Part shown: positions 1 to 64,000 of the stretch, one piece after another
Layout: every line of letters begins with the position of its first letter
Numbering within the stretch: the stretch's first letter is position 1
Assembly (NCBI GenBank): GCA_964507055.1
Contig: CAZDOJ010000001.1
Span: 13,210 to 77,209, forward strand
Source of the DNA: an uncultured Gammaproteobacteria bacterium
GTDB lineage: Bacteria > Patescibacteriota > Microgenomatia > Levybacterales > UBA12049
Length of the DNA: 64,000 nucleotides
Reading direction: 5' to 3'
The notes under the pieces: model-generated
Seen by the model: the letters and a program-made list of their open reading frames with translations, nothing else
The model's database searches: none
Told to the model about the DNA's origin: nothing
Made by a program: the position numbers and the translations under genes

Positions 1-530
1 TGTAGATTGGTAAAGCCATTATCATTGCGGATATCACCGCAGACAGATTGGATCCATGGGTGTAAATTATTAATTCCGAAATTAATATTGATGATGTTCC
101 CACTTGCTGGAGGTGTTGGAGTTACTGCTGAAACAATTCCAAAGTTAAAGCTATTTGATGTTGTATTTCCACTTCCTGTAACGGTCATACAGCGAGTAGG
201 TCCTTGTGTTGTTGTCATGGTATATCCACTTGGAACTGTCGGCATGGCAATACAAAATGTTCCACTGCCATTCATTTGTACATTGTAATTTCCTGAAGCA
301 TTTGTTGTCCCTGCTATTGTCGCTCCAGTGTTTTGATTATTCATTCGTACAGTAGCTCCTGCATATCCAGATTCTCCAGTATCTTTTGTGCCGTTGCTGT
401 TTGTATCTATAAAAACGGAACCAGTATAAATATTTATATTTGTGGCTTGTGCATTTGCCCAATGCACGACCGAAAATCCAACAGAGAAAAGAATAAGAAG
501 ACTTACTGAAAATGAAGCAAAGCGGACCAT
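1..530 (-). CDS. secreted surface protein (N-terminus in window, gene runs off left edge)
   Basis: Absent from the ORF track because it has no in-window stop. Reverse-strand ATG at 530-528 gives MVRFASFSVSLLILFSVGFSVVHWANAQA (signal peptide). This is followed by an SdrD-B/Cna-B-like pattern (FIDTNSNGTKDTGESGYAGATV...). The frame is open to position 1. Confidence 0.6.
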   Translation of the reverse strand, partial: MVRFASFSVSLLILFSVGFSVVHWANAQATNINIYTGSVFIDTNSNGTKDTGESGYAGATVRMNNQNTGATIAGTTNASGNYNVQMNGSGTFCIAMPTVPSGYTMTTTQGPTRCMTVTGSGNTTSNSFNFGIVSAVTPTPPASGNIININFGINNLHPWIQSVCGDIRNDNGFTNL

Positions 531-581
531 AATGTATTCGTATTATCAGTATAGATTATGTGAAGAAACAATACAAAATAT

Positions 582-1328
582 TTATTGACAGCTTGCTCCT
601 CGTGCTCCGTTTGTGTCACATCCTGGTCCGACCGTAACTTGGAAAGAGGCAGGGGGACCATTCAATGGATACGTAATTGCGTATCCTGGGGGGAGGGAAG
701 TATATGAAATTGTCACTGTTCCAGCAGCAAGGTTGGAAATTGTAAATGTTCCATCGGTATTATTTGTTACAGTTCCTCGGGATGCAGTAATTGATGGTGT
801 TCCATTATAGTTTGCTTCACCATTATCCTTATATCCGTTTTTATTCGTATCACTATAAACTGATCCAGCAATTGTATAGACTACTTGTGATGGTGTAGGC
901 GTTGCTGTTGGTGCTGCTGGTGGAGGGAATCCTACATTCATAATAAGATTGCCACAGTTATTCGGGGTGTTACTACATCCTCCATTTGCTTGAAAACTTT
1001 TTGATTGCGACGTTGTTCTGCCATCAGGTAACCGGACCGTAGCTGTGCATGTCGTAAGAGGCATTTGTCCGAGATTAAAACTTCCTGTGGCATCAACTGT
1101 GGTTGTTCTATTTGCATATCCTGAACAGACAGCAGTTATTGTTGTTCCTATTGCTGGAGTATCTATACCACTGTCATAACTGATGATACTTCCTCCACGC
1201 TCATACCATATACGGCCATAGATTTCATTTGTTGCAGCAAAGGCATATTCAGATGAAAAAATTGCGATGGATAAGGGAAAGAACAATAAAAAGATGAAGG
1301 TGAGTTTCCTTAAATGAAACTTATGCAT
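582..1328 (-). CDS. secreted surface protein with SdrD-B-like repeat
   Basis: 248-aa ORF with an N-terminal hydrophobic signal (LTFIFLLFFPLSIAIFSSEYAFA), a PT linker, and the pattern YSDTNKNGYKDNGE...GTFTISNLAAGTVTISY. Confidence 0.65.
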   Translation of the reverse strand: MHKFHLRKLTFIFLLFFPLSIAIFSSEYAFAATNEIYGRIWYERGGSIISYDSGIDTPAIGTTITAVCSGYANRTTTVDATGSFNLGQMPLTTCTATVRLPDGRTTSQSKSFQANGGCSNTPNNCGNLIMNVGFPPPAAPTATPTPSQVVYTIAGSVYSDTNKNGYKDNGEANYNGTPSITASRGTVTNNTDGTFTISNLAAGTVTISYTSLPPGYAITYPLNGPPASFQVTVGPGCDTNGARGASCQ

Positions 1329-1380
1329 ATAAATATACTAGCATACGTATTGGTATTTACATTTTGTTTCAAAAGGTTTT

Positions 1381-3600
1381 CTATTGTCCTGGTTGTGTGG
1401 ATATTTCTCGGATGAAAAGATTGTAATCAATTTGGTTAACATCATTATCATCGTTTAAGTCAGACTTTACACTCTTTTCCGCCAATGCACAGTTTGCAGC
1501 GGCGGTAAGATCACTGTAGCAATCAAGGATTGAATTGTAGTCAAGGATATCAAGTCTGTTGTCATTATTTACATCTCCTGCGACAAGCGGGATTGATGTG
1601 ATCTTATTCTTTTGTCCCGAATTAATTTTCTGAACACCATTCACTTGTCGTCTCAAATATGTGTCTGCCTTCACCTTCATTGTGTATTGACCACTTGGGA
1701 AACCACTTTGGATAGGGATATCTCCGAGGTAATTTCCAGTGCTTGGATTATAGGTAATTGTTCCTGTTCCACTTGCGATGAGTTGATTATTTAGTGTAAA
1801 CACCTGGACGTCAGCTCCGATTGTTGGATGCTTCGGATCTTTGTTACTCAAGGAGTAGTCATTTGGATTTGTGTTGTCTCCACGATTACCAATCCCATCA
1901 AGGAAGACCGTTACATCAATTGTCGTTGTGTTCTCAGGAAGGTTTGGATCGTATGTATTTGGATTTCTTGGATCACTATCGATATGGCAAACTGGATCTC
2001 CGCCGTCAATTAATCCATCACCATTATTATCTTTAGAATCACCGCATGTATTTCCACCGCCTCGTTCACCATCTTTCTTCGGATCATATGAATTAGGATT
2101 CTTTGGATTGCCATCCGTGTGACATGTTGAATCAGCCGCATCTTTGAATCCATTATTGTCATTATCAATCCCGTCTGAGCATCGTGCCTTATCTGTATTT
2201 CCGAAGTGCTTATCATTTGATTGACTTGCGTTGGTTACATTAATTGCATATCCTGAAGGATCTGTTGGCAATGTTTGTGTCCAACCTGATTTCATTTGTT
2301 GTGACAACTTGTATGAACCGTCACAAAGTCCTGTAAATGTGTAATTTCCATTTGTGTCAGTTGTTGCAGTTTTTGTTCCTGCACTTGAAGTTGCTTGAAT
2401 AGTCCAACCTGAAAGTTTCGGCTCATTTGTATCAAATGCACCATTCATATTTGCATCGCTGAAGACAAACCCACCAAGCAATCCTTTACCGATTAACTTA
2501 GAGATTTCCTGATACACACCATCCAATTCACTTGGAGCAGGGAAGTAGAATTTACCACCTGTGAGCTCTGCAACTTGTCTCATGTAATCAGCAGAGAAGA
2601 ATTTGCTATCACCTTGTGCTGCCTCATCACCCAAACCGATTGTAAAGAAAACTGTCTTATTTGCAGCAAAGCCACTCTTTACGGCAGCCAATGCCTTTGC
2701 TTCACCTTCAGCAGCGGGTACTTGTTGGTTATTACCAATAATGTAATTTGCTTGACCATCTGTAAGCATGACTACAACTTTTTTGACCCCTGGTCGGCCT
2801 TTGGATGTAATTTCTTTATTTGCTTCAGCGATACCACATTCCTGACATGTATTTCCGCTTGCTGTCAGTGCATCGACTTTCGTTTTAATAGAATTGTAAT
2901 CAGTGGTAAGTGTGCTACTTAATGTACTATTTGTTGAGAAAGAAACCATACCTATTCTGGTTGTTTCTTCTTGGCCCGCTACAACATCAATAAAATTCTT
3001 TGCAGCATTCTTTGCTTGAACTAATTTATTTGCTTGTCCCATCGAACCTGATCTATCAATAACGAGGATGACGTCTGTCGTGACATTACCACACGTTGCC
3101 GGAACATCTGTTGAAACCTGTGCTGGCTGAGCAAGAGCATTTTGGCATGTTCGTGCTTCATAGGTTGCGGTTCGTTGTTCTGTTTGTGTAGGAGCGTCGG
3201 TATAATCAACTGTAAATGTCACTGTTCCAGCTGCGACAGAAGTTTTTCCTGAGGGGATAGTACTAGTTTTCGTTTCTTCCGGAGCAATTGTCCCTAGTGA
3301 AACTGTTTTTCCAGTGACTTCATCTTTGGCAGTAACTTCGATAGAACGTGATTTGTCGACATTAGTGTATGAAACGCCAACTTCAACTTCACCAGCAGCT
3401 GTACACTGTGATTGGCTTGATTGGAGAACAACTTGTCCTGAAAGTTCTTGATTTGCTGAAGGTTGTACAACTTGTGCTCGTCCACGAAGTTCTTGTTGCT
3501 CACGGAGATTATTTACAATGAGTGGGAGAACAATCATCGCGTATGCGATTCCCACAACCGTCAATGAAATAACTTTCCTTCTGTCTTTGAATCTTCTCAT
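1381..3600 (-). CDS. large surface protein: N-terminal TM anchor, vWA domain, SdrD-B-like domain, Cys/Asp Ca-binding repeats, dockerin-like C-terminus
   Basis: MIDAS motif DVILVIDRSGSM. Repeats CSDGIDNDNNGFKD and CGDSKDNNGDGLIDGGDPVCH. C-terminal paired DxNxDxxxDxxDY repeats (GDVNNDNRLDILDYNSIL, DLNDDNDVNQIDYNLFI). Confidence 0.75.
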   Translation of the reverse strand: MRRFKDRRKVISLTVVGIAYAMIVLPLIVNNLREQQELRGRAQVVQPSANQELSGQVVLQSSQSQCTAAGEVEVGVSYTNVDKSRSIEVTAKDEVTGKTVSLGTIAPEETKTSTIPSGKTSVAAGTVTFTVDYTDAPTQTEQRTATYEARTCQNALAQPAQVSTDVPATCGNVTTDVILVIDRSGSMGQANKLVQAKNAAKNFIDVVAGQEETTRIGMVSFSTNSTLSSTLTTDYNSIKTKVDALTASGNTCQECGIAEANKEITSKGRPGVKKVVVMLTDGQANYIIGNNQQVPAAEGEAKALAAVKSGFAANKTVFFTIGLGDEAAQGDSKFFSADYMRQVAELTGGKFYFPAPSELDGVYQEISKLIGKGLLGGFVFSDANMNGAFDTNEPKLSGWTIQATSSAGTKTATTDTNGNYTFTGLCDGSYKLSQQMKSGWTQTLPTDPSGYAINVTNASQSNDKHFGNTDKARCSDGIDNDNNGFKDAADSTCHTDGNPKNPNSYDPKKDGERGGGNTCGDSKDNNGDGLIDGGDPVCHIDSDPRNPNTYDPNLPENTTTIDVTVFLDGIGNRGDNTNPNDYSLSNKDPKHPTIGADVQVFTLNNQLIASGTGTITYNPSTGNYLGDIPIQSGFPSGQYTMKVKADTYLRRQVNGVQKINSGQKNKITSIPLVAGDVNNDNRLDILDYNSILDCYSDLTAAANCALAEKSVKSDLNDDNDVNQIDYNLFIREISTQPGQ

Positions 3601-3603
3601 ATG

Positions 3604-4812
3604 CTAGTCACCGTTCTGAACGGAGAGTTCTCGTAAGAATAAATTGTAGTCAAAACTATTCACGACACCATTATCATCGATATCAACATTTTCAACTGGT
3701 GTATGTGCTTTACATTCTTCCGTATTAAATTTAGAATTTGCATCTGCGATAGGGAGGGGATTTAATTCTCCATATCCACAATCAAGCATTGCATTGTAAT
3801 CGATGACATTTAAGAAATTATCTCCATTAGAATCACCCGCGACGAGTTGTGTGTCTGGTAATGGATTCTCTTGATCTTTCTGAATCTGCTGAATGCCTGG
3901 AACAAGTCTTCGAAGGTATCGATCGGTTTTGACCTTAATATTGTAGTTGCCAGATTCGATATCTCCCAATCCCATCTTGCCGACAAATGTTCCGGATTCA
4001 CTATCATAGGTAACTGGAGCTGAAGCACTCGCGACAATTTGATTGTCTGTATTAAAAACTTCCACAAGAAGGTTTCTTTGTGGATGGACAGGATTCTTAT
4101 TACTCAAACTATTTCCTGTAGGATTTGGATTATCTCCAGCTGCTCCAACTCCATGCATAAAGAGTGTAAATGTCACAGATGTTCCTGTTATTGTTGGCTG
4201 TGGTACGAGTGTTGCACTTGGTGTGCCAGTTGCTTCACCATTAATGACAATTGTTGCAGGAGTTGTTGAAGAAAGAACATTTTGACTTGCTTGATCGTTT
4301 GCTCCAGAGGAAAGTGCTTGTGACATACTGCCGAACGTAACTGTTGTAGGAGTTCCATTGGTTGGACCAACGGCTGTGAAGTTCACTGTCGCAACTTTTG
4401 TCTTTGTTTGCACTGCTTTTGTAGGATCAGATCCTATACTTACGGATTGGGCAATAGCTTCTGCCGTTGTTACTGGACCTTCAACACTTGAAAAGACTGT
4501 TGAATTTAATGTAATTGGATTTGCAGTGTTGAGTTGGACTTTGGTTGGATCATAGGTGATTTGGTATTTAACGAAGGTAATGAGGTTTGTTCCCGGATCA
4601 ACAGTAATATCGAGGGCGATAGGATCTCCAACATTTTTCGTCAATGGAGCTGCTGTCGTTGATGAAGGCTCAAAAGAAAGCGTTGTAGAGCCTGCTGCTT
4701 TTTGTCGTATGTCTTGTCTTTGAGAAAGTATGGAGATCGTTAATGGGATAGTAAGAAGTACTGCAACAGCAGCGACAATTAGAAAAATTTTCTTCTTATT
4801 TGAAGTGTTCAT
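3604..4812 (-). CDS. surface protein with cohesin-like N-domain and dockerin-like C-terminus
   Basis: N-terminal TM or signal segment (IFLIVAAVAVLLTIPLTISIL). Cohesin-like segment (PIALDITVDPGTNLITFVKYQITYDPTKVQL). The C-terminal ~170-aa module is homologous to that of 1381-3600 and includes GDSNGDNFLNVIDYNAML and DIDDNGVVNSFDYNLFL. Confidence 0.7.
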   Translation of the reverse strand: MNTSNKKKIFLIVAAVAVLLTIPLTISILSQRQDIRQKAAGSTTLSFEPSSTTAAPLTKNVGDPIALDITVDPGTNLITFVKYQITYDPTKVQLNTANPITLNSTVFSSVEGPVTTAEAIAQSVSIGSDPTKAVQTKTKVATVNFTAVGPTNGTPTTVTFGSMSQALSSGANDQASQNVLSSTTPATIVINGEATGTPSATLVPQPTITGTSVTFTLFMHGVGAAGDNPNPTGNSLSNKNPVHPQRNLLVEVFNTDNQIVASASAPVTYDSESGTFVGKMGLGDIESGNYNIKVKTDRYLRRLVPGIQQIQKDQENPLPDTQLVAGDSNGDNFLNVIDYNAMLDCGYGELNPLPIADANSKFNTEECKAHTPVENVDIDDNGVVNSFDYNLFLRELSVQNGD

Positions 4813-4952
4813 ATATTACTTTATTTTACGACCGCTAGACACCATAATGCGGCGTAATTTAATCGTATAGAAGAACTAGGTTGGTGTCAAGAAGTTTTTG
4901 CTGTTGGTTTTGTCTCTTTTCAAAGTGCAAGTGACGTGTTACACTTTTCGTG

Positions 4953-5522
4953 ATGATTTTATCTGACGGAGATATCAAAAAAGCCCTCGCCAGCAAGCGA
5001 ATTGTTATCAAGCCAGCTCCCAATTTGGATGAGCAATTAGGTTCGTGTTCTATTGATTTACGCCTTGGAAAAGAATTCCGAGTCTTTGATCACAGCAAAC
5101 ATCCATTCATCGATCCTTCCAAAAAAGACTACAGTAATGAGATAACCAAAGTTGTAAAAGTAAATAAAGATGGAGACTTTATCATGCAGCCTGGCGAATT
5201 TGTTCTTGCTGTAACTTTGGAAAATGTGAAGATTCCATCGGATATGATGGGACGACTTGAGGGACGATCTTCACTTGGTCGTTTGGGATTGGTAGTTCAT
5301 TCAACAGCATCTACTTTTGATGCAGGTTGGGACGGAAAACCAGTACTCGAATTAGGTAATCTTGGGCGAATGGCAATTAAATTAACCCCTGGGATGAGAA
5401 TTTGTGCAATGGTTTTTGAAGAACTGACATCACCAGCTGAAACTCCATATACCAGTAAGAAATTTGCTAAGTACAAATTTCAGCAAGCACCGGAAGAGAG
5501 TAGAATCCACGAGGATAAATAA
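4953..5522 (+). CDS. dcd: dCTP deaminase
   Basis: MILSDGDI...SIDLRLG...GRLEGRSSLGRLGLVVH is the typical Dcd signature. The ATG at 4953 is preferred over the GTG at 4950 because TGtTACACT (4937-4945) lies 7 nt upstream. Confidence 0.85.
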   Translation: MILSDGDIKKALASKRIVIKPAPNLDEQLGSCSIDLRLGKEFRVFDHSKHPFIDPSKKDYSNEITKVVKVNKDGDFIMQPGEFVLAVTLENVKIPSDMMGRLEGRSSLGRLGLVVHSTASTFDAGWDGKPVLELGNLGRMAIKLTPGMRICAMVFEELTSPAETPYTSKKFAKYKFQQAPEESRIHEDK

Positions 5523-5565
5523 AGCTTTGTCATTCCGAGTTTATTTCGGAATCTTCGTAAAGTAG

Positions 5566-5595
5566 ATCCTGAAGCAAGTTCAGGATGACATTTTT
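5566..5595 (+). terminator. putative intrinsic terminator after dcd
   Basis: 8-bp stem ATCCTGAA/TTCAGGAT (5566-5573 and 5579-5586) with a 5-nt loop. TTTTT follows at 5591-5595. Confidence 0.45.
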
Positions 5596-5600
5596 ACTAT

Positions 5601-6281
5601 ATGTCATACAATATCTCACTTGATTTAGACTTCAAAAGAAATCCACATAAAGGGAGATATTTTGCCTTAGAAGGAATTGATGGAAGTGGCAAAACTTACC
5701 AGACAGATGCACTGACTCAGTATTTTCAGAAGAAAGGTAAAGAAGTAATCGTTGCCCGAGAGCCTCGAAAAGAACACGGCGTCCTGCATGAAGTTATTGC
5801 AAACGTGTTACTCGGAAAAATCAAAATGTCTCCATTGGCTTTGCAATACTTATTTACTGCAGATCGTATCCTCAACCAAGAAGAAACAATCATTCCCGCA
5901 CTTAAGGATGGAAAGATCGTCATTGCGGATAGATCATTTTGGTCAATTATCCCGTACGCTTTATCGGATTTGAAATTGGATTTTACGACAGACGCAACCA
6001 ATTTTATGTTGATGGGTCAGGGGATTTTATCGTCGTATCACCAGACAGTCATTCCGGATAAGATTTTATTTTTGGACATTTCAGTTGATACTGCAATGGA
6101 ACGATTGTCCGGCAAATCCGAAGCAAAGGAAATTTATGAGAAGCGAAGTAAAATCGAAAAACATCACAAAGGATATCATTGGCTTCTCGAACATTATGCT
6201 GATCAATTCTCAATAATCGATGGAGAATGTTCACAAAAAGAAGTAACTGAAAAGATTGTTAAGGAATTACGCAACCAATGA
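5601..6281 (+). CDS. tmk: thymidylate kinase (bacterial type)
   Basis: P-loop FALEGIDGSGKTYQ, followed by VAREP and DRSFWS as in dTMP kinases. Confidence 0.8.
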   Translation: MSYNISLDLDFKRNPHKGRYFALEGIDGSGKTYQTDALTQYFQKKGKEVIVAREPRKEHGVLHEVIANVLLGKIKMSPLALQYLFTADRILNQEETIIPALKDGKIVIADRSFWSIIPYALSDLKLDFTTDATNFMLMGQGILSSYHQTVIPDKILFLDISVDTAMERLSGKSEAKEIYEKRSKIEKHHKGYHWLLEHYADQFSIIDGECSQKEVTEKIVKELRNQ

Positions 6282-6967
6282 AGGGAAAATTAATTGTCAT
6301 CGAAGGGATCGATAGTTCAGGAAAAACAACACAGCTCAAACTACTTCAGCAGCATCTCGAAATAAATAAGATTGCATTTCAAACCGTCGACTTCCCGCAA
6401 TACCAAACATCATTTTATGGCAAAATGATTGCGCGTTTTTTACGTGGAGAATTCGGTCCGTTGCATTATGTGAGTCCATACATTATTTCAGTGATCTATG
6501 CACAAGATCGGGGAAGGGCAAAAGAAGAAATGTATCGGTGGTTGGATGAGGGCCAATTCGTTTTATCAAATCGCTATGCTACATCGAGTATGGCTCACCA
6601 GACTGGACGTTTCCCGATTCGTCAACGGAACGCTTTCGTCAAATGGCTTGAGGAATTGGAATATAAAGAAGTAGGGATTCCTCGCGAAGATATTGTTTTG
6701 TTCCTTGATGTTCCAATTAAAACTGCACAAAAATTAATGCGTAATGATAATCGCATTCAAGAGTATAGAAAAGGTGCAAAAAAAGATATGGTAGAAAAGA
6801 ATAAAGAGTACTTACAGCATTCTGCAGATACATACGAGTGGCTCACCAAAAAATTTCCTCACTGGATCCGGATCAAATGTACAAATAAAAAAGGTGAGAT
6901 GAAAAGTCGCGAAGAGATCCATGAACTTATCAAAAAAACACTTGCAAAGAAGGGCATTATCAAGTAG
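6278..6967 (+). CDS. thymidylate kinase paralog (eukaryote/archaea-like type)
   Basis: IVIEGIDSSGKTTQ P-loop, then VDFPQYQTSFYGKMIARFLRG. Overlaps the upstream tmk by 4 nt (ATGA). Confidence 0.7.
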   Translation: MKGKLIVIEGIDSSGKTTQLKLLQQHLEINKIAFQTVDFPQYQTSFYGKMIARFLRGEFGPLHYVSPYIISVIYAQDRGRAKEEMYRWLDEGQFVLSNRYATSSMAHQTGRFPIRQRNAFVKWLEELEYKEVGIPREDIVLFLDVPIKTAQKLMRNDNRIQEYRKGAKKDMVEKNKEYLQHSADTYEWLTKKFPHWIRIKCTNKKGEMKSREEIHELIKKTLAKKGIIK

Positions 6968-6984
6968 AGTAGAGAAATAAATTT

Positions 6985-7524
6985 ATGATCCTCAGTCCCA
7001 AAACATTACTCGAATTGGTTGAAAAAGAAAAGCTTGTTGAAAACCTTTCAGAGCGAGAATTAAGCAATCCTGAAGGAACAGGGTTTGATTTGCGTCTTGG
7101 TGAAGTCTTCAAGATTTCAGGAAGTGCATTTCTCGGCGAGACTCACAGAAAAACTCCAGATATCGAATCAGTCATGGTCTACGATGAAAAAAAACCACAG
7201 GCAATTAAGATTGCACCAGGCGATTTCTTTCTCGTCAAAACAATTGAAAAGATAAATCTTCCAATAGATCTCTCAGCAGTTATTTTGCCAAGAACAACGA
7301 CATTTCGATCAGGACTTTTCATCCGTACGGGTCCAATTCAACCAGGATATTCTGGTGAATTAACATTTGGTTTGAAAAACGAAGGACCTGTGACAGTTGA
7401 AATTGAGATGGGTGCACGTTTTGTCCACCTCATCTTCCACGAAATTAAAGGCGAAGGTAGCCAATACCGCGGCCAATGGCAAGGCGGACGTGTGTCTGCA
7501 ACAAAGGTTGAGAAACAGGTGTAA
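6985..7524 (+). CDS. dCTP deaminase/dUTPase-superfamily protein (second copy)
   Basis: MILSPKTL...GFDLRLGEVF...PRTTTFRSGLFIRTGPIQPGYSGELTFGLKN matches the dcd/dut fold pattern. Confidence 0.7.
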   Translation: MILSPKTLLELVEKEKLVENLSERELSNPEGTGFDLRLGEVFKISGSAFLGETHRKTPDIESVMVYDEKKPQAIKIAPGDFFLVKTIEKINLPIDLSAVILPRTTTFRSGLFIRTGPIQPGYSGELTFGLKNEGPVTVEIEMGARFVHLIFHEIKGEGSQYRGQWQGGRVSATKVEKQV

Positions 7525-7586
7525 TTGATTCTTCTAATAAGCGATGCAGTAACTATCGTGCTAGCTTCAATGTTATAATGTATGAG

Positions 7587-8303
7587 ATGGCGGAGCGATT
7601 AACACAAGGTAATCGAATTCAAGATTGGGCAATTGCTTTTAAACATCTTGGATTTAAGGCTCAAGCTGAGAAATTGTCTACAGATAGATTGAAAGGGTTT
7701 CGAGAGTTAGAAAGACTTAATCTTCCTCGTTATCGTAGTACAACACTTCCCTTAACAACTTTCTTAGATGAACCGGAAATGCATTTTAATAAATTAGATG
7801 CTAATAAGTATTGGATAAACCTTCCTCCAATTAATCCATCTCTCCAACGTTTTCGTCAAATTGATCTTTCTCGAAAGGATGTAACAACTTTTATAGAAGA
7901 AAATATTCCTACTCACCAAATATCAAATTATAATTTACATCTTTCAGAATATGTTAAAAATTTATATGGTGGTAACATTGTCGTATCAAAAGATGGTCTA
8001 AATGTTTCTATTGAAATGGGAGATGGAGTGCAAAGTCCGATTGCTACTGGGGAAAAGACACCTACATATATTACTAATAGAGATCCTTTTACTGGCATTT
8101 TTAAATATTCCTTTGAAGATAATGATTTGAGGAGAGCTGTATGGAGAACAATTTCTGCTATTCCACATGATGGAGAAGCTCGAGACATGAAATTTCTGCC
8201 TGGATATTATGAATTTATTTTAGCTCACAGAGATTCTACAAAAGCACTTGAACCAATATTTCTTGATTATAGTTCGAGCTCAATCTATCAAATGTCTGAA
8301 TGA
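7587..8303 (+). CDS. hypothetical protein
   Basis: The track ORF starts at 7578. TGtTATAAT (7571-7579) overlaps that ATG and sits 7 nt upstream of the ATG at 7587, so 7587 is preferred. No recognisable motifs. Confidence 0.6.
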   Translation: MAERLTQGNRIQDWAIAFKHLGFKAQAEKLSTDRLKGFRELERLNLPRYRSTTLPLTTFLDEPEMHFNKLDANKYWINLPPINPSLQRFRQIDLSRKDVTTFIEENIPTHQISNYNLHLSEYVKNLYGGNIVVSKDGLNVSIEMGDGVQSPIATGEKTPTYITNRDPFTGIFKYSFEDNDLRRAVWRTISAIPHDGEARDMKFLPGYYEFILAHRDSTKALEPIFLDYSSSSIYQMSE

Positions 8304-8352
8304 ATATTTTCCCACTTGAAACATCGCTTCAAAAAAGGTTATAAATAACACT

Positions 8353-9312
8353 ATGAAAGCCCCTATAAAACACCCTGAATACCAATACCTCGATTTGCTC
8401 CAAGAAGTTCTTGATGATGGGATCAAAAATGTCGATCGTGGAACTGGTGCGGTTTCATATAGTGTTTTCGGACGACAGACTCGCTACGATTTGTCCAAAG
8501 GATTTCCACTTTTAACGACAAAGAAAGTGTATTGGAAAGGCGTTTTGCATGAACTGTATTGGTTCATGGCAGGTATGTCCAATATCAAATACCTCGTCGA
8601 TAACAATGTCCACATATGGGATGATTATCCATTCAAGATGTATAGCCAAAAGAATAAAAAACAATTAACCAAAGAAGAATTTGTCGCGAAGATTGCAGAA
8701 GATGATAAGTTCGCGACAAAATGGGGGAATCTTCCAAAGATTTATGGCGAATCGTGGAGACGCTGGCCGACTCGAACAAATAGGACTATTGATCAACTCG
8801 GTTGGGTTATTCAGGAATTAAAAGATGATCCTGATGCACGTAATTTAATTGTGAATTCTTGGAATCCAGAATACCTTTATACGATGGCAACAATCGAAGA
8901 TGCTTCACGATTCCCGATCTGTCACAATATGTATCAAGTCAGTCAAAAGGGTGGCAAATTATCGTTACAATTGTATCAACGAAGTGCAGACCTCTTTCTC
9001 GGAGTTCCATTTAATATCGCAAGTTATGCATTGCTCACAATTATTCTTGCAAAGATTACTGGTTATGAACCAGGCGAGTTCGTTCATACTTTTGGCGATG
9101 CTCATATCTATGAGAATCACATCCCACAAGTGAAAGAAGAATTGTCACGTAAACCAAAAGATTTCCCAACAATTACGATTGATCCGTCTGTGAAGAAACT
9201 TGATGATTTCCGTCCAGAACATGTGACACTCAATAATTATGATCCGCATCCGGTTCTTCGTGGAGAATTGACTGTCGCTGGCGGTTTGTTTGAAGGAAAG
9301 AAAAAGAAATAA
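8353..9312 (+). CDS. thyA: thymidylate synthase (ThyA, long form with insert)
   Basis: FPICHNMYQV...LYQRSADLFLGVPFNIASYALLT...HTFGDAHIYENH is the canonical ThyA active-site region. Confidence 0.9.
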   Translation: MKAPIKHPEYQYLDLLQEVLDDGIKNVDRGTGAVSYSVFGRQTRYDLSKGFPLLTTKKVYWKGVLHELYWFMAGMSNIKYLVDNNVHIWDDYPFKMYSQKNKKQLTKEEFVAKIAEDDKFATKWGNLPKIYGESWRRWPTRTNRTIDQLGWVIQELKDDPDARNLIVNSWNPEYLYTMATIEDASRFPICHNMYQVSQKGGKLSLQLYQRSADLFLGVPFNIASYALLTIILAKITGYEPGEFVHTFGDAHIYENHIPQVKEELSRKPKDFPTITIDPSVKKLDDFRPEHVTLNNYDPHPVLRGELTVAGGLFEGKKKK

Positions 9313-9674
9313 TGAAGATATTTATCAGTCATTCCACCAAAGGCAATTTTGAAGAAGAGTTATATATCCCGCTCCAAAATTCTGAACTCAATGATAAGCA
9401 CGAATTGATTTTTCCTCATGAGACAGGCAATGAAATAGAAATAAAAGATGTGATCCGTGATTGTGATTTGGTACTTGCTGAGGTAAGTGATCCGACTTTT
9501 GAGCAAGGTTTGGAACTCGGATGGGCGAGTGGAGCGTATGTTACAACGATTTGCTTTTATAAAAATGGTATAGAGCCATCTCCTTTGTTAGCAAAGGTTT
9601 CTGAAAATATCAATGCGTATGGAACGCTGGAAGATATGGTGAAGAAAGTTCAAGAAGCAGCTGACGCATTATGA
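9312..9674 (+). CDS. hypothetical; possibly nucleoside 2-deoxyribosyltransferase/DNPH1-like
   Basis: 120 aa. MKIFISHS...CDLVLAEVSDPTFEQGLELGWA resembles the Rossmann-like N-deoxyribosyltransferase pattern. Located inside the dTMP cluster. Weak call. Confidence 0.35.
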   Translation: MKIFISHSTKGNFEEELYIPLQNSELNDKHELIFPHETGNEIEIKDVIRDCDLVLAEVSDPTFEQGLELGWASGAYVTTICFYKNGIEPSPLLAKVSENINAYGTLEDMVKKVQEAADAL

Positions 9675-10165
9675 TTTCAATTATTGCCGCAATCGATGAT
9701 AAAAGAGGACTAGGGAAAAATGGAGATTTACTTTTCCGCATCAAAGATGATTTACAAAGACTTCGTGTAATCACCAAAGGACATCCTCTTGTCATGGGAC
9801 GAAAAACATTTGATTCATTTCCCGGATTACTTCCAAATCGAACACACATTGTCGTAACTCGGAATCCAAATGCTTATGATAATACTGATATAAAACCACA
9901 TGTTATTGTCTCTTCACTTGAAGAGGGAATTGCTGCAGCGAAGGAAGCTGAAGGATCTGATGAGATCTTTGTATTTGGTGGAGGACAAATCTTTACAGAG
10001 GCAGTCGAGAAAAGTTTAGTGGACCGTTTATATTTAACGATTGTCAAAGGAGATTTCGGAGCCGATACATTCTTCCCAGACTATTCTATGTACACAAAAG
10101 AAATCGAAAAAGAAGAGAAAGAAGGGGAAGGATTCAAGTATACATTTTTAACTTTGGAAAAGTAA
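9671..10165 (+). CDS. folA: dihydrofolate reductase
   Basis: ISIIAAIDDKRGLGKNGDLLFRIKDDLQRLRVITKGHPLVMGRKTFDS, followed later by FVFGGGQIF. Confidence 0.88.
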   Translation: MISIIAAIDDKRGLGKNGDLLFRIKDDLQRLRVITKGHPLVMGRKTFDSFPGLLPNRTHIVVTRNPNAYDNTDIKPHVIVSSLEEGIAAAKEAEGSDEIFVFGGGQIFTEAVEKSLVDRLYLTIVKGDFGADTFFPDYSMYTKEIEKEEKEGEGFKYTFLTLEK

Positions 10166-10205
10166 GATATTGTTTTTGTGACAGGCTTTCTGCTATATTT
10201 GTCAC

Positions 10206-11525
10206 ATGATTAACCTCAAGAAAACAGATCCCCAAATTTATGAACTCATAAAGGCTGAAGAAAGACGTCAGAAAGACGTTCTCGAAATGATCCCTTCGGA
10301 GAATTACACATCACAAGCAGTGATGGAAGCTCTTGGTACAGTTCTAACAAATAAATATTCAGAAGGTTATCCAAAGAAACGATACTATCAGGGAAATGCT
10401 GTTGTCGATGAAGTAGAAATCCTTGCACAAGAACGTGTAAAGAAATTGTTTGGTGTGCCGTATGCAAATGTCCAACCATATTCTGGATCTCCTGCAAATG
10501 CTGCAATTCACTTTGCATTGATGGAGCAAGGCGATACGTTAATGGGATTGAAGTTGGCTTTTGGTGGACATTTGACCCATGGAGCGGCAATGAGTTACTC
10601 AAGCCGATTCTTCAAATCTGTGCAATATGAGCTTGGTCCTGACGGCTCACTCGATTACGATGCGATTGAGAAGTTAGCGATGAAGGAAAAGCCAAAAGTT
10701 ATTGTTTGTGGTTTTACAGCATATCCAAGAGCAGTTGATTTTAAACGGTTTGCACAAATCGCAGATAAAGTTGGAGCTTATTTACATGCAGATATCTCTC
10801 ATATAACTGGTTTAATTGTCGCTGGTGTTCATCAAAGTCCAGTTGATTATGCACACGTCATCATGACTACAACCCATAAAAGTCTTCGCGGTCCACGAGG
10901 TGCAATTATTATGGTTACAGAGAAGGGATTAAAAAAGAATCCTGATCTGCCAAAGAAGATTGATAGTGCAATTATTCCCGGATTGCAAGGCGGACCGCAT
11001 GACAATCAGACGGCGGCAATTGCTGTTTCATTAAAAGAGGCAAGTACAGCATCATTCAAAAAATATGGAGCACAAATTGTAAAGAATAGTAAGGCGTTGG
11101 CTGAAGGTTTGAATACATTTGGTTTTGATTTAATAAGCGGCGGATCTGATAATCATCTCATTCTTATCGATTTACGCAATAAAAAAGTAAATGGTGCAGT
11201 AGTTGCTTTGGCACTTGATGTCGCGGGAATAGTTACCAATAAAAATGGTGTACCTTTTGATCCAATGCCTCCATTTTATCCTTCAGGATTACGCTTGGGA
11301 ACTCCAGCTTTAACCACTCGTGGAATGAAAGAAAAAGAAATGAAGCAGGTTGCAATATGGATAAACCAAGTTGTTGAAGAAGTTGGCGATTTGATATTAC
11401 CTGAGGATAAAGAGGAACGGAAGCTTGTTTGGAAAAAGTATAAAGCTGATATTGTAAAGAATAAAGCTCTATTAAAAATTGCAAAAGAGATTAAATCATT
11501 TTGTACAAAATTCCCCGTACCATAA
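10206..11525 (+). CDS. glyA: serine hydroxymethyltransferase
   Basis: SENYTSQAVMEA, YYQG and TTTHKSLRGPRG (PLP lysine motif). TGcTATATT lies 6 nt upstream of the ATG. Confidence 0.92.
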   Translation: MINLKKTDPQIYELIKAEERRQKDVLEMIPSENYTSQAVMEALGTVLTNKYSEGYPKKRYYQGNAVVDEVEILAQERVKKLFGVPYANVQPYSGSPANAAIHFALMEQGDTLMGLKLAFGGHLTHGAAMSYSSRFFKSVQYELGPDGSLDYDAIEKLAMKEKPKVIVCGFTAYPRAVDFKRFAQIADKVGAYLHADISHITGLIVAGVHQSPVDYAHVIMTTTHKSLRGPRGAIIMVTEKGLKKNPDLPKKIDSAIIPGLQGGPHDNQTAAIAVSLKEASTASFKKYGAQIVKNSKALAEGLNTFGFDLISGGSDNHLILIDLRNKKVNGAVVALALDVAGIVTNKNGVPFDPMPPFYPSGLRLGTPALTTRGMKEKEMKQVAIWINQVVEEVGDLILPEDKEERKLVWKKYKADIVKNKALLKIAKEIKSFCTKFPVP

Positions 11526-11593
11526 ATCTCAAAAATCATCGTACAGTTGGTAAATAAGAGTACTACCTTGCCGAGACAAGCAGCATAAAATTA

Positions 11594-12544
11594 TTATGAA
11601 GTGCAGATATTGGCTACGATATTTTCAAGAATCTTATCTAAATTGCCTCCGTTGATACTATTAAAGTAATGTGTCTCAGTTGGTGCTGAAGCAACTTCTT
11701 TCATTAATGTTTCAAGATATGGGAAAAGCACTGCATCACTTGGATAACTTGGACTGTAAATATTTACTGAATAGATCCCAACTCCCATTTGCTTGATATC
11801 ACTTGCTATATTTGTCGGAACTCTTGGATCCTGTTCTCTTGCAAAACATCGCTGCTGTGGTGCAGTATTCGGATCAGGTGTTTCAACATAACAGTTTCTT
11901 GGTGGAGGAACTTCTGGTACACCGTCTGTCATAAGAATTAAATTCCACTTATATCCAGGATAAGCTTTTTCATCAAGTTGTTCTGCAATTTTATCCTTGA
12001 CCATAGCCATACCATCTCTTGTTCTCGTGTAACCATCAGGTTTAAGGCCATTAATCGCTTTATCTAATTCAGGTTTTGCGTCTTTGTAATAATTGATTGG
12101 CACTTCTTCTTCCACATCTTTACTAAAAGTATACAAACCTACAACTGATTTCCCTCCAAGGTTTTCGAGAAAATATTTAACGGCTTTTTTCGTATTATCC
12201 ATTTTCCCAGCAAACTTCATTGAACCAGAGGTATCGACTAAAAAGATCATCGCGGAATTCTGTCCACAATTACTTACATTAAATGTTTTTAGCTGAAGAT
12301 TATTATCTGCTGAAGTCTGTGCGTCAGTTGGCATAACTATTCTTTGCTTTGGATAATCTTCTGGATTGAAGTGAGGTTCAAGTGTTGGTGGTCCACCTGG
12401 ACCGTTTGGGTCAACTGGCGTTCCGCCGCCTGAGGCTACAAAAGCTCCCGCGATGACCAGTCCCATGATAAAAAGAATGGAAATAGCATTTGTGCGTGCT
12501 TCTCTATATGGTAGGGGAGGTCTACTTCCTTTGATTTTGCTCAT
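11594..12544 (-). CDS. membrane-anchored vWA domain protein
   Basis: N-terminal TM segment (AISILFIMGLVIAGAFVA) and MIDAS motif MIFLVDTSGSM. Confidence 0.75.
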   Translation of the reverse strand: MSKIKGSRPPLPYREARTNAISILFIMGLVIAGAFVASGGGTPVDPNGPGGPPTLEPHFNPEDYPKQRIVMPTDAQTSADNNLQLKTFNVSNCGQNSAMIFLVDTSGSMKFAGKMDNTKKAVKYFLENLGGKSVVGLYTFSKDVEEEVPINYYKDAKPELDKAINGLKPDGYTRTRDGMAMVKDKIAEQLDEKAYPGYKWNLILMTDGVPEVPPPRNCYVETPDPNTAPQQRCFAREQDPRVPTNIASDIKQMGVGIYSVNIYSPSYPSDAVLFPYLETLMKEVASAPTETHYFNSINGGNLDKILENIVANICTS

Positions 12545-12555
12545 AAGAATAACAG

Positions 12556-13407
12556 CTAGAGCTGGCTTCCACCGCTGCTTCCACTTCCGCCGCCACCGCC
12601 GCCTTTATTGTGGGCGAGAACGCCATCTGCGTAGAAGTTATTATGTCCACTTACTTTCTTGAGATTATATGCCTGTACTGGACCAGGGAAATAATCCATC
12701 CTAGTAATCGCGACATATTTTCCTGAATCTTTCAATACTTTGTCTCCGACTTTAAGAGGTTTTACTTTCAATACAGCATTCTCTTGAGCTGTTTTCTCTG
12801 GAGAAATAGATTTCCAACCTTCTGATGTGTACAGTGGATGTTCATTCGTTACACCAAGAACAGTTCCATCAGCGAGTTTGACATTATAATGATGATCGCG
12901 AAGTGGGGCATCCATTTCTTGTACTTTTACTGCAACTTGCTTCTTGCCATCATACCCGATGACACTATCTCCAACTTTTACATCTTCGATATTCTTTTCA
13001 GAATAATCAGCCATTAAGATCTTTGTTCCAGCTACGAAGCATGTGCTTCCACCGCCGCCACCGCCGCCACCACCTGTTGCAGGAGGCTGAGGAGTCGGAG
13101 TTGGAGTTGGGGTTGGTGAAGGAGTCGGTGTTGGTGTAAGTGTGATGCCAGGAAAATCTTCAAGCTGGAGATTTGATTTTCCGTCAGTATCGTCACCACG
13201 TTGGATAATAACTGGTTGACTATCATCTGGGGAAGCAAACTTAGGAGCAGAATTGCCGAGCATCATAACGCCGCCGCCAATGACAATTCCTAGGAAAATG
13301 ATTGCATAGATGGTACCAGCACCTACAGCGCCACGAGATTTTTTAACCTTTAATAAAAGTGCGTTTTTAGGTTTTCGAGCAGTAGTAGTTTTCTTTTTAG
13401 CGGGCAT
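12556..13407 (-). CDS. membrane-anchored protein with PT linker and Hint (bacterial intein-like) domain flanked by poly-Gly
   Basis: TM segment (IYAIIFLGIVIGGGVMML), linker TPTPTPSPTPTPTPTPQPP, then G9-ST-CFVAGTKIL...TNEHPLYT...NFYADGVLAHN-K-G6. Confidence 0.8.
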   Translation of the reverse strand: MPAKKKTTTARKPKNALLLKVKKSRGAVGAGTIYAIIFLGIVIGGGVMMLGNSAPKFASPDDSQPVIIQRGDDTDGKSNLQLEDFPGITLTPTPTPSPTPTPTPTPQPPATGGGGGGGGGSTCFVAGTKILMADYSEKNIEDVKVGDSVIGYDGKKQVAVKVQEMDAPLRDHHYNVKLADGTVLGVTNEHPLYTSEGWKSISPEKTAQENAVLKVKPLKVGDKVLKDSGKYVAITRMDYFPGPVQAYNLKKVSGHNNFYADGVLAHNKGGGGGGSGSSGGSQL

Positions 13408-13478
13408 AGAAAAGCTCCTACATCCAGATTACTCTGAAAATTATTGCTCTGTCAAGCGACATTTTTCATGATTAAGGG

Positions 13479-13507
13479 TTGCATCAAGCTCAACTCTCTA
13501 GTATAAT
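13479..13507 (+). promoter_or_regulatory. canonical sigma-70 promoter of rpsB (TTGCAT-17-TATAAT)
   Basis: TTGCAT at 13479-13484, a 17-nt spacer, and TATAAT at 13502-13507. This would give a ~68-nt 5' UTR. The UTR contains the 8-bp inverted repeat CATTCAGC/GCTGAATG (13523-13530 and 13555-13562) and a GAAGGA SD at 13569-13574. Confidence 0.6.
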
Positions 13508-13581
13508 GACAGTTATCTTACACATTCAGCAGATATATCCTGAACCCACATATAGCTGAATGGAAGTTGAAGGATATTATT

Positions 13582-14478
13582 ATGAAAGCAGTTAGTTTAG
13601 AAGAATTATTAGAAGCAGGTTGCCACTTTGGCCACCAAGTTTCCCGCCAGAACTCCAAAGCAAAAGAGTATATCTTTGAAGCACGCGATAAAATCCACAT
13701 TATTGATCTTGAAAAAACAAAGGAAGGCCTTGAAGATGCTGGTAAGTTTATTAAAGATGTTGCACGAAAGAACGGTACTATATTAGTACTTGGTACAAAG
13801 CGACAAGCACAGAGTGTTCTCGAAGAAGAAAAAAGTAGATTCTCTAATGACGATCTCGCAGGAATGTATTTCGTTAACAAGCGATGGATCGGTGGAACTT
13901 TGACTAACTACTCAGAAGTTGCAAAGAATTTCAAAAAGTTAAAAGATCTTACATCAAAGTTAAAGGATGCAAAAGAGCGAGCGAAATACACAAAAAAAGA
14001 ATTAAGTGATTGGGATAAAGAACGAGCAAAGCTTGAAGCATTCTATGGTGGAATTGCTGATATGCCGACTGTACCTACAGCATTATTCATTATAGATACA
14101 CATCTCGAACACGTCGCAGCAGGTGAATCACTTAGAGCTGGTATCCCAACTGTGGGTATCACTGATACAAATGCTGATCCAACAATCATTACGTATCCAA
14201 TCCCTGCAAATGACGACGCAGTTGGTTCGTTGAAGCTTATCATTGGCTATATCTTTGATGCATGGGCTGAAGGAAAGAAATTGATTGGTTCTGAAGAACC
14301 AAAGGAAGAAAAGAAAGCAAAAGAAGAAAAACCAGCTGAGAAAAAAGCTGAAGCTAAAGAAACAAAAACTGAAAAAGCAGAAGCAAAGAAACCAGCAGCT
14401 CCAAAAGCTGACAAAAGTGGCGAATCAAAAGCAGGTCCCGTAAAGAAGCCTGCAGCAAAGAAGTCAGAGAAGAAATAG
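13582..14478 (+). CDS. rpsB: 30S ribosomal protein S2 with Lys/Glu/Ala-rich C-terminal extension
   Basis: MKAVSLEELLEAGCHFGHQ... The ATG at 13582, preceded by GAAGGA, is preferred to the track TTG at 13567. The tail reads EEKKAKEEKPAEKKAEAKETKTEKAEAKK... Confidence 0.9.
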   Translation: MKAVSLEELLEAGCHFGHQVSRQNSKAKEYIFEARDKIHIIDLEKTKEGLEDAGKFIKDVARKNGTILVLGTKRQAQSVLEEEKSRFSNDDLAGMYFVNKRWIGGTLTNYSEVAKNFKKLKDLTSKLKDAKERAKYTKKELSDWDKERAKLEAFYGGIADMPTVPTALFIIDTHLEHVAAGESLRAGIPTVGITDTNADPTIITYPIPANDDAVGSLKLIIGYIFDAWAEGKKLIGSEEPKEEKKAKEEKPAEKKAEAKETKTEKAEAKKPAAPKADKSGESKAGPVKKPAAKKSEKK

Positions 14479-14517
14479 TTCTTGATTCTTACTTCATAAT
14501 TCTTTATTCTATAACCT

Positions 14518-14973
14518 ATGGCACAACTAGATTTAAAAGCAATCAAAAAATTACGTGATGAAACATCTGCATCAATTGCAGATTGTCGTCGAGCTCTCGA
14601 AGAAGCAAACGGAGATGAGAAAAAAGCTCTTGAATGGCTAAAGAAGAGAGCCGGTGAAATTGCTGCTAAGAAAGCAGATCGCGAAACTTCACAAGGAATT
14701 ATCGAGGCATATATTCATGGTGGTGGTAAAGTTGGAGTTTTAGTTGACCTTGCATGTGAGACTGATTTCGTTGCAAAAACAGATGAATTCAAAGCTCTCG
14801 CAAAAGAAGTTGCTATGCAGGTTGCAGCTATGGATCCAAAAGATGTGGATGATCTTTTGAAGCAAGCATACATTCGTGATGGTTCACAAACAATCGAATC
14901 CCTCGTTAAAGATGCTATTGGTAAAATCGGAGAAAATATCGCAATTAAAAAATTCGTCCGGTTTGAGATCTAA
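14518..14973 (+). CDS. tsf: elongation factor Ts (short form, 151 aa)
   Basis: N-terminal UBA-like segment IKKLRDETSASIADCRRALEEANGDEKKALEWLKKRA. Also CETDFVAKTDEF. Confidence 0.85.
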   Translation: MAQLDLKAIKKLRDETSASIADCRRALEEANGDEKKALEWLKKRAGEIAAKKADRETSQGIIEAYIHGGGKVGVLVDLACETDFVAKTDEFKALAKEVAMQVAAMDPKDVDDLLKQAYIRDGSQTIESLVKDAIGKIGENIAIKKFVRFEI

Positions 14974-14982
14974 ACCTATTTT

Positions 14983-15534
14983 ATGGATCCAGTCTTAACT
15001 ACAACAAAGCAAAAACTCCAAAAGGTTCTCGATGTGCTTCGAGATGATATCGCAACAATTCGTACTGGTCGTGCAGTCCCTTCATTGGTTGAAAACATTA
15101 CTGTTATGGCATATGGTGGTTCAGCCAAACTCAAAGTTATGGAGCTTGCAACAATCGGAACTCCTGACAATCAAACTATTGTTATCACACCATTTGACGC
15201 ATCAACGATTCACGAAATTCAAAAGGGGATTGAGCAGGCAAATGTGGGCTACAACCCAATCATTGATGGCATGTTACTTCGTATTTCTATCCCACCACTT
15301 TCTTTGGAACGTCGACAAGAACTCATTAAAGCAATGAAAGGAAAACTCGAAAACGGTAAAATTATGGTTCGACAAGTTCGTCACGAAATGATTGAAGATA
15401 TGAAGAAGGATTATGAAGGCCGCGAGGACGATATCAAACGATTAGAAAAAGAAGTACAAAAAGCTGTTGATGAAACTATCGAAACTATTGAAGATTGGGG
15501 CAAACAAAAAGAACAAGAACTTCTCCAAATTTAA
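14983..15534 (+). CDS. frr: ribosome recycling factor
   Basis: 183 aa with LRDDIATIRTGRAVPSLVENI...LSLERRQELIK. Sits in the conserved rpsB-tsf-frr order. Confidence 0.9.
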   Translation: MDPVLTTTKQKLQKVLDVLRDDIATIRTGRAVPSLVENITVMAYGGSAKLKVMELATIGTPDNQTIVITPFDASTIHEIQKGIEQANVGYNPIIDGMLLRISIPPLSLERRQELIKAMKGKLENGKIMVRQVRHEMIEDMKKDYEGREDDIKRLEKEVQKAVDETIETIEDWGKQKEQELLQI

Positions 15535-16838
15535 TCTTCTGTAGGTTCTTTTGCAAACATATCTAAATAAGCAATTGCAGGATCCATGCCTTCTGTTACT
15601 GGTAAAGCTTCAGGTTTCGTTACCCCGAATAGGTTGTTTAGTATATCTTCTATTTTTCCAATAGTAGCTAAGTCTTTAGGTCTTTCCCTCGAAGCATCTA
15701 TACTAACATTGAGCAGCTGACTCAAAGCAAATTGTGCTTTCAGAGCTTCTTCATCAGAACGGCTACTACTTTCTTTAAATTGCTCAAGGTCCTTCATCGC
15801 ATCTTGTACAGTAGCTATTTCCTCACGCCAGGTCTCAAAATAACGTGCTTCCATTAAATGAGTTCCAAAATAGTTTGCTTCATTCTTATTACCTGGAGTG
15901 TCATCTAAACTAAACGTATAATATTTGGTGCCACCTTTTTGAGGCAACTTCTCCCAACTTGCTGATGCACCTCTTGCGTCATTATAACTTGCATAGATGA
16001 ACTCATTTTTAATCTGAATCATTGCGTCATCGTATGAAGTGCCATCTGCCATTACTTCTTCTATCCTTGTACGGAACTTTATATTTGCAGCTCCAACTGC
16101 TTCTTTCTTTTCTTTCCATCCTGGATTGGCATCTGCATATGCGTGCTCTTGTGTTCGCACATCTTCTCCAAAGCGTTCAAATATTTTGGGTAGGTCTTCA
16201 ATGGTTACTTCCTCAGATGTAAATCCATCAAGAATCTTATCAATATTTGGAGCATAGGTATATTCAGGATATGTTTCAAGTGCCTCAAGTTGATCTTCAG
16301 CTTCAGTCTTTTTTACATCTTTAAGAGTTTCATCTCCATCCAACTCTTGTGCCGCTTTCGTTGCTGCTTCAGGATTAAGGAGAGTATCTTTTAAAACAAG
16401 TAATGCTGCTTTATTTGTCTCAGCTATTGCACGTGCCTCTTCATCCTTGGTCTGCATTTGTTGATCAAATCTCGCGATTCGTTGATCCAAGTATGTTTCT
16501 ATTTTGTCTTTGTGAGGTGGGGAAATTTCATGGCCAGCATAGGCATCTAACAAGATTTCTCGTATATCTACCAATCTGCTTTCTTGACGAAGAAACTCCT
16601 TTCTACCAATGACAACATCTTTCTTTTGCTCATCAAGATCTCCAATTTCCGCTTTCACAAGATCGAAAGCATCAATTGCAGTTACTTTATAGCTATCAGT
16701 GAGCTTGGCACTAAAAAGGCCCGCTTGATTATCAAACTTATCCGATCGGAATGATAATCCAGAGTGGTCATATTCCGGGCTTGGTTTTACTTTAGCTTCT
16801 TTTTCGAGAACAATGCGTTCTCCACCAGCTTCACTCAT
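15531..16838 (-). CDS. hypothetical acidic protein
   Basis: 435-aa ORF with no recognisable motif and no island-type tail (ends AKEPTED). Confidence 0.6.
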   Translation of the reverse strand: MSEAGGERIVLEKEAKVKPSPEYDHSGLSFRSDKFDNQAGLFSAKLTDSYKVTAIDAFDLVKAEIGDLDEQKKDVVIGRKEFLRQESRLVDIREILLDAYAGHEISPPHKDKIETYLDQRIARFDQQMQTKDEEARAIAETNKAALLVLKDTLLNPEAATKAAQELDGDETLKDVKKTEAEDQLEALETYPEYTYAPNIDKILDGFTSEEVTIEDLPKIFERFGEDVRTQEHAYADANPGWKEKKEAVGAANIKFRTRIEEVMADGTSYDDAMIQIKNEFIYASYNDARGASASWEKLPQKGGTKYYTFSLDDTPGNKNEANYFGTHLMEARYFETWREEIATVQDAMKDLEQFKESSSRSDEEALKAQFALSQLLNVSIDASRERPKDLATIGKIEDILNNLFGVTKPEALPVTEGMDPAIAYLDMFAKEPTED

Positions 16839-16937
16839 ACAGTCTTATCGTATCGTACTTCAACCATATGAAGCAAGTGAAGAAAGCTAAATAAACCTAT
16901 TGTGTGCAGAGTTTAAAAACCTGCTATAATTATTTCT

Positions 16938-18122
16938 ATGATCATCACTGCTTTGGTTTTCCTCCTCATTCTCTCTGTTCTCGTACTTATTCATGAAGCC
17001 GGTCATTACTTTGTTGCTAAAAAATTAGGGATCAAAGTTGAAGAGTTTGGTTTTGGTTTTCCACTTACTCCAGCTATTTGGCAGAAAAAAATAGGCGAGA
17101 CAGTCTATTCATTTTACCCTGTTTTAATTGGAGGATTCGTCAAGCTTTACGGAGAAGATGATGCTGGAGGTGGACGAATTGCCGCACCAAAGGATGCAAA
17201 AAAAGGAAAAGATCCTGATGCAAAACGTGCGTTTTTCTCCCGTCCATTGTGGCAGAGAACTGCTGTAGTTGTTGCTGGTGTCTTCATGAATGCCGTGCTT
17301 GCAGCGGTTATTTATTATGTCTTTCTTGGTATGTCAGGTTTTAAGACAGAGCTTCCGCTTATTGGTCAGCATACATTCTTCGGAGCAAATCAAACTGTCC
17401 AGACACAAGTTGTTGTCAGTGAAATTTCTAAGGGTTCACCTGCAGAACAAGCTGGTATAAAACCATTCTCACGAGTTGAAAGCATCAACGGCGTACCGAT
17501 GAAAGATTTAAAGACATTTTCATCAACTATAAAAGAGAATACCGGAAAACCACTACAAATTACGTGGATCGAAGACCAAACAGGGAAGTCGTCAACTGCA
17601 ACTGTTACTCCACGTGTAAATCCTCCAAAGGGTGAAGGTGCATTGGGTGTAGCATTTTTCCCAGTTCAGACTGTGACACTTGCATATGAAACACCAACGC
17701 AAAAAGCATTCTCAGGTATTGTCCATCCAGCAAATCTGATGGCATACAACTTCAATGTCCTTGGTCAATTGATTGGAGTTTCTGTTCGCGAGAAGACTGC
17801 TGAGCCAATTAGCCAAGGTGTCTCTGGTCCTGTTGGTATTTATAATGTTGTAGGAACAATTGTGGATTTGCCTGATGCAAAAGAACGATTTTTACAACTA
17901 CTTAATTTAGCAGGTTTGCTCTCGATTTCATTGGCATTCTTTAATGTGCTCCCAATTCCGGGGCTTGATGGAGGAAGATTATTCTTTATCATTCTTGAAG
18001 GTATCATCGGGAAGAAAGTAAATCCAAAAGTCGAAGGATATTTCCATGCTGTCGGTATGGTTCTTTTGATCGGATTGTTGCTTCTGGTTACGATTAAAGA
18101 TATTACGCAATTGTTTAAATAA
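16938..18122 (+). CDS. rseP: RIP metalloprotease RseP (site-2 protease, M50)
   Basis: HEAGHY zinc motif in TM1, a PDZ-like middle region, and NVLPIPGLDGG. TGcTATAAT lies 7 nt upstream of the ATG. Confidence 0.88.
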   Translation: MIITALVFLLILSVLVLIHEAGHYFVAKKLGIKVEEFGFGFPLTPAIWQKKIGETVYSFYPVLIGGFVKLYGEDDAGGGRIAAPKDAKKGKDPDAKRAFFSRPLWQRTAVVVAGVFMNAVLAAVIYYVFLGMSGFKTELPLIGQHTFFGANQTVQTQVVVSEISKGSPAEQAGIKPFSRVESINGVPMKDLKTFSSTIKENTGKPLQITWIEDQTGKSSTATVTPRVNPPKGEGALGVAFFPVQTVTLAYETPTQKAFSGIVHPANLMAYNFNVLGQLIGVSVREKTAEPISQGVSGPVGIYNVVGTIVDLPDAKERFLQLLNLAGLLSISLAFFNVLPIPGLDGGRLFFIILEGIIGKKVNPKVEGYFHAVGMVLLIGLLLLVTIKDITQLFK

Positions 18123-18178
18123 ATCTCCTGGGATCCCCATCAATATTGACTTTGTTTTTCCTATCTGTAAGACTAGAT

Positions 18179-18919
18179 ATGAGGGAATTTATGGTTAATG
18201 AAGAGTTAGTTGCTAATATACGCAATCGATTTCAACAAGGTGAGAGACGAAATGAAATTCGCATGTCTTTGATGGAAGAGGGATGGGAAGAAGCTGATGT
18301 AGATAATGCAATTTCTTTTATTCAAAATGAGGCTTTAAAGCAGCTGCCAGGGATTTCTCATATATATAAATTTATTGATCATCTCGATAGTAAAACTTCA
18401 CATTCGTCACCGAAAGTTATAGCTGCAGTTTTAGCAGGATGTTTCGGAGTTTTGCTCATCATCTTTGGAGGACTTTATTATTTCTTGGATCCTCTAGGTT
18501 TTGGTGGTGTTGAACGAGATAAACAAAGGGAAGCAGATATTGTGAAGATCCGTTCTGCGATTGATAAGTATCAAGTGGATAAGAGTGTTTATCCATCTAC
18601 GCTGCAAGAATTACTGCCAAAATATTTACAAGCAATTCCACAGGATCCAGAGACAGGCGGACAATATAGTTACCAAACAATGGACAATAATTATAACTAT
18701 GAACTTTGTGTGAATTTCGAATCAAAAGCACCTCAATGCGTTTCATCATCGATTGATACCTCAGATATTCCTATGGTGATTGCGACGCCAACTCCAGCAG
18801 CGACAGATACCGTAACTTTGCCCGTAGAACCAGATGCATCTGCACCTGCTGAATTAGAAGAAGCACCAATTGTCACAATTGTCCCTGAAGTAACTGGAGA
18901 GGGAAGTTTGGCATTATGA
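18179..18919 (+). CDS. membrane protein with pilin/GspG-like extracellular domain
   Basis: TM segment VIAAVLAGCFGVLLIIFGGLYYFL, then IRSAIDKYQVDKSVYPSTLQELLPKYLQAIPQDPETG (pseudopilin-like). The start may instead be the track position 18146. Confidence 0.5.
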   Translation: MREFMVNEELVANIRNRFQQGERRNEIRMSLMEEGWEEADVDNAISFIQNEALKQLPGISHIYKFIDHLDSKTSHSSPKVIAAVLAGCFGVLLIIFGGLYYFLDPLGFGGVERDKQREADIVKIRSAIDKYQVDKSVYPSTLQELLPKYLQAIPQDPETGGQYSYQTMDNNYNYELCVNFESKAPQCVSSSIDTSDIPMVIATPTPAATDTVTLPVEPDASAPAELEEAPIVTIVPEVTGEGSLAL

Positions 18920-19677
18920 TTTCGGCCTCGAATATAGCAAAAAAGCATACCCATTTTCATCACATCAATCAGGGAATTACGGTCGCTCAAGTTACAGATA
19001 ACGTCCAAGGAATTGAACTTGCGAAGAAAATTCTTTACGACATAACGGATGCAAAAACAACAGTATATCTTTCTGGTGGGAAAACACCGAAAGCACTATA
19101 TGAACAGCTCGCTCAAGAAGAACAAATAAAACCGGGTGCGGTTGGAATTGTCGATGAACGGTTTGGAAAAAAGTTTCATGGTCACAGCAATGAGAAAATG
19201 ATCAGAGAAACAGGCTTGATGCGTTATTTGGAAATACTAGATATTCCTTTCTATCCCATTCTCCAAAATGAAACCAGTCGCGAAGAAACAGCAAACCTAT
19301 ACGACGAAAAAGTTCGTCATCTGAACGCAACATTTCATCAAAGTATTGCAATTTTAGGAATAGGTGTAGATGGTCATACATCAAGTCTTGCACCAAATAG
19401 AAAAGATTTTAAGAATCCTATGTTTGATCCGATGCAAAGTCATTTACTTGTTTCAGAGTTTAATGATCCAAAAAGTTTTTATGGTGAGCGAGTTGGAATG
19501 ACATTTCTCGGATTGTCGATGATTGATCTCAATCTTGTTTTAGTCTTTGGTGAAGACAAAAAGGAAGCACTTGATGCGTTGTTTGATGAAGGTCCGGAAG
19601 AAGAAATCCCATCGCGTTTTTTTAAACGTCCCGATATAGCAAATAAAACTCTTTTCATTACCGATCAAAAAGTTTAG
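18916..19677 (+). CDS. pgl: 6-phosphogluconolactonase
   Basis: YLSGGKTPKALYEQL and LGIGVDGHTSSLAP are motifs of the 6PGL/NagB family. Lies adjacent to zwf. Confidence 0.8.
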   Translation: MISASNIAKKHTHFHHINQGITVAQVTDNVQGIELAKKILYDITDAKTTVYLSGGKTPKALYEQLAQEEQIKPGAVGIVDERFGKKFHGHSNEKMIRETGLMRYLEILDIPFYPILQNETSREETANLYDEKVRHLNATFHQSIAILGIGVDGHTSSLAPNRKDFKNPMFDPMQSHLLVSEFNDPKSFYGERVGMTFLGLSMIDLNLVLVFGEDKKEALDALFDEGPEEEIPSRFFKRPDIANKTLFITDQKV

Positions 19678-19685
19678 AATAGATA

Positions 19686-21122
19686 ATGATGTCTCCCTTT
19701 GTTTTTGTTATTTTTGGTGCAACAGGCGACCTGGCACAACATAAATTATTACCAGCATTATTCTCTTTATATAAACATGGTCAATTAGGAGAGAAATTTT
19801 ACATCGTTGGTTTTGCACGTCGAGAATTTACTGATGAAGCATATGCACACATGCTTGGTGATGAATTGGAATTTCACAAAGACGAACAGTGGAAAGACTT
19901 TGCAAAGAATATTTATTACCAACAAGGATATTTCGATCAGCCAGAAGGTTATGAGCAATTAATTGAAAAGCTCAATGCGTTTGACACAGAAATTGGTGCC
20001 TGCATTACTCGTGTCTTCTATCTTGCAACGCCACCCGACAATTACGAAAACATCTTATATCATCTTGAATCTACAAAACTTTCAGAAGGTTGTGGTCAAG
20101 GATCTGAAAAATGGACTCGCTTGGCTATAGAGAAACCCTTTGGCAAAGATCTTGATACGGCACGTGCTTTGGATAAGAAGCTTTCAAATATTTTTGAAGA
20201 AAAACAAATTTATCGTGTTGATCATTATCTTGGTAAAGAAACAGTACAAAATATGTTGGCCTTTCGTTTCGCCAACAGTATCTTTGAGCCAGTTTGGAAT
20301 AAACAACATATAGATAATGTGCAAATAACATTTGCTGAAAAGAAAGGAATTGGAACGCGGGGGAAATTCTTTGATGGGGTAGGGATGCTTCGTGACGTTG
20401 CTCAAAATCATTTGCTGCAATTACTTGCGACAGTTGGGATGGAACAGCCAAAAAGTTTCACCAAAGAAAGTGTTCGTGATGAACGTGCAAAAGCTATCAA
20501 GGCAATCCGTCCACTATCAAAAGATGATGTAAAGCAAAATGTCGTTCGTGGACAGTATGAAGGATATAAAAAAGAGAAGGATGTCTCGCCAGCATCACGA
20601 ACAGAAACTTTTGCAGCAATGAAATTGTTCGTTGATACAGAGCGTTTTGCAGACGTTCCATTTTATCTTCGTGCAGGGAAAGAGATTGAACAAAACCTTG
20701 TCGAGATAAAAGTCGTTTTCAAACAAACATGTCATATCTTATTTAAAGAATATGGTTGTCCTGAAACCGGTAATGTCCTCACGATTCGGATCCAACCAGA
20801 TGAAGGAATTAATCTTCAGGTGATGGCAAAAAATCCTGGAACTGAGTTATCGTTGAGTACTGTTGATATGCATTTTTCTTATCATCAAACTTTTGGCCAT
20901 CATGGTGCAGATGCATACGAAAAGATTATGCTCGATATTTTGAAGGGAGACCAAATACTCTTTAATCGATCCGATGAGCTGGATTATTCGTGGTCACTTA
21001 TTTCTCAAATATTAAAAGGTTGGGAAAGTGATGATGATGAGATCTCTCAATACGAAAAAGGGAAATGGGGGCCTCAAGAAGTTTTTGATCTCATTGAAAA
21101 AGACGGGCGAAAATGGTTGTAA
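19686..21122 (+). CDS. zwf: glucose-6-phosphate 1-dehydrogenase
   Basis: FGATGDLAQHKLLPAL, EKPFGKDL and RVDHYLGKE. Confidence 0.92.
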   Translation: MMSPFVFVIFGATGDLAQHKLLPALFSLYKHGQLGEKFYIVGFARREFTDEAYAHMLGDELEFHKDEQWKDFAKNIYYQQGYFDQPEGYEQLIEKLNAFDTEIGACITRVFYLATPPDNYENILYHLESTKLSEGCGQGSEKWTRLAIEKPFGKDLDTARALDKKLSNIFEEKQIYRVDHYLGKETVQNMLAFRFANSIFEPVWNKQHIDNVQITFAEKKGIGTRGKFFDGVGMLRDVAQNHLLQLLATVGMEQPKSFTKESVRDERAKAIKAIRPLSKDDVKQNVVRGQYEGYKKEKDVSPASRTETFAAMKLFVDTERFADVPFYLRAGKEIEQNLVEIKVVFKQTCHILFKEYGCPETGNVLTIRIQPDEGINLQVMAKNPGTELSLSTVDMHFSYHQTFGHHGADAYEKIMLDILKGDQILFNRSDELDYSWSLISQILKGWESDDDEISQYEKGKWGPQEVFDLIEKDGRKWL

Positions 21123-21167
21123 GCAATTGGTATTTATTCTCAAGTGTGGTATAACTAATAAGTAATT

Positions 21168-22151
21168 ATGCAAGTAGCGATTTTAGGATTAGGGAAAATG
21201 GGTCGTAATATTACGGAAAAACTCATGAAAGATGGACATCATGTTGTAGTCTGGAATCGTTCAAGAGCTGTTCTTGATGAGATGCGTCAGTCAGAAACAG
21301 ACTACGTAGTGAGTGGCCAATTGATGCTTGCACATACTCTCGAAGAACTTCGTGATATGCTGCAAAAACCCCGAATTATATGGAGTATGCTTCCTGCAGG
21401 TGAACCTACTGAAAGTGTTATGGCACAACTTCTTGAAAGTGTCGTGGAACAAGGTGATGTTGTCATTGATGGGGGAAATGCTTTCTACAAAGATACTGAA
21501 AGAAGAGCACAGCAGTTTCAGCAGAAATCAGTCAAGTATCTTGGCATTGGTGTTTCAGGTGGCGTTATCGGTTTGAATAATGGGTATCCACTTATGGTTG
21601 GCGGTGATCAAACAGGATATGAATATATAACTCCAGTACTCGACAGTCTCGCAAAACCAAATGGTGGACATACCTACTTTGGTCCAGGTGGTGCAGGACA
21701 TTTCGTGAAGATGGTTCACAATGGTATTGAGTACGGCATGATGCAAGCGATCGCTGAAGGATTTGGAGTTCTTGCCAAAAGTGAGTACAAGCCCGACTTG
21801 GTAAAAGTTGGAAATACTTGGCAAAAGGGAAGTATCGTTTCTAGTTTTCTTGTCTGGATGGCTGAAAATGCAATTAGTAAAGATCCAAATCTTAGCCAAT
21901 TCGATGGCTATATTGAAGCAACAGGCGAAGGGAAATGGACAAGCGAGATTGCTAAAGAAATGAAAGTCCCAACACCAGTTCTGGATGCGGCAATTGATTT
22001 TCGTAATCGTTCACAGTTTGACAAAGGCGTGCAAGAGACATATGTTGCAAAACTCGTTGCTGCACTTCGACATGAATTTGGTGGACATGATGTCCACAAA
22101 GATGATCCCCTCGCAGATGGATCAGGAACACCTCCTACACAAACTTCATAA
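21168..22151 (+). CDS. gnd: 6-phosphogluconate dehydrogenase (decarboxylating, short form)
   Basis: MQVAILGLGKMGRNI NAD(P) fold, GGAGHFVKMVHNGIEYGMMQ. Confidence 0.85.
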   Translation: MQVAILGLGKMGRNITEKLMKDGHHVVVWNRSRAVLDEMRQSETDYVVSGQLMLAHTLEELRDMLQKPRIIWSMLPAGEPTESVMAQLLESVVEQGDVVIDGGNAFYKDTERRAQQFQQKSVKYLGIGVSGGVIGLNNGYPLMVGGDQTGYEYITPVLDSLAKPNGGHTYFGPGGAGHFVKMVHNGIEYGMMQAIAEGFGVLAKSEYKPDLVKVGNTWQKGSIVSSFLVWMAENAISKDPNLSQFDGYIEATGEGKWTSEIAKEMKVPTPVLDAAIDFRNRSQFDKGVQETYVAKLVAALRHEFGGHDVHKDDPLADGSGTPPTQTS

Positions 22152-22165
22152 ATTAGCCTCAAAAA

Positions 22166-22194
22166 TTGACTTACCCAGCTATTTTAGCTACAAT
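22166..22194 (+). promoter_or_regulatory. sigma-70 promoter TTGACT-17-TACAAT driving the T-box leader
   Basis: TTGACT at 22166-22171, a 17-nt spacer, and TACAAT at 22189-22194. Confidence 0.6.
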
Positions 22195-22200
22195 AATGAC

Positions 22201-22437
22201 ATAAAGCGTCGGAGTTTGGCTTCCTACCAAACAAATTTCATTTTTTGAAACGCTGACTGTGGGTTTACAAGAACGAAGCAGTACGGAAAGCTTGACCGTA
22301 AAAATAAAGAAACTGTAATCGTTTTCAAAGAGAAAACAGAGCCAGTTAGTAAGATTTCTTTAGCAATAAGGAAATAAACCAAGGTGGTACCACGAGATTA
22401 CCTCGTCCTTGAGCAGTAACAAGGAGGGGGTTTTTTT
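22201..22437 (+). promoter_or_regulatory. T-box riboswitch leader
   Basis: AAGGTGGTACCACGAG at 22381-22396 matches the T-box consensus GGTGGTACCGCG and overlaps a terminator. Stem-I-like distal hairpin TACGG-AAAGCTTGA-CCGTA. Located upstream of an aaRS gene. Confidence 0.65.
22401..22437 (+). terminator. T-box terminator hairpin + U7
   Basis: CCTCGTCCTTG (22401-22411) pairs with CAAGGAGGGGG (22420-22430) with one G-G mismatch. TTTTTTT at 22431-22437. The 3' arm contains the AGGAGG SD of the next ORF. Confidence 0.65.
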
Positions 22438-22809
22438 GTGTCTGAAAAATATAGAGGAATAACAATTGAAATTAAATTAACTGGTCCAAATGCTGAAGCA
22501 TTCCTAGCAAAGAATGGAAAGTTCGGAAAAACATTTAGGGATGAAAACGGGCACTATCTTGTCGGAAAATTTTCTGGAAGAAAAAGAAGATCCGTTCTTG
22601 GAACCACTGATATAGTATTTGGTTTGGTTAAAGAAACAGAAAATCGTGAAGTTATTCTTATCGGTGGAATCTTGGGAAATAAAGGTAAGGGGAGGCGGGT
22701 TTCTGTCTCCAATGAAGAGGGAATTGGCACACAGCAATTGAGAAAAGGTATTGATTTAATAGTCCAAACCGATGCACCGGTTGCATTATTTGAAAATAAT
22801 ATACGCTAA
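22438..22809 (+). CDS. hypothetical protein (T-box controlled)
   Basis: 123-aa ORF with a GTG start 10 nt after AGGAGG (22422-22427). No recognisable motifs. Confidence 0.5.
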   Translation: MSEKYRGITIEIKLTGPNAEAFLAKNGKFGKTFRDENGHYLVGKFSGRKRRSVLGTTDIVFGLVKETENREVILIGGILGNKGKGRRVSVSNEEGIGTQQLRKGIDLIVQTDAPVALFENNIR

Positions 22810-22830
22810 TGATTATGCTATACTAACTAC

Positions 22831-24063
22831 ATGAAATATTCGAAATTATATATTAAAACCAGTAAAAATGTTCCTGCAGATGAGACAGCAAAAAATGCAC
22901 AGCTCCTTATTCAAGCTGGATTTGTCTACAAAATAATGGCAGGGGTTTATGCATATTCACCGCTTGGACTACGAGTTCTTGAGAATATCAAAAAGATTGT
23001 TCGCGAAGAGATGAATGCTGTTGATGGTCAAGAGTTGATCATGTCGAGTCTCCAAAATCCGGAGACATGGAAAATTACCACTCGATGGGAAGATGATGTC
23101 GTCGATGTTTGGTTCAAATCCAAACTCAAGGATGACAGCGAAATTGGTCTTGCTTGGTCTCATGAAGAAGCAATTATGGAGATGATGCAGCACTCTATAA
23201 CTAGTTATCGTGATTTGCCAACGAGCGTGTACCAATTTCAGACCAAACTACGAAACGAATTGCGAGCAAAGAGTGGCATCATGCGTGGGCGAGAATTTGT
23301 CATGAAAGATATGTATTCATTGCATGCTTCGGCTAAAGATTTGGATATCTATTATAACAATGTTATTGAGGCTTACAAAAAAGTCTATGATCGATTAGGT
23401 TTTGGTGATGATACCTATGTGACCTTTGCAAGTGGAGGTGCTTTTACTAAATTCAGTCATGAATTCCAAACCATTTGCGATGCTGGTGAAGACATCTTAT
23501 ATATTCATCGAGGCAAAAATATCGCGGTTAATGAAGAAGTGCTTGATGAGGCTGTCAAAGAATTAGGAATTGATAAAAAAGATCTTGAAAAAGTTAAGAG
23601 TGCTGAGGTCGGAAATATTTTCAACTTCGGAACAGAAAAAGCAGAGCAAATGGGAATTACTTTTACTGACAAAGAAGGAAAACAGCAACCAATTTATCTT
23701 GCATCATATGGCATTGGCATCACTCGGGTTATGGGAGTTATTGTCGAGAAGTTTGCTGATGAACGAGGTATCGTGTGGCCAGAGAATGTTGCCCCATATA
23801 AAGTCGATTTAATTTCTATCAAAGCAAACGAAAAAGCTGATGCATTATATAAAAAGCTACAAGATGCTGGAGTAGAAGTGCTTTACGATGATCGAGAAGA
23901 TATCGGTCCAGGAGCAAAGTTTGCCGATGCTGATTTGATTGGTATTCCAGTCCGATTGGTTGTCTCATCAAAAACTGAAGACAAAGTCGAATGGAAGAAG
24001 CGAACTGAAAAAGAGTCTGAATTAATAACTGTTGAAGAAGTCCTCAAACGTCTGAAGAAATAA
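22831..24063 (+). CDS. proS: prolyl-tRNA synthetase lacking the INS editing domain
   Basis: Class IIa motifs: YSPLGLRVLENIKKIVREEM, SYRDLPTSVYQFQTKLRNELRAKSGIMRGREFVMKD, YGIGITRVMGVIVE. At only 410 aa there is no insertion domain. Confidence 0.8.
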   Translation: MKYSKLYIKTSKNVPADETAKNAQLLIQAGFVYKIMAGVYAYSPLGLRVLENIKKIVREEMNAVDGQELIMSSLQNPETWKITTRWEDDVVDVWFKSKLKDDSEIGLAWSHEEAIMEMMQHSITSYRDLPTSVYQFQTKLRNELRAKSGIMRGREFVMKDMYSLHASAKDLDIYYNNVIEAYKKVYDRLGFGDDTYVTFASGGAFTKFSHEFQTICDAGEDILYIHRGKNIAVNEEVLDEAVKELGIDKKDLEKVKSAEVGNIFNFGTEKAEQMGITFTDKEGKQQPIYLASYGIGITRVMGVIVEKFADERGIVWPENVAPYKVDLISIKANEKADALYKKLQDAGVEVLYDDREDIGPGAKFADADLIGIPVRLVVSSKTEDKVEWKKRTEKESELITVEEVLKRLKK

Positions 24064-24090
24064 CCCTTCGCCTCCGTTCAGGAAATACTC

Positions 24091-24912
24091 CTAAAATAGG
24101 AACGGCAAATTAAATACCTTAATCCAAAAGACTGTATAGATCGCAAAGAAAACGACAGCTCCCACAATATAAAGAACCCGCAGCAATGCTGAGGTCTCAT
24201 GTGGAGCGTTAGCCTGCGAAACTTCTGCTGGCGAAGGTAATGGCTGCGTAAAAACCTGTGCTTGGGGATCTCCGGGGGAAGGATTATAAGGAGTGACTGG
24301 AGCCATTGGGTCTGTATCTGGTGGATTTGCTTGGCTTGAATCAAGTGACGAAAATGCTTGTGGAGATGCTAAATCCGGTTGCGATTCTGTTGGTGCGGGA
24401 GCTGGATTATTGAAGAAAGCTGAAGGAGATCCTGAAGCAGATCCAAAGCTTGAAGATGAAGTAGGTTCAGATACCGGAGCAGGAGCATCTGACGCGAAAA
24501 GTGTTGCCGAAGGATCAGCTGGTTCAGGTGTTGTCGCAGGTGAAGCTGAGACTTGATCAAATGTATCCATAATTGGCGGAGCTGCTGGTTCAGGTGCAGG
24601 CATAGTATTTGAAAGTGTTGGATCTGTAATTGGACTCGCATTTGGTGATGTAGACAAAACGCTATTTGGATCAGAAGCGTTTACAAGTGGATCTGATGCA
24701 GGAGAAGAAAGATCTGTTGTAGGTGGCACGTCTCCAACTGCTGGATTCGGTGGCATCACAGAATCTGCAGGAGTTGGTGTATTTACTGGTGTATCACCAG
24801 GTGTTGTACCTGCAACATCATGTGCCGTTCCCATAATACGGTCATACGTCTCTCGTGCTTTTGGGTCGAGGTGGTTAAGGGCTTTTGGATCCATAAGGTC
24901 TCTTTTAATCAT
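24091..24912 (-). CDS. Pro/Ser/Thr/Ala-rich tail-anchored membrane protein
   Basis: 273 aa of low-complexity P/S/T/A body with a single C-terminal TM segment (LLRVLYIVGAVVFFAIYTVFWI). Confidence 0.6.
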   Translation of the reverse strand: MIKRDLMDPKALNHLDPKARETYDRIMGTAHDVAGTTPGDTPVNTPTPADSVMPPNPAVGDVPPTTDLSSPASDPLVNASDPNSVLSTSPNASPITDPTLSNTMPAPEPAAPPIMDTFDQVSASPATTPEPADPSATLFASDAPAPVSEPTSSSSFGSASGSPSAFFNNPAPAPTESQPDLASPQAFSSLDSSQANPPDTDPMAPVTPYNPSPGDPQAQVFTQPLPSPAEVSQANAPHETSALLRVLYIVGAVVFFAIYTVFWIKVFNLPFLF

Positions 24913-24991
24913 CCCATTTTTCGAACTTTGGTGTCAAGTGTTTCGCTCTATATTTGACGCTTCACAAAACTTCTTCTATAATCGCAAGATT

Positions 24992-27016
24992 ATGGAAAAG
25001 GATAGATTGTTTTCAAACAGAGATAAGGCTTCTCGAGAAATGTACAAGCAAACACGTAAAGCGATAGGTGGACCTACGCGTATTGATAGTTTATTCGTTG
25101 CGACTACTTTGACTGGAGAGCCCGTCAATTATAGAGAAGATTTTACTCAACCATTGCTTGAAAGTGAGTATCGTAAGGCAGGATTAATCATGCATACGGT
25201 GGAGCATGCAAGAAGTAATCCTCTTACATTGGTCCCTGAGTTAGTGAAGACGAAAGCGTTTGCCATTGATGCAGTAATAATTAATGGTGAAATGCATAAA
25301 GATAATGGCACACATATGGTTGCTGTTGTTCCAACGGATACTGAAGAAGATGGTACAAAGCTTACTGAATATCATGTTATTGATTCTCTCACCGAGGGTG
25401 GTGTTACTTCATATAAGTCAGAAATAGAAGCCTATGAACATATCCAATCACTCTTTGTACCGGAATCTGTCCTCATATCTCTTCACCCGAGTGAAAAAGA
25501 AGTTGAACGAAGAACACATCATGGAGATGAAATTATTACGGAAATGCTTCAGGTTGGGGATAATGCCTTCATAGAGGTTCAGGTTGCAAATGATGATCCT
25601 AGATTTTTTGGAAAGAAAGAATCGGAAGTAACTACTGCTGAAACGCTCGAGCAAGACAAAAAAGCATTGCAAGAAGTGATGCATGCACTTATTGACGATT
25701 TCCATAGCGAAGATCCAAGTCGTAAGCAGTATCTGTATACAGAATTCGCAACCATAGCAGCTCGACACGATATGCGTTACCCTTTGCTCTCTGAAATAGC
25801 GATGGATCATCTCGAGCCAGGTGCTACTCCTAGTTCCGAAGATCTTCAAAATGTACATAAGACTATCGAAACACAGCCAACAGATAATAGTATCGTGGAT
25901 ACACAAATTCCAGCATCAGTACTTCGTTCTGCCAAGCGATTGGTCGCTCATTATGCACAAGAACAAGCAAGTGACCCCTCGTTACGCGTTGTAGATATTG
26001 ATGCTCAAGTATCCTTTATTGATGAACAGGTTGCTCTTTATAACAAATCGCTTTACGATTTAGGTGATCTTTCAGAATATAACCCACGAGAATTTACTGG
26101 AGATGAATTACTAAAAGGAACCAGAGCTGCGTATGAAGAGGCACGAAGAAAGGGCTTGGATGTAATGACACCTGATTCTGAGAATGTCCGAAGTGATGGT
26201 AAGGTCGCGGTAACCTATGGATTCACTACATTTGAAAAAACAGGGAAATGGCGTAAAAAGCAGCAAACCTCGTGGAGATCTGCAATGGTGTTGGTTCTGG
26301 ATACAGAACAAAGAAAGCCTATTATATATGGTGCTCAGGATGGATCTTCTCATGAAATTATGATTGATGGTGTAGGTACGTCTGTTGAAAATTTGACTGT
26401 TGATAGAGCGGTTGCAGTTCATACCAATAATTTAAATATAAAAGAGGTTGAGGTCGAGGGTGGTGCTTCTTTACATTTTGATAGTGGACATCTAGCATAT
26501 GCGACTGTTCGTCCAGAAGCGACAGTTACTTTTGAAAACTCAGTTGTGAATATGGTAAGTTCAGACAAGAATACTCGAACGTATGCACATTATAGTCAGA
26601 TCGGAAGAGTGCAGGTAATAAATGGACTTTTTGATGTAGGTGGTACAGATATTGGCCATTTATATGCGAGCGATGCTAGAGTAAGCGTGTATGGTGACAT
26701 AGTAAAGCTTACTGCTGATAATAAAAATACAGCATTTACACAACAACAAGGAGTGTGCGGAGAATATTATGGACTGAATCAAGCACACATAGTGCACTTT
26801 GCTTCATATCCAGAGAAAGTGACTGCATCTCCTAATACAAGATATTTCGTTGATGACGAAACTGTCCAAATAGATCGTGATGGAAATAGATGTGTATATT
26901 CTAAGGCTTATGATCAATTTCAATATGACAGGGAACACACCATTGATGCGATGCATACGCTAGTAGACTGGTCAGGGCAAAATGATGATGTTGAAGGTCC
27001 CCGAAGATCACTGTGA
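24992..27016 (+). CDS. tail-family protein T1 (function unknown)
   Basis: The ATG at 24992 lies 9 nt after TATAAT (24977-24982); the track GTG at 24938 is less likely. The C-terminus is LVDWSGQNDDVEGPRRSL, followed by a TGA stop. Confidence 0.85.
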   Translation: MEKDRLFSNRDKASREMYKQTRKAIGGPTRIDSLFVATTLTGEPVNYREDFTQPLLESEYRKAGLIMHTVEHARSNPLTLVPELVKTKAFAIDAVIINGEMHKDNGTHMVAVVPTDTEEDGTKLTEYHVIDSLTEGGVTSYKSEIEAYEHIQSLFVPESVLISLHPSEKEVERRTHHGDEIITEMLQVGDNAFIEVQVANDDPRFFGKKESEVTTAETLEQDKKALQEVMHALIDDFHSEDPSRKQYLYTEFATIAARHDMRYPLLSEIAMDHLEPGATPSSEDLQNVHKTIETQPTDNSIVDTQIPASVLRSAKRLVAHYAQEQASDPSLRVVDIDAQVSFIDEQVALYNKSLYDLGDLSEYNPREFTGDELLKGTRAAYEEARRKGLDVMTPDSENVRSDGKVAVTYGFTTFEKTGKWRKKQQTSWRSAMVLVLDTEQRKPIIYGAQDGSSHEIMIDGVGTSVENLTVDRAVAVHTNNLNIKEVEVEGGASLHFDSGHLAYATVRPEATVTFENSVVNMVSSDKNTRTYAHYSQIGRVQVINGLFDVGGTDIGHLYASDARVSVYGDIVKLTADNKNTAFTQQQGVCGEYYGLNQAHIVHFASYPEKVTASPNTRYFVDDETVQIDRDGNRCVYSKAYDQFQYDREHTIDAMHTLVDWSGQNDDVEGPRRSL

Positions 27017-27052
27017 TCTTTTATTCTTGATAAGTGCTATAATACTACTTTT

Positions 27053-36347: not shown

Positions 36348-37661
36348 ATGTCAAGACCCGAGCAAGAATCACAAGGTTTAGAACGGAAAAGACCAATAAG
36401 AGACCGTCTTAAAAATACGGTTTCAGGAATTGCGGAAAAAGGAAGAGGTTTGAAAGATTATGCTGTCGTATTTTCGCGTACAGCTCTTACTGTAGGTTTG
36501 CTTACACGCCACACATTACTTCATAGTTCTGATCGTCCTGATGGCGGATCAGAAAAGCGACCAGAAGCTTTATCCTACGCAGACCAAGCCAGACTATTAG
36601 CCGAACAAATTCACGCAAATGATCCTGTAATGACAGAATCGAATTTGGCATTCTATCCAGCAGCAGCTGTTACTGACGGTGATTATCAAATTGGTGTATC
36701 ATTCTATTCTGAGCCTTCTGCAGAAGAGGATTCAGGATCAATTTCTGTGACAATTGCTTTGGGAGCAGATCGTCCTTTGCCAGAGCGTGAATTACGATTT
36801 GATCCAGATGGAAGGTTAGAATTAGTTAATCATGGGGAATTACGAGATGCTTTAAATCGAAGAGATGAATCTGCAGAATTACAAACAGATTCTCTAACCG
36901 GAGAAGTGACACTTGAAGTTCCAGATGATGTCGATGATGCAGCTTTTCGTGAATACGCAGCAGCGTCTTCAGATAGGATACTCACCAATAATGAAGCACT
37001 CGTATATTTAGGATTTATAAAAGAACAAGTAGGCGATCGGTGGCCAGAAGATTTGGTATTACCTGATGTAACCGAGGATGGAGATTTTCCTGAAGCAATT
37101 GATGATACAAAAAGGCTGTTTACTCGAATTGCTGCTCGATTAGCGGCTCCACGTCCCGAATCAGCTGATGATCCACTATCGCCTAAGTTTGAACGAGTAA
37201 GAACAACCGAATGGATTATCTCTGAAGGCCATCGAGCAGTTCTTGATACACATACGAATGGGAATGGTGAGGTCGACGAAGTTCACCTAAAAACATATGA
37301 GAATGTTCCTACAGAATTTGGTTTTAGCTACGATGAAAGAAAGAAAGTGACTCTTCGGCCAGGAGACACAGAATATGAAGAATCAGTATATGTACATCCT
37401 GCTGACGTCTTTCATCTTACTGAAGCAAATCGAGAAGTGGCAATGGAATTAATGCAGTCATCAAGAAGAATTAGAAATCGAGAAGAACATGATCCTGCTA
37501 CAACGACTCAAATCGGGGAAGTATTTACAGTATTACAGTCCAAAGTTACGAGTTTGCGTGAACAACCTCGTCTTGATGACAATATTGATATAGAAGAACA
37601 AAATGGACATATTGATTGGGATGGACCAGATGATGATAGTGGTCCAAGAAGATCTTTGTAA
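36348..37661 (+). CDS. tail-family protein T8 (family B)
   Basis: C-terminus NGHIDWDGPDDDSGPRRSL. The N-terminus is homologous to T6. TGtTACAAT lies 9 nt before the ATG. Confidence 0.85.
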   Translation: MSRPEQESQGLERKRPIRDRLKNTVSGIAEKGRGLKDYAVVFSRTALTVGLLTRHTLLHSSDRPDGGSEKRPEALSYADQARLLAEQIHANDPVMTESNLAFYPAAAVTDGDYQIGVSFYSEPSAEEDSGSISVTIALGADRPLPERELRFDPDGRLELVNHGELRDALNRRDESAELQTDSLTGEVTLEVPDDVDDAAFREYAAASSDRILTNNEALVYLGFIKEQVGDRWPEDLVLPDVTEDGDFPEAIDDTKRLFTRIAARLAAPRPESADDPLSPKFERVRTTEWIISEGHRAVLDTHTNGNGEVDEVHLKTYENVPTEFGFSYDERKKVTLRPGDTEYEESVYVHPADVFHLTEANREVAMELMQSSRRIRNREEHDPATTTQIGEVFTVLQSKVTSLREQPRLDDNIDIEEQNGHIDWDGPDDDSGPRRSL

Positions 37662-37666
37662 TATAA

Positions 37667-38845
37667 ATGAATACTCCAGAAAATCCACGATATAAAGGAC
37701 CTGATAGATCAGGGAAAGTTGAGAGAGCTCCCCATGTTGAAACACCATTTCAAGAAGCAGTGCGTTTGGCTACAGCACTACATCGTGCAGATCCGAATCG
37801 TATCTATCAAGGATTTGGGAGGTATGACGTATTTTCAGACACGCCTGGTGTTTCAGGTGTACATGAGGTGCATGTGGATCCTTTGGATGTAGATCAGAAA
37901 GGGACGCATGGGTTCGTCTTTCCTTTCGATGAAGAAGTTGAAGGAGAACAAGTTGTCGGATCTGTACGATTTTTTATCAAAGATGGGTTGATGCATGCTG
38001 ATCCTACAAAGATTTGGGAAGCAAATGCTATGCGTGCATTAGACGAGGAGTTCGGACCCGATCATGTGGATGAGTTGGGTTTTCCTGAGCAATCTGGTGC
38101 TTCAGAGAGGTTTGTTGCGGAATCTCAAGTCCTTGCATCTGTTCAAGCGGAATGGGAGAACCATTTTCAAACAGCCGCGAGTGCACTTGCCCTTGGCTCA
38201 GTTCGAGAAGTATTAAATCAGATAAAAGCCACGTATAGTGAATTGCTTCCAAAAGAATTAGGTTTTGATGATATAGATGTATCCGCTCTCGATTATGATA
38301 GCGTCATAGCTCATGTAGGTCTAGCAGCTGAACACCTTGTGATATCAACGATACATTATAGCGAATGGCACGATGGACAAAATACCTATAATCTTACAAC
38401 GGAAAAAGATAAAACTGGAGCAGTGACAGATATTAGCTTCAAACACGCACACCGAATGGCGGATGATATGGCGGTCACGCATACTATTCGTGATTGGACA
38501 TTTACTGCTGATGGAGAATATTGTGCTGGATCGTATCAACAATTAGCTCCTTTTGCGGAGTATCTTGAAGATCCTGCTCAACTCCAAATGGTTTCGGCTC
38601 ACAACAAAACGCAGATGGACGAGCGAATCCGAGAAGCAGATCTTGGTGAAGATATTGCTGACACGCTACAAATACAAGCAGGAATTGATTTGCTGAAAGA
38701 TCCAAAACATTTTAAAATTCTCCAACCAGTACTTAATAAAGGAGATGTACTTTTTCCCGAAGAAGAATCCTTAGATCAGCGGCATGAACAGATTGATTGG
38801 AGTGGAGAGGATGATCAAGATATTGGTCCACATAGATCGTTATAA
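37667..38845 (+). CDS. tail-family protein T9 (distant family B)
   Basis: C-terminus HEQIDWSGEDDQDIGPHRSL. Lies only 5 nt after the T8 stop, so it is probably co-transcribed. Confidence 0.85.
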   Translation: MNTPENPRYKGPDRSGKVERAPHVETPFQEAVRLATALHRADPNRIYQGFGRYDVFSDTPGVSGVHEVHVDPLDVDQKGTHGFVFPFDEEVEGEQVVGSVRFFIKDGLMHADPTKIWEANAMRALDEEFGPDHVDELGFPEQSGASERFVAESQVLASVQAEWENHFQTAASALALGSVREVLNQIKATYSELLPKELGFDDIDVSALDYDSVIAHVGLAAEHLVISTIHYSEWHDGQNTYNLTTEKDKTGAVTDISFKHAHRMADDMAVTHTIRDWTFTADGEYCAGSYQQLAPFAEYLEDPAQLQMVSAHNKTQMDERIREADLGEDIADTLQIQAGIDLLKDPKHFKILQPVLNKGDVLFPEEESLDQRHEQIDWSGEDDQDIGPHRSL

Positions 38846-38846
38846 T

Positions 38847-39899
38847 ATGGTAGAAGCATACAGAAATAATAAGGAGCGTAATAAAAAACCTTTCACTATG
38901 GTACTTCTTGATCACGGTGCTGCTCGTCCTTCCGAAATAGCAGTTTGGAAAAATCATATTGTGACCCTTCTCAATAGAGATCCTTCTCATCATGGGAAAA
39001 TAGTAGTCTTCACAGAAAATGCTGCCGGCACAATCAGCAACGCTAATCGTGTGCAAAATAAAATTCGTAACGGGAAACTACCTACAAAAGCTTCCATTGA
39101 AGCAGGCCTTGAAGAGATTGCCGCAGCTGGAAGAATATTAAATGTTCCTGAAGCAGAAGCACACGCTATCGCACAAGAGGGACTTGAAGAAGGATTTGAT
39201 GGTGCAATTTTTCCCATACTTGATGATCTTCACCGGGAGCATGGAGAAAGAGTCGTTTGGATAGATGAAGCACATCCTTTATCAACGCATGAGAAAGGTA
39301 TAGCCTTCTTGGATACTGGATTTTTTATAGATCCTCCTTACGGGACGACTTCTCAATCCGAAATTGCTGATTGGTATCGTGAGAATTTTCGAAAAAACTC
39401 AGAATTTGATAGAGAGCGAGAAAATAATATAAGCCAAGCTTTGGCTGAACAGCTCGATGATCCCAATATTATTGGTGGCGTCGGGGTGATGGGATATTTC
39501 CATACCCGCGTTGTTCATAATTTGGCACGAAATGGCTATGCGGCTCGCAATGTTTTTCCAGAAAGAGAAGGAAGAAACTTTCACTTTAGTCCTAATACCT
39601 ATCTGCATAGAATGATTCATTTCTTTCCAGATCGTCAAATTACCGATGCAGATGTCCAAGATGCTTTAAGTGTAGGTCAATATACTGGGACTTTACTAAG
39701 AAGTGAAGGACGTGATCCTGCGACATTGAGTATTCAAGAAAGAAACAAAGTAGGCAATGAAATTTTGCATATCAGAGGGAAAGCACGTCAACGAGAGCTT
39801 CAGATATTTGATTCATCAGAAGCACTTGGAGATCATAATGATGAAATTGATTGGGCTGGGAATGATGAGCCTGATGAGGGACCTAAAAGGTCTCTTTAA
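38847..39899 (+). CDS. tail-family protein T10 (family A, H/E/E/H paralog)
   Basis: The MVEAYRNN start at 38847 is preferred over track 38784, which overlaps T9. Family A blocks: FTMVLLDHG, GKIVVFTENA, VGVMGYFHTRVVHNL, NVFP. C-terminus NDEIDWAGNDEPDEGPKRSL. Confidence 0.85.
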   Translation: MVEAYRNNKERNKKPFTMVLLDHGAARPSEIAVWKNHIVTLLNRDPSHHGKIVVFTENAAGTISNANRVQNKIRNGKLPTKASIEAGLEEIAAAGRILNVPEAEAHAIAQEGLEEGFDGAIFPILDDLHREHGERVVWIDEAHPLSTHEKGIAFLDTGFFIDPPYGTTSQSEIADWYRENFRKNSEFDRERENNISQALAEQLDDPNIIGGVGVMGYFHTRVVHNLARNGYAARNVFPEREGRNFHFSPNTYLHRMIHFFPDRQITDADVQDALSVGQYTGTLLRSEGRDPATLSIQERNKVGNEILHIRGKARQRELQIFDSSEALGDHNDEIDWAGNDEPDEGPKRSL

Positions 39900-39960
39900 T
39901 GGCCTATAATAGTTTTATTTTTAATCATTTCATGGTATAATCCCAAAAGACAAGCCATCC

Positions 39961-41019
39961 TTGTCCCATTTTTTTATGAATAATATTGAAGGTGCTCCCA
40001 AGAAAAGAGTAGAACATCGTGAGGTGGATCCACGAAAAAAACCTATTGATCTTTTCTTTTTACCTCATCATGAGGATATGTATCACGTGCTTGATCCATG
40101 GGAAGAAAAAATACGTAATACACTCGCAGAAAAACCTACCGGCAAACTTGTTGTTTTTACAGAACTAGCAACTGGACGAAGAGATATGAGCGATCGTGTA
40201 CGTGGGCTTGTATCCAATGGTGTTTCTCCCAGTGACGCATATGCACAAGCAATAATATCACGGTTGCGTGAAGCTGGAGATGACGGTACAGATAGTGAAC
40301 TTGAAAATATTGCGTTACGAAGTCTCTCTGGATTTGTAGGAGAATCATCCATGAGACTTGACGGAATTGTCCGTGATTTTCCTGGAAGGATAGACTGGAT
40401 AATTGAAGGTCGTCGCGATGATCAAGAATTACCTGAAGATGACGAAGATGTAAAGGCTGCGTACACATTTCTGACGACAAGAGTTGATGGAGTTCCTAGT
40501 GACGACCATATTGATATTTATCGAGAATCACTTGCAACAATTTCCCATAGCGATCGTGTGCGGGATCGGTATATCGCGGAGCAAATTGCAGAGACACTTG
40601 AAAATCCTGATACTATTGGTGTTGCTGGGTGGGTGGGCACCAAACACACAGCAATCAGTCATAAATTAAAAGCAGACGGCTATACAATTAATCGAACATT
40701 TCCACAGTTAGAGGATGGAGTATTGGTATTTGCACCGATAACAACTCTTATACGAGAAGCCGAGTATCATCCAAGGAGAGAAATTCCCAAAGAAGATATT
40801 ATCGTGACAACCGCTCTTGCCAACCCAGTTTTTGATTTCGATCCGAATGCATCCGATCAGCAATTTTTTAAGAATGCACATACATGGATGACAGAGAAAA
40901 AAGCAGAACTCACGTTACAAGAAGAGCTTGGCAGTGATCAACCATTATCAGAAATTGATCCGTCCGTTAACTGGGATGGGACAGAGGATCCTGATTCCGG
41001 TCCACGTCAGAGCCTTTAA
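39961..41019 (+). CDS. tail-family protein T11 (family A)
   Basis: The TTG start gives MSHFF, homologous to MSHFE of T12; the ATG at 39976 is an alternative. Blocks LFFLPHH, GKLVVFTELA, FPGRI, AGWVGTKHTAISHKL. C-terminus VNWDGTEDPDSGPRQSL. Confidence 0.8.
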   Translation: MSHFFMNNIEGAPKKRVEHREVDPRKKPIDLFFLPHHEDMYHVLDPWEEKIRNTLAEKPTGKLVVFTELATGRRDMSDRVRGLVSNGVSPSDAYAQAIISRLREAGDDGTDSELENIALRSLSGFVGESSMRLDGIVRDFPGRIDWIIEGRRDDQELPEDDEDVKAAYTFLTTRVDGVPSDDHIDIYRESLATISHSDRVRDRYIAEQIAETLENPDTIGVAGWVGTKHTAISHKLKADGYTINRTFPQLEDGVLVFAPITTLIREAEYHPRREIPKEDIIVTTALANPVFDFDPNASDQQFFKNAHTWMTEKKAELTLQEELGSDQPLSEIDPSVNWDGTEDPDSGPRQSL

Positions 41020-41054
41020 TTGCTTTTTGTGCCCAATTTGTTACAATACCGCCT

Positions 41055-42089
41055 ATGTCACACTTTGAAAGAGAACCTATAAAAAGAACAGAACGACTTG
41101 ATCCAAGGCAGAAGCCGACGACACTTTTTTTTATCAACCATAATGAGGCTGATCATACGCCACTTGTACCTTGGAAAAATCACCTTGAAAACCGTTTGCA
41201 GGACTTACCGAAAGGGAAAAAGATTGCGGTATTCACTGAAAGTGTTATCACAAGTACTGAAGTCGCTCAAGCCACGCAGGAACGAGTTGCCGATGGTATG
41301 AGTCCAACTGAAGCATATGTACATTCTGTATATGATCAATTGCTTCCAGGTATGCCACGCACTGACAAAACTCTGGAGCTTGTACATGATCATGTCCGAG
41401 CTCAGAATTCTTTTATAGCAGCATCTCGGGATATACTTGATGAATTAGCCCAACGCTATCCCGGAATCCATTGGATTGAAGAATCACATGATGCAACAGA
41501 GCGTGACCGTATCGTAGAGAGTGCAAAAGATTTTTTTACCATGCTTGATGTTCGAACTGATCCTCAAAGCCAAACATTGGATGAAAAAAAAGAGGTGATA
41601 GAGAATTTTGGAGCAAGGCAGCAGATGCGTGATCAAAGCATTGCAGGACTTATTACTGGAGCACTTGAAGAAGATGATGTTGTAGAAAGTATTGGTTGGG
41701 TTGGAGCGGATCATACAGGTATTTCTCATGCTTTAGTGCGAGATGGATATACAGCAAATAGAGTCTTCCCACATAGGCAAGGAGGGACCTTCTATTTTGA
41801 ACCATTAACTACATTGTGGAAAACGGCAAACATTCGAGAACTTACCGATGAAGAAGTAGAAGTATCACTTCAAGCAGACCGAAACCTCGCAGTTCCATTG
41901 AGTGTTGGAAGACAAGCTGATATTCAAGCCGCACATCGGATGATTAAAGTAGCAACCCAGCTGAGACAGCGAAGTAATCAAAGGCAAGAACCACCATCAA
42001 TAGATTCAAGTGAAACTTCTTTGCCTCAAACTGCTATTGACTGGGCTAGTGAAGAAGAAGGTCCCACAGAACCACGAAGAACTTTATAG
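41055..42089 (+). CDS. tail-family protein T12 (family A)
   Basis: LFFINHN, KIAVFTES, YPGIHWIEESH, IGWVGADHTGISHAL. C-terminus TAIDWASEEEGPTEPRRTL. TGtTACAAT lies 7 nt before the ATG. Confidence 0.85.
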   Translation: MSHFEREPIKRTERLDPRQKPTTLFFINHNEADHTPLVPWKNHLENRLQDLPKGKKIAVFTESVITSTEVAQATQERVADGMSPTEAYVHSVYDQLLPGMPRTDKTLELVHDHVRAQNSFIAASRDILDELAQRYPGIHWIEESHDATERDRIVESAKDFFTMLDVRTDPQSQTLDEKKEVIENFGARQQMRDQSIAGLITGALEEDDVVESIGWVGADHTGISHALVRDGYTANRVFPHRQGGTFYFEPLTTLWKTANIRELTDEEVEVSLQADRNLAVPLSVGRQADIQAAHRMIKVATQLRQRSNQRQEPPSIDSSETSLPQTAIDWASEEEGPTEPRRTL

Positions 42090-42116
42090 TCAAAATGAAT
42101 TTGGTATAATCCCCAC

Positions 42117-43289
42117 ATGGTAGAACATGTTGATTCCTCTCGAACCGGAAAAAAACCACGCAAACCTTTTACACAATTTCTTGTCTCTCATAGTGACGAT
42201 AAACTTGATCAGCTCTCTGGATGGGCTAATGCACTTCAGCGATCGCTTGAAGAAAATCCAGATAAGAAAGTTGTAGTTTTTACAGAAAATGCTAAGGGAG
42301 TTAAAGCAGATTCAGAAAAACTAACAGAAAAGGTTCTGGAAGGTATGCTGCCATCTGATGCATATGCTGCTGTAGCAACAGAAAATATGAGTTCATACTT
42401 TGCAAAGAATAGTACTCGTGTAGGTGTTACAAGACAACGTCGGATTATTAAAAAAGAGGCAGAAAAAGCTAGAGATCAGATTGGAGGAGGATTTTTTGGT
42501 AGATCATTTCAACTTCTTGATGCTATTGCAGCTGAATATCCGGGCAGAATAGTATTCATAAGTGAATGGGAACCAGAGCTCGCAAATCAATTAGATACAC
42601 AACAGAAAACTCGAGAATTAGGTATCGGTTTTCGAAGAGAATTGGGATTGCAGACTCGGGCTGAAAAAGCTGCTTCTGCACGAGAGTTCTTTCTATTCCA
42701 GGCAGATAATGCAAATGCCAGAGAAGAGTCTGCTGCACAAGTTCTGACGGATGCCTTAGACCGCGATGACGTTGCTGCAGGAGTTGGCTGGATGGGAGCC
42801 GCACATACTGGACTTGTACATCGATTGCAGGCAAATCATGATGTACGCATGATTATGCCAGGAAAGGTTGGAAGAGATTTTGTATATACGCCTGAGAATG
42901 CACTTATTCGTGAACGACTATTTCATCCGGATCGTGATATTGATTTGGATGAAGCATACGAGGCTGTACAGATAGAAAGAAGAGTAAGAAGACAGTATCC
43001 AATTTTCCATTTGGGGATTGTTTTAGAAAGTAAATGGGGTATAAATCCATTTCATAATAAGCAGAGAAAAGCTGAAATTGATCAAGAAATTAGTAGAAGA
43101 GCTCAGGTTGAATTCCAAGCTTTTCGAGCAGGCCGAAATGAGTATGCCCAAGATCAAAACACAATAGTAGCTCTTCCCAATGCATCAGCGATTGTACAAG
43201 ACAATGAAGTGTCACTAAGAGATATGAACTCTGGTCTTGATTGGGATGGTTCAGACGGTCCAGATCAAGATTATCGAAAAACATTGTAA
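42117..43289 (+). CDS. tail-family protein T13 (family A)
   Basis: QFLVSHS, KVVVFTENA, LPSDAY, YPGRIVFISEWE, VGWMGAAHTGLVHRL. C-terminus GLDWDGSDGPDQDYRKTL. TGgTATAAT lies 6 nt before the ATG. Confidence 0.85.
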   Translation: MVEHVDSSRTGKKPRKPFTQFLVSHSDDKLDQLSGWANALQRSLEENPDKKVVVFTENAKGVKADSEKLTEKVLEGMLPSDAYAAVATENMSSYFAKNSTRVGVTRQRRIIKKEAEKARDQIGGGFFGRSFQLLDAIAAEYPGRIVFISEWEPELANQLDTQQKTRELGIGFRRELGLQTRAEKAASAREFFLFQADNANAREESAAQVLTDALDRDDVAAGVGWMGAAHTGLVHRLQANHDVRMIMPGKVGRDFVYTPENALIRERLFHPDRDIDLDEAYEAVQIERRVRRQYPIFHLGIVLESKWGINPFHNKQRKAEIDQEISRRAQVEFQAFRAGRNEYAQDQNTIVALPNASAIVQDNEVSLRDMNSGLDWDGSDGPDQDYRKTL

Positions 43290-43319
43290 TTATTATTTAA
43301 AAAGAATATAATCCCGTCA

Positions 43320-44513
43320 ATGACTGAACGATCTGCAAAATCACCTGCTCAGGTGGAAGGGGCCGTGGCTCCAGATGGCAAGAAAAAACCTGTTTCCCTT
43401 TTCTTTGTTTCGCATCATCCTGCACAAGGATACCAGCTCGACGGATGGAGAAGAAAGATAGAAGATATCCTTGATTCTACTCCAAAAGGAAAAGTTGTAG
43501 TTTTTACAGAGAATGCTGGGCAAAGCCATAGGCATTCCAATCTTACTCGACAAAATGTTGCTAATGGTGATCTACCATCAGATGCCGTTGAAAAAAGTTT
43601 CCGAGAACTAAATGATCATTATCGAAGTCATGGGGTTGAATGGGCCTTGAGTGATGAGAGAGTAGCAGAACTTCTTGAGAAAGGAACAAAAACATTTACT
43701 GGCATATCGACAGCTATACTTGATGATATTGCTGCTCGTTATCCTGGAAGAATAGATCTCGTTGAGGAATGGGAAAGTCGCAAAGGACATCAACTTGAAC
43801 ATGATCTCTACAAAAAGGATACTCCTCAGCGAAATACAACCCTAAGTGCTGTTATGTCTTTATTTCCTCAAGGACGTAGAATTTTGGCTGCTGAGGGTCG
43901 AGAAAAATTGGCATCCGAAGCTGCAATATACCGTGAACGTGAGGAAACATCTGCACGAATTATTAGTGATGCATTAGAACAACCCGATACTATTGCGGCG
44001 GTTGGCTGGATGGGTGCAATACATACTGGACTGAGCCATGAGCTCACTCGAGAGGGTCATCCAGTAATGCGTGTATTTCCAGAGCGAGTAGATGGAGAGC
44101 CATATCTTTTTCCGCCAGGACATACGCTCCTTCGTGCCAAGCGTTTTGATCCGGATAAAGAATTAACTGATGATGAGATCGTAACGGCTGAGCAGGCTGA
44201 TCTGAAGGGAATGCATAAACAATTTGGTGATCCACGGATCAATCCAATTGGTTTTTTTATGCGGTATAAGTCTCAAAAAGAAGAAGTACGCTCAGGAAAA
44301 GCACAGGCTTCTATTCGATATGCTCAAGAATGGTATAGACGAAAAATGGGCAAACAGGCATCAAATGAAGAGCAAGTAAGTACAAATAGACAACTTCAAG
44401 AATCAGTTACGGTTGCCCCAGATATAGCAGAGCCCCCACTTGGCGATCTGAATTCCGATATAGATTGGGGAGAGTCTGGACCCGATGCAAATGGACCAAA
44501 ACGGTCACTCTAA
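43320..44513 (+). CDS. tail-family protein T14 (family A)
   Basis: LFFVSHH, GKVVVFTENA, LPSDAV, YPGRIDLVEEWE, VGWMGAIHTGLSHEL. C-terminus SDIDWGESGPDANGPKRSL. Confidence 0.85.
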   Translation: MTERSAKSPAQVEGAVAPDGKKKPVSLFFVSHHPAQGYQLDGWRRKIEDILDSTPKGKVVVFTENAGQSHRHSNLTRQNVANGDLPSDAVEKSFRELNDHYRSHGVEWALSDERVAELLEKGTKTFTGISTAILDDIAARYPGRIDLVEEWESRKGHQLEHDLYKKDTPQRNTTLSAVMSLFPQGRRILAAEGREKLASEAAIYREREETSARIISDALEQPDTIAAVGWMGAIHTGLSHELTREGHPVMRVFPERVDGEPYLFPPGHTLLRAKRFDPDKELTDDEIVTAEQADLKGMHKQFGDPRINPIGFFMRYKSQKEEVRSGKAQASIRYAQEWYRRKMGKQASNEEQVSTNRQLQESVTVAPDIAEPPLGDLNSDIDWGESGPDANGPKRSL

Positions 44514-44514
44514 G

Positions 44515-44550
44515 CCTGTAATAGTTAAATAGTATATTTTTTGTTATAAT
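44515..44550 (+). promoter_or_regulatory. island junction promoter: CCTGTAATAG-N20-TATAAT (T15)
   Basis: Box at 44515-44524 and TGtTATAAT at 44542-44550. ATG follows 6 nt later. Confidence 0.55.
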
Positions 44551-44556
44551 CCTTCG

Positions 44557-46401
44557 ATGGTAGAACAATCAAGAAGAATTGCACCACAGGGAAGTCGTAC
44601 TTTTCGTGGTACAGATGTGTCCGCAATGCATGCAGAAATGCAAGGTATCCTTACGGCTTCGAGAGATAATGATCCGCATGCCTCCACAATAGACTCATAT
44701 AGAAAGATTGCTGATGCACTTCCTCTACGGGTTCCAGCTGCTACATACCAAGCCGTTAGTGAATCTATCAATAATCCTGATCCCGTGATTTCAAAAGCTG
44801 GGAAGGAAGTTTTTACTTGGCTAAATATAAAGACTGTAATTTCAGTTGCAGAAAGATATTCGGGAGAAGGTTTGGGAGATGTTGAAGATTTCGCTCAGGA
44901 AGGGGTTACTATCCTTTATGAAAATGTAGACACAATTCATCAGAGGGCAGATAGTTCTATGTATACTTATCGTTTGGCTGAAGAGGCTCTGACTAATAGT
45001 ATTGCTCGTGAGCATGGATTTAGTGTTACTATGAGCGAAAATAGAGTTGCATTACCTATTGGTCAGACCGTGACTGAATTATTTGATAATGCTCCCTTAG
45101 GGGTTGATGAAGTAGGGCTTGAAAGGCAAGCAGTAGTATTAGCACAGAAATTTGGAATTACTGAAGATGCTGCATTTAAATATCTCTCAAGGAGGAGTGC
45201 ATTGCAGCCAATTCACGAAAGTAAGATGCAGCCAGAACGTGAGGATACAGAGGTAATAGAAGATATTATGGTTTTAGATGAGCTTCTGAGGATGCTTCCT
45301 GAAAGGAATGAACAAATGCTGCGGATGAGATTTGGGAATGGTTTTACACTAGATGAAATTGCCCAACGCTACAACCTGGTTCCTGAACGTGCTCGTCAAA
45401 TAATTGCTAAAACAATTAAATCATTACAGCATGAGCAAGTTATCGATTTTGTTACAGGGGGAGTTAAACCCGCATCTCGAAGTCAGCGAATAATGACATC
45501 AGATGGAGAAGAGGGGCAGGATATTGAAGATGTCATCCGCGAAAAGCGTTTGGCTGGATATGGTGAATCTGGATCAGGTTCGTGGGCTGAATCTAGAAAG
45601 GAATTGGCTAATATTGCACATGCATTCTTAGCTGAGCCGCAAATTGGGTATCCGGAAATTGCAAATAGGCTTGGAATTACAGTAGATAAAGTAATTTATA
45701 GTGTACAAACTCTTCGTTCAAAATATTTGTTACCAGATGCTAATGCAGGTAAGCATGCAAAAATAACTCCCGATGATGGCAACAGAACATTGCAGGAAAG
45801 ACTACATTCACGATATGAAAGACAAGAATCCGAGATTGTAGTTCCGCCAATTCAGGGGGAAAGAGAAACAAGTACTATCCCAGCAATTGAGGACACTTCT
45901 TCTAAATCGAAACCACCATCAGAAAGAACACTTCGTGCTTTAATTTTGCAAAAACAAGCGTGGAAGTTACAGCAAGAAGACGGAAAAACGTACGATGAGA
46001 TTTCTGAAATACTCAATGTTAGTCTAGGATCCATACGAAGATATCTTCAAAACGAACGGCGAGACCTTGGTCTTGCAAATCAGACGAATGTCGGACGTCC
46101 TAAAGATCCTGAGGTGCAAGCTAGAAGAGCCGTTTTGGCTGAGAGAATTAAAGCTGGTGAGCCTCTTAGAGTTCATGGATTTGCTAAAGAGTTTGGTACT
46201 ACTGTAGGTACTATAAATTTTGATATACGTGAAATTTTGAGTGGATATCATACTTCTTCATCAGAGACAACAATATTTTCTCAAGAAGAACATGCTTCGC
46301 AACAGCCTAAACTTGAGGAGCCAGAGGTTACGATCGCTGATGTAGCTGTCGATTGGGATGGTACCGATGATCCTGAAGCAGGTCCTCAACGAACTTTATA
46401 A
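44557..46401 (+). CDS. tail-family protein T15: sigma-70-family N-terminal half + extra HTH modules
   Basis: Region 2-like NIKTVISVAERYSGEGLGDVEDFAQEGVTILYENVDT. Region 4.2-like LPERNEQMLRMRFGNGFTLDEIAQRYNLVPERARQIIAKTIKSL. Further HTH-like segments are present. C-terminus VAVDWDGTDDPEAGPQRTL. Confidence 0.8.
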   Translation: MVEQSRRIAPQGSRTFRGTDVSAMHAEMQGILTASRDNDPHASTIDSYRKIADALPLRVPAATYQAVSESINNPDPVISKAGKEVFTWLNIKTVISVAERYSGEGLGDVEDFAQEGVTILYENVDTIHQRADSSMYTYRLAEEALTNSIAREHGFSVTMSENRVALPIGQTVTELFDNAPLGVDEVGLERQAVVLAQKFGITEDAAFKYLSRRSALQPIHESKMQPEREDTEVIEDIMVLDELLRMLPERNEQMLRMRFGNGFTLDEIAQRYNLVPERARQIIAKTIKSLQHEQVIDFVTGGVKPASRSQRIMTSDGEEGQDIEDVIREKRLAGYGESGSGSWAESRKELANIAHAFLAEPQIGYPEIANRLGITVDKVIYSVQTLRSKYLLPDANAGKHAKITPDDGNRTLQERLHSRYERQESEIVVPPIQGERETSTIPAIEDTSSKSKPPSERTLRALILQKQAWKLQQEDGKTYDEISEILNVSLGSIRRYLQNERRDLGLANQTNVGRPKDPEVQARRAVLAERIKAGEPLRVHGFAKEFGTTVGTINFDIREILSGYHTSSSETTIFSQEEHASQQPKLEEPEVTIADVAVDWDGTDDPEAGPQRTL

Positions 46402-46442
46402 TTTATCTTTCCGCCTCATCCTATGGTATAATCTTGCCCAAT

Positions 46443-48695
46443 ATGATTGAACGGAGACCTCAAATGAAATCGGCAGTCTTTACCGGAGATGTTGATGGCA
46501 TTGATCCTTATGGTACATTGGCAGAATATGTAAAAGTTATTGATACTGTGGCTGCGATTCGCACTCCAGAAGATCGTATTCAGGCAAGACATGTATTACG
46601 TCGGATGATTATTGGATTTCCTCCTCACATTTCTCCCGCAGCTTTCATTAAAAATGAACATGCAGAGCTTGCTCTTACAGATGAAGAGCGAAGGATACAA
46701 GAACAAGATACAATTGATAGAAAAGCCAAACAAGAAGCAATTGATGCAGATATTGCTTCAGGTACATATCCTTGGCAAGCACATGCACGGCATAATGAAG
46801 AAAGCAGAGTCAATACACATCTCATTGGGTTTTACGGAGATGAAGCTTTACAACCACTCTATGGACCTCCTTATTTTGAATCAACTCACGGACAAAAAGA
46901 AGTCCATTTAATACATTTGGATATCAAGCCAGTTGAGGGAGAAGTGCGAAAGAGTGCACATTGGGATGCGTTACCAGAAGATCTTCGAGAACAGTTTGAG
47001 GGAGGATCAATCCCAATCACCGGAACGACTGACCTTTATGCATTAACAGATGAGGAATTAGACAACCTTGCAGTGTCCGAAGATCCATTCAAAATGCAAA
47101 AGCATATAAAAAAGAAACTTGCTCAAGCGGATGATGGATATTATGTTTTGTATTATAGTGATTTCCGCAATCCAGGAGGGAGAACTGGTGTCCTCATGCA
47201 ATCAAGGGATGGAGATATGCAACCTGTGACCACGAAAATTGGTGATGATGAATTTCTCATTGAAGCCAAATCGATAGGGACAAAATATGGTGGATTTGGA
47301 GGAAAGCATCGTCGTCAAAGTGGAAATGATGTCATTACGGGTGGGGGGACTGCTAGAGAATCCGTACGTGAAATTGAGCGCTTGGAAGAGACTGAATTTC
47401 ATGATGGTCCTCAACCAGTTGGTGCTATAACATTTCGCAACGAGGAAGGTGAAGATCAAGGTGTACTGCTTCGACTTACACCGTCAACTGTTCGTGCTGC
47501 TTTTACTATGCCAGATGCATATCCGAAAATTGATTCCCCTGATATTGCAAAGCGGGTTTTCGATATGTATACACAATTATTGGCTGATCAAACGCTTGGA
47601 GAAAATCCTTATATTATAGGTGCTCAATCTTCACATACGGAAAATATCCTCATTTGGAAAGATACGTATGGCTATACAGACTCAGCAGATAAAGCAGCTT
47701 TTCATGATGGTTCAGTGGTGAGTTATGAGAAGGACTTCAAGTTGCGTACGCCTAAAGAGTTTCTCATAGAATACATTGGGCTCGTAGGATATATTCCTGG
47801 AAGGAGCAAGGTAGAAAAACAATACTTTATTGATGGGCTTACTCGAGCTTTTGCCTCTCATGGCAAAAATATTGACCTCCATCCTGAAGATTATGATTTT
47901 GAGATTGCCGAAAAGCTTTGGGCAGAAGGGGGAATTGCATATTCTGTATTTAAGGCTAGAAGAGAACGAGGATTTGTGGCAGATGGAGTACTTAAAGATT
48001 TTACTGATTATGCTGCAAAGGTGAGAGATATATTTGGCGAAAAAGCAATGGGTTCTGAAGAATCATTTAAGCAGAGGATGGAAGATATGGTTGCAACTGT
48101 GAAGAAACAGCTTCTTGAGAAAAGAAATAAAACCAGTGACATTGACGCCCAAAGAGAAATCAATAGTATATTAGCAGAACTCGGAGGAAATAATTTTTTG
48201 AATGGAAGTAATGGATATGATCTCATTTCGAATACGTTTTCACAAAATCATGGAGAAACACAGGAAGATAATGAGCTTATTCAAAACGCTGAAGATATTA
48301 AGACGATACAACAGCTATTTTTCATACATGAATTATATTTCGATCATGAAAGTGATGTAGTATCTGGTGCGTTGAAAAGTTGCCCTGAAGAAGAACGTGA
48401 AAATGTTGAAGATGCAAAAGCGGAGGTTGGTCGAAAACTAGATGAAGCATTTATACTTCGCACGCCAGAAGGACTTTATCGAGCTCTAACAGATGCGGAA
48501 TATGTGCGAGAGTTGATAACAATGGAGGTATATTCACAAGGCTCAGAATTATCTACAGATATTGAAGCTCATCCCGAACAAGTGATCTTCGATCCACGAC
48601 AATATGGATCATCGACTGAGTTTTTTTTAGCTGATGCCCAGATAGACTGGGCTGGAATAGAAGATCCTGATCCTGGATCACAACGAACGCTTTAG
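46443..48695 (+). CDS. tail-family protein T16 (750 aa, unknown)
   Basis: The ATG at 46443 lies 10 nt after TGgTATAAT (46424-46432); the track TTG at 46434 abuts the -10. C-terminus AQIDWAGIEDPDPGSQRTL. Confidence 0.85.
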   Translation: MIERRPQMKSAVFTGDVDGIDPYGTLAEYVKVIDTVAAIRTPEDRIQARHVLRRMIIGFPPHISPAAFIKNEHAELALTDEERRIQEQDTIDRKAKQEAIDADIASGTYPWQAHARHNEESRVNTHLIGFYGDEALQPLYGPPYFESTHGQKEVHLIHLDIKPVEGEVRKSAHWDALPEDLREQFEGGSIPITGTTDLYALTDEELDNLAVSEDPFKMQKHIKKKLAQADDGYYVLYYSDFRNPGGRTGVLMQSRDGDMQPVTTKIGDDEFLIEAKSIGTKYGGFGGKHRRQSGNDVITGGGTARESVREIERLEETEFHDGPQPVGAITFRNEEGEDQGVLLRLTPSTVRAAFTMPDAYPKIDSPDIAKRVFDMYTQLLADQTLGENPYIIGAQSSHTENILIWKDTYGYTDSADKAAFHDGSVVSYEKDFKLRTPKEFLIEYIGLVGYIPGRSKVEKQYFIDGLTRAFASHGKNIDLHPEDYDFEIAEKLWAEGGIAYSVFKARRERGFVADGVLKDFTDYAAKVRDIFGEKAMGSEESFKQRMEDMVATVKKQLLEKRNKTSDIDAQREINSILAELGGNNFLNGSNGYDLISNTFSQNHGETQEDNELIQNAEDIKTIQQLFFIHELYFDHESDVVSGALKSCPEEERENVEDAKAEVGRKLDEAFILRTPEGLYRALTDAEYVRELITMEVYSQGSELSTDIEAHPEQVIFDPRQYGSSTEFFLADAQIDWAGIEDPDPGSQRTL

Positions 48696-48731
48696 AAATG
48701 TCAGGTTTGTTGAGCTAAATTTTGCTATAAT
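48693..48731 (+). promoter_or_regulatory. junction repeat TAGAAATGTCAGGTT + TGcTATAAT (T17)
   Basis: A 15-mer at 48693-48707 that includes the T16 stop codon and is identical to 50766-50780. The -10 element is at 48723-48731. Confidence 0.55.
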
Positions 48732-48737
48732 CCCCGA

Positions 48738-50768
48738 ATGAAAGAACTACTCAGAGCGAGAAAATCATTTTTGAGAGGAGAACCCCTCCGTCATAATCCT
48801 GGTGATGATGATCGGACCCAGGATAAATTTGCTAACGTACCACATGGTGGTCCCCAAAAAGAAGGAAGATTACCAGGAGAAAGAATTAGTGATCAACAGC
48901 GTGATGAGGTGCTATCCGGAGTTCTCAATAGTGAAGTAAAGATGCTCGTTTTGGCGGGAATGGTTCTGGACCCTGAAGTATACACTGCTGGAGATCTCGA
49001 TAGTATGATACGGGATATGCAACGTGGACAAAAAGGTTGGAATTTAAGTAGCAACATAGCATTCGGGTACTGTCTCAATTCTTTCGATGGGATTGGACTA
49101 GTCGCAAAAAGTGAACCTGTAAACGATCGGACGACCTTGGGATTTAAAGCAACACAAAGAGGCAAAGACACGTTACCAGTTATTGGACATCTCTTGGATT
49201 TCTCACTGAAACATCCAGATATAGCTTTGCGGCGTGTCTTTTCAACAACTGCTTCTCCTTCAAAGGCCACGGCTGAAGGCGAACAAGCTGGAGACTATAA
49301 AGTCCGTGCTCCCAAAAGACGATTTCGTATTCTTAAAGCACTCGTCGAGAACGAGGGGCCACTACGTGAGTCAGATATGCGAAAGCTTGTAAATAATTCA
49401 TCTGTTGAGTTGCATCTGGAAAGCCTTCATAACATTGGGCTTATAACTTATGAGAACACAAGAGTTGGTGCAGATCATATCACCTATACAGTTATTCCAG
49501 ATGCTATCTCTGATGTTCATGCTCTGCCTTCTATTCCAACGTCAACCGATAACCAGCTGCAATTACGTGCAGCATATATTACCTCAAAACTTTCGGGTGA
49601 AATTTCTCCAAAAGATGTATATGAACGATTAGTCGCTTTATTCCCACAATATAAAGAACGGGATCCTCGTGGTACAGAAAAGGTAATAAATAGAAAGCTC
49701 CATCACATGTCAATGCATGGATTTATAGAAAAAGGGAAACGCACAATAGACCGAAAAACAGATATCTCAGTAACTGAAGAACAGCGAGAAACTATAGCTG
49801 AGATCGTGGGAATTATTGATGCATTTCAGGCAGGAGATCCGACATTCTTAGCAGAAGGAGAACAGAAAGCTCGACGAATTATCCAAAATCCTGAGGCAGC
49901 AGCTACTCTTATGCGTAAGGCTCAGGAAAGTTCGCATACAGCTCTTGCTCTTGGTCAAGCAGAATTGAAGAGAAGATTAGTGACTTTTGCTGAACAAAGC
50001 GAAGGTCCGATAACAAGTGTGCTTGCTGCTGAATATCTGGAGCATCGTGTGGGTAAAAGTTATGCTGGTGCGATATTACGAGAACTTGCAAGAGAAGGAA
50101 AGATACAGGTTGAATCACGGGGTCAAGTTATAAGATATGGTCCTGTCGCTCCGCAGGAACAAGAGATCCCTTTGCCTGAAGATAAGCGAGGTTTAGAACA
50201 AGTTGCAGTTACGGTAAATGCGGAGATTAAGCCATTTGCTGATGGTATCAAGTTGCTTCTTGCTGCATATGCTTCACATACCGATCCTCAGTCAGAATCA
50301 GCTCTTGAAGTAATGGATCAAATTCGTTCTGTACGAGCACTGCCTGAATATGCACATCTCATTTCGAAACGTGATCAGATAGAACAACGGCTTGCTGTTA
50401 TTGCATCAGAAGAGGCTGGTATCGAGTTAGCGAATGAAGAACCCGTTGTAGAAACAGAAGTTGAGATGCAAGAAAATACGGAGGTTGTTCTGAAACCCCA
50501 AAATAGTCCAAAATCGAAGACAGTTGAGCTTCGTGAGCGAATTCAAGCCTTTAAGGATTTAGGAGTATCTGATTCTAGCGAAATTGCACAATGGATGGGT
50601 GTAAGTAGATCTACCATCACAAGACATATTCGGCAGATGCAAGCACAAGAAACACAAGAAGAACCCATACTTCCTGCAGTTGAAGATCAGCCATTAAGTG
50701 CATTAGATGCTGGGATTGATTGGAGTGGAGATGATGATCCTGATCCCGGTTTACAAAGAACACTTTAG
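48738..50768 (+). CDS. tail-family protein T17 (family C, winged-helix/HTH-rich)
   Basis: The first ~130 aa are homologous to T18. HTH-like segment SEIAQWMGVSRSTITRHIRQM. C-terminus AGIDWSGDDDPDPGLQRTL. Confidence 0.85.
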   Translation: MKELLRARKSFLRGEPLRHNPGDDDRTQDKFANVPHGGPQKEGRLPGERISDQQRDEVLSGVLNSEVKMLVLAGMVLDPEVYTAGDLDSMIRDMQRGQKGWNLSSNIAFGYCLNSFDGIGLVAKSEPVNDRTTLGFKATQRGKDTLPVIGHLLDFSLKHPDIALRRVFSTTASPSKATAEGEQAGDYKVRAPKRRFRILKALVENEGPLRESDMRKLVNNSSVELHLESLHNIGLITYENTRVGADHITYTVIPDAISDVHALPSIPTSTDNQLQLRAAYITSKLSGEISPKDVYERLVALFPQYKERDPRGTEKVINRKLHHMSMHGFIEKGKRTIDRKTDISVTEEQRETIAEIVGIIDAFQAGDPTFLAEGEQKARRIIQNPEAAATLMRKAQESSHTALALGQAELKRRLVTFAEQSEGPITSVLAAEYLEHRVGKSYAGAILRELAREGKIQVESRGQVIRYGPVAPQEQEIPLPEDKRGLEQVAVTVNAEIKPFADGIKLLLAAYASHTDPQSESALEVMDQIRSVRALPEYAHLISKRDQIEQRLAVIASEEAGIELANEEPVVETEVEMQENTEVVLKPQNSPKSKTVELRERIQAFKDLGVSDSSEIAQWMGVSRSTITRHIRQMQAQETQEEPILPAVEDQPLSALDAGIDWSGDDDPDPGLQRTL

Positions 50769-50804
50769 AAATGTCAGGTTCACTACAATGAAGTTTGTTA
50801 TAAT
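50766..50804 (+). promoter_or_regulatory. junction repeat TAGAAATGTCAGGTT + TGtTATAAT (T18)
   Basis: A 15-mer at 50766-50780 that includes the T17 stop codon. The -10 element is at 50796-50804, with the ATG 6 nt later. Confidence 0.55.
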
Positions 50805-50810
50805 CCCCAA

Positions 50811-53528
50811 ATGAAAGAACGATTTCGAGAAAGACGTATACAAAGGGAGGTTTTACGACATCATCCTGATCCGGGCGAACAGGATAAATTTTCGCAAGGT
50901 GGAGCACATCCTGAAGTTCCTGGTGAACGGAGAGAAAGAGTATCGACACAGAAGATTGATGAACTCCTGGCAGGAGTGTTTAATAATGAATCCAAGATGA
51001 TTGTCCTTGGTGGGATGATCCTCAATCCTCACTGGTATTCAGATCAGCAGCTTCATGATATGACAATGCGGATGCAACGAGGAGAGCGAGGATGGGGCAT
51101 TGGAAATCACATTCCCTTTGGTTACTGTCAGGATTCTTTTGATGATATCGGACTTGTTGCAAAAAATGAAATCGATGGGGCTCGCGATAGTTTAAAATAT
51201 CATGTGACCCAAGATGGTATTAGTGCACTTCCTGCTATTGGTCATCTACTTTCGTTTGTTGAAGAATCAGGCATCTCTTTGCATAGAACTTTCTCAACAA
51301 CGAGTACTCCTTCTTCAGCAGCGAGTATTGATTCTGAGGAAGAACATAATGATGATCGTGACATACGAAAACGTGCACCAAAGACAAGGTATAGAATTTT
51401 TAAACAATTACTTGCTCATGAAGGACCAATACAAAAAGTTGATTTACAAGAAAATCTCAACGTGAATGGGAGTTCTCTCGGGCACCATTTAAGAAACCTC
51501 AGTATTGAAGGTATGCTTGACTATCAAAGCTATTATGATGGTGAACCACTCGCTGTTACATATCGCATCAATGCAGATGCTTTTCAAAAGATAAACTATG
51601 ATGATCTTCCACGAGATGCAAGATCAACGATTACAACGATTACGAGACGAGTTGCTTTTATTGCTGCTCATATGGAAGGGACTGTTACTCCTGCTAAAGT
51701 GCATGAAAAATTGCTTGCTCTGTATCCTCAATATGCAGAGAGAACTGAGGGTCATGTTCGAAGCAGCGTGAATCGTGCCTTAACGCATCTTGCAAAACAT
51801 GAGTATCTACAGCGAGGAGAGATCTCTGCAGATCGTCCTTCATTAATCTCTTTAACTGATGAGCAGCGAGAAAGAATGCAACAACTTGTAACGATCATCG
51901 ATACATTCCAATCAGGTGATCCCGAATTCTTAGCACAAGGTGAGCAAAAAGCCCGCGAAATTTTAAATGATCCTCAAAGAGTAGCACGATTAATGAGACA
52001 CGCACAAGAAAATTCTAGAATAGCATTAGCTTTGGGGCCTGCGGAGTTAAAACAGATGATCATCGAAATCATTAAAGATAGTGACACACCATTATCCGGA
52101 GCGAGAATTGTGCCGTTGATGGACCATCGGATTGGACAGCCGTATGCAACAGCTTTATTAAAGCAATTATATGATGGTGGTGAAATAGCCTTGGTAAGTG
52201 AAGGAAGATCAAAATGGTATGGAAAACTTCAAGAAACAGGAGGTGTTGACGCATTACCCGAAGATAGAGATGGGTTAAGATCATCACTGCAACAAGTTAC
52301 TGCTGAATTTCAGCCATACGAAAATGGCCTGGGGCTTTTATTTGCTGCTTTAGACACGCATGATCCAGCGTCAGCAGATGCCCGAGAGGTTTTAAATCAG
52401 ATTGAATATGTCCGCATGGATCCTGAATATCGAAGACTTAAAGGTAGAATCGACACTATACAAGATAGGCTGGAGAGTTTCGCTGATGAAATTGAAGATG
52501 AAGCAGTTGCGGACGAAACTCAGGTTAGAAAAAGAACACCACGCCAAAGTTCGGTCGTCATTCGCCAACGGATAGATGCTTTTAGGGATTTAGGGATTAC
52601 CAATCAAAGCGAAATTGCACGTTGGATGGGCTTCTCTCCTGATAGTTTGAAATATCATTTCCAGTCGATGGACGATACGCTTAATAGAGCAATATCTCCT
52701 GAGCGAATGGCAAAAATTGATATATCCAGAGCATTGCGTGATCAGGATCAATTAACTCCCGCACAAATTGCAGAACGGATGGGTACCACTGAGAGTACAG
52801 CTCGTGCATATCTCGAACTTGCAGATGATGCTGAAAGGCTTGCAAATCAACGCGAAGTAACTTCTCCTTATCAAGATCGCCTTGTTAGAGTCCGCGAAAT
52901 GGAAGAAGAGTGGGGTGACATGATGCAAGTTACACCGATGGTTCATCAAATGGCTGCGGAGTTAGGCCTATCTGTTGCATCGATCCATAATTATCGAAGA
53001 GAACTTTTTGCGACACGTGCTCGAGCAGCAAGAGTACGGGAAGGCCAAATAGAACAGGTCCGAGCGATGACTGAAGAGTTACAGCAGCTTCCTAACCAAG
53101 AACGTGTATTAGTGATTGCTGAAAGACTAGGATTAAATCGATCAACTGTATATCGCTTTCAAGATAAAGCATTTGGAGTTGCAGAGCAAAGAAAAGTAGG
53201 AATTGCTGAGCGACGTGCACGGGTTGCCCAGCGTTCAGAAGAGCTTCGTGCAATGGGAATCCCTATAAAAGAAGCTGCAAAAGTTATTGCTGAAGAAGAA
53301 GGTGTCTCTCCTGGGACGATAATGTTGGACAGAAGAGCTTTATTACAATCACAGCGAGAAGCCACACAAGCAGAAAATCTATCATCTTCTGTAGAAGAAA
53401 CCATTGTTTATGAGGCAGATCATAGCTTGCCTGATCTTTCGTCAGAGCAATCATTAAATACCTTCAATGAAACAATTGACTGGTCTGGTGAAGATGATCC
53501 GGATATTGGACAACACAGGACACTTTAG
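50811..53528 (+). CDS. tail-family protein T18 (family C, multi-HTH)
   Basis: At least 5 HTH-like segments: IARWMGFSPDSLKYHF, IAERMGTTESTARAYL, MAAELGLSVASIHNYR, IAERLGLNRSTVYRF, IAEEEGVSPGTIMLDR. C-terminus ETIDWSGEDDPDIGQHRTL. Confidence 0.85.
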   Translation: MKERFRERRIQREVLRHHPDPGEQDKFSQGGAHPEVPGERRERVSTQKIDELLAGVFNNESKMIVLGGMILNPHWYSDQQLHDMTMRMQRGERGWGIGNHIPFGYCQDSFDDIGLVAKNEIDGARDSLKYHVTQDGISALPAIGHLLSFVEESGISLHRTFSTTSTPSSAASIDSEEEHNDDRDIRKRAPKTRYRIFKQLLAHEGPIQKVDLQENLNVNGSSLGHHLRNLSIEGMLDYQSYYDGEPLAVTYRINADAFQKINYDDLPRDARSTITTITRRVAFIAAHMEGTVTPAKVHEKLLALYPQYAERTEGHVRSSVNRALTHLAKHEYLQRGEISADRPSLISLTDEQRERMQQLVTIIDTFQSGDPEFLAQGEQKAREILNDPQRVARLMRHAQENSRIALALGPAELKQMIIEIIKDSDTPLSGARIVPLMDHRIGQPYATALLKQLYDGGEIALVSEGRSKWYGKLQETGGVDALPEDRDGLRSSLQQVTAEFQPYENGLGLLFAALDTHDPASADAREVLNQIEYVRMDPEYRRLKGRIDTIQDRLESFADEIEDEAVADETQVRKRTPRQSSVVIRQRIDAFRDLGITNQSEIARWMGFSPDSLKYHFQSMDDTLNRAISPERMAKIDISRALRDQDQLTPAQIAERMGTTESTARAYLELADDAERLANQREVTSPYQDRLVRVREMEEEWGDMMQVTPMVHQMAAELGLSVASIHNYRRELFATRARAARVREGQIEQVRAMTEELQQLPNQERVLVIAERLGLNRSTVYRFQDKAFGVAEQRKVGIAERRARVAQRSEELRAMGIPIKEAAKVIAEEEGVSPGTIMLDRRALLQSQREATQAENLSSSVEETIVYEADHSLPDLSSEQSLNTFNETIDWSGEDDPDIGQHRTL

Positions 53529-53534
53529 TAGCAG

Positions 53535-53570
53535 CCTGTAGTAGAATTTTGAGCCTAAATTTGGTATAAT
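53535..53570 (+). promoter_or_regulatory. island junction promoter: CCTGTAGTAG-N20-TATAAT (T19)
   Basis: Box at 53535-53544 and TGgTATAAT at 53562-53570. ATG follows 6 nt later. Confidence 0.55.
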
Positions 53571-53576
53571 CCGCAA

Positions 53577-56027
53577 ATGGTAGAACAAAGAGGACCAACT
53601 TCAGAAAAAGTTGTGACTGCAAACGGCCGTCAAGAACGTCGTAAGGGCCCGAAAAAGCGTGTAACGATGATCCACCTCATCCATACTGATGCTGCTGCTG
53701 AGGAGCATCTCACCCCATTTGAACAAGGTATTCGTGATGCCGTCCAAAGAAATCCTGAGCTTACTAAAAAAATTGGTGTATTCATGGAAGATACATCTAT
53801 GACAGCTGCTCAAACAGCTTTTATAAATGCTAAGATTTCAGCAGGCTCCCTTCCTTCAGAAGCAATGCTTGACTGGCATGTTAAGGAGTATCAGGAGCGT
53901 GAAAATGGGGCAGAACCATATGCGGAGGATGTTAAGAGACTTGGAGAAGTTCTTTCAACAGGATTTTATGGTAGAGCCAGAGAAATCGCAGATAGAACTT
54001 TTGCTGAATACCCAGGAAAACTTTTTCTTATTTCAGAAGGTCATGCTGAGCACACGCATGTTCATATTGATAAAGGACCACAACCGCAAACGAAACGAAG
54101 GGGGTTTTTCCCGAAACGCAAGGCTGAGGGACCCGCTCCTAAGAGCGAAGAAGAAATGTTGGAGGCAATGAAAGAGAGGATTGTGTCTTTATCATCCAGC
54201 CTTCGAGCTCGTGATACTAAGATAGTCCAAAATATCGACGAGGCACTGGCAAGAGATGACGTTGCTGAAGTGGTTGGATGGGTTGGGGCAGTACATACTC
54301 CCGTAGGGCATGAGTTAAGTAGGAAATATACAGTGAAGCGTATCTTTCCCGATAAGCAAGATGGTGTTTTTTTCTATTCTCCGGGACAACAGCTTACAAG
54401 GAAGGCAACAATGGATCCGGAATATATTCCTACTCATGCAGAAATTACTCAAACCCGTTTGTCTCACCAAGCCGCTCTTTCTGAGCTGAAAGCTGAAGGA
54501 GCAATCCCAGCAACCTATGACCGGCAGGGGCATGATGGTGCTATATCTCAACAAATAATTAGACGTGAATACGATTGGATGAAGAGGCAAAATACCCCTG
54601 AAGCTACTCCCAGGTTGGCAACTGTTGATATAGTGGCTCAAACTCTACGAGATCGGGAACAAGATTATGCGAGGATTAAGGCAGAAGAAGCCCGAGCTGC
54701 ACATCCGGACTATCCGTTTACACTGCGTATACAACCCGATCAACCAGAATGGGCGATTTTGAAAGCTGCAGGGATGTCTGCTGAAAAGATTAATTCAGGT
54801 ACATTTACTCGACAGGAATTACTCGATGCCGGCTTCTTATTCAAAAACACACTGAATTCAGGAGAAAAAGGAATTATAAGTGGAAAGATACCAGATCCAG
54901 AAGATCCAGAAAAAGAAATTGATTTTACAGGACGGAAGTTGTTAACGAGAGCGGAGGTAGAAATGGTATATGCGTATCAGCAACAACATCCTGAAGTTTA
55001 TGGACTACAAGGTCATGATATCGATGAAGTACGAAATGATATGTTGAGTTTCATGCGTGAAGCTGTGCGTACCGATCCCTTTGAATATAATAATGATTTT
55101 CTTCGTAAAGCACTTCCTTATGATCGAGCTCAAATGGGTTGGGAAATGGACTGGGAACAAGATGAGGCAGATCTGATAGAAAAATTCTGGAGAGCTGAAG
55201 AAAAGAAATATGTGCGAAGTGATCAAGATCCAGAAAAAACGAGAGATTCGAAATGGAGAGCCGCTTGGATACGTGTGAGAGAGAATTTTGCTCGAACACA
55301 ACTTGCTGATCTCTATACTTTGAAAGATGAAGGTACTAAAACTGCTTATTTTAACCGTAAAGAGGTGCGTGGTATCACAACAGAAACGAAAAATATGGTA
55401 CGTGGAGGAAGTGTTTTAAACGAGCCTTCGCCTTTTCTTGATAGTGGATTTTTCTTTGGTCGTAATATTGATATAGATCTTTGGATGAAAGAACAGACTG
55501 GTGATACTGAGGGCGTACACAGAAGGCTCAACGTAGTAAATGTCCATCTTATCGGTGCTCATCCAGAATTCCCGGGTTTTAGTGAAATGGGCACTCAAGG
55601 TTGGGATCAGCGATATATGACTCCAGGAGAATATGTACGAGAGCTCTATCCAGAAGATGAGGCAGTTCGTACCGCAGTACAGACTCAAGAAGCCACACTG
55701 GCTGCACAAGTCTTACATATAGATAAAATCATTAAAGAATCACATGTGCGATTACTAGCAGCTGTTAAAAAATGGGATGCGGAACGAGGAATATTAGGTC
55801 TAAAAGAAATTTTCAAGCGACCTGCATCAGAGTATGCTCCTCAGGCTAAAAATATTGTTGAAGGTGAAGACTATGGAGAAGCGTTACGGGTAGATTCCAC
55901 GGAAACAACAGTTGCGTCAGGAATGCCACAATTGAGCTCTGATAACACACCGCTTGCTGAGATTGATTTACAGATTGATTGGGGAGGAGAAGGAGATCCA
56001 GATCTTGGTGCACATAAGTCTCTATAA
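53577..56027 (+). CDS. tail-family protein T19 (family A domain fused to ~500-aa unknown C-terminal region)
   Basis: The N-terminal ~300 aa carry MIHLIHTD, IGVFMED, LPSEAM, YPGKLFLISEGH, VGWVGAVHTPVGHEL and RIFP. C-terminus LQIDWGGEGDPDLGAHKSL. Confidence 0.85.
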   Translation: MVEQRGPTSEKVVTANGRQERRKGPKKRVTMIHLIHTDAAAEEHLTPFEQGIRDAVQRNPELTKKIGVFMEDTSMTAAQTAFINAKISAGSLPSEAMLDWHVKEYQERENGAEPYAEDVKRLGEVLSTGFYGRAREIADRTFAEYPGKLFLISEGHAEHTHVHIDKGPQPQTKRRGFFPKRKAEGPAPKSEEEMLEAMKERIVSLSSSLRARDTKIVQNIDEALARDDVAEVVGWVGAVHTPVGHELSRKYTVKRIFPDKQDGVFFYSPGQQLTRKATMDPEYIPTHAEITQTRLSHQAALSELKAEGAIPATYDRQGHDGAISQQIIRREYDWMKRQNTPEATPRLATVDIVAQTLRDREQDYARIKAEEARAAHPDYPFTLRIQPDQPEWAILKAAGMSAEKINSGTFTRQELLDAGFLFKNTLNSGEKGIISGKIPDPEDPEKEIDFTGRKLLTRAEVEMVYAYQQQHPEVYGLQGHDIDEVRNDMLSFMREAVRTDPFEYNNDFLRKALPYDRAQMGWEMDWEQDEADLIEKFWRAEEKKYVRSDQDPEKTRDSKWRAAWIRVRENFARTQLADLYTLKDEGTKTAYFNRKEVRGITTETKNMVRGGSVLNEPSPFLDSGFFFGRNIDIDLWMKEQTGDTEGVHRRLNVVNVHLIGAHPEFPGFSEMGTQGWDQRYMTPGEYVRELYPEDEAVRTAVQTQEATLAAQVLHIDKIIKESHVRLLAAVKKWDAERGILGLKEIFKRPASEYAPQAKNIVEGEDYGEALRVDSTETTVASGMPQLSSDNTPLAEIDLQIDWGGEGDPDLGAHKSL

Positions 56028-56078
56028 CTTGAATATAAGGCTAAATTCAACTATAATACCCCGATACATTAGATAACT

Positions 56079-57275
56079 ATGACTGAGACACGAAAACCAA
56101 GAGAACCCTTCAAATTGAGTAAGCCAGTGAACCCAGCATACAGAGCAGCTTCAAAAAGATGGTCAGACCATCCAACGGCTGTAGACTTCACCAATTATGC
56201 TGACTACCACTGGGTTGAGAAATTTAATGAACATTCCAGAGCTGGAAATAAAATTGCAGCATTAGGATGGTTGCTGGCAGGACAAACCCGAAAGTCATTT
56301 ATGACCCGATATGATATCGTAGGTCGAAATGAAGTTGCTCCTCGGATGAGTGATGCTCAAAAGCAGACAATCAGTCGTTTTGAAACAGTCCAAAAAGTAA
56401 CAAATATCATAAAACGTGCACTTGAAGATAGTGAGACAAAAAAGCGTAGACCAAAGGAGCCACTTAGACATAGAATTGCTCGGTATAAGGATGTTTTTGA
56501 TTCAGCGAGAGCAAAAAGAAGAGAGAGAATCGATAATGGAGGAGGACTTTTTAATACGGCATTTTCTACATTTGTTCCAGATAAAGGAATTGAAAATGCA
56601 TATAAGAGTAAAGTAGCACGGCAATATGGACCATCTGATGAGGAGTCTGCTCAACAAGGGGTGGCTGAAAAAGAACCTAAAAACACTTTTGATATAGGTC
56701 ACGGATTGACCGTAGACTTTGATCAAGCTCGAGATGCTGGACTTGATGCCGTAGAAGGTAGATTGGGGCCGATAACTGGAAATGAGACTAACCAGGAACT
56801 AAATGCTCGAAAAGCAATCGCTGCAGAAGCAAGAAAAAAGGATATTCAAGGCCAATTAGATAAACAGCGTGCAGATTTTGATGCTGGACGTGAAAGTCAG
56901 GGGCTTGATCCAGTAGATCATGCAGGAGAACCAGATGCTGATGCTGCAATAGCAAAATACCTCGAAGCAAAAAAGACAACGTCGGAGACTCCGCAAGCTT
57001 CTGTACCGGATATGAAGGGTGTAAAAATAACAATGCCAGGATTTCTCAAAAGAGATCCTGATCGAAATAAAACCTTTGAGGAACGTACACTTGCAGAAGT
57101 TGCTAAACGTGTTGCAGAAGCCGAAGCTGCGAAACAGGCTTCAGTTTCCCAAAATCGAAATGGTATGCCTGAGTTATCAGATGATCAAAATGTGCCGCTA
57201 TCGACTCTGGATGAAAGTGTACAATGGGATGGCTCTGACAGTCCACGTGGGGTCGATGGGCCAAAGATGCGATAA
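56079..57275 (+). CDS. tail-family protein T20 (basic/acidic, degenerate tail)
   Basis: C-terminus ESVQWDGSDSPRGVDGPKMR. The W-x-G, acidic and GP-K elements are kept, but the terminal [ST]-L is missing. TATAAT lies 21 nt before the ATG. Confidence 0.8.
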   Translation: MTETRKPREPFKLSKPVNPAYRAASKRWSDHPTAVDFTNYADYHWVEKFNEHSRAGNKIAALGWLLAGQTRKSFMTRYDIVGRNEVAPRMSDAQKQTISRFETVQKVTNIIKRALEDSETKKRRPKEPLRHRIARYKDVFDSARAKRRERIDNGGGLFNTAFSTFVPDKGIENAYKSKVARQYGPSDEESAQQGVAEKEPKNTFDIGHGLTVDFDQARDAGLDAVEGRLGPITGNETNQELNARKAIAAEARKKDIQGQLDKQRADFDAGRESQGLDPVDHAGEPDADAAIAKYLEAKKTTSETPQASVPDMKGVKITMPGFLKRDPDRNKTFEERTLAEVAKRVAEAEAAKQASVSQNRNGMPELSDDQNVPLSTLDESVQWDGSDSPRGVDGPKMR

Positions 57276-57279
57276 CTTC

Positions 57280-58797
57280 TTAAAGTGTTTTCGGTAGATC
57301 TTGATCAGGTTCATCTTCTCCAGCAAAATCAACTGCATCGGTAGGTATTCCATGCTCTGACGCAAAGAATATAGGCATAGCAGCTTTCGTTATCTGAATT
57401 TGTTCTGGTTTTTCTGTAACCTTTGGTTTTGGAGTAATTTCGTCTATCATACCTAATTTTTCTGCTTCATCGCGAAGAGATGGTGCACCTAATGCTTGTG
57501 TGATCGCTGATGAAGACGTATCAATTACTTCTTCAGGCTCTCCAGAAGCTCGAATTTGCTCAACAGGAATACCTCCAATTTCAGTAATTTCATGTGCATA
57601 GCGTAATGTCCCATCAAGATTTTCAATAATTGCAGGTTGTGTCTCTACTTGAGTTTCGGGCTTTAGGCGGATTCTTTTATATTCGTATTGTTTTATCTTT
57701 TTAGGCCTTAGTCGTCCTTTGAGATATCGCTTGATGCGTCCTTCTTCGCCTGCTTCTTGATCTTCAGCTCTGGCTATCTCAGCAACTTCTTTTGTTCCAT
57801 CGTTCAGTGGTCGCCCTGCTATAATTCCTTGTGTCGAAGGTGGTGTAAATCCATTTTCTGTATAGAGCTGCTTCATTCTCGCCGCGTATGTTTTGTCTAC
57901 TTCTTCAGCCTGGCCGTAATCTCCTTGCAAATCAAAACCGAGCATTCTACGAAACTCATCACGTCTCCGTTCAACAATATTTGAAAGATTATCATCTAAT
58001 TCGATGGATGGATTTCCGCCTTTTATCGTTTCGCCTAGTTCAGGGATTTGGGCCATCCATGCATCATGAGCTCTTGCTGCTTCAGGGTGAAAGAGACGAT
58101 TATATCCATTCCATGGAGCAGCTTCGATAGCTGCAACCCATTTTTGGATTATTGCACGACGCTCCATGTATTCAGTGCGAAGTCGGTCACGATCTGCGAT
58201 CTCTTCAGCACTTGAACCAAGCGGATCCCATGGAATAAATGCGACAGTACCTGTAGCTCTGGATTTTCCATTTTTTCTTGGACCAAATAACACACCTCGC
58301 TGATGATCGGGATTTGCAACCGGACATCGACAGGAATAGGTACATACTTTTACTTCACTCTTGGGAATTATTTTATCAGGGGAGATATATACTTTTGCTT
58401 CATCAGTTAGTTCATCAAGGAGCTCTGTTGCAATACTGAGGGAGTCTGTTATCCCGGCTGCCATATCTTGCTCAGTTAATAAGTCCTTGGCTTCAAGTAC
58501 TGCCTGTTTGCCGAGGCGAAGTTCATGCCTTGTCGGTTCTGTTGAAGTTTCAGTGGCCGTTTTTTCTATATCCGTAGGGGAAATACCATGCAGCATTGCA
58601 GCAGTTACAAGTCCATCAGTTGCGAGTCTTCTTGCATCTGGATCATCAATCTGTTGAGCACTAACTAACGCAAAAGAAATAGGAAGCACATATCTATCTG
58701 CAAGTTCTCTCTCAGATTGAGCTGTCCGCTCTCGTGAAGCAGCTGGAATTCCATCCGGATGTGGATGTCTTGGTCGGAATCTATCAGGAGTGTTCAT
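57280..58797 (-). CDS. tail-family protein T21, operonic with the coupling ATPase
   Basis: The ATG lies 1 nt after the stop of 58799-62551. C-terminus DAVDFAGEDEPDQDLPKTL. No relaxase-type motifs noticed. Confidence 0.85.
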   Translation of the reverse strand: MNTPDRFRPRHPHPDGIPAASRERTAQSERELADRYVLPISFALVSAQQIDDPDARRLATDGLVTAAMLHGISPTDIEKTATETSTEPTRHELRLGKQAVLEAKDLLTEQDMAAGITDSLSIATELLDELTDEAKVYISPDKIIPKSEVKVCTYSCRCPVANPDHQRGVLFGPRKNGKSRATGTVAFIPWDPLGSSAEEIADRDRLRTEYMERRAIIQKWVAAIEAAPWNGYNRLFHPEAARAHDAWMAQIPELGETIKGGNPSIELDDNLSNIVERRRDEFRRMLGFDLQGDYGQAEEVDKTYAARMKQLYTENGFTPPSTQGIIAGRPLNDGTKEVAEIARAEDQEAGEEGRIKRYLKGRLRPKKIKQYEYKRIRLKPETQVETQPAIIENLDGTLRYAHEITEIGGIPVEQIRASGEPEEVIDTSSSAITQALGAPSLRDEAEKLGMIDEITPKPKVTEKPEQIQITKAAMPIFFASEHGIPTDAVDFAGEDEPDQDLPKTL

Positions 58798-58798
58798 A

Positions 58799-61700
58799 CT
58801 ACTTACCTAACTTTGGTGGCCCATCGTCTTTGCCTTTTTCATTTTTCTTTTCCATTTCATTGTAAAGTTCAACTTCTTGCTCCATAGTAAGTGGTGCATC
58901 TAATTCAGGACGAGGTTTTGGTTCAATTGCTGTTGTTTGTCCTCCAAGTACTTGTTTATCCGTTGGTGTGATATTTTGCGTTGGCTTAACTGTCTCTCCT
59001 TCAATAACAAATGAATCAGGTCTTCTTGCTAGTTCTCCACGTGGTTTTGGTCCAAGTCTTGGCCGTAGTGCTTCTATCTGTTTTGCAGTGACCAACTCAA
59101 CAAAGATTGGTCTACCATTTTTAAGTGCTACAATTCCTGTAAAGTCAGGCAATCTTGTAATATCTTCAGGTCTGACGATTGGTTCCCGTACGTCCTCATC
59201 AGTTTTTGTTGTTACAGTGATTTCTGGAATTCTTTGGCTTGGGTTCGTCGTCCTACTTATCTCTCCGCCTTTTCCTCGAGTAGTCGTTGTGCTGCGAGGC
59301 GTTCTATGTGCTGGAGTTGTTGCTTTACTTTCTTTTGTTACGGTACGAGTATGTTGTCCGAAATATGCACTAAATTCGTCAACAGTGGCTTTGTCATCAA
59401 GATTTGGGAGGAGTAATCTACCACCATGACTGTTACTTCTTACTGTAACATATCCATCTTGGGTCCAAATTCTTCGAGCCTGTCCACCATCTTGTATTGC
59501 CCCGAGATATTGCTGCCATCTCTTTCGAGAAAGTGCTAAGAATTGATCGTAGTTACGAATTGGTGCAATATGAGGCAATTCGTCCAGAGCTCCAAGCATT
59601 CGTGGTCCCATAGGTAATCCTTCGACACCGCGTCTTTCTGAATTTTCACCATGTGCTCTAAAATGTGTCATAAGATGTGCAAGGAAGAGCCCTCGGTATC
59701 GTTCTTGATCTGATTCGTGAGCCATCATATAAAGTGATGGACGATTTTCAAAGGTATCATCACTATACATAGTATTGGGATCAATTTCATGTACTTTCGT
59801 TGCATCTTGCACTTTTGGATCTGTCCAAGGTTCAAGTGCTTGGCGTGCCATTGTAATAGCTGATCGTGCGTTTTCTGCACCCGTTCGTAAACCTTCTTTT
59901 AAGTCGAGAAGTGCATTCCATGCCTGGACTGAATCTGATCGGAGTGCCAGACCTTCTCTAATTTTTTCTTGGTCACCGTAAGCTGCACCCTCAGCAATTA
60001 TTCTTCGTGCTTCACCTTCCTGCCATACACAGAATCCAGCAAGTTTTGGTAGGGGACTAAGTTGTCCTTTGATTGTAAAGCGTTGAGCGGCTTCAAGAAC
60101 GTGACCCATATGTCGGGGAGATTCCATATTATATCGTCCGTTGATATACAGTAATGGAGTCATCAACATACGTGCTTGACTATGCCAATAGTCCATATTG
60201 GAGTCGCTATCATTACCTTTGCTTATTCCACTGATAAGTTCGTTTGCAATTTTCATTGACTCAGACCATGTCCGTGTATGTTCAAGTGGATTCCATCGAT
60301 GGGTGCCTTCTCCTGAAGTATCAAGCGGATCCCATCTGTATACATCTCCATGAGAACGAGCCCAACCTTCAGTTTTTTTCCAGATTTCACTTCCAACAGC
60401 TGTTGATATCACCAGACCTCGTCTTGCGAGAATATTTGGAACAATGATTGATTCTGATTTACCTTGTCCTGTTGGTCCAACAACAAGTCCATGTCCACCT
60501 TCTCCTCCAGCAATGAGTCTTCCGCTACTTCGTCCCCAGATGATCCTGTCTCCGAGTTTATCTATGTTTCTGCTTGCGAAATAATCTTGTCTAGACATTT
60601 CTCTTCGTGTAGGCCAACCATATTCTGGATCTCCACGTCGACTTCTGCGACGCATTGCACGTGTATCATCGATCATCTGTTGGACGACAAAATCAACCCC
60701 ATCTCTCATTGCTCTCATAATTTCTGACTGGCTTCTGAATTCTGTTTGTTCAGTTATTCTTGTAGGACCATCGATATCTGGCATTCGTTCAGGGCGGGGA
60801 ATAACTCGTGTTCTTAGATGTTGAGGTTCTCTTCTTGTTGGGTTTGTTGAGGCTTCAGTAACCACTGGCTTTGCGTTGTCAGGGTGAGCTGGTTCTTTAC
60901 CCGTAGCGGGGACCACCAATACACCATTAACAAATTTCAGTTTTTCTGTTTGCTCCTCAACGGGAATATTTGGTGTACCGTCGAGTGGGATCGTACCTCG
61001 AATTTTGTCGGGAGTTAATGTGCTGAGGTCTTCTCCTGCAGGTACAATAATAAGATTCCCTTCATGAACAACAAGTCGTGCATTTGGGATTGAGCGTCGT
61101 TCTGTCCAGTGTACTTCGACTGTCTCAGCTTTTTCTCCACCGGACCAAAGGCGAATAGTTGTGTGCTCATTAACTTTTGTTTCAAAATACGTACCTTCCT
61201 CAGTTGACCTCTTTATTGCATTCTCACTGATTTCTCTCCATTTTTCATTGTAATCCTTCACAACTTGAGTAGCTGGTGCTTCCATCCGTGATCCTACTTT
61301 TTGCAATTCTTTTTGTACATCAGCAGCGAAAAGATCTAGATCTGGAAGTTCCTCTATATTTGGTAAACTAGGATCTTGATTTACTTTTGTTACTGTGCCT
61401 TGTAAGTCTTTCGTGGTGGAATTTTGTGTAAGCCTAATACCAAACTCAAGCGTTTCCCATTCTTTTTGTGTGAGGGGTCCTGATTTTTCTTTTAATCGTT
61501 CGGTTAAACCTGTGAGATCTGTTTCTATATGAGCAAGTATCGTAAATGCTGCATTTTGTCTTTGCACCTGGGTTCTGATTTCCTCTGGAATCGCTTCTAC
61601 CGGAAGATCTGATAATCGTTCAATAAGTTGATAATCAATATATTTAATGAGGACATTTCCCAATACTTTCTTTTCTGTTTCGGTTAGAGATTTTAGATCT

Positions 61701-62551
61701 CGTTGCATTTCATCTTCTGGAAGTGCAATTTCATCAGCAGTAGTTTCTTCAGCACCAGAAGGGTATGAAGGTGGTATCTTTCTATCTTCGACGGGAGCAC
61801 CTTCGGCTGAAACAGTTTGTTTCTGTGTTCCAGTTGTTTGTTCTTCTGAGCCGACTTTTTCAGTAACAGGAGCTTCTGTTGTCGAAATATCTTCTGTGCG
61901 GATTGTAGTTTGCAGGCCTGTATCTATCGTTGCTTGCTGATCTGTATCATCCGTAGATTCTCTACTACTGGAACCTGTTTGATGATCACTTCCTGTAGTA
62001 TCCTGCTCTGTGTCTGAACGATCATTCCCATGTGCATCGTCCTGACTAGATGTATCTTGTCTATCTGTCTGTTGGCTGTCTTCATTCGCTGTTTCTTGTT
62101 GTTCGGTTCTGACCTGATTTCTTTCAGTTTCTATTTGTGGTTGCTGAGGAACTTCATCACGAATAAAGGCTTGTTGTGTAAGAATACCTGCTCGTATATT
62201 AGATATTGGGTCTCGATCTCGTCCTAAGTAATTCTCATTTAAATTGGTCTGTAATTCTCCCGGGTTAGTTTGTGCAATGTCATACAGAGCAGATCCAATT
62301 TGATCAACTGTTTCTATTTCTGGGTTTCCAGTTAGTGTCCGAGCAATGTCTACATATGCAGCTTTAAGTGGAGCTTCTGCTCGTATAATTTGTTCTGCTG
62401 AGGGCCTATCTTTTCCGATAGATTTTGTGGCTTGTCTGCGAATATCTCCCAATACGAAAGAATTAATCCGTGCAATCCCAGCAGTTCTTGGATCAACTGC
62501 TTGATCTTTATGTTCATCTCCTGGTCTGCCAATTGGCCTTTCTGCTGCCAT
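58799..62551 (-). CDS. VirD4/TraG-family type IV coupling protein-like ATPase with ~690-aa N-terminal extension
   Basis: Walker A: GHGLVVGPTGQGKSESIIVPNIL (coding 60455-60478). Walker B region: LGALDELPHIAPI. GAIQDGGQ is also present. These match the TraG/VirD4 pattern. No hydrophobic TM segment is evident. Confidence 0.8.
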   Translation of the reverse strand: MAAERPIGRPGDEHKDQAVDPRTAGIARINSFVLGDIRRQATKSIGKDRPSAEQIIRAEAPLKAAYVDIARTLTGNPEIETVDQIGSALYDIAQTNPGELQTNLNENYLGRDRDPISNIRAGILTQQAFIRDEVPQQPQIETERNQVRTEQQETANEDSQQTDRQDTSSQDDAHGNDRSDTEQDTTGSDHQTGSSSRESTDDTDQQATIDTGLQTTIRTEDISTTEAPVTEKVGSEEQTTGTQKQTVSAEGAPVEDRKIPPSYPSGAEETTADEIALPEDEMQRDLKSLTETEKKVLGNVLIKYIDYQLIERLSDLPVEAIPEEIRTQVQRQNAAFTILAHIETDLTGLTERLKEKSGPLTQKEWETLEFGIRLTQNSTTKDLQGTVTKVNQDPSLPNIEELPDLDLFAADVQKELQKVGSRMEAPATQVVKDYNEKWREISENAIKRSTEEGTYFETKVNEHTTIRLWSGGEKAETVEVHWTERRSIPNARLVVHEGNLIIVPAGEDLSTLTPDKIRGTIPLDGTPNIPVEEQTEKLKFVNGVLVVPATGKEPAHPDNAKPVVTEASTNPTRREPQHLRTRVIPRPERMPDIDGPTRITEQTEFRSQSEIMRAMRDGVDFVVQQMIDDTRAMRRRSRRGDPEYGWPTRREMSRQDYFASRNIDKLGDRIIWGRSSGRLIAGGEGGHGLVVGPTGQGKSESIIVPNILARRGLVISTAVGSEIWKKTEGWARSHGDVYRWDPLDTSGEGTHRWNPLEHTRTWSESMKIANELISGISKGNDSDSNMDYWHSQARMLMTPLLYINGRYNMESPRHMGHVLEAAQRFTIKGQLSPLPKLAGFCVWQEGEARRIIAEGAAYGDQEKIREGLALRSDSVQAWNALLDLKEGLRTGAENARSAITMARQALEPWTDPKVQDATKVHEIDPNTMYSDDTFENRPSLYMMAHESDQERYRGLFLAHLMTHFRAHGENSERRGVEGLPMGPRMLGALDELPHIAPIRNYDQFLALSRKRWQQYLGAIQDGGQARRIWTQDGYVTVRSNSHGGRLLLPNLDDKATVDEFSAYFGQHTRTVTKESKATTPAHRTPRSTTTTRGKGGEISRTTNPSQRIPEITVTTKTDEDVREPIVRPEDITRLPDFTGIVALKNGRPIFVELVTAKQIEALRPRLGPKPRGELARRPDSFVIEGETVKPTQNITPTDKQVLGGQTTAIEPKPRPELDAPLTMEQEVELYNEMEKKNEKGKDDGPPKLGK

Positions 62552-62579
62552 ATTTTTGGTATATGTGTAAGAAATGATG

Positions 62580-62588
62580 ATTATAACA
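62580..62588 (-). promoter_or_regulatory. extended -10 (TGtTATAAT) for the coupling-ATPase operon
   Basis: The reverse complement of attataaca is TGTTATAAT, 28 nt upstream of the ATG at 62551. No SD in between. Confidence 0.45.
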
Positions 62589-62654
62589 TAGGATATGATT
62601 AATGAAAAGCTTGGTAGATTAATGTGATCAAAAAATCATACAGAAATCATACAT

Positions 62655-62690
62655 CCTGTAGTAGTATTTTTACCAGTTTTTTGATAAAAT
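62655..62690 (+). promoter_or_regulatory. island junction promoter: CCTGTAGTAG-N20-TAAAAT (T23)
   Basis: Box at 62655-62664 and TGaTAAAAT at 62682-62690. ATG follows 7 nt later. Confidence 0.5.
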
Positions 62691-62697
62691 ATCCACC

Positions 62698-64000: not shown

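Follow-up and report, generated by a model that had tools for sequence, protein, structure and literature searches.

How is dcd expressed? The gene for this 189-residue dCTP deaminase (4953-5522, + strand) is preceded by an extended -10 element, TGTTACACT (4937-4945, +), which ends only 7 nt before its ATG at 4953, the spacer reading tttcgtg, and the gene is therefore predicted to be leaderless. Its start seems secure, with an independent gene call also giving 189 aa and positions 1-153 of the Pfam DCD profile aligning to residues 2-158. Such an arrangement raises the question of whether the element is a true promoter, and how widely the organism uses this mode of expression. The initial annotation had proposed that leaderless initiation from extended -10 promoters is the default here, based upon six housekeeping sites (dcd, ORF 7587, thyA, glyA, rseP and proS) in the window, by which we mean the whole 64-kb stretch of DNA that was analysed.

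When re-read in the sequence, all six sites lie at the positions and with the spacers that had been claimed, and the reported lack of a Shine-Dalgarno (SD) sequence holds for each of the six genes, as GGAG, GAGG and AGGA are all absent between -4 and -20. Upstream of ORF 7587, encoding a 238-aa protein, TGTTATAAT (7571-7579, +) ends 7 nt before the ATG, and an independent gene call of 238 aa places the start at ATG 7587 rather than 7578. The glyA element TGCTATATT (10191-10199, +) is 6 nt from ATG 10206, and position 1 of the SHMT profile pairs with residue 4 of the protein. For rseP, TGCTATAAT (16922-16930, +) is 7 nt from ATG 16938, and for proS, TGCTATACT (22816-22824, +) is 6 nt from ATG 22831, with the NCBIfam ProRS profiles beginning at residue 1. 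The weakest of the six is thyA, where (GGT)TATAAA (8337-8345, +; hexamer TATAAA at 8340-8345) ends 7 nt before ATG 8353, because the hexamer lacks both the TGn extension and the final T and is poorly kept in orthologues: the element was found in 1/11 of these, the 94%-identical relative L004. A TTGAAA -35 hexamer (8316-8321, +) lies upstream of it, with an 18-nt spacer to TATAAA. A seventh housekeeping case, absent from the earlier list, is the gene at 582-1328 on the - strand, with TGCTAGTAT (1335-1343, -) 6 nt from its ATG at 1328.

To describe the spacing across the window, we took ORFs of 100 aa or more and measured how far their first ATG lies from each TGnTAnnnT. The motif occurs at 140 sites, 17 of which end 5-9 nt before such an ATG, compared with 0.30 expected (p ~3e-24); in the housekeeping third alone, 5 were observed and 0.15 expected (p ~5e-7). 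The motif, its fixed distance and these counts are direct observations. The counts peak sharply at 6 and 7 nt (9 and 5 sites), fall to 1, 2 and 2 at 8, 9 and 10 nt, and are close to zero elsewhere, so that the distance distribution, which the initial annotation had put forward as a check, is not flat within the 64-kb window. No peak appeared with the reverse-complement motif, with permuted motifs or in a register 20-24 nt upstream, and on these three controls we rejected chance or base composition as the source of the pattern. In 50 kb of E. coli K-12 there was no -10 peak, but an SD peak instead, and in a plasmid of Deinococcus radiodurans, a documented leaderless-type organism, TAnnnT stands at 6-9 nt in 6/41 genes. 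Fresh sequence from the same organism, 18.5 kb of flanks, shows the arrangement at 7/15 further genes; window and flanks sample about 84 kb, and genome-wide statements are an extrapolation from these.

The start codons themselves are well supported. An independent gene caller, applied to public contigs from this organism, chooses the same starts; the Pfam and NCBIfam profiles set in at residues 1-11, and orthologues align from residue 1. Misplaced starts were rejected on the basis of the gene calls and profile N-termini. The codon found 6-9 nt past the element is ATG in 95/104 cases (GTG in 7, TTG in 2), as would be expected if a 5'-terminal AUG were the recognition signal.

Position within transcription units also matters. 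Where at least 25 nt separate a gene from its upstream neighbour, the element is present in 20/34 cases, whereas among operon-internal genes, most of which begin within or right beside the end of the gene before them, the extended motif was found in 0/11 and any -10-like motif in 1/11. Restricted to the housekeeping part, 5/15 crude gene calls with such a gap have a strong element, and hand curation gives 6-7 of about 17, or about 11 when weak candidates are counted. Many genes, dcd and rseP among them, follow a divergent or convergent neighbour, so no co-directional promoter can lie upstream.

The elements also follow the grammar of sigma-70 promoters. In 18/23 promoters a TG lies exactly one base 5' of the hexamer (-15/-14). 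All six non-TGn promoters (thyA, the island genes 24992, 29136, 33347 and 43320, and rpsB) carry TTGnnn 17-18 nt upstream. In a comparison of four non-TGn promoters with 18 TGn promoters, TTG was present in 4/4 and 3/18, respectively (Fisher p = 0.005); 24992 and rpsB are two further cases. In known promoters, the extended -10 and the -35 compensate each other. The initial annotation had described these promoters as lacking a -35; this is apt for the TGn class but fails for the non-TGn class. The best -35 score is 3.27, compared with 2.91 for the null. A scan requiring both hexamers found no excess (52 sites, 54.1 expected) and misses the cited sites; it is uninformative about the extended -10 class.

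The elements are densest, and most consensus-like, in an island at 24992-62551, where one precedes 14/19 genes with an upstream gap. This mobile-element island carries a TraG/VirD4-like gene. All of its promoters listed here are on the + strand. The first gene, with a gene call of 674 aa, has no TGn and is preceded by TTGACG, 17 nt, TATAAT (24954-24982) and a further 9 nt to ATG 24992. Three others also lack TGn and have a -35 at 17 nt: (TCC)TATAAT (29119-29127) with TTGCAA, 8 nt from ATG 29136; (CTT)TATAAT (33332-33340) with TTGCGA, 6 nt from ATG 33347; and (GAA)TATAAT (43304-43312) with TTGTAA, 7 nt from ATG 43320. The remainder are extended. TGCTATAAT recurs at 27035-27043 (9 nt to ATG 27053) and 48723-48731 (6 nt to ATG 48738), and TGTTATAAT at 44542-44550 (6 nt to ATG 44557) and 50796-50804 (6 nt to ATG 50811). 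TGATATACT is found at 32156-32164 (6 nt to ATG 32171) and 33739-33747 (7 nt to ATG 33755), TGTTATACT at 35099-35107 (8 nt to ATG 35116), and TGTTACAAT at 36330-36338 (9 nt to ATG 36348) and 41039-41047 (7 nt to ATG 41055). Finally, TGGTATAAT is present three times, at 42102-42110 (6 nt to ATG 42117), 46424-46432 (10 nt to ATG 46443) and 53562-53570 (6 nt to ATG 53577). Spacers of 8-10 nt at six island genes would imply leaders of 1-3 nt or an unusual start point. The island counts are not independent, as some genes are paralogues of one another, upstream modules included. About 20 island genes lie only 27-50 nt apart, and a promoter for each would explain how they are separately expressed.

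Conservation of the elements at orthologous genes in other genomes is also observed directly. Among dcd orthologues, TAnnnT lies 5-9 nt from the start in 13/15, with TGn in 10 of the 13 and an SD in none. The -10 is kept in 10/23 rseP orthologues (7 of them with TGn) and in 2/3 for proS, the elements in loci L009 and L013 being TGCTATACT and TGATATACT, 6-7 nt from the start. At 5-9 nt it is retained in 4/8 orthologues of zwf, 3/5 of gnd and 16/56 of glyA, many of the last having TTGCAA 17 nt upstream. In these orthologues from other CPR genomes the flanks diverge while the element stays at a fixed distance. Other organisms share the trait: the same distance peak, at 6 nt, is present in loci labelled Microgenomates, Saccharibacteria and Parcubacteria. 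The excess in relatives is modest: of their genes with a gap upstream, about 20% have the element, compared with 6-7% in a control register. All of the relatives' loci come from around glyA, which means that orthologous promoters enter such figures repeatedly. A start-anchored profile of the window genes was too noisy to be of use (n=15-19). The profile of 677 genes of relatives has A at -11 (0.49, against a background of 0.34) as its most informative upstream position besides a T at -1 that is seen before operon-internal genes too. This A would correspond to the key -11A of the -10 hexamer if transcription begins at the A of the ATG. Since only these two positions stand out in such weak profiles, most genes of the relatives do not use the mode.

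Other genes in the window are clearly arranged differently. The rpsB region (13479-13581, +) comprises a -35 TTGCAT (13479-13484), 17 nt, TATAAT (13502-13507), an SD GAAGGA (13569-13574) and ATG 13582, for a predicted leader of about 60-70 nt; among its orthologues, 0/22 have a -10 at the start and 12/22 have an SD-like motif. The Hint-domain gene at 12556-13407 (-) is a leadered case as well, with the SD TAGGAG (13408-13420, -) 8 nt from ATG 13407. Divergent from dcd, the gene at 3604-4812 (-) has a promoter TTGACA-17-TACGAT (4862-4890, -) whose -10 is about 45-50 nt from ATG 4812, giving a predicted leader of about 43 nt that has no SD; its TATACGAT is kept in relatives. Upstream of proS, a promoter TTGACT-17-TACAAT (22166-22194, +) would drive a long-leader transcript, which contains a probable T-box leader (22192-22413, +) and a terminator hairpin with a T-run. 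The T-box is indicated by a match to Rfam RF00230 (E = 1e-6) that, at 36 bits, falls under the gathering score of 93. ORF 22438 comes after this leader of about 230 nt, with AAGGAGG (22421-22427) ahead of its GTG at 22438. Because this probable T-box, which has a promoter of its own, precedes proS, the -10 at proS may be only a secondary, internal promoter.

A clear SD was found only at 12556 (-), rpsB, 22438 and two flank genes, amounting to about 5 of about 61 genes, and most internal genes have none. As SD motifs such as AAGGAGG and TAGGAG are rare yet present before a few starts, the 16S rRNA has probably kept its anti-SD. No rRNA or tRNA was found in the window, and no 16S 3'-end motif in the relatives' loci L001-L083; anti-SD loss has been reported only for a subgroup of Parcubacteria (PMC9297842). 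Thus the proposal of a default mode stands insofar as the arrangement is the commonest for the first genes of units, but it is not universal, with strong elements at 5/15 housekeeping genes and with rpsB, 12556 (-), 22438 and 3604 (-) all leadered.

Extended -10 elements of the sigma-70 type located 6-7 nt from verified housekeeping starts fit promoters that would give leaderless mRNAs, a reading that rests on the spacing, the conservation in orthologues, the near-absence before internal genes and the ATG bias taken together. The observations could be accounted for in other ways. For example, the TA-rich element could lie within a longer leader and bind ribosomes as a non-SD motif, in the manner of Bacteroidota (GeneMarkS-2 group B); this would suit both the rarity of SD motifs in this organism and the location of the element just where a ribosome-binding site (RBS) would be. 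We find this improbable. The motif shows the full sigma-70 grammar: a TG at -15/-14, a TAnnnT hexamer and, in compensation, a TTG -35 at 17-18 nt. In group B the motifs also stand before internal genes (PMC6028130), whereas the motif here precedes only 1/11 of them. In addition, the island gaps of 27-50 nt hold no other promoter candidate, and the C-rich island spacers speak against a simple need for an AT-rich, unstructured stretch. It is less probable still, to the point that we give it very little weight, that the pattern belongs to the mobile island, where it is densest and closest to consensus, and that the housekeeping cases are coincidences of AT-rich sequence. The excess in the housekeeping part on its own, the retention of elements at orthologous housekeeping genes in other genomes, and control registers and motifs that give none or almost none all argue against it.

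A somewhat better case, though still an unlikely one, can be made for real promoters whose 5'-terminal AUG is not used, either because translation starts at a downstream codon or because they are secondary promoters beneath leadered main transcripts. The proS element, 640 nt downstream of the T-box promoter, could be of this sort, as could zwf (19686), whose TAGAAT falls within the 3' end of the preceding gene, and the 8-10-nt spacers are less easily reconciled with an exact 5' AUG. Yet downstream starts would truncate conserved domains, given where the profiles and alignments begin; a strong ATG bias at exactly 6-7 nt would be unexpected if the ATG were irrelevant; and genes such as dcd and rseP can have no co-directional promoter upstream. 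We therefore consider it likely that these are genuine primary-sigma promoters yielding leaderless mRNAs, and that they constitute the commonest single mode for first genes, alongside a leadered minority.

Promoter activity, the exact transcription start and leaderless translation would follow from rules of the E. coli type. In such a mechanism, the primary sigma factor would read TGnTAnnnT, at most sites with little or no -35 and, where TGn is missing, with a TTG -35. RNA polymerase would start about 7 nt past the hexamer, so that +1 would coincide with the A of the ATG or fall 0-3 nt away, and the resulting mRNA would have neither a 5' leader nor an SD. As in Actinobacteria and Deinococcus, translation would then begin with direct recognition of the 5'-terminal AUG by the ribosome. 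The mode would apply to housekeeping first genes and to the island, and would coexist with a minority of genes that are leadered, SD-dependent or riboswitch-controlled.

More tentatively, leaderless mRNAs from -35-independent extended -10 promoters could be a major conserved mode across the whole CPR, with the SD near-vestigial in this Levybacteria-like lineage; we regard this broader idea as possible, with the balance tipping slightly against it. CPR ribosomes are without several proteins and rRNA helices. Were the idea true, CPR would join Actinobacteria and Deinococcus-Thermus as a third large bacterial clade rich in leaderless genes, with a possible link to the reduced ribosomes, and it would become a question how such ribosomes initiate and whether 70S-type leaderless initiation is favoured. 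It would also mean that start calling across thousands of CPR metagenome-assembled genomes needs a model that allows for either a promoter at the start or an RBS, as SD-based callers would misplace starts. The minimal TGnTATAAT-N6-ATG module might be usable in expression cassettes for the few cultivable CPR. Within the literature covered, a search for leaderless expression together with the names Patescibacteria, candidate phyla radiation, Microgenomates, Saccharibacteria or Parcubacteria turned up no description of this mode.

The kind of architecture is already known from other bacteria, and appears to match that of GeneMarkS-2 group C, where leaderless first genes have their Pribnow box 6-8 nt before the start (PMC6028130); across 49 species, the -10 element is 7 bp upstream of the mapped transcription start (PMC12641261). 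As in group C, which includes Actinobacteria such as Mycobacterium tuberculosis and Deinococcus-Thermus, the -10 is at about this distance from first genes, and the regime is mixed, some other genes having leaders and an RBS (PMC6028130). The share of first genes predicted to be leaderless, which is 33-60% among housekeeping genes and reaches 74% within the island, is comparable to or higher than the 25-50% reported for group C. Unlike the members of that group, the host is an ultrasmall bacterium that belongs to the CPR/Patescibacteria (Levybacteria/Curtissbacteria-like Microgenomates) and has a low G+C content (~40%), TGn is very frequent, and the remaining genes seldom have an SD, whereas group C is described as using an RBS for internal genes; the leaderless starts here are also predicted from sequence. 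With the extended -10 sigma-70 promoters of E. coli and Gram-positives, whose transcription depends on the TG through its contact with sigma region 3.0, the elements share the TG one base before the hexamer and a -35 that is weak or absent with TGn and of the TTG type without it, but they differ in being placed systematically so that the predicted +1 is the start codon. The scarcity of SD motifs recalls group B of the Bacteroidota, where, however, the motif also precedes internal genes and cannot be a promoter, while the motif here is of promoter type and limited to genes with an upstream gap. Finally, as in the leaderless genes of archaea (group D), the mRNA would begin at the start codon, but in place of a TATA box about 22-26 nt upstream there is a bacterial -10 at -12 to -7, in a bacterial host.

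All six sites at which the initial annotation had placed a -10 element close to a start codon proved exact in position and spacing when the sequence was re-read. On the forward strand, these are the extended -10 elements (TGnTAnnnT) of dcd (TGTTACACT, 4937-4945, spacer 7 nt, ATG 4953), ORF 7587 (TGTTATAAT, 7571-7579, 7 nt), glyA (TGCTATATT, 10191-10199, 6 nt, ATG 10206), rseP (TGCTATAAT, 16922-16930, 7 nt, ATG 16938), and proS (TGCTATACT, 22816-22824, 6 nt, ATG 22831), as well as the TATAAA of thyA (8340-8345, 7 nt, ATG 8353). The reported lack of a Shine-Dalgarno (SD) sequence also held, as SD-like tetramers are missing between -4 and -20 at all six. The start codons appear trustworthy, since an independent gene caller, as applied to public contigs, gave identical starts for all genes compared, family profiles begin at residues 1-11 of the predicted proteins, and alignments with orthologues start at residue 1, where those genes have an ATG in the matching place.

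We measured the distance from 140 TGnTAnnnT sites, on both strands, to the earliest ATG in any ORF of 100 aa or longer, a motif-centred design that makes the test independent of our choice of starts. Rather than being flat, the distribution in the window has a sharp peak at 6-7 nt (9 cases at 6 nt, 5 at 7, 1 at 8, 2 at 9, 2 at 10, and close to none elsewhere), in agreement with the leaderless architecture proposed initially. No peak appeared in the window with the reverse-complement motif, a permuted motif, or a scrambled hexamer. Counted from the starts, the motif ends 5-9 nt upstream of 17 of 55, where its genomic frequency predicts 0.30 (p ~3e-24); for the housekeeping part, taken by itself, the figures are 5 observed and 0.15 expected (p ~5e-7). 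Between 15 and 45 nt upstream of these 55 starts, the motif is not enriched over its frequency elsewhere. The identical script, applied to E. coli K-12 (50 kb), gave the reverse of the window, with no -10 peak but a distinct SD peak at 5-9 nt. Deinococcus radiodurans is a documented leaderless-type organism, and for calibration, TAnnnT lies at 6-9 nt in 6 of 41 annotated genes on one of its plasmids. When the window is pooled with relatives' loci (L004-L083, fetched from CPR genomes), the histogram holds 52 cases at 6 nt, 18 at 7 nt, and a secondary bump of 16 at 9 nt, which could represent 3-nt leaders or a second register of transcription start.

The element might instead be read as a ribosome-binding signal, a reading that sigma-70 grammar, operon position, ATG preference, and +1 geometry make unlikely. 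Of 23 promoters, 18 have TG one base ahead of the hexamer. A TTGnnn -35 is found in 3 of these 18, and 17-18 nt upstream in all TGn-less promoters (thyA, 29136, 33347, 43320, 24992, and rpsB; Fisher p = 0.005 for thyA, 29136, 33347, and 43320 versus the 18). Thus, the earlier description of these promoters as lacking a -35 fits the TGn class, but not the TGn-less promoters, 6/6 of which have TTGnnn. The extended -10 is a classical promoter class, and its trade-off with the -35 is textbook; a scan requiring both -35 and -10 hexamers returned 52 sites versus 54.1 in shuffled sequence, no excess. Genes separated from their upstream neighbour by 25 nt or more have the element in 20 of 34 cases; where a gene overlaps or directly adjoins the one before it, the figure is 1 of 11. 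Restriction to first genes is the feature by which GeneMarkS-2 group C, with a promoter, differs from group B, with a non-SD ribosome-binding site (PMC6028130). The codon found at 6-9 nt in the window and relatives together is ATG in 95 cases, GTG in 7, and TTG in 2, an excess that fits a 5'-terminal AUG as the recognition signal. A 6-nt spacer puts the A of the ATG at the seventh base after the hexamer, which is the usual +1 (PMC12641261), and predicted leaderless genes of M. tuberculosis have the same 6-8-nt spacing (PMC6028130). We consider it likely, judging from sequence features, that the majority of these elements act as promoters, with predicted mRNAs carrying leaders of 0-3 nt.

Motif, spacing, and start codons fit leaderless initiation from extended -10 promoters, but not as a universal mode, and although it is frequent, to call it the default, as the initial annotation did, is too strong for the housekeeping genes. 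Among those with an upstream gap, a strong element precedes 5 of 15 crude gene calls and 6-7 of ~17 after hand curation, with about four more weak candidates (tmk 5601, tsf 14518, 15531 on the minus strand, and zwf 19686); in gene 3604 (minus strand) and gnd, a -10 lies 10-12 nt before the start. The leadered exceptions are rpsB (plus strand; TTGCAT-17-TATAAT, a leader of ~60-70 nt, and the SD GAAGGA), a Hint-domain gene (12556-13407, minus strand; SD TAGGAG), the gene at 3604-4812 (minus strand), with TTGACA-17-TACGAT ~45 nt upstream of the ATG, and the transcript with a probable T-box upstream of proS, described below. SD sequences are rare but present (~5 of ~61 genes), and the anti-SD is probably retained in 16S rRNA; anti-SD loss is described in the literature for a Parcubacteria subgroup only (PMC9297842). 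Internal genes without an SD overlap the preceding stop codon in 4 of 10 cases, which suggests translational coupling. In 18.5 kb of previously unused sequence flanking the window in the same organism, with 15 further genes, an extended -10, or a -35 plus -10, lies at 6-9 nt in 7, an SD precedes 3 (AAGGAGG and AAGGAG clear, AAGGAA weak), a promoter lies 24-26 nt upstream without an SD in 2, 1 is operon-internal, and 2-3 have no clear signal type.

We surveyed orthologues in ~80 CPR loci, counting a -10 if at least 4 of 6 bases matched at 5-9 nt. One was present in 13/15 dcd orthologues (with TGn in 10, none in the control register, and no SD), 10/23 for rseP (TGn in 7), 2/3 for proS, 4/8 for zwf, 3/5 for gnd, 16/56 for glyA, 1/11 for thyA, and 0/10 for tmk; for rpsB the count was 0/22, and 12/22 have an SD-like motif instead. 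As flanking intergenic sequence diverges among genomes, both signals, -10 and SD, appear to be under selection and specific to the gene. In this lineage, TTGTCT lies 24 nt upstream of the dcd hexamer, and more distant relatives have TTGTCA at the canonical 17 nt, which suggests that the promoter of this lineage shifted to reliance on TGn. In an unbiased start-anchored profile of 677 relatives' genes, the top gap-specific signal is an A at -11 (0.49 versus 0.34 background), the -11A of a hexamer that would place +1 at the ATG. The score of T at -1 is higher still, but is shared by genes lacking such a gap. Among relatives, ~20% of genes with an upstream gap have the element, versus 6-7% in the control register, counts in which orthologous promoters recur because these loci are all glyA neighbourhoods. 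The 6-nt peak is also seen in loci labelled Microgenomates, Saccharibacteria, and Parcubacteria, so the trait does not belong to this organism in particular.

The window has a G+C content of ~40%; tRNA and rRNA genes are absent from it, and no Rfam family passes the gathering score. Its first 25 kb encode nucleotide and folate metabolism (two dcd-like and two tmk-like genes, thyA, folA, and glyA), translation (rpsB, tsf, frr, and proS), and rseP, pgl, zwf, and gnd. At 4953-7524 (plus strand), the dCTP-deaminase-like and thymidylate-kinase-like genes, two of each, form a cluster with thyA, folA, and glyA, a doubling of dTTP-pathway genes that is unusual in a reduced genome. The best glyA match, at 90% identity, is the 1.61-Mb chromosome OZ246394.1, whose title, 'Gammaproteobacteria', is evidently a mislabel, followed by Levybacteria and Curtissbacteria MAGs (73-79%); thus, the source is a CPR/Patescibacteria bacterium of Microgenomates type. 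Identical proteins are encoded on contigs of several Logan assemblies. The close relative L004 and many other public MAGs, whose gene content and similarity clearly mark them as CPR, carry titles such as 'uncultured Gammaproteobacteria', 'Pseudomonadales', or archaea, which are taxonomic mislabels.

Upstream of proS lies a probable T-box riboswitch (22192-22413 within 22166-22437, plus strand; RF00230, E = 1e-6, 36 bits versus a gathering score of 93). The candidate has the core AAGGUGGUACCACG, a terminator hairpin with a U-run, its own canonical promoter (TTGACT-17-TACAAT), and a short stem I, with a terminal loop, CUUCCUA, that includes the Pro codon CCU; AAGGAGG, a 123-aa ORF of no known function (22438-22809), and then proS follow. 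With this promoter upstream and a -10 of its own, proS may be under dual control, and a reduced T-box in a CPR genome would merit attention.

The island consists of 20 consecutive plus-strand genes without Pfam hits (24992-57275). Next to it, a gene for a 1250-aa TraG/VirD4-like coupling protein with T4SS-DNA_transf and TraG-D_C domains (58799-62551, minus strand; TGTTATAAT 28 nt ahead of its ATG, no SD) indicates that the island is probably a conjugative or mobile element. Its promoters, described initially as a specialised subset of the same style, fairly merit that description: they are nearer consensus (TATAAT in 12 of 16), and in seven of them the spacer begins with CC, as CCCCnn, while housekeeping spacers are T/A-rich. 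Island genes and their upstream modules are partly paralogous, making the island counts non-independent, which leaves the housekeeping statistics and the orthologue footprint untouched. Mostly unrelated or distantly paralogous otherwise, 19 of the 20 island proteins share a C-terminal tag of ~20 aa, ...(I/V)DW.G..D.D.GP.(R/K)(S/T)L-COOH, which might serve the neighbouring T4SS-like coupling protein as a signal for secretion or transfer. At 29006-29059 (plus strand), TGTTATAAT, 6 nt, and an ATG open an ORF of only 12 codons (MPNIVGRDWRGI), preceded by sequence (..TAGAATGTCAGGT..) homologous to the intergenic promoter modules before 48738 and 50811; this is probably the remnant of a lost island gene. 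Precomputed Pfam searches gave Sigma70_r4 or HTH hits for 44557-46401 (weak/unmarked) and 50811-53528 (faint), both on the plus strand, whose products may be island-encoded transcription factors with a bearing on the island's promoters. The plus-strand ORFs 37667-38845 and 38784-39899, the latter without a promoter-like element, overlap by 62 nt in different frames; a frameshift, a programmed overlap, and a gene-calling artefact are all candidate explanations.

A full-text literature search combining leaderless with CPR names found no account of leaderless expression in CPR bacteria. In GeneMarkS-2 group C, a Pribnow box marks leaderless first genes and other initiation signals are used elsewhere; this pattern is frequent among Actinobacteria and Deinococcus-Thermus but seldom found in Proteobacteria or Firmicutes (PMC6028130). 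Whereas group B has a non-SD ribosome-binding site, the element in the window is mostly restricted to genes with an upstream gap. The arrangement predicted for the window is that of group C; architecture and promoter class are already familiar, and it is the lineage, CPR, that may be the new part.

Follow-up and report, generated by a model that had tools for sequence, protein, structure and literature searches.

A putative type A bacterial intein-like domain as an optional unit in a small surface-stalk gene of a Patescibacteria bacterium

Why does a small membrane-anchored protein carry a complete Hint domain in its Gly-rich tail, and does the domain stay there? The question is raised by a gene in a 64,000-nucleotide stretch of DNA (the window, here always the whole stretch that was analyzed) from a Levybacteria-like Patescibacteria (CPR) bacterium. 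Type A bacterial intein-like (BIL) domains have been known for over 20 years, and their biological role is, to our knowledge, still unsettled. The locus provides an unusually clean natural experiment, with orthologues that differ essentially by zero, one or two BIL units at one site, and it makes three questions testable: whether the domain splices or cleaves in its native context, what role the Lys at position +1 plays, and whether the mature product equals the Hint-less form. It contains a short conserved two-gene surface cassette (a stalk protein and a VWA adhesin) in a CPR lineage, in which the +1 Lys moves with the BIL, and it points to a very large clade of Hint domains ending in HN-K. 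The domain itself is of a known kind, a cleanly documented type A insertion; if it merely self-excises, the case is well documented but ordinary. A literature search for the Hint domain in CPR bacteria found no papers. What appears to be new, from the sequence comparisons given below, is a Hint domain that is an optional unit, rather than stand-alone, in a stalk gene between rpsB and glyA.

A Hint domain at the end of a membrane-anchored stalk

The stalk gene encodes, in order, a Lys-rich N terminus, a transmembrane (TM) helix, a Pro-Thr linker, a G9-S-T flank, the Hint domain and K-G6-SGSSGGSQL-stop (Table 1). An earlier interpretation of this DNA from its letters only (the sequence-only reading) had given the same domain order, which the translation bears out, and had placed the domain at 12607-13041; this segment encodes exactly aa 123-267, on the minus strand. 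The identical protein (P0001) is present on 11 contigs, of which one is 1.3 Mb long. The positive-inside rule implies a predicted N-in/C-out topology, which would put the Hint domain outside the membrane anchor on the extracytoplasmic side, as the sequence-only reading had proposed. Residues 51-92 are predicted to be disordered (pLDDT 44-51 in the AF2 model). The product is a small surface-anchored protein with a disordered extracellular stalk. The residue preceding the Hint domain (-1) is Thr or Ser in most members of the stalk family. A class III prepilin signal at “RG/AVGAGT” was considered and rejected, since no pattern of Glu or Phe is conserved and even the Asp seen in relatives is missing from the window sequence.

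Table 1. Features of the stalk gene and of its downstream partner, in window coordinates
Feature	Coordinates	Strand	Basis or remark
Stalk ORF, 283 aa + stop, predicted type II membrane protein with Hint insertion	12556..13407	-	
Lys/Arg-rich N terminus, predicted cytoplasmic, aa 1-29	13321..13407	-	read from sequence
Transmembrane helix, aa 30-50	13258..13320	-	AF2 helix H30-50; hydrophobic GTIYAIIFLGIVIGGGVMMLG
Conserved juxtamembrane motif, aa 51-92, Q64-x-V66 ... N79-L80-Q81-L82-x-x-F85-P-G	13132..13257	-	invariant alignment columns
Pro/Thr-rich linker, aa 89-111	13075..13143	-	sequence and alignment
N-flank G9-S-T, aa 112-122; -1 residue Thr122	13042..13074	-	sequence
Hint domain, type A BIL-like, 145 aa (aa 123-267)	12607..13041	-	Pfam, PDB matches, AF2, Foldseek
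Cys123 codon, predicted block A nucleophile (Cys1), in CFVAGTKIL	13039..13041	-	
Block B T187-N-E-H190, in TNEHPLYT	12838..12849	-	H190 aligns with catalytic H69 of Tetrahymena BIL2 (PMC8616854)
Block G His-Asn, H266-N267, in GVLAHN	12607..12612	-	
Lys268, +1 residue	12604..12606	-	invariant; part of the inserted unit, not of the host
Gly/Ser-rich C-terminal tail GGGGGGSGSSGGSQL, aa 269-283	12559..12603	-	
Gly-codon direct repeat, copy downstream of Hint-coding segment	12576..12603	.	28 nt, matching 13044-13071 at 82% identity
Gly-codon direct repeat, copy upstream of Hint-coding segment	13044..13071	.	
TM-anchored VWA protein (MIDAS DTSGS), downstream partner gene	11594..12544	-	Pfam VWA, E 4.7e-18
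VWA-protein juxtamembrane motif KQRIVMPTDAQTSADNNLQLKTFN, homologous to the stalk motif	12278..12349	-	

Fold and class of the domain

The domain has the Hint fold, with a match far beyond chance. Pfam Hom_end_hint matches the stalk ORF with an E value of 4.4e-11 (43.6 bits; cutoff, 32.1), and PT-HINT (PF07591) matches aa 138-268 (E 1.6e-7; 32.1 bits; cutoff, 27.7). Against the PDB, phmmer returned Tetrahymena BIL2 over aa 123-266 (E 6.5e-7), and a profile of the family returned BIL2 (E 3e-13) and the Clostridium thermocellum BIL 2lwy (E 6.6e-11). In the AF2 model, pLDDT is 90-99 across aa 121-270. The top Foldseek matches are the BIL2 structures 6tmm and 6y75 (TM 0.84-0.87; rmsd 1.8-1.9 Å; E 7e-14), with 28% sequence identity between the domain and BIL2; 2lwy is next (TM 0.85; 27% identity; E 6e-11), and mini-inteins and Hedgehog rank below both BILs. 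Pfam, AF2 and Foldseek therefore agree with the Hint/BIL-type domain that the sequence-only reading had named. That reading had pointed to Pfam profiles as the check, and these place PT-HINT above threshold and the Hint_2 and Hedgehog Hint models below it: Hint_2 (PF13403; type B BIL) scores 22.5 bits against 28.4 and covers only the N-terminal 58 aa, while the Hedgehog/Hog model (PF01079) scores 28.6 bits against 29.7, with no sterol- or adduct-recognition region following the Hint domain. Vint (PF14623) comes near its threshold and stays below it (25.3 bits; cutoff, 27). Type B BILs are without an intein-like block G, and the block G His-Asn is present here.

We assign the domain, on the pattern of its conserved residues, to the type A BILs, since 44 homologues all have the same Cys1, block B Thr and His, terminal His-Asn and +1 Lys. 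It combines the Hint fold, Cys1, T-x-x-H and His-Asn with a +1 residue other than Cys, Ser or Thr, and it lies in a Gly-rich tail outside a TM anchor, in zero, one or two copies among orthologues. With the C. thermocellum BIL (2lwy) it shares the fold, Cys1, the block B TxxH, the C-terminal His-Asn and a length of about 140 aa. The C. thermocellum BIL tested by Dassa et al. in 2004 reportedly has Ala at +1. Type A BILs occur where non-conserved proteins, often extracellular ones, are variable, and they are devoid of an endonuclease (PMC7765530). The present domain likewise has neither a +1 nucleophile nor an endonuclease and occupies a variable region of an extracytoplasmic protein; it differs in its host, a tiny CPR membrane stalk instead of a large secreted protein, in the poly-Gly on both sides and the invariant +1 Lys, and in the Hint-less and two-Hint orthologues documented at one site. 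BIL2 of Tetrahymena thermophila BUBL1 (6y75/6tmm) is its best match in both sequence and fold, H190 corresponding to H69. Unlike BIL2, however, which is cytoplasmic and has ubiquitin-like flanks conjugated to Lys (PMC8616854), the stalk Hint has extracellular, low-complexity flanks of poly-Gly in place of the ubiquitin-like flanks that characterize BUBL domains.

With the pretoxin-HINT domains of polymorphic toxins the stalk Hint has an extracytoplasmic setting for autoproteolysis in common. The PT-HINT match above the gathering threshold raises the idea of a decayed polymorphic toxin, a pretoxin-HINT protein that lost its C-terminal toxin domain. We regard this as extremely unlikely: only a 16-aa tail follows the domain, there is no toxin domain, immunity gene or large N-terminal delivery domain, the next gene encodes a VWA protein, and the short-tail architecture is kept in about 48 homologues with conserved synteny.

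Conservation of the catalytic residues

In an alignment of 44 homologues with 48-79% identity, C123, T187, H190, H266, N267 and K268 are invariant in all 44. In a wider clade of 315 domains, Cys1 is present in 311, HN in 299 and Lys at +1 in 238. The catalytic set is thus intact and conserved, and the complete Cys1, T-x-x-H and H-N with a non-nucleophilic +1 Lys, first read off a single sequence, proves invariant across the family. The Hint domain is conserved slightly better than the N-terminal module of its host (mean identities, 59% and 53%).

Non-catalytic domains with the Hint fold exist, AXH among them, and AXH gives a sub-threshold Pfam match here (30.2 bits; cutoff, 33). That the stalk carries a catalytically dead Hint fold as a structural or binding head is nevertheless very unlikely, given that Cys1, T..H and H-N are invariant in the family and present in nearly all domains of the wider clade, and that active BILs and inteins give the best structural matches.

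The clade of C...HN-K Hint domains, defined at E<1e-30, comprises 634 clusters at 50% identity. Its members often stand in tandem arrays with linkers of 1-4 residues and range over bacteria, DPANN archaea and protist polyubiquitin genes; a foraminiferal polyubiquitin-BIL protein with ubiquitin flanks (P0166) falls inside the same HMM-defined clade. Poly-Gly on both flanks is not general there: of 99 isolated domains that do not belong to the stalk family, 9 have GGG upstream and 22 downstream, with no association between the two (Fisher p 0.41). It is this host protein, not the wider Hint clade, that is characterized by double poly-Gly flanks.

Zero, one or two Hint domains at one site

Six orthologues are Hint-less and retain stalk and tail along with both poly-Gly tracts. 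Five of them, each from a different species genome (L036-L039, L041), occupy the slot of the stalk-VWA pair between rpsB and glyA, and the sixth, P0076, lies just after rpsB on a short contig (L122). DNA comparison of P0076 with the locus of the Hint-containing P0007 revealed colinear flanks on both sides, with the first part of the VWA gene included; 444 nt in P0007 (Ser-Ser, Hint and Lys) are replaced by 12 nt in P0076, and the tail GGGG(G)PSGGSAL is common to both. Homologous tails (…SGGSAL and similar) occur in Hint-containing and Hint-less orthologues alike. Two Hint domains are present in four orthologues (P0002, P0006, P0009 and P0013). The colinear flanks and the zero, one or two copies indicate that the Hint domain is an insertion in the Gly-rich tail of a conserved small host gene. 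Its earlier description as “stand-alone” must therefore be qualified: the domain is no cargo-less machinery on its own. The inserted unit is Ser/Thr-Hint-Lys; the +1 Lys is assigned to it because this residue is absent from the Hint-less orthologues.

In trees of the VWA and SHMT proteins, the Hint-less taxa are scattered among Hint-containing taxa. Divergence of the Hint domain is correlated with that of the host (Mantel r 0.44, reached by 0 of 2000 permutations), and we therefore take its inheritance to be mostly vertical. The Gly-codon direct repeats around the Hint-coding segment offer a possible route for repeated loss or duplication. Recent tandem duplication was rejected as the origin of the two-Hint forms: identity between the copies of a single protein is only 52-62%, and the copies of P0006 and P0009 are orthologous by position. 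A homologue search with the N-terminal 92 aa as query returned only one protein, the Hint-less P0076, and the best 80 metagenome loci all contain a Hint domain, a set that carries no information on how frequent Hint-less forms are.

Presence/absence polymorphism at a single site and the presence of intein blocks A, B and G are also what a canonical mobile mini-intein with standard four-step splicing would display. We give this reading hardly any credence: the +1 residue is an invariant Lys (44/44) instead of Cys, Ser or Thr, which already contradicts canonical splicing, a homing endonuclease is absent, the insertion lies in a poly-Gly tail of low complexity and not in a conserved active site, and the Hint domain co-diverges with its host.

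Proposed self-excision after export

We lean towards a model in which the Hint domain removes itself after export and its flanks are rejoined via an amine, giving a product like the Hint-less orthologues. We infer the activity of the domain, the type of product (spliced or cleaved) and the acceptor amine alike. Type A BILs, which have a C-terminal His-Asn and no +1 nucleophile, splice by thioester formation, Asn cyclization and aminolysis (PMC4031507). In the stalk protein, an N-to-S acyl shift at Thr122-Cys123 would give a thioester once the protein has been exported, cyclization of Asn267 would cut the Asn267-Lys268 bond, and an amine of Lys268 would attack the thioester. The attacking group would be the freed alpha-amine, the route proposed for type A BILs, or possibly the epsilon-amine. 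The stalk would thereby be joined to the Gly tail and a free Hint domain released, with simple N- or C-cleavage products as likely by-products, and the mature stalk protein would look like the Hint-less orthologues. Within this model, purifying selection acts on the catalytic residues because the host protein needs the domain removed.

The Hint-less orthologues, however, do not match exactly the predicted splice product. Their short linkers are NNNP, SHAPQ and NNAPDK, whereas splicing here would leave S-T-K, and the tail-end motif is weak in them, with a small-small-Leu/Met ending in only three of the six. Moreover, since Hint-less forms are viable, the Hint domain could equally have an additional function of its own.

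Cleavage dominates over splicing in assays of type A BILs (PMC4031507), and it is conceivable, if rather unlikely, that one or both junctions are cut with no ligation, so that the 145-aa Hint domain and the 16-aa Gly peptide are shed and the stalk is truncated. The shed Hint or peptide would then be the functional product, or cleavage would serve as a timer or regulator; two-Hint proteins would free two copies, and the Hint domain is conserved at least as well as its host. Conversely, the domain shows no evident binding or enzymatic feature besides its autoprocessing residues, and the tail is common to Hint-containing and Hint-less orthologues such as P0007 and P0076, which suggests that the tail belongs to the mature host protein and has to be rejoined. 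The sequence-only reading had proposed that cleavage could release the stalk; the stalk is membrane-anchored, and cleavage would thus release the Hint domain and tail instead.

The VWA partner gene and transfer to other acceptors

The VWA gene begins 11 nt after the stalk gene, and the two-gene cassette sits between rpsB and glyA. The pair is kept at every locus with downstream sequence except L007, in which a second stalk paralogue follows. An HMM of the stalk juxtamembrane motif has the VWA neighbor as its best non-self match in four independent loci.

A conserved adhesin partner with a shared juxtamembrane motif invites a further reading, trans-ligation as in Hedgehog or BUBL proteins: an external amine or hydroxyl would resolve the Thr122-Cys123 thioester and leave the stalk covalently tethered to a cell-wall amine, the VWA partner, Lys268 of another copy or a host-cell surface protein. 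BIL2, which is the closest relative with a solved structure, forms Lys isopeptides and moves its N-extein to Lys side chains (PMC8616854); in the stalk family, the +1 Lys never varies and accompanies the Hint domain, which is bracketed by flexible poly-Gly. Hedgehog/Hog domains share the fold (Foldseek 1at0, 6tyy) and, as expected, the N-terminal thioester step; they differ in that the stalk Hint has a C-terminal His-Asn, conserved though unneeded for pure N-terminal transfer, and has no sterol-recognition or other adduct-recognition region after it. The stalk-VWA pair is kept in the Hint-less orthologues, so the pair functions without Hint chemistry, and VWA linkage is absent for three distant Hint relatives inspected (P0057, P0066 and P0053). 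We consider trans-ligation unlikely. The occurrence of zero, one or two Hint domains in one slot favors self-removal over a Hedgehog-like transfer essential to function. The autoprocessing proposed in the sequence-only reading has the intact catalytic set in its favor; the Hedgehog-like transfer that this reading suggested is possible and less favored, given the Hint-less orthologues.

A bolder and quite doubtful extension would make the invariant +1 Lys a built-in acyl acceptor. The C...HN-K clade would then consist of extracellular ligases, independent of ATP and sortase, that convert the thioester to a Lys (iso)peptide, either by lariat-free splicing in cis or by covalent polymerization or tethering in trans; in the present CPR episymbiont lineage they would tether the stalk to its VWA partner, the cell wall or a host surface.

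The near-threshold Vint match recalls the eukaryotic VWA-Vint proteins (PMC2362128). Those are intracellular fusions of an upstream VWA with a Hint domain, whereas here the two belong to separate membrane proteins, the Hint gene is upstream, and the Hint domain is dispensable for the pair. As for the three distant relatives, P0057 adjoins genes for type IV pili, P0066, a FecR fusion, has unrelated neighboring genes, and P0053, on a metagenome contig, adjoins a PKD protein. Close relatives of the P0053 Hint domain are carried by Woesearchaeota MAGs.

A type-A BIL-like Hint domain on a membrane-anchored stalk protein

The small membrane-anchored protein that hosts the Hint domain (the stalk protein; Table) has the domain order proposed in a sequence-only reading, which agrees with the translation residue for residue, including the exact Hint boundaries. 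Pfam searches bore out the domain identity: Hom_end_hint (E = 4.4e-11) and PT-HINT (E = 1.6e-7, spanning aa 138-268) scored above their gathering scores, the Hint, Vint, Hint_2 and Intein_splicing models all fell under their cutoffs, and NCBIfam gave partial matches of the intein-N/C type only. The top PDB sequence match in phmmer was the bacterial intein-like (BIL) domain BIL2 of Tetrahymena (E = 6.5e-7, aa 123-266), and statistical support for the Hint assignment is solid.

In an AlphaFold2 model based on 44 homologues, pLDDT is 90-99 over aa 121-270, residues 30-50 form a transmembrane (TM) helix, and aa 51-120 have low confidence and appear disordered. Foldseek against the PDB ranked Tetrahymena BUBL1 BIL2 first (6tmm/6y75; TM 0.84-0.87, rmsd 1.8-1.9 A, 28% identity) and the Clostridium thermocellum bacterial intein-like domain next (2lwy; TM 0.85, 27% identity), followed by mini-inteins, with Hedgehog much lower; the family profile matched both BIL2 (E = 3e-13) and 2lwy (E = 6.6e-11). 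His190 aligns with BIL2 His69, the key catalytic residue according to the authors of that structure (PMC8616854). Across 44 homologues of the same architecture (48-79% identity to the window protein), Cys123, Thr187, His190, His266, Asn267 and Lys268, the +1 residue, are among the invariant positions of the Hint region, and Gly269 is kept in >90%.

Type-A BILs possess a C-terminal His-Asn without a +1 nucleophile (PMC4031507). At sequence level the window Hint, already read as a BIL domain from sequence alone, displays every feature of this class, and it is almost certainly a type-A BIL-like domain. Its +1 residue is Lys where a canonical intein has Cys, Ser or Thr, it lacks the downstream toxin of a polymorphic-toxin PT-HINT, and the Hog, type-B BIL and Vint classes did not fit either.

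Table. Features of the stalk locus and of Hint-less orthologues (window positions unless a locus is named)
Feature	Location	Strand	Basis
Stalk ORF, 283 aa	12556..13407	minus	translation
Lys-rich N-terminus	start of ORF	minus	read from translation
Hydrophobic helix	aa 30-50	minus	sequence; helix in AlphaFold2 model
Stalk juxtamembrane motif, SQPVIIQRGDDTDGKSNLQLEDF	13132-13257	minus	sequence
Pro/Thr linker	aa 89-111	minus	translation
G9-S-T	aa 112-122	minus	translation
Hint domain, aa 123-267	12607-13041	minus	translation; Pfam, PDB matches
CFVAGTKIL, opened by Cys123	Hint start	minus	translation
TNEHPLYT (T187, H190)	within Hint	minus	translation
GVLAHN (H266, N267)	Hint end	minus	translation
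K268, G6, SGSSGGSQL, stop	after Hint	minus	translation
Tail end	12559-12573	minus	
Imperfect 28-nt direct repeats of Gly codons, 82% identical, bracketing the Hint-coding segment	12576-12603 and 13044-13071		
VWA partner gene, 11 nt after stalk gene	11594..12544	minus	Pfam VWA E 4.7e-18
VWA juxtamembrane motif, KQRIVMPTDAQTSADNNLQLKTF	12278-12349	minus	sequence
Hint-less orthologue	L036 3441-3860		
Hint-less orthologue	L037 2306-2722		
Hint-less orthologue	L038 3468-3851		
Hint-less orthologue	L039 3492-3887		
Hint-less orthologue	L041 3429-3932		
Hint-less orthologue P0076	L122 1194-1589		

A conserved pair of surface protein genes

Close homologues of the Hint protein occur in MAGs of Candidatus Levybacteria and other Patescibacteria. 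In nearly every locus with downstream sequence, the stalk gene is followed by that of a TM-anchored VWA protein (MIDAS motif DTSGS), the pair lying between rpsB-tsf-frr and glyA-DHFR-thyA. The exception is a soil metagenome contig (L007), where the Hint-bearing stalk gene (5001-5777) precedes a second stalk paralogue (5857-6168, incomplete at the contig end) instead of a VWA gene. Four GenBank MAG records titled "uncultured Gammaproteobacteria bacterium" (L011, L016, L035 and L038; one a 1.6-Mb chromosome) bear the Levybacteria-type locus, its proteins 62-89% identical and its synteny the same, and their taxonomic labels look wrong.

Stalk and VWA proteins share a Lys-rich tail, a TM helix and, just past the helix, a juxtamembrane motif, Q-x-[IV]-[IV]-x(10-12)-NLQL-x-x-F, which is kept in both families across loci. 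An HMM built from the stalk motif, run over every ORF of the window and of ten loci, gave as its best non-self matches the VWA neighbors in four independent loci (E = 1.4e-4, 0.012, 0.022 and 0.03). The motif may act as a signal for pairing, sorting or processing. Stalk-family Gly-rich tails mostly end in small-small-[L/M/I/R/K] (SAL, SQL, SAR, TAM, GAL, DAM and others), a shared ending which suggests that the extreme C-terminus is recognized by something.

Two more predicted surface proteins are encoded on the minus strand of the window, a 248-aa SdrD_B/CarboxypepD_reg-like protein (582-1328) and a 739-aa VWA + SdrD_B protein (1381-3600); the NLQL motif is absent from both. Five ORFs of 257-997 aa gave no Pfam match at E <= 1e-5: 3604-4812 (-), 15531-16838 (-), 18146-18919 (+), 24938-27016 (+) and 29136-32129 (+).

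The same site holds zero, one or two Hint copies

A scan of GTDB species genomes revealed five (L036 to L039 and L041) whose gene at precisely this position lacks the Hint and still encodes the Lys-rich tail, TM helix, juxtamembrane motif, Pro/Thr linker, poly-Gly and Gly-rich tail (e.g., L036: ...PPSNGGGGGGGGGGSHAPQGGGSGGGGGSTGGSGL); tblastn found no Hint-coding sequence anywhere in these five loci. A sixth Hint-less form, P0076, comes from the sub-clade of the window protein itself; its sequence is ...PPPSTGGGGG-NNNP-GGGGGPSGGSAL, and that of its closest Hint-bearing relative, P0007, is ...PPPSTGGGGGSS[C...HN]KGGGGPSGGSAL. Their DNAs (L122 and L123, respectively) are colinear on both flanks, past the stop codon and as far as the first part of the VWA gene, and 444 nt in P0007 (Ser-Ser, Hint and Lys) correspond to 12 nt in P0076; the alignment program misplaced the gap, and colinearity was read directly from both sequences. 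Four homologues carry two Hints, both at the stalk insertion site and joined by HN-KGS-C or a short Gly linker.

One site of the stalk protein thus holds 0, 1 or 2 Hint copies, and the Hint-less and two-Hint forms together place the +1 Lys in the inserted unit and the Gly-rich tail in the host. The linkers between the two poly-Gly tracts of Hint-less forms are short and similar (NNNP, SHAPQ, SHAPA, SHAPGP, NNAPDK, NQQPQT); they may be either scars of a deleted Hint's S...H-N-K ends or an ancient alternative allele.

The Hint/BIL class and its chemistry are already known (PMC4031507, PMC7765530, PMC8616854), and a literature search turned up no paper on such domains in CPR bacteria. The novelty lies in a well-defined natural series of 0, 1 or 2 Hint copies within a conserved pair of CPR surface genes, in which the +1 Lys clearly goes with the mobile or variable unit. 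The Hint-bearing stalk locus is real, clean and experimentally tractable, not categorically new.

Proposed self-removal of the Hint domain

The window domain is extracytoplasmic and has a Hint fold with an intact, conserved catalytic set; Hint and Lys form an optional unit between conserved flanks that derive from the host. Type-A BILs splice through thioester formation, Asn cyclization and attack by the amine thus freed, and their cleavage products predominate (PMC4031507). In the stalk protein, Sec export would precede Hint action, a thioester would form at Thr122-Cys123, Asn267 would cyclize, and Lys268 would resolve the thioester through its alpha-amine (the route published for type-A BILs) or, possibly, its epsilon-amine (as in BIL2 isopeptide formation), so that stalk and tail are rejoined and the Hint is shed. 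We lean toward this self-excision with rejoining. Two observations favor self-removal and rejoining over an essential Hedgehog-like transfer: Hint-less orthologues are intact and retain the tail, and the C-terminal His-Asn-Lys is conserved although the segment after the Hint is tiny. Trans-ligation and cleavage without any ligation are live rivals, each much less probable. The sequence-only interpretation, which had raised Hedgehog-like transfer, is partly supported.

History of the insertion

In neighbor-joining trees of the VWA and SHMT neighbors, Hint-less taxa are interspersed with Hint-bearing ones in two separate clades, implying at least two or three events. Pairwise divergences of the Hint and of the host N-terminal module are correlated (Mantel r = 0.44, reached by 0 of 2,000 permutations), the copies within one two-Hint protein are only 52-62% identical, and orthology between two such proteins (P0006 and P0009) is position specific. 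Together, these observations indicate an old, mostly vertical association in which the Hint was lost repeatedly, as opposed to recent homing. In-frame deletion or duplication of the Hint could plausibly have proceeded through the Gly-codon direct repeats; the short linkers at Hint-less junctions are not predicted by simple repeat recombination.

The wider Hint clade

An exhaustive profile search retrieved 22,779 cluster representatives at E <= 1e-3, a number that fell to 5,505 at E <= 1e-10 and to 634 at E <= 1e-30. The clade has members in Bacteroidota, Nanoarchaeota/Woesearchaeota and a foraminifer. Among 315 full-length domains from a set of 216 domain-bearing proteins, Cys1 is present in 311, HN in 299, +1 Lys in 238 and +2 Gly in 163. 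Two to seven copies occur in 92 of the 216 proteins, the commonest inter-domain linkers being K, KC, KGG, KG and KGS. Double poly-Gly flanks were not borne out as a clade-wide trait, and no VWA neighbors were found beside distant relatives.

Some large proteins (P0077, P0079, P0085 and P0102; L032 387-4400) carry 4-7 head-to-tail Hints with only K, KC, KGG or nothing between them, and one Thermoplasmata MAG contig bears seven copies. In a polyubiquitin-like protein of the foraminifer Nonionella stella (P0166, EukProt), BILs interrupt ubiquitin repeats (...LHLVLRLRQG|CFIEGT...ILVHN|SMQIFVKTLTGK), which makes it a BUBL-type gene outside ciliates in the same HMM-defined clade as the window Hint. 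The gene of a Paceibacterota Hint protein of the HN-K type with a Cys-rich C-terminus (P0057; L008 4001-5113) directly precedes type IV pilus genes (PilB-like T2SSE, PilC-like T2SSF and N_methyl pilin).

Follow-up and report, generated by a model that had tools for sequence, protein, structure and literature searches.

A T-box riboswitch in a new structural form, with a predicted proline specifier in a small hairpin loop, precedes an uncharacterised protein family and proS in Saccharibacteria

The locus described here raises the question of which tRNA is sensed by a T-box leader that stands before a small uncharacterised gene (ORF123) and a prolyl-tRNA synthetase gene (proS). An earlier analysis made from the letters of the DNA alone (the sequence-only reading) had described a promoter, a leader of about 235 nt, a T-box sequence and a terminator followed by U7, and we find each of these where it had been placed. 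The same reading proposed a Thr specifier in the string GAA-ACU-G (22309-22315), and concluded that either the leader senses a tRNA other than that of the downstream synthetase or the proposed fold was wrong. Our analysis bears out the second part of this alternative and not the first: the fold was wrong, and a different tRNA is not what the leader appears to sense. In all likelihood, the leader is a tRNA-Pro-responsive T-box riboswitch of minimal architecture, which is predicted to read the Pro codon CCU from a small hairpin loop in place of the usual long arm. It is a known riboswitch, the T-box, in a new structural form, together with an uncharacterised, co-regulated protein family. The features are collected in Table 1, where positions refer to the window, that is, the whole 64-kb stretch of DNA that was analysed.

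Table 1. Positions of the leader elements and genes in the window, with the evidence on which each one is based
Feature	Position	Strand	Basis
Leader promoter, sigma-70-type, TTGACT-17-TACAAT	22166..22194	+	10/12 consensus matches
Stem I, shrunk to a three-way junction	22205..22254	+	RF00230 alignment, homologous leaders
Specifier hairpin, GUUUGG-CUUCCUA-CCAAAC	22214..22232	+	RNAalifold; paired in 100% of cells
Hairpin B, lineage-specific, within Stem I	22236-22250	+	Covariation in L043/L046
Stem II, 5-bp helix ACUGU/GCAGU	22256..22282	+	Double changes at 4/5 pairs
Stem IIA/B pseudoknot	22283..22309	+	Covariation; Rfam alignment of IIA
Variable region: extra hairpin 22321-22337, then Stem III	22321..22375	+	MFE fold; Rfam alignment
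Antiterminator (discriminator), CAAGG-UGGUACC-ACGAG-AUUAC-CUCGU-CCUUG	22380..22411	+	Best RF00230-aligned part, posterior near 1
Intrinsic terminator: arms CCTCGTCCTTG (22401-22411) and CAAGGAGGGGG (22420-22430), U7 22431-22437	22401..22437	+	Fold energy
ORF123, GTG start, 123 aa, pI 9.9	22438..22809	+	dN/dS; relatives
Candidate internal proS promoter: extended -10 TGCTATACT (22816-24), 6 nt, ATG	22816..22830	+	Consensus match only
proS, bacterial-type prolyl-tRNA synthetase without INS editing domain, 410 aa	22831..24063	+	Pfam, TIGR00409

That the leader is a T-box, as the sequence-only reading had claimed, is supported by a match to the Rfam model RF00230 and by compensatory changes in 15 homologous leaders. 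The Infernal search with RF00230 that this reading had suggested gives a match at 22192-22413 with 36.1 bits (E=2.2e-4 for the 64-kb window), which is the sole Rfam match at E<=0.05 across the whole window; at the gathering threshold, which for RF00230 is a score of 93, the window has no Rfam match. Scores of 33-40 bits were obtained for every member tested (seven homologous leaders, that of the window included). The antiterminator, Stem III and Stem IIA align to the model at high posterior, and almost all of Stem I is deleted from the alignment, with 76-86 model positions gone. The fold of the leader beats those of all 200 shuffles (z=-3.95). Moreover, leader sequences share 77% identity between genomes in which synonymous sites have reached saturation (pS 0.55-0.66), and this identity despite saturation implies that the leader is under strong sequence constraint. 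A literature search returned no work that combines the T-box with Saccharibacteria, Patescibacteria or the candidate phyla radiation.

These results bear on the idea that the leader is a decaying T-box remnant without regulation, with ORF123 and proS being expressed constitutively. Such a remnant would explain the low Rfam score and why the distal Stem I and the S-turn are gone, and it would be in keeping with the putative promoter that proS has of its own and with the lack of a T-box at most Saccharibacteria proS loci. However, the strong constraint against saturated synonymous sites, the compensatory changes in Stem II, IIB and the antiterminator helix A2, and the retention of the same reduced architecture in divergent lineages, before different proline operons, make a remnant extremely unlikely.

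The 15 homologous leaders come from Saccharibacteria genomes and metagenomes and represent about six or seven well-separated lineages (individual loci are given by L numbers). Two alignments were used, a hand-curated core alignment fitted to the model (A5) and an unfitted MAFFT alignment of 12 real leaders (A7). On the unfitted alignment 99.1% of cells pair, and RNAalifold recovers Stem II and the specifier hairpin unaided, the latter being predicted de novo; on the curated core alignment, two-sided changes are seen at 17 of the 31 pairs. When a covariance model was made of the decoding module, it recovered L043 and L046, neither of which belonged to its training set (E about 1e-3 to 1e-4), and it also settled the placement of these two leaders in Stem I, where early MAFFT alignments had misplaced them. 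No match to this model was obtained in the rest of the Saccharibacteria proS loci that were searched or in 116 further T-box loci among the matches listed from a metagenome scan with a T-box core pattern. Among these listed matches, 116 of 120 loci are unrelated T-boxes and the only loci of the same family are L136, L187, L202 and L203, which a filter on AGTACSG had missed because Stem II covaries.

Transcription of the leader probably starts at about 22201. A TTGACA-like -35 element and a TAnAAT or TATACT -10 element are found with the same spacing before AAAGC in L004, L005, L043, L205, L206, L209, L211 and L214. In Stem I, the lower helix pairs AGCG (22205-08) with CGCU (22251-54) and is paired in 12/12 rows of the unfitted alignment, and Rfam aligns the base of the stem (AAAGCG...GAGCU) to the canonical Stem I base. 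The internal loop, with UCG-GA on its 5' side and AA on its 3' side, resembles an imperfect K-turn. Judged by eye, the base of Stem I in the window has a 3-nt bulge and GA opposite AA, which gives G.A and A.A rather than A.G; among the relatives, L211 has GA opposite GA at this site, and L136 and L004 deviate further. The distal platform of Stem I (the AG bulge and distal loop that form a double T-loop) is absent, and the 7-nt specifier loop caps the helix directly. Hairpin B covaries in L043/L046 (CUC-GCAA-GAG vs CCU-GAAA-AGG) and is missing from L203, L136, L187, L202, L205, L206 and L211.

Stem II is similarly reduced. On the unfitted alignment it pairs at 100% and shows two-sided changes at four of its five pairs, the variants being ACUGC/GCAGU, AUUGC/GCAAU, AGUAC/GUACU, CAUAC/GUAUG and CGUAC/GUACG. 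In the lineage of the window it encloses a 17-nt purine-flanked insert (GG..GUU..AAC..GAA); its counterpart in the compact relatives is a hairpin of 5 bp whose pentaloop is rich in purines (GAUGA, GAAGA, GAUAA or GCUAA). No S-turn or loop-E motif is recognisable in Stem II. A 3-bp extension of Stem II (CUG/CGG) proposed by RNAalifold was rejected, being incompatible with helix IIA, which covaries, and with the lower helix that Rfam matches to the canonical Stem I base. In the pseudoknot that follows, IIA pairs ACGG (22283-86) with CCGU (22296-99), the latter in an F-box-like CCGUAAAA, and is aligned by Rfam to the T-box model. IIB pairs the loop CUU (22291-93) with AAG (22307-09), and on the curated core alignment all three of its pairs covary, with 100% pairing and eight complementary combinations (CUU/AAG, CCU/AGG, UCC/GGA, GUC/GAC, AUC/GAU, GGA/UCC, GUU/AAC and GGU/ACC). 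The variable region differs in length among relatives and is nearly gone in L043/L046; within it, Stem III (22353-22375) reads GAUUUCUU-UAGCAAU-AAGGAAAU, with AAA following before the antiterminator, and Rfam aligns the same span to Stem III.

The sequence-only reading had seen a CCU in the loop of an upstream hairpin and had called its position atypical. The hairpin is indeed there, and we predict that this CCU is the specifier itself. The codon lies at 22223-22225 and is followed by a conserved 3' purine, A at 22226. Among the 15 leaders the loop is 7 nt long and has the form NNN-CCN-R (CUUCCUA, CAUCCUA, UUUCCCG, UAUCCCG, UCUCCCG and UUCCCAG), with CCU, CCC or CCA at positions 4-6 and a purine at position 7 in every one. 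The stem of this hairpin says little alone because it is nearly invariant in most members; its variants are GUUUGA/UCAAAU (L004), GUUUGG/CCAGAU (L214) and GAAGAG/CUCUUC (L046). For L043/L046, an alternative pairing (CAGCUC/GAGCUG, with CCA-A in the junction loop) was dropped in favour of the homologous hairpin, and the codon is Pro either way.

All 15 leaders precede proline genes. The regulated genes include proS without the INS domain (the window, L004, L005 and L043/46), proS with it (L206, L211 and L214), an archaeal-type proS (L202), proB-proA-proC (L187) and an aminotransferase-proC-proS operon (L136). Since every downstream operon is proline-related, we take the specifier to be Pro and not Thr. 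The Thr reading, in which ACU at about 22312-22314 would make the leader respond to another tRNA than that of the downstream synthetase, does have its string in place, and GAAACUG recurs in the closest relatives L005 and L004 (GAAACUG, GAAACCUG). However, this string lies outside Stem I, after Stem II and IIA, and its first G closes the covarying IIB pairing. It is not conserved in the compact homologues, being missing from L203, L136, L187, L202, L205, L043 and L046. With regulated genes that are all proline genes and a CCN-purine loop that is invariant, we see next to no chance that the leader reads Thr.

A shift of register within the specifier loop has to be weighed as well. Read one base earlier, at positions 3-5, the loop offers the Ser codon UCC in 13 of the 15 leaders, and in this register the codon would lie where a 7-nt anticodon loop has its anticodon. 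It is not universal, as L043 and L046 have CCC at positions 3-5, whereas positions 4-6 give Pro in 15/15; in addition, the specifier of T-boxes is followed by a helix-adjacent purine, as is the case for positions 4-6 with position 7, and no serine-related gene lies downstream of any member. A Ser specifier is thus very unlikely, and the Pro codon at positions 4-6 is the reading that we retain. In the window and in the 91 loci searched no tRNA-Pro gene was found, the only tRNA genes there being Thr(UGU) in L055 and Gln(CUG) in L203. Unless there is an AGG anticodon, CCU would have to be decoded through a wobble, either G-U or by a modified U.

According to the sequence-only reading, a CCN codon in the specifier loop would have made this an ordinary proS T-box. 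The codon is present, yet the leader is still no ordinary proS T-box, because its Stem I is without the distal half, its Stem II is a 5-bp hairpin and its Rfam score is as low as those of the other members tested.

In the 3' part of the leader, the T-box sequence AAGGTGGTACCACGAG occupies 22381-22396. The antiterminator is kept in 15/15 leaders and consists of the helices A1 (CAAGG/CCUUG) and A2 (ACGAG/CUCGU), between which lies the 7-nt T-box bulge UGGUACC (22385-22391), whose UGGU would pair with the tRNA 3' ACCA; A2 covaries in L209 (GUGUA/UACGC), L213 and L214. The 5' arm of the terminator is common to the antiterminator, so the two structures are mutually exclusive, and the terminator hairpin has a fold energy of -18.8 kcal/mol against -8.2 for the antiterminator. 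A hairpin with a U6-U8 tract is present in 15/15 leaders. The claim that the 3' arm of the terminator holds the Shine-Dalgarno (SD) sequence of the 123-aa ORF proved correct: AGGAGG occupies 22422-22427 and is separated by 10 nt from the GTG at 22438. An SD-like run in this arm is almost automatic because the arm is complementary to the T-box sequence, and such a run is also found in L043/L046, where no ORF abuts the terminator. In 10 leaders, the U-tract is directly adjoined by the start codon of a long ORF.

It could be argued from this arrangement that control is translational only, as in actinobacteria, with the hairpin 22401-22430 acting as an SD sequestrator and the U-run being incidental. 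Indeed, the SD within the 3' arm and the start codons abutting in 10 leaders would agree with this, and until now the ultrashort Stem I has been associated with translational T-boxes (PMC7583486). We nevertheless consider it unlikely, as all 15 leaders retain a GC-rich hairpin with a run of 6-8 U immediately after it, L043/L046, L136 and L213 among them, where the regulated gene starts 20-60 nt further on. Moreover, the L213 gene has its own SD, and in L043/L046 no SD-like sequence is present near the proS start. Control of transcription through a terminator is the reading that we prefer.

The synthetase encoded downstream was expected from the sequence to lack the INS editing domain, and this is what Pfam finds: the domains of proS are tRNA-synt_2b and HGTP_anticodon only, with no PF04073. 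TIGR00409 matches it at 371 bits, split in two stretches, and its relatives are 65-94% identical across Saccharibacteria genomes. The leaderless-type promoter that had also been proposed for proS agrees with a suitably placed -10 element (a consensus match), and proS probably has such a promoter of its own. TGnTATACT is kept after the ORF in L005, L004, L205, L206, L209, L211, L213 and L214, and a -10-like hexamer lies 6-10 nt before the ATG in many other Saccharibacteria proS genes.

From these sequence elements, their conservation and covariation, and the proline gene context, we infer how the leader might work. From a start at about 22201, the nascent leader would display CCU and its purine in the 7-nt terminal loop of the short Stem I hairpin, and the 5-bp Stem II and the IIA/B pseudoknot would pack alongside it. 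Stem I, Stem II and IIA/B would together form a decoding module that grips the anticodon of tRNA-Pro without an elbow contact. If the bound tRNA is uncharged, its 3' ACCA would pair with UGGU (22385-88), stabilising the antiterminator (22380-22411) and allowing read-through; if it is charged, the stronger terminator (22401-22437) would form and transcription would stop in U7, one base before the GTG of ORF123. Read-through transcripts would encode ORF123 and run on into proS. Because proS has its own putative leaderless promoter, the part of the T-box would be to raise ProRS synthesis above its basal level on starvation. Furthermore, since the SD lies in the terminator 3' arm, the hairpin re-forming on the full-length mRNA would also block translation of ORF123, and whether this second, translational layer operates on ORF123 is in our view an evenly balanced matter.

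ORF123 itself, with a dN/dS of 0.23-0.31 among three orthologues, is a real but fast-evolving gene, and its product belongs to a rare, basic, uncharacterised protein family that is all-beta in its predicted fold (AlphaFold model with pLDDT 87 and pTM 0.79). The family counts 21 relatives among 1.84 billion cluster representatives. ORF123 has no Pfam, NCBIfam or PDB sequence match, and its profile search against PDB sequences returned chance-level matches only. Several database proteins of the family start with a spurious 'KGGGFFV', which is the translated GGAGG-U7. The family sits between the T-box and proS in most loci, those with an INS-bearing ProRS included, and proS is the next gene in 10 of 11 contexts, where the downstream gene of P0003 and L209 is known by position or first codons only. 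In other loci, a CsaA-like tRNA-binding protein occupies the position of ORF123. It had been speculated that the small protein is a trans-editing partner of the INS-less ProRS, and this finds no support in our data: 23 family members have neither PF04073 nor any other Pfam match, the predicted all-beta fold gave no YbaK-like match, and the idea of an INS substitute is unsupported because the family also adjoins ProRS genes with the INS domain. What ORF123 has in common with YbaK/ProXp (PF04073) is only the genomic idea of a small protein gene next to proS; domain content, predicted fold and occurrence beside INS-bearing ProRS set it apart.

Canonical class I transcriptional T-boxes (RF00230) include that of Bacillus subtilis tyrS and the proline-specific ones of B. 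subtilis proBA/proI. The leaders described here share with them the 7-nt UGGNACC bulge between A1 and A2, the competing terminator with its U-tract, Stem III, the IIA/B pseudoknot with a CCGU 'F-box', the Stem I base, and a specifier codon plus purine that matches the amino acid of the regulated genes. In contrast to the canonical form, they lack a specifier internal loop with S-turn as well as the AG bulge and the distal loop, and the elbow-binding double T-loop platform is therefore absent. Where the canonical Stem II is a long helix with an S-turn, theirs has 5 bp and a purine-rich loop, and their hosts are Saccharibacteria (CPR) rather than Firmicutes and relatives. In known T-boxes the Stem II S-turn clamps the codon-anticodon helix, and transcriptional T-boxes generally need an elbow-binding distal Stem I (PMC7583486); by this rule, a terminator-type T-box without distal Stem I is unexpected.

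Ultrashort Stem I elements are described for the class II translational ileS T-boxes of Mycobacterium tuberculosis, M. smegmatis and Nocardia farcinica (Sherwood et al. 2015 via PMC7583486). As far as this second-hand account of them goes, the new leaders share with the actinobacterial class a truncated Stem I without platform, a decoding module made of Stem I, Stem II and IIA/B, and an SD within the strand paired to the 3' half of the T-box sequence; they also have the specifier in the terminal loop of Stem I, as class II leaders do. Within the same account, they differ from it in that a complete intrinsic terminator, U6-U8 tract included, serves as the competing helix, Stem II is much shorter and without a recognisable S-turn, the amino acid is Pro and not Ile, the host phylum is another one, and the first gene is often no synthetase. 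Similarly to the glyQS T-boxes, the new leaders are naturally reduced and are predicted to act on transcription; however, glyQS keeps the long Stem I with its platform and drops Stem II and IIA/B, while the new leaders do the opposite.

It is tempting to go further and to see here an uncatalogued T-box class of Saccharibacteria and related uncultured bacteria (elbow-free, with a 5-bp Stem II and a terminator that doubles as SD sequestrator), in which the ORF123 family would be an accessory factor of tRNA-Pro or ProRS. We regard this as a tentative and rather improbable proposal. If it were true, the hold on the tRNA that is missing from the RNA might be provided in trans by a factor of the ORF123 type.

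Current accounts of T-boxes hold that the transcriptional type needs a long platform for fast tRNA capture and that a short Stem I goes with translational control. The combination of an ultrashort Stem I, a miniature Stem II and a clear terminator in a conserved natural family offers a ready test of this rule, with a decoding module that, at about 75 nt, is among the smallest seen. Moreover, T-boxes of uncultured bacteria with reduced genomes escape the Rfam model when its curated threshold is applied, and catalogues that rely on this model probably undercount them. Finally, the T-box ties the ORF123 family to proline and tRNA-Pro physiology in Saccharibacteria, and this provides a first functional lead for the family.

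Searched against Rfam at gathering thresholds, the whole 64-kb window yields no RNA family. With E-value reporting the sole match is the T-box model RF00230 at 22192-22413 (36.1 bits, where gathering requires 93; E=2.2e-4 over the full 64 kb and 1.4e-6 when the 400-nt region alone is searched), so that the T-box call of the sequence-only reading holds by E-value, but below the gathering score and with most of Stem I unaligned. The alignment is excellent at the antiterminator, Stem III and Stem IIA; in Stem I, 29 nt stand in for 86 model positions. Because of this replacement we regard the element as a T-box with a 5' half unlike the model, which is why the specifier could not be placed earlier. 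Its discriminator half, pseudoknot and specifier logic identify it as a T-box. The promoter, T-box sequence, terminator with its U-tract, Shine-Dalgarno (SD) motif and GTG start all lie where they had first been read, and a domain search of the proS product gave no match to the editing domain INS (PF04073), as had also been noted.

Elements of the T-box-ORF123-proS locus, numbered within the window
Feature	Position	Strand	Basis or remark
Leader promoter TTGACT-17-TACAAT	22166-22194	+	sequence
T-box sequence AAGGTGGTACCACGAG	22381-22396	+	sequence
Terminator hairpin arms CCTCGTCCTTG / CAAGGAGGGGG	22401-22411 / 22420-22430	+	sequence
Run of seven T after the terminator hairpin	22431-22437	+	sequence
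AGGAGG in the terminator 3' arm	22422-22427	+	10 nt before the ORF123 GTG
ORF123 GTG start	22438	+	directly after the T run; 123 codons
proS, bacterial-type ProRS, 410 aa	22831-24063	+	TIGR00409 match in two pieces
Extended -10 TGCTATACT	ends 6 nt before the proS ATG	+	sequence

Homologous leaders were gathered through three routes: proS loci, contigs with relatives of ORF123, and a metagenome scan. Among 80 Saccharibacteria proS loci from reference genomes, this T-box is present in only three species (L005, L043, L046). Contigs encoding ORF123 relatives contributed L004, L205, L206-8, L209, L211, L213 and L214, and the scan, which was blind to Stem I because its pattern was drawn from the antiterminator alone, gave L136, L187, L202 and L203 among the matches listed. 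This makes 15 distinct leaders including that of the window, with L213 cut off at a contig end.

All members start with AAAGC(G) and share a compact fold. A lower Stem I helix of 3-4 bp (AGC/GCU) lies around a K-turn-like internal loop, and an upper helix of 6 bp carries a 7-nt loop directly on top. Stem II has 5 bp and either a purine-rich pentaloop (GAUGA, GAAGA, GAUAA, GCUAA) or an insert. In the pseudoknot, Stem IIA is ACGG/CCGU, and IIB is formed by three bases of the IIA loop with a triplet 6-9 nt downstream; after these come Stem III, in a region that varies, the antiterminator and the terminator. The lineage of the window adds a Stem I hairpin (22236-22250) and a 17-nt insert in Stem II. 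The specifier hairpin and Stem II were predicted by RNAalifold from a plain MAFFT alignment. A second such alignment contains 12 leaders: 99.1% of its cells are paired, four of the five Stem II pairs differ on both sides, and the covariation score was reached by none of 500 shuffles. A covariance model built from these 12 leaders recovers L043 and L046, both left out of it, and places their loop and their stem (GAAGAG/CUCUUC), dissimilar as it is, at the specifier hairpin; no match came from the remaining Saccharibacteria proS loci searched or from 116 other T-box loci among the metagenome matches listed. A core alignment curated by hand, from which insertions were removed and to which spacers were added, has both-side changes in 17 of 31 pairs and eight different complementary triplets at the three pseudoknot pairs, numbers that lean towards the structure because the model guided this alignment.

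The Stem III region of several related leaders contains a GC-rich hairpin followed by A-U6-8 (L203, minus strand, ~6930-6990; L206, 3840-3885; L211, 2870-2900; L214, 935-960; L202; L187). Examples are CCACC-GAAA-GGUGG-AUUUUUU, CCCGC..GCGGG-AUUUUUU, CCUCC-GAAA-GGAGG-AUUUUUU and GCGCC-GUAA-GGCGU-UUUUUU, and the stems vary by compensatory changes.

In every loop read (that of L213 is cut off), a proline codon occupies positions 4-6 and a purine position 7: CUUCCUA in the window, L004 and L214; CAUCCUA in L005, L205 and L206; UUUCCCG in L203, L187, L202 and L209; UAUCCCG in L211; UCUCCCG in L136; and UUCCCAG in L043 and L046. T-box specifiers generally have this same arrangement of codon plus purine beside the helix. 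The regulated genes are proS without INS, proS with INS (L206, L211, L214), an archaeal-type proS preceded by a CsaA-like tRNA-binding gene (L202), proB-proA-proC (L187), or an aminotransferase gene, proC and proS (L136). Read from the loop codons and confirmed by these genes, the predicted specifier is proline. The threonine specifier proposed before, GAA-ACU-G at 22309-22315, corresponds to the end of the IIB strand plus linker and is not kept in the compact members; the puzzle of a threonine codon arose because the earlier fold was wrong. A CCN codon had been expected to make this an ordinary proS T-box: the codon is indeed in the loop, but the architecture is reduced rather than ordinary. 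A serine reading (UCC at positions 3-5) does not hold in L043 and L046, and no regulated gene supports it. Positions 6 and 7 of the loop co-vary (CCU-A in six leaders, CCC-G in six, CCA-G in two, L213 being cut off), a linkage that may reflect shared ancestry or a constraint between wobble base and purine. The UGGU in the T-box bulge predicts an A73 discriminator base, which is usual in bacterial tRNA-Pro; a tRNA search of the window and the relatives' loci found no tRNA-Pro gene.

Without stabilisation, the antiterminator (-8.2 kcal/mol) would lose to the terminator (-18.8 kcal/mol). Since the terminator is the stronger and a U6-U8 tract is kept in 15 of 15 leaders, transcription attenuation that uncharged tRNA-Pro relieves is the most likely primary mechanism. 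In ten leaders the first long gene starts directly at the end of the U-tract, with its SD in the terminator 3' arm; because of this position, a terminator re-formed on the full-length mRNA would hide the ribosome-binding site too, making a second level of control plausible. An SD-like purine run also occurs in the 3' arm where no ORF abuts the terminator, and complementarity to the T-box sequence would almost force it. As there is no convincing terminator in the gap between ORF123 and proS, read-through transcripts should include proS. Conservation of TGnTATACT just before proS, and the -10 hexamer often seen 6-10 nt ahead of the gene in other Saccharibacteria, suggest that proS also has a putative constitutive leaderless promoter. 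Many of the loci L006-L084 have a good hexamer (GGTACAAT, GGTATAAT, TGCTATAAT) at that distance from the proS ATG, and an SD is absent from the 70 nt before those ATGs; this suggests that proS is commonly transcribed without a leader, or nearly so, in this phylum. Between TGnTATACT and the ATG, L004 (1150-1200) and L213 (575-610) have a conserved insert of ~40 nt (CCUUCGaCUUuGCUCAGG-like, possibly a hairpin); in the window the ATG follows directly.

Judged by its conservation, ORF123 is a real gene: frame, length and start are kept in three orthologues, with dN/dS of 0.23-0.31. Against L005, omega is 0.31 for ORF123, 0.06 for the 6PGD-like gene (21168-22151) and 0.02 for proS, with protein identities of ~61%, 87% and 94%, respectively; non-synonymous change is 5-15 times faster in ORF123 than in its two neighbours. 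A word-indexed search found one other cluster, and an exhaustive HMMER search of 1.84 billion representatives found 21 relatives. The family is of ~120 aa, basic (median pI 9.8) and shares motifs including NREV and G-x-G-x-QQ-x-T-x-GV. Of 11 contexts, 10 have its gene directly in front of proS (for P0003 and L209, proS is without confirmation by a domain match); L212 departs from this, with a separate promoter for the gene and no adjacent proS. In the other loci with upstream DNA available, a T-box of the same type precedes the gene, directly in most of them and at a distance of ~50 nt in L213. The idea that ORF123 stands in for the missing editing domain is unsupported, because the family adjoins ProRS both with and without INS; a role linked to tRNA-Pro or ProRS would be the natural guess.

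The spurious N-terminal 'KGGGFFV' of several family proteins in databases is translated GGAGG-U7. Calls start too early in P0009, P0010, P0016, P0017, P0020, P0023 and L211 3001, where KGGGFFV, GGSFFV and similar N-termini come from translation of the terminator 3' arm and U-tract, and the true start is a GTG or ATG right after the tract; the P0005 call (L206) starts too late. A CsaA/Trbp111-like tRNA-binding-domain gene (~115-120 aa, read by eye) lies between the proline T-box and proS in L203 and L202, and just upstream of the ORF123 homologue in L210 (1-224), positions that place it in the slot of ORF123.

The ProRS of the window is 65-94% identical to those of ~80 genomes, nearly all with Saccharibacteria labels or evidently mis-binned names, and by sequence the organism is assigned to the Saccharibacteria (TM7). 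Other labels (Gammaproteobacteria, Bdellovibrionales, Nevskiaceae, Chloroflexi, Moraniibacteriota, Nomurabacteria) are attached to many genomes whose ProRS is of the Saccharibacteria type (66-94% identical to that of the window), L005, L012, L013, L019, L020, L022, L029, L031, L043 and L046 among them; these are probably mislabelled or mis-binned MAGs. Upstream of the T-box lies an oxidative pentose-phosphate cluster (18916-22151: a 6-phosphogluconolactonase-like gene, G6PD and the short 6PGD-like dehydrogenase), syntenic with the T-box-ORF-proS cassette in L001, L205, L206, L211 and L212. Beyond proS, on the minus strand (24091-24912), is a gene for a 273-aa protein without a Pfam match. The protein has a very high content of Pro, Ser, Thr and Ala, and its C-terminal segment is hydrophobic; the gene is present in relatives at varying length (267 aa in L002, 256 aa in L004).

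Whereas the standard T-box model has a distal Stem I platform and a Stem II S-turn, the window family is without both, and its window member falls below the Rfam threshold for T-boxes. Among described T-boxes, those of actinobacterial ileS, with their ultrashort Stem I, come closest; here, a Stem I that is likewise ultrashort, and a Stem II shorter still, are joined to an intrinsic terminator. The short-Stem I model of TBDB was built for Actinobacteria only. A literature search found no paper tying T-boxes to Saccharibacteria, Patescibacteria or the candidate phyla radiation; the original ultrashort-Stem-I reports, which lay outside its coverage, may mention terminator types. The leader is a proline T-box of reduced and apparently uncatalogued architecture. 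It is a variant of a known T-box, not a new kind of system, and the ORF under its control belongs to an uncharacterised family tied to proS.

Follow-up and report, generated by a model that had tools for sequence, protein, structure and literature searches.

A shared C-terminal tail on at least 28 neighbouring proteins of a Patescibacterium, a candidate recruitment or secretion signal linked to a VirD4-type coupling protein

In type VII secretion, the FtsK-like ATPase EccC binds a signal at the extreme C terminus of EsxB, and substrates are encoded beside the ATPase. XVIPCD, known from the Proteobacteria, is a folded domain of ~100 or more residues. It forms the conserved C-terminal module of diverse effectors of the Xanthomonas-type type IV secretion system (T4SS), is needed for translocation and binds the coupling protein VirD4, and 13–16 XVIPCD proteins are found in a single genome (PMC10989847). 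Effectors of the Dot/Icm system are bound on the type IV coupling protein (T4CP) complex, and their signals are read by the T4CP or by the C-terminal-tail binders DotM and IcmSW (PMC12857230). In the Patescibacteria, T4SSs are widespread and usually encoded near the replication origin, and most T4CP genes are unlinked to virB4; in S. epibionticum the T4SS is essential and the T4CP is not, for which reason exaptation of the T4CP has been deemed possible (PMC12102498). The survey from which these observations come, by Quinonero-Coronel et al. (2025), reported no substrates, signals or tail-bearing arrays (PMC12102498).

The DNA analysed here (the window, 64,000 nucleotides), assigned by rpsB to the ultra-small Patescibacteria, carries 21 consecutive ORFs (24992..58797) whose products bear a common C-terminal tail, followed by a T4CP gene and by a further tail gene that runs off the window. 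The features of this array are as follows.

24992..27016, + strand: tail gene 1, 674 aa with the start codon ATG at 24992 (the ORF listing starts at the GTG at 24938); no Pfam match; body related to L006_1036 beyond the window; tail at 26933..27016, ..HTLVDWSGQNDDVEGPRRSL-stop
27053..28978, + strand: tail gene 2, 641 aa; pyridine nucleotide-disulphide oxidoreductase body (Pyr_redox_3, 3.8e-10); tail ..RVSWDIEAGPEDQDPPKKTL-stop
29136..32129, + strand: tail gene 3, 997 aa; tail ..GHIDWTGEGDDHSGPNQTL-stop
32171..33298, + strand: tail gene 4, 375 aa; paralogue of the genes at 33755 and 36348; tail ..GDIDWNGEDDPEGPQKSL-stop
33347..33679, + strand: tail mini-gene 5, 110 aa; basic R/P-rich N terminus; variant tail ..NIFDGSNDGQSGPRRSL-stop (18 bits against the tail profile)
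33755..35056, + strand: tail gene 6, 433 aa; tail ..EGIDWNGDTDPDQDGPPRTL-stop
35116..36297, + strand: tail gene 7, 393 aa with the start codon ATG at 35116; tail ..SLGEIDPFIDWDSDDGMDGPRRSL-stop
36348..37661, + strand: tail gene 8, the gene under study, 437 aa; tail at 37578..37661, ..NGHIDWDGPDDDSGPRRSL-stop
37667..38845, + strand: tail gene 9, 392 aa; tail ..EQIDWSGEDDQDIGPHRSL-stop
38847..39899, + strand: tail gene 10, 350 aa with the start codon ATG at 38847 (MVEA..); TIKI-like family; tail ..DEIDWAGNDEPDEGPKRSL-stop
39976..41019, + strand: tail gene 11, 347 aa; TIKI-like family; tail ..PLSEIDPSVNWDGTEDPDSGPRQSL-stop
41055..42089, + strand: tail gene 12, 344 aa; TIKI-like family; tail ..TAIDWASEEEGPTEPRRTL-stop
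42117..43289, + strand: tail gene 13, 390 aa; TIKI-like family; tail ..SGLDWDGSDGPDQDYRKTL-stop
43320..44513, + strand: tail gene 14, 397 aa; TIKI-like family; tail ..PLGDLNSDIDWGESGPDANGPKRSL-stop
44557..46401, + strand: tail gene 15, 614 aa; sigma-70-like, with region 2 and two copies of region 4 (Sigma70_r4 2.7e-16, r4_2 5e-16, r2 2.5e-4; phrog_351 sigma factor, 1.5e-14); tail ..VAVDWDGTDDPEAGPQRTL-stop
46443..48695, + strand: tail gene 16, 750 aa with the start codon ATG at 46443; tail ..AQIDWAGIEDPDPGSQRTL-stop
48738..50768, + strand: tail gene 17, 676 aa; HTH-containing; orthologues in the related loci L008 and L009; tail ..PLSALDAGIDWSGDDDPDPGLQRTL-stop
50811..53528, + strand: tail gene 18, 905 aa; multi-HTH; paralogue of the gene at 48738 (40% identity); tail ..ETIDWSGEDDPDIGQHRTL-stop
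53577..56027, + strand: tail gene 19, 816 aa; N-terminal TIKI-like domain and repeat region; tail ..PLAEIDLQIDWGGEGDPDLGAHKSL-stop
56079..57275, + strand: tail gene 20, 398 aa; the sole degenerate end, ..PLSTLDESVQWDGSDSPRGVDGPKMR-stop; in L009 the orthologous gene ends in an intact tail of the lineage type
57280..58797, − strand: tail gene 21, 505 aa; immediately 3' of the T4CP gene on the same strand, a partner kept in all three lineages; family with an invariant C..SC.C cluster; tail at 57280..57363, ..DAVDFAGEDEPDQDLPKTL-stop
58799..62551, − strand: VirD4-type T4CP, 1250 aa; tail-like C terminus ..PELDAPLTMEQEVELYNEMEKK..DDGPPKLGK-stop
62552..62697, no strand: divergent promoter region separating the T4CP gene from the next tail gene, with CCTGTAGTAG at 62655; TGTGnTATAATCATCATTTCTTACA 5' of the T4CP gene is conserved across all three lineages
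62698..64000, + strand: tail gene 22 (P0152), first 434 codons of 527 aa; TIKI-like family; runs off the window; end read from L006/L031, ..AGIDWAGENDPDTGPRRTL-stop, with six more tail genes downstream

Positions 37590..37661 encode IEEQNGHIDWDGPDDDSGPRRSL-stop, the end of ORF 36348..37661, and the tail consensus in the window lineage is ..[IV]DW.G..DPD.GP.[RK][ST]L-stop. With the seven tail genes past the window end, a tail of ~25–40 residues is carried by at least 28 neighbouring, mostly unrelated genes, a lower bound made up of the 21 window ORFs and these seven. A first-pass annotation of this DNA, made from the sequence alone, had placed S/T-L before the stop in 20 of 21 genes; this was confirmed, the sole window exception being 56079..57275 with GPKMR-stop, and the same terminus is found in 27 of all 28 known tails. 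The five peptides quoted in that annotation were all located, in the genes starting at 39976 (PLSEIDPSVNWDG), 35116 (SLGEIDPFIDWDS), 53577 (PLAEIDLQIDWGG), 48738 (PLSALDAGIDWSG) and 43320 (PLGDLNSDIDWGE). Its extended upstream pattern was said to be usually present, which is generous for a pattern found in about half of the tails: [PS]L ten residues upstream of the W occurs in 16/28 and the complete pattern [PS]L..[ILFM][DN]..[IVL].W in 11/28; the W itself is present in 27/28 and [IV]DW in 21/28. W.G is present in 19/28, and a weakly conserved P-x-[LIF]-[DS] lies ~10 residues further upstream. The spacing from the W to the end, taken on 26 tails where the motif counts are on 28, is 15 residues in 15 of them, with a range of 12–20 and a single tail at 26. 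When the window was translated in six frames (1130 segments), a profile built from the tails matched the 21 ORFs alone, without a significant internal or off-locus match; its scores were 30–42 bits (the best, 42 bits, for 37667..38845), and the match terminated exactly at the stop in 20 of the 21. This test is partly circular, as the profile derives from the same tails, and the lack of matches elsewhere is still informative.

Over the last 17 residues of the tailed proteins identity is 50% overall and 51% between unrelated bodies, against 6% for random 17-mers, and by BLASTP the 28 proteins form 16 body families, 338 of the 378 pairs having no body similarity. Common ends of this kind could stem from a process at the DNA level, such as recent duplication, gene conversion or a mobile cassette, and a recurrent DNA word for IDW, ATTGATTGG, that the first-pass annotation had pointed out would agree with it: the word occurs 11 times in the window, against 1.4 expected and a count reached in none of 100 shuffles, and 8 of the 11 occurrences lie inside tails. 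This origin is contradicted by fully scrambled synonymous codons, the terminal Leu being encoded by all six Leu codons, Ser by both TCN and AGC, and the tail Gly, Pro and Arg residues by several codons each; in addition, the bodies are unrelated, and the same architecture with another sequence is kept in two further lineages. Its probability is practically negligible. Because the terminal Leu uses six codons and Ser both TCN and AGC, conservation of the tail acts at the protein level. Tail and body were compared here by codon scrambling and by identity; the seven Logan copies of the locus are all 100% identical and thus contain no within-species variation.

In an AF2 model of P0152, the tail region has a pLDDT <50. 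Most of the tail-bearing proteins are acidic, and no signal peptides or convincing TM segments were detected in them, one borderline hydrophobic stretch in 33755..35056 lying at the Kyte-Doolittle cut-off. At a cut-off of E <= 0.01 the tails have no Pfam match, and PDB sequence searches with the families of the T4CP partner and of 36348..37661 returned no match. A 42-aa tail search found 18 candidates sharing words with the tail among 5.8e9 clusters, none of them at E <= 10, a 30–42-bit profile being too weak for significance against a set of this size; since only these 18 share words at all, the tail words appear to be essentially confined to the source genome. A degenerate DNA tail probe (41 bits; recovers 8 of 26 local tails) had 0 matches in IMG/VR and 0 in 185,579 GTDB species genomes. 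The probed genomes included OZ246394.1 (88% rpsB identity), which therefore lacks either the window tail type or the array.

The array resembles the XVIPCD system in its diverse bodies, its one conserved C-terminal module and its many proteins per genome. It differs in that the module is a 25–40-residue, apparently disordered peptide with a fixed free end; for a tail of this length and low pLDDT, without a Pfam match, no sequence relationship to XVIPCD is apparent. XVIPCD effectors are also scattered and have adjacent immunity genes, whereas here there are no such genes and a single array surrounds the T4CP. Short, unstructured and charged C-terminal signals on unrelated proteins are likewise a property of the Dot/Icm (E-block) and VirB/D4 (Arg-rich) systems, but those signals are compositional and poorly conserved, while the present tail has a sharp motif and an invariant end. 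On the best reading, the tail would work like XVIPCD or the Dot/Icm signals yet belong to neither family.

The T4CP gene (58799..62551) sits mid-array and is the sole gene of the ~60-kb locus without a canonical tail. Its product is a coupling protein of the VirD4/TraG/TrwB family by its nucleotide-binding and all-alpha domains, located at ~aa 650–1150: Pfam matches are T4SS-DNA_transf (5.4e-29), TraG-D_C and TrwB_AAD_bind (8.7e-9), and the AF2 model (pLDDT 83) retrieves Cagbeta (1.7e-18) and TrwB (2.4e-14) with Foldseek. The Walker motifs, as read from a sequence alignment, are GPTGQGKS and an invariant DE (D990, E991); the all-alpha domain (residues 145–300 of the AF2 model) is confidently predicted as wholly helical. 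The NCBIfam match conju_CD1115 (4.6e-20) relates the protein to the VirD4 of monoderms (CD1115/MPF-FATA type). An N-terminal extension of ~650 aa consists in part of acidic low-complexity sequence, and the C-terminal segment is confidently helical in the AF2 model. No TM anchor was detected, the maximal 19-residue Kyte-Doolittle mean being 1.34 (1.41 and 1.11 in the two relatives) against a threshold of 1.6; judged in this way, a TM segment is present in 110 of 117 ordinary T4CP matches and in 0 of 3 in this clade. The system departs from that of XVIPCD in having a T4CP without a TM domain in a monoderm Patescibacterium, and from Dot/Icm and VirB/D4, where the T4CP has a membrane anchor and its gene accompanies those of a complete T4SS. 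As with EccC and EsxB, an ATPase of the FtsK/HerA/VirD4 superfamily has its candidate substrates encoded next door, but EccC is of a different ATPase family, is membrane-anchored with three ATPase domains and acts on small helical WXG100/LXG proteins, and there is no similarity of motif. The phylum is shared with the surveyed T4SSs and orphan T4CPs of Patescibacteria (Quinonero-Coronel et al. 2025, PMC12102498), and the present T4CP gene is likewise not linked to virB4; it differs from those surveyed in that its product is one of a clade of three T4CPs that lack a TM segment and are extended N-terminally by 650 aa.

An exhaustive phmmer search of 1.84e9 representative proteins recovered only two other T4CPs with the same long architecture, P0002 (1.7e-71) and P0003 (1.5e-55). 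Both lie in syntenic loci, L008 and L009, whose neighbouring genes share another C-terminal tail, EP.V.....[ST]I...E...GK[ST]K-COOH. Gene order and several bodies are conserved across the three lineages, and orthologous bodies carry the tail of their own lineage: the orthologues P0152 and P0151 are 46% identical over aa 1–487, and the alignment is lost exactly at the start of the tail. What all three lineages have in common is limited to basic-[ST]-X-COOH as the final three residues and to the fixed position of the stop. The hhalign probability for the window tails against those of L008 is 0.2%, so that homology of the two tail types is not demonstrable. A profile of P0152/P0151 found no further relatives in the 5.8e9 clusters. 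No shared tails were seen among the neighbours of ordinary T4CPs (L034, L035) or of a Firmicutes-type T4CP (L030), and when JGI metagenomes were scanned with an alignment of the T4CPs, the only one to come up was unrelated, of the Firmicutes type and without tails. The tail thus co-varies with a rare clade of T4CPs that lack a TM segment. The first-pass annotation had suggested recognition of the T4CP type, and this proposal gains strong circumstantial backing because the T4CP lies mid-array, both related T4CPs are surrounded by tails, and the tails on orthologous bodies are lineage-specific.

All three T4CPs also bear a tail-like C-terminal segment and an R/P-rich N terminus of the kind found in their neighbours, the L009 segment PAVGRRRTIYERQEE resembling the tails around it. 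For this reason a different role is retained for the tail, that of a peptide by which the proteins dock on a cytoplasmic hub or assembly unrelated to secretion, with the soluble T4CP-like ATPase exapted as an unfoldase, remodeller or scaffold and all proteins of the locus assembling on a platform that may be encoded elsewhere. The tail-like segment and R/P-rich N terminus of the T4CPs, the loss of an anchor that ordinary T4CPs nearly always have, and the retention of synteny and several orthologous bodies in three lineages, as for the parts of a machine, would all suit such an assembly, as would the lack of VirB4, VirB6 and VirB8-type channel genes in the ~76 kb examined; T4CP exaptation in Patescibacteria has been allowed for (PMC12102498). 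However, 16 unrelated body families, among them nine effector-type hydrolase-like paralogues, a sigma factor and an oxidoreductase, are ill-suited to a single structural assembly, the expansion of paralogues at 20–30% identity resembles diversifying cargo, and the ~60-kb locus offers no tail-less candidate for the platform. We consider docking of this kind possible but rather unlikely.

The comparison among lineages also bears on two readings of the free end itself. The first-pass annotation had regarded a motif placed internally, or followed by variable extensions, in homologues as evidence that the free terminus is irrelevant; neither is seen in the two related loci, where the distance from the EP.V anchor to the stop is 30–33 residues in 14 of 15 tails, with one at 38. 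The fixed stop suggests, from sequence, that the free carboxylate may be part of the recognised element, although the last residue varies by lineage, being L in the window and mostly K, also M or I, in the relatives. A fixed stop on a disordered tail would likewise suit a degron in the style of ssrA or the ClpX C-motifs, recognised by an AAA+ unfoldase or by a protease specific for C termini and keeping these proteins at low levels or timing their turnover; the window-type end basic-basic-[ST]-L-COOH is loosely like the basic-then-hydrophobic C-terminal motifs of ClpX. Such an explanation is very unlikely: the mostly Lys terminus in L008 and L009 is not hydrophobic, a few residues suffice for a degron while 25–40 are conserved here, degrons of housekeeping proteases rarely swap wholesale among close lineages whereas this tail tracks the T4CP lineage, and the locus has no protease gene.

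Recognition by a PDZ-type domain, also raised by the first-pass annotation, is not supported. In [RK]-[ST]-L the S/T is penultimate, whereas class I PDZ domains need it at −2 ([ST]-x-hydrophobic-COOH), and no PDZ protein is encoded in the locus; the only PDZ candidate in the window, 16938..18122, we take to be an RseP-like membrane protease, whose PDZ domains would presumably face outward. Cargo proteins of encapsulins have short C-terminal peptides common to unrelated bodies, and a loading peptide of this type would, like a PDZ ligand, explain the fixed C-terminal position and the hydrophobic last residue of the window lineage. Both are highly improbable, as the terminal residue is Lys in the related lineages, Pfam searches of 40 proteins from the window and its extension gave no PDZ, encapsulin, Linocin or HK97-fold shell match, and the locus genes are themselves tailed, without an adjacent HK97-fold shell gene.

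The bodies bearing the tail include a nine-member family with a TIKI/ChaN/HopBA1/RRSP-like alpha/beta fold. Its members combine the TIKI fold with a conserved 2His/2Glu motif, which places them in the TIKI/erythromycin-esterase/ChaN superfamily. This fold is that of the effectors HopBA1, RRSP and PMT. Together, the nine TIKI-superfamily paralogues, the sigma-70-like factor, the multi-HTH proteins and the oxidoreductase fit a role as cargo or effectors. The conserved gene order and bodies and the absence of candidate immunity genes from the locus are usually atypical of interbacterial toxin repertoires. PADLOC, PHROGs, tRNA and Rfam searches gave no signal for a defence island, a prophage or a tRNA-integrated element, and the GC content of the locus (0.41–0.43) is slightly above that of the housekeeping part (0.38–0.40).

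As in T4CP-dependent T4SS substrates, then, a common C-terminal element is found on unrelated proteins, and a VirD4-type coupling protein is encoded in the same genome, at 58799..62551 inside the array. It is somewhat probable that the tail serves in recruitment or secretion, as a C-terminal signal co-evolving with a T4CP-centred system in Patescibacteria. As such a signal it would be a modular, intrinsically disordered mark designating at least 28 unrelated cytoplasmic proteins as clients of the mid-locus T4CP. It would have two parts, a lineage-specific hydrophobic/acidic module, P.L...[PS]L..[IL][DN]..[IV]DW.G..DPD, and the short end basic-[ST]-X-COOH common to the three known lineages. The tail may dock on the T4CP hexamer or on a receptor associated with it, whereupon the ATPase would feed the protein, C terminus first, into a Patescibacteria (monoderm-type) type IV secretion channel, and the destination would most plausibly be the bacterial host cell of the presumed epibiont. 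The missing membrane anchor of the T4CP leaves the connection to the channel unexplained, the ~76 kb examined contain no homologue of VirB4 or VirB3/6/8, which also speaks against this reading, and because the T4CPs carry a tail-like segment, the T4CP could be among the clients of some other receptor instead of being the receptor itself.

A more specific proposal is that, in a small clade of Patescibacteria, a soluble VirD4-like ATPase lacking a TM segment has become the hub of a dedicated delivery system, in which ~30 cargo proteins, among them the sigma factor, multi-HTH DNA-binding proteins and TIKI-type hydrolases, would be marked by a two-part code, an R/P/E-rich N terminus and the lineage-specific tail ending in basic-[ST]-X-COOH, and injected to reprogram the transcription and proteome of the host. 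This extension is speculative and, in our judgement, unlikely. If it were true, no effector repertoire or secretion signal of any Patescibacteria or monoderm-type T4SS would precede these, and a secretion signal would have been replaced in concert on dozens of genes.

The T4SS is essential for the epibiotic growth of the one genetically tractable Patescibacteria species, and whether monoderm-type T4SSs are dedicated effector translocators is described as a long-standing question (PMC12102498; PMC12857230). The locus offers a first candidate cargo set of at least 28 proteins for type IV secretion in Patescibacteria, together with a sharply defined candidate signal and its candidate receptor. 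With unrelated tails on orthologous proteins and only the last three residues and the stop held fixed, it is also a natural experiment in the co-evolution of signal and receptor. If the cargo includes the sigma factor and the DNA-binding proteins, the epibiont would rewire the transcription of its host.

The open reading frame at 36348..37661 closes with window positions 37590..37661, which encode ..IEEQNGHIDWDGPDDDSGPRRSL-stop. When all long ORFs were translated, 21 consecutive window genes were found to have like ends, next to a gene for a VirD4-type type IV coupling protein (T4CP):

24992..57275 (+), run of genes carrying the common C-terminal motif (the tail)
57280..58797 (-), 505-aa tail-bearing gene, the partner of the T4CP
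58799..62551 (-), T4CP, 1250 aa, the sole gene of the locus without a canonical tail
62698 onward (+), tail gene running off the window (P0152)

The consensus of these tails is P.[LIF][DS]......[PS]L..[IL][DN]..[IV]DW.G..DPD.GP.[RK][ST]L-COOH, with [ST]L-stop in 20/21; the exception, 56079..57275, ends in GPKMR-stop. The array runs past the window end: on a 100-kb Logan contig, for which NCBI and Logan also have a 1.32-Mb version, another seven complete tail genes lie downstream of 62698, bringing the total to at least 28 ([ST]L end in 27/28); the gene after them, of which only a part is covered, points to a further continuation of the array. A shared motif ending in [ST]L-stop, as described in the first-pass annotation, is therefore confirmed and extended, and all five of its example peptides were found. 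The pattern that it called usual upstream of the tryptophan is real but restricted to roughly half of the tails, with [PS]L at W-10 in 16/28 and the full pattern in 11/28. The DNA word ATTGATTGG, noted there as recurrent, occurs in 11 copies against 1.4 expected, eight of them within tails. One mini-protein (33347..33679, 110 aa) consists of little beyond a basic N-terminus and a variant tail, with NIFDG for IDW.G.

By BLASTP, the 28 tail proteins fall into 16 body families, and body similarity is undetectable in 338 of 378 pairs. Identity over the last 17 residues is still 50%, and 51% where the bodies are unrelated, as compared to 6% for random 17-mers of the same proteins. Among 1130 six-frame segments of the window, matches to the tail profile were confined to the tail ORFs and ended exactly at the stop in 20/21, with no significant internal copy. 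All six Leu codons are in use for the terminal Leu, Ser is encoded by both TCN and AGC, and Gly and Pro use three and four codons, respectively; this scrambling of synonymous codons places the conservation at the protein level, not in recent duplication or gene conversion. The tail is under protein-level selection, and an explanation at the DNA level, against which these codon data speak, is very improbable.

No signal peptides were detected in the tail-bearing proteins, which are mostly acidic; a Kyte-Doolittle scan found one borderline hydrophobic stretch, right at the cut-off, in 33755..35056. In one member modelled with AlphaFold2, pLDDT is about 35-52 over the final ~50 residues, as expected of a disordered linear motif. 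The recognizable bodies are diverse:

27053 (+), start of a gene with a pyridine nucleotide-disulphide oxidoreductase body
44557..46401 (+), sigma-70-like protein with region 2, region 4 and a second region-4-like HTH
48738 and 50811 (+), starts of two large multi-HTH proteins
38847, 39976, 41055, 42117 and 43320 (+, gene starts), the N-terminus of 53577, and three beyond the window, a nine-paralogue family

The sigma-70-like protein could be a cargo sigma factor or a regulator of the array. The nine paralogues have a TIKI/ChaN/Ere/HopBA1/RRSP-like fold (in the window, 38847..44513, 53577..54560 and 62698..64000), and K29, H38, K65, E71, D147, E162, R210, G232, G235 and H238 are invariant in the eight members aligned. 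The N-termini of the tail proteins and T4CPs are also alike, with M-[VTSK]-E-[QR].. and then a stretch rich in R, P and E: Arg and Pro make up 24% of residues 2-25 in array proteins versus 9% in window housekeeping proteins (Fisher p = 1e-12), and Glu occupies position 3 in 14/29 versus 2/24. A like pattern is seen in the related loci L008 and L009 described below. It may represent a second, N-terminal part of a signal or a constraint of leaderless mRNA.

Residues ~650-1150 of the T4CP are of VirD4 type by Pfam (T4SS-DNA_transf, 5.4e-29; TraG-D_C; TrwB_AAD_bind) and match the VirD4-like CD1115 family in NCBIfam (4.6e-20); the best Foldseek matches of its AlphaFold2 model (pLDDT 83) are Cagbeta (1.7e-18) and TrwB (2.4e-14). 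The protein is atypical: it has an N-terminal extension of ~650 aa, in part acidic and of low complexity, and a hydrophobicity test found no transmembrane segment, while the same test found an N-terminal one in 110/117 ordinary T4CP matches. The T4CP and the partner directly downstream are the only minus-strand genes amid the plus-strand array. When 1.84 billion representative proteins were searched exhaustively with phmmer, only two other long T4CPs lacking a transmembrane segment emerged, P0002 (1349 aa, 1.7e-71) and P0003 (1306 aa, 1.5e-55); all other matches were ordinary T4CPs of 400-900 aa, aligned over the ATPase part only (E >= 4e-30). The Logan contigs encoding these two relatives (L008 and L009) are syntenic with the window, with the T4CP and a ~490-aa partner on one strand and arrays flanking them on the other.

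The neighbours in L008 and L009 again share a C-terminal tail, but one different from that of the window. In L008 it reads ..EP.[VI]G.[SA]...[ST]I...E..(10-15 polar/acidic)..[KR]GK[ST]K in 12/12 complete genes, and in the four intact genes of L009 ..EP.V.R..RTI.ER......GK[ST]K, with the EP.V anchor 30-33 residues from the end in 14/15 tails and 38 residues from it in the remaining one. Tails of L008 and L009 can be aligned with each other; neither shows profile similarity to the window tail (hhalign probability 0.2%). Several bodies are orthologous across the lineages, most clearly P0152 and its L008 counterpart P0151, which are 46% identical over residues 1-487 and whose alignment collapses precisely at the start of the tail. 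The tail therefore tracks the T4CP lineage and not the body. All three lineages have in common a fixed stop position and a terminal tripeptide made up of a basic residue, mostly S/T, and a last residue; this sequence pattern suggests that the tail has two parts, a lineage-specific module and a common extreme end. The Lys end in the related lineages argues against the tail being a degron, a reading raised in the first-pass annotation that now has little probability. In negative controls, common tails were absent among the neighbours of two ordinary T4CPs (L034 and L035) and around the single JGI metagenome match (L030). The L009 orthologue of 56079..57275 retains the L009-lineage tail. That of the 48738/50811 multi-HTH proteins lies in three overlapping ORFs (L009 8857..10398), the last with a degenerate tail, and is probably a pseudogene.

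All three T4CPs carry a tail-like segment ~45 residues before their own end, followed by a conserved ..LP..LGGP.K.K end. The L009 segment, PAVGRRRTIYERQEE, is nearly identical to PPVIRRRTITERS of a neighbour, and its counterpart in the window T4CP is predicted with confidence to be helical (pLDDT 74-83). It could act as a pseudo-substrate in cis-autoinhibition, mediate subunit contacts, or mark the T4CP as a client of another receptor. This segment and the missing membrane anchor count against a simple model of the T4CP as receptor, which is weakened further as no T4SS channel genes were found within the ~76 kb examined. A model in which the tail serves a non-secretory hub or assembly is rather unlikely. 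Residues 79-241 of the L008 T4CP resemble residues 140-306 of an array protein, L009 5467..6948 (26% identity over 172 aa, E = 1.6e-9); a client protein fused to the T4CP may have been the origin of the N-terminal extension. The partner, which shares the operon of the T4CP, occurs in each of the three lineages (L008 and L009 versions 44% identical, similarity to the window version weak) and has no match in Pfam or PDB sequences; its invariant C-T-x-S-C-x-C cluster is possibly a metal site.

Almost all array genes are preceded by an extended -10 box of their own, TGnTATAAT, that stops 6-10 nt short of the ATG. This leaves no room for a Shine-Dalgarno sequence and implies leaderless transcripts. 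Several housekeeping genes share this arrangement, with a spacer that is AT-rich where that of array genes tends to be C-rich (TATAATCCCC). Regulatory features of the locus are:

29122..29127, 42105..42110, 43307..43312, 44545..44550 and 53565..53570, examples of -10 boxes
62552..62697 in the window, 9849..10000 in L008 and 1..95 in L009, T4CP promoter and 5' leader
36303, 44515, 53535 and 62655 (+), CCTGTAGTAG with at most one mismatch, preceding the ATG of four array genes by ~45 nt

The T4CP promoter and leader, TGTGnTATAATCATCATTTCTTACA.ATAT, have no Rfam match and are kept at the DNA level in all three lineages, whose proteins are 29-35% identical. CCTGTAGTAG has nine matches versus 1.8 expected, also lies upstream of L008 genes, and may represent an operator or an element akin to a -35 box, perhaps for the array-encoded sigma-like protein. 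The mechanical ORF starts at 24938, 35098, 38784, 39961 and 46434 probably lie too far 5'; starts at 24992, 35116, 38847, 39976 and 46443 agree better with the promoter positions, the gene calls of Logan and the N-terminal pattern. The start at 38847 (MVEA.., one base past the previous stop) removes an apparent 62-nt overlap with the preceding tail.

The system appears to be rare: a degenerate DNA probe for the tail gave no matches in IMG/VR and 185,579 GTDB species genomes, an orthologue profile recovered only itself among 5.8 billion clusters, and the window proteins are unnamed singletons. Ribosomal protein S2 places the organism in Patescibacteria: its identity is 88% to that of a 1.61-Mb MAG mislabelled Gammaproteobacteria, 73-76% to those of Saccharimonadales-labelled MAGs, and 55-67% when compared with Levyibacteriota and other Patescibacteria. 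To the left, the window holds ordinary chromosomal genes (dcd, tmk, thyA, folA, glyA, rpsB, tsf, frr, zwf, gnd, proS) together with surface proteins of a CPR-typical kind. The array is only slightly richer in GC, and tRNA, Rfam, phage and defence searches gave no sign that the locus is a mobile island. The CPR-style surface and secreted proteins (582..4812 and 11594..13407 (-)) include VWA and SdrD-B-like domains with dockerin-like C-termini (..DVNQIDYNLFIREIS..), and a protein with a Hint domain and a Gly/Ser run at its end. Adjoining the left array border, 24091..24912 (-) encodes 273 aa, hydrophobic in a C-terminal segment and without a Pfam match, and is the only membrane-protein candidate nearby.

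The tail is linked to the T4CP and co-varies with it between lineages. The best-supported reading, which we regard as somewhat probable, is that the tail is a secretion signal that recruits proteins to a T4CP-centred system: a disordered C-terminal peptide, its end necessarily free, would be recognised on diverse cytoplasmic proteins, which the coupling ATPase would pass to a type IV secretion channel. Of the recognition modes proposed in the first-pass annotation, the T4CP type has gained from this circumstantial but strong evidence of linkage and co-variation. A PDZ- or encapsulin-type role, for which a shell or PDZ gene is missing, is hardly likely. In the proposed role the tail would function in the manner of XVIPCD, the VirD4-binding module of Xanthomonas-type T4SS effectors (PMC10989847), and of the C-terminal signals by which Dot/Icm and VirB/D4 effectors are recognised on the T4CP complex (PMC12857230). 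It has no sequence relationship to these and is not a member of their families, and the system differs in that the tail is a short peptide and not a domain, the T4CP lacks a membrane anchor, and the organism is a monoderm Patescibacterium. Most T4CP genes of Patescibacteria are orphans without a known role (PMC12102498), and no T4SS substrate or signal has been described for the phylum; effector translocation by monoderm-type T4SSs, on which a secretory role of the tail would bear, has been called a long-standing question (PMC12857230).
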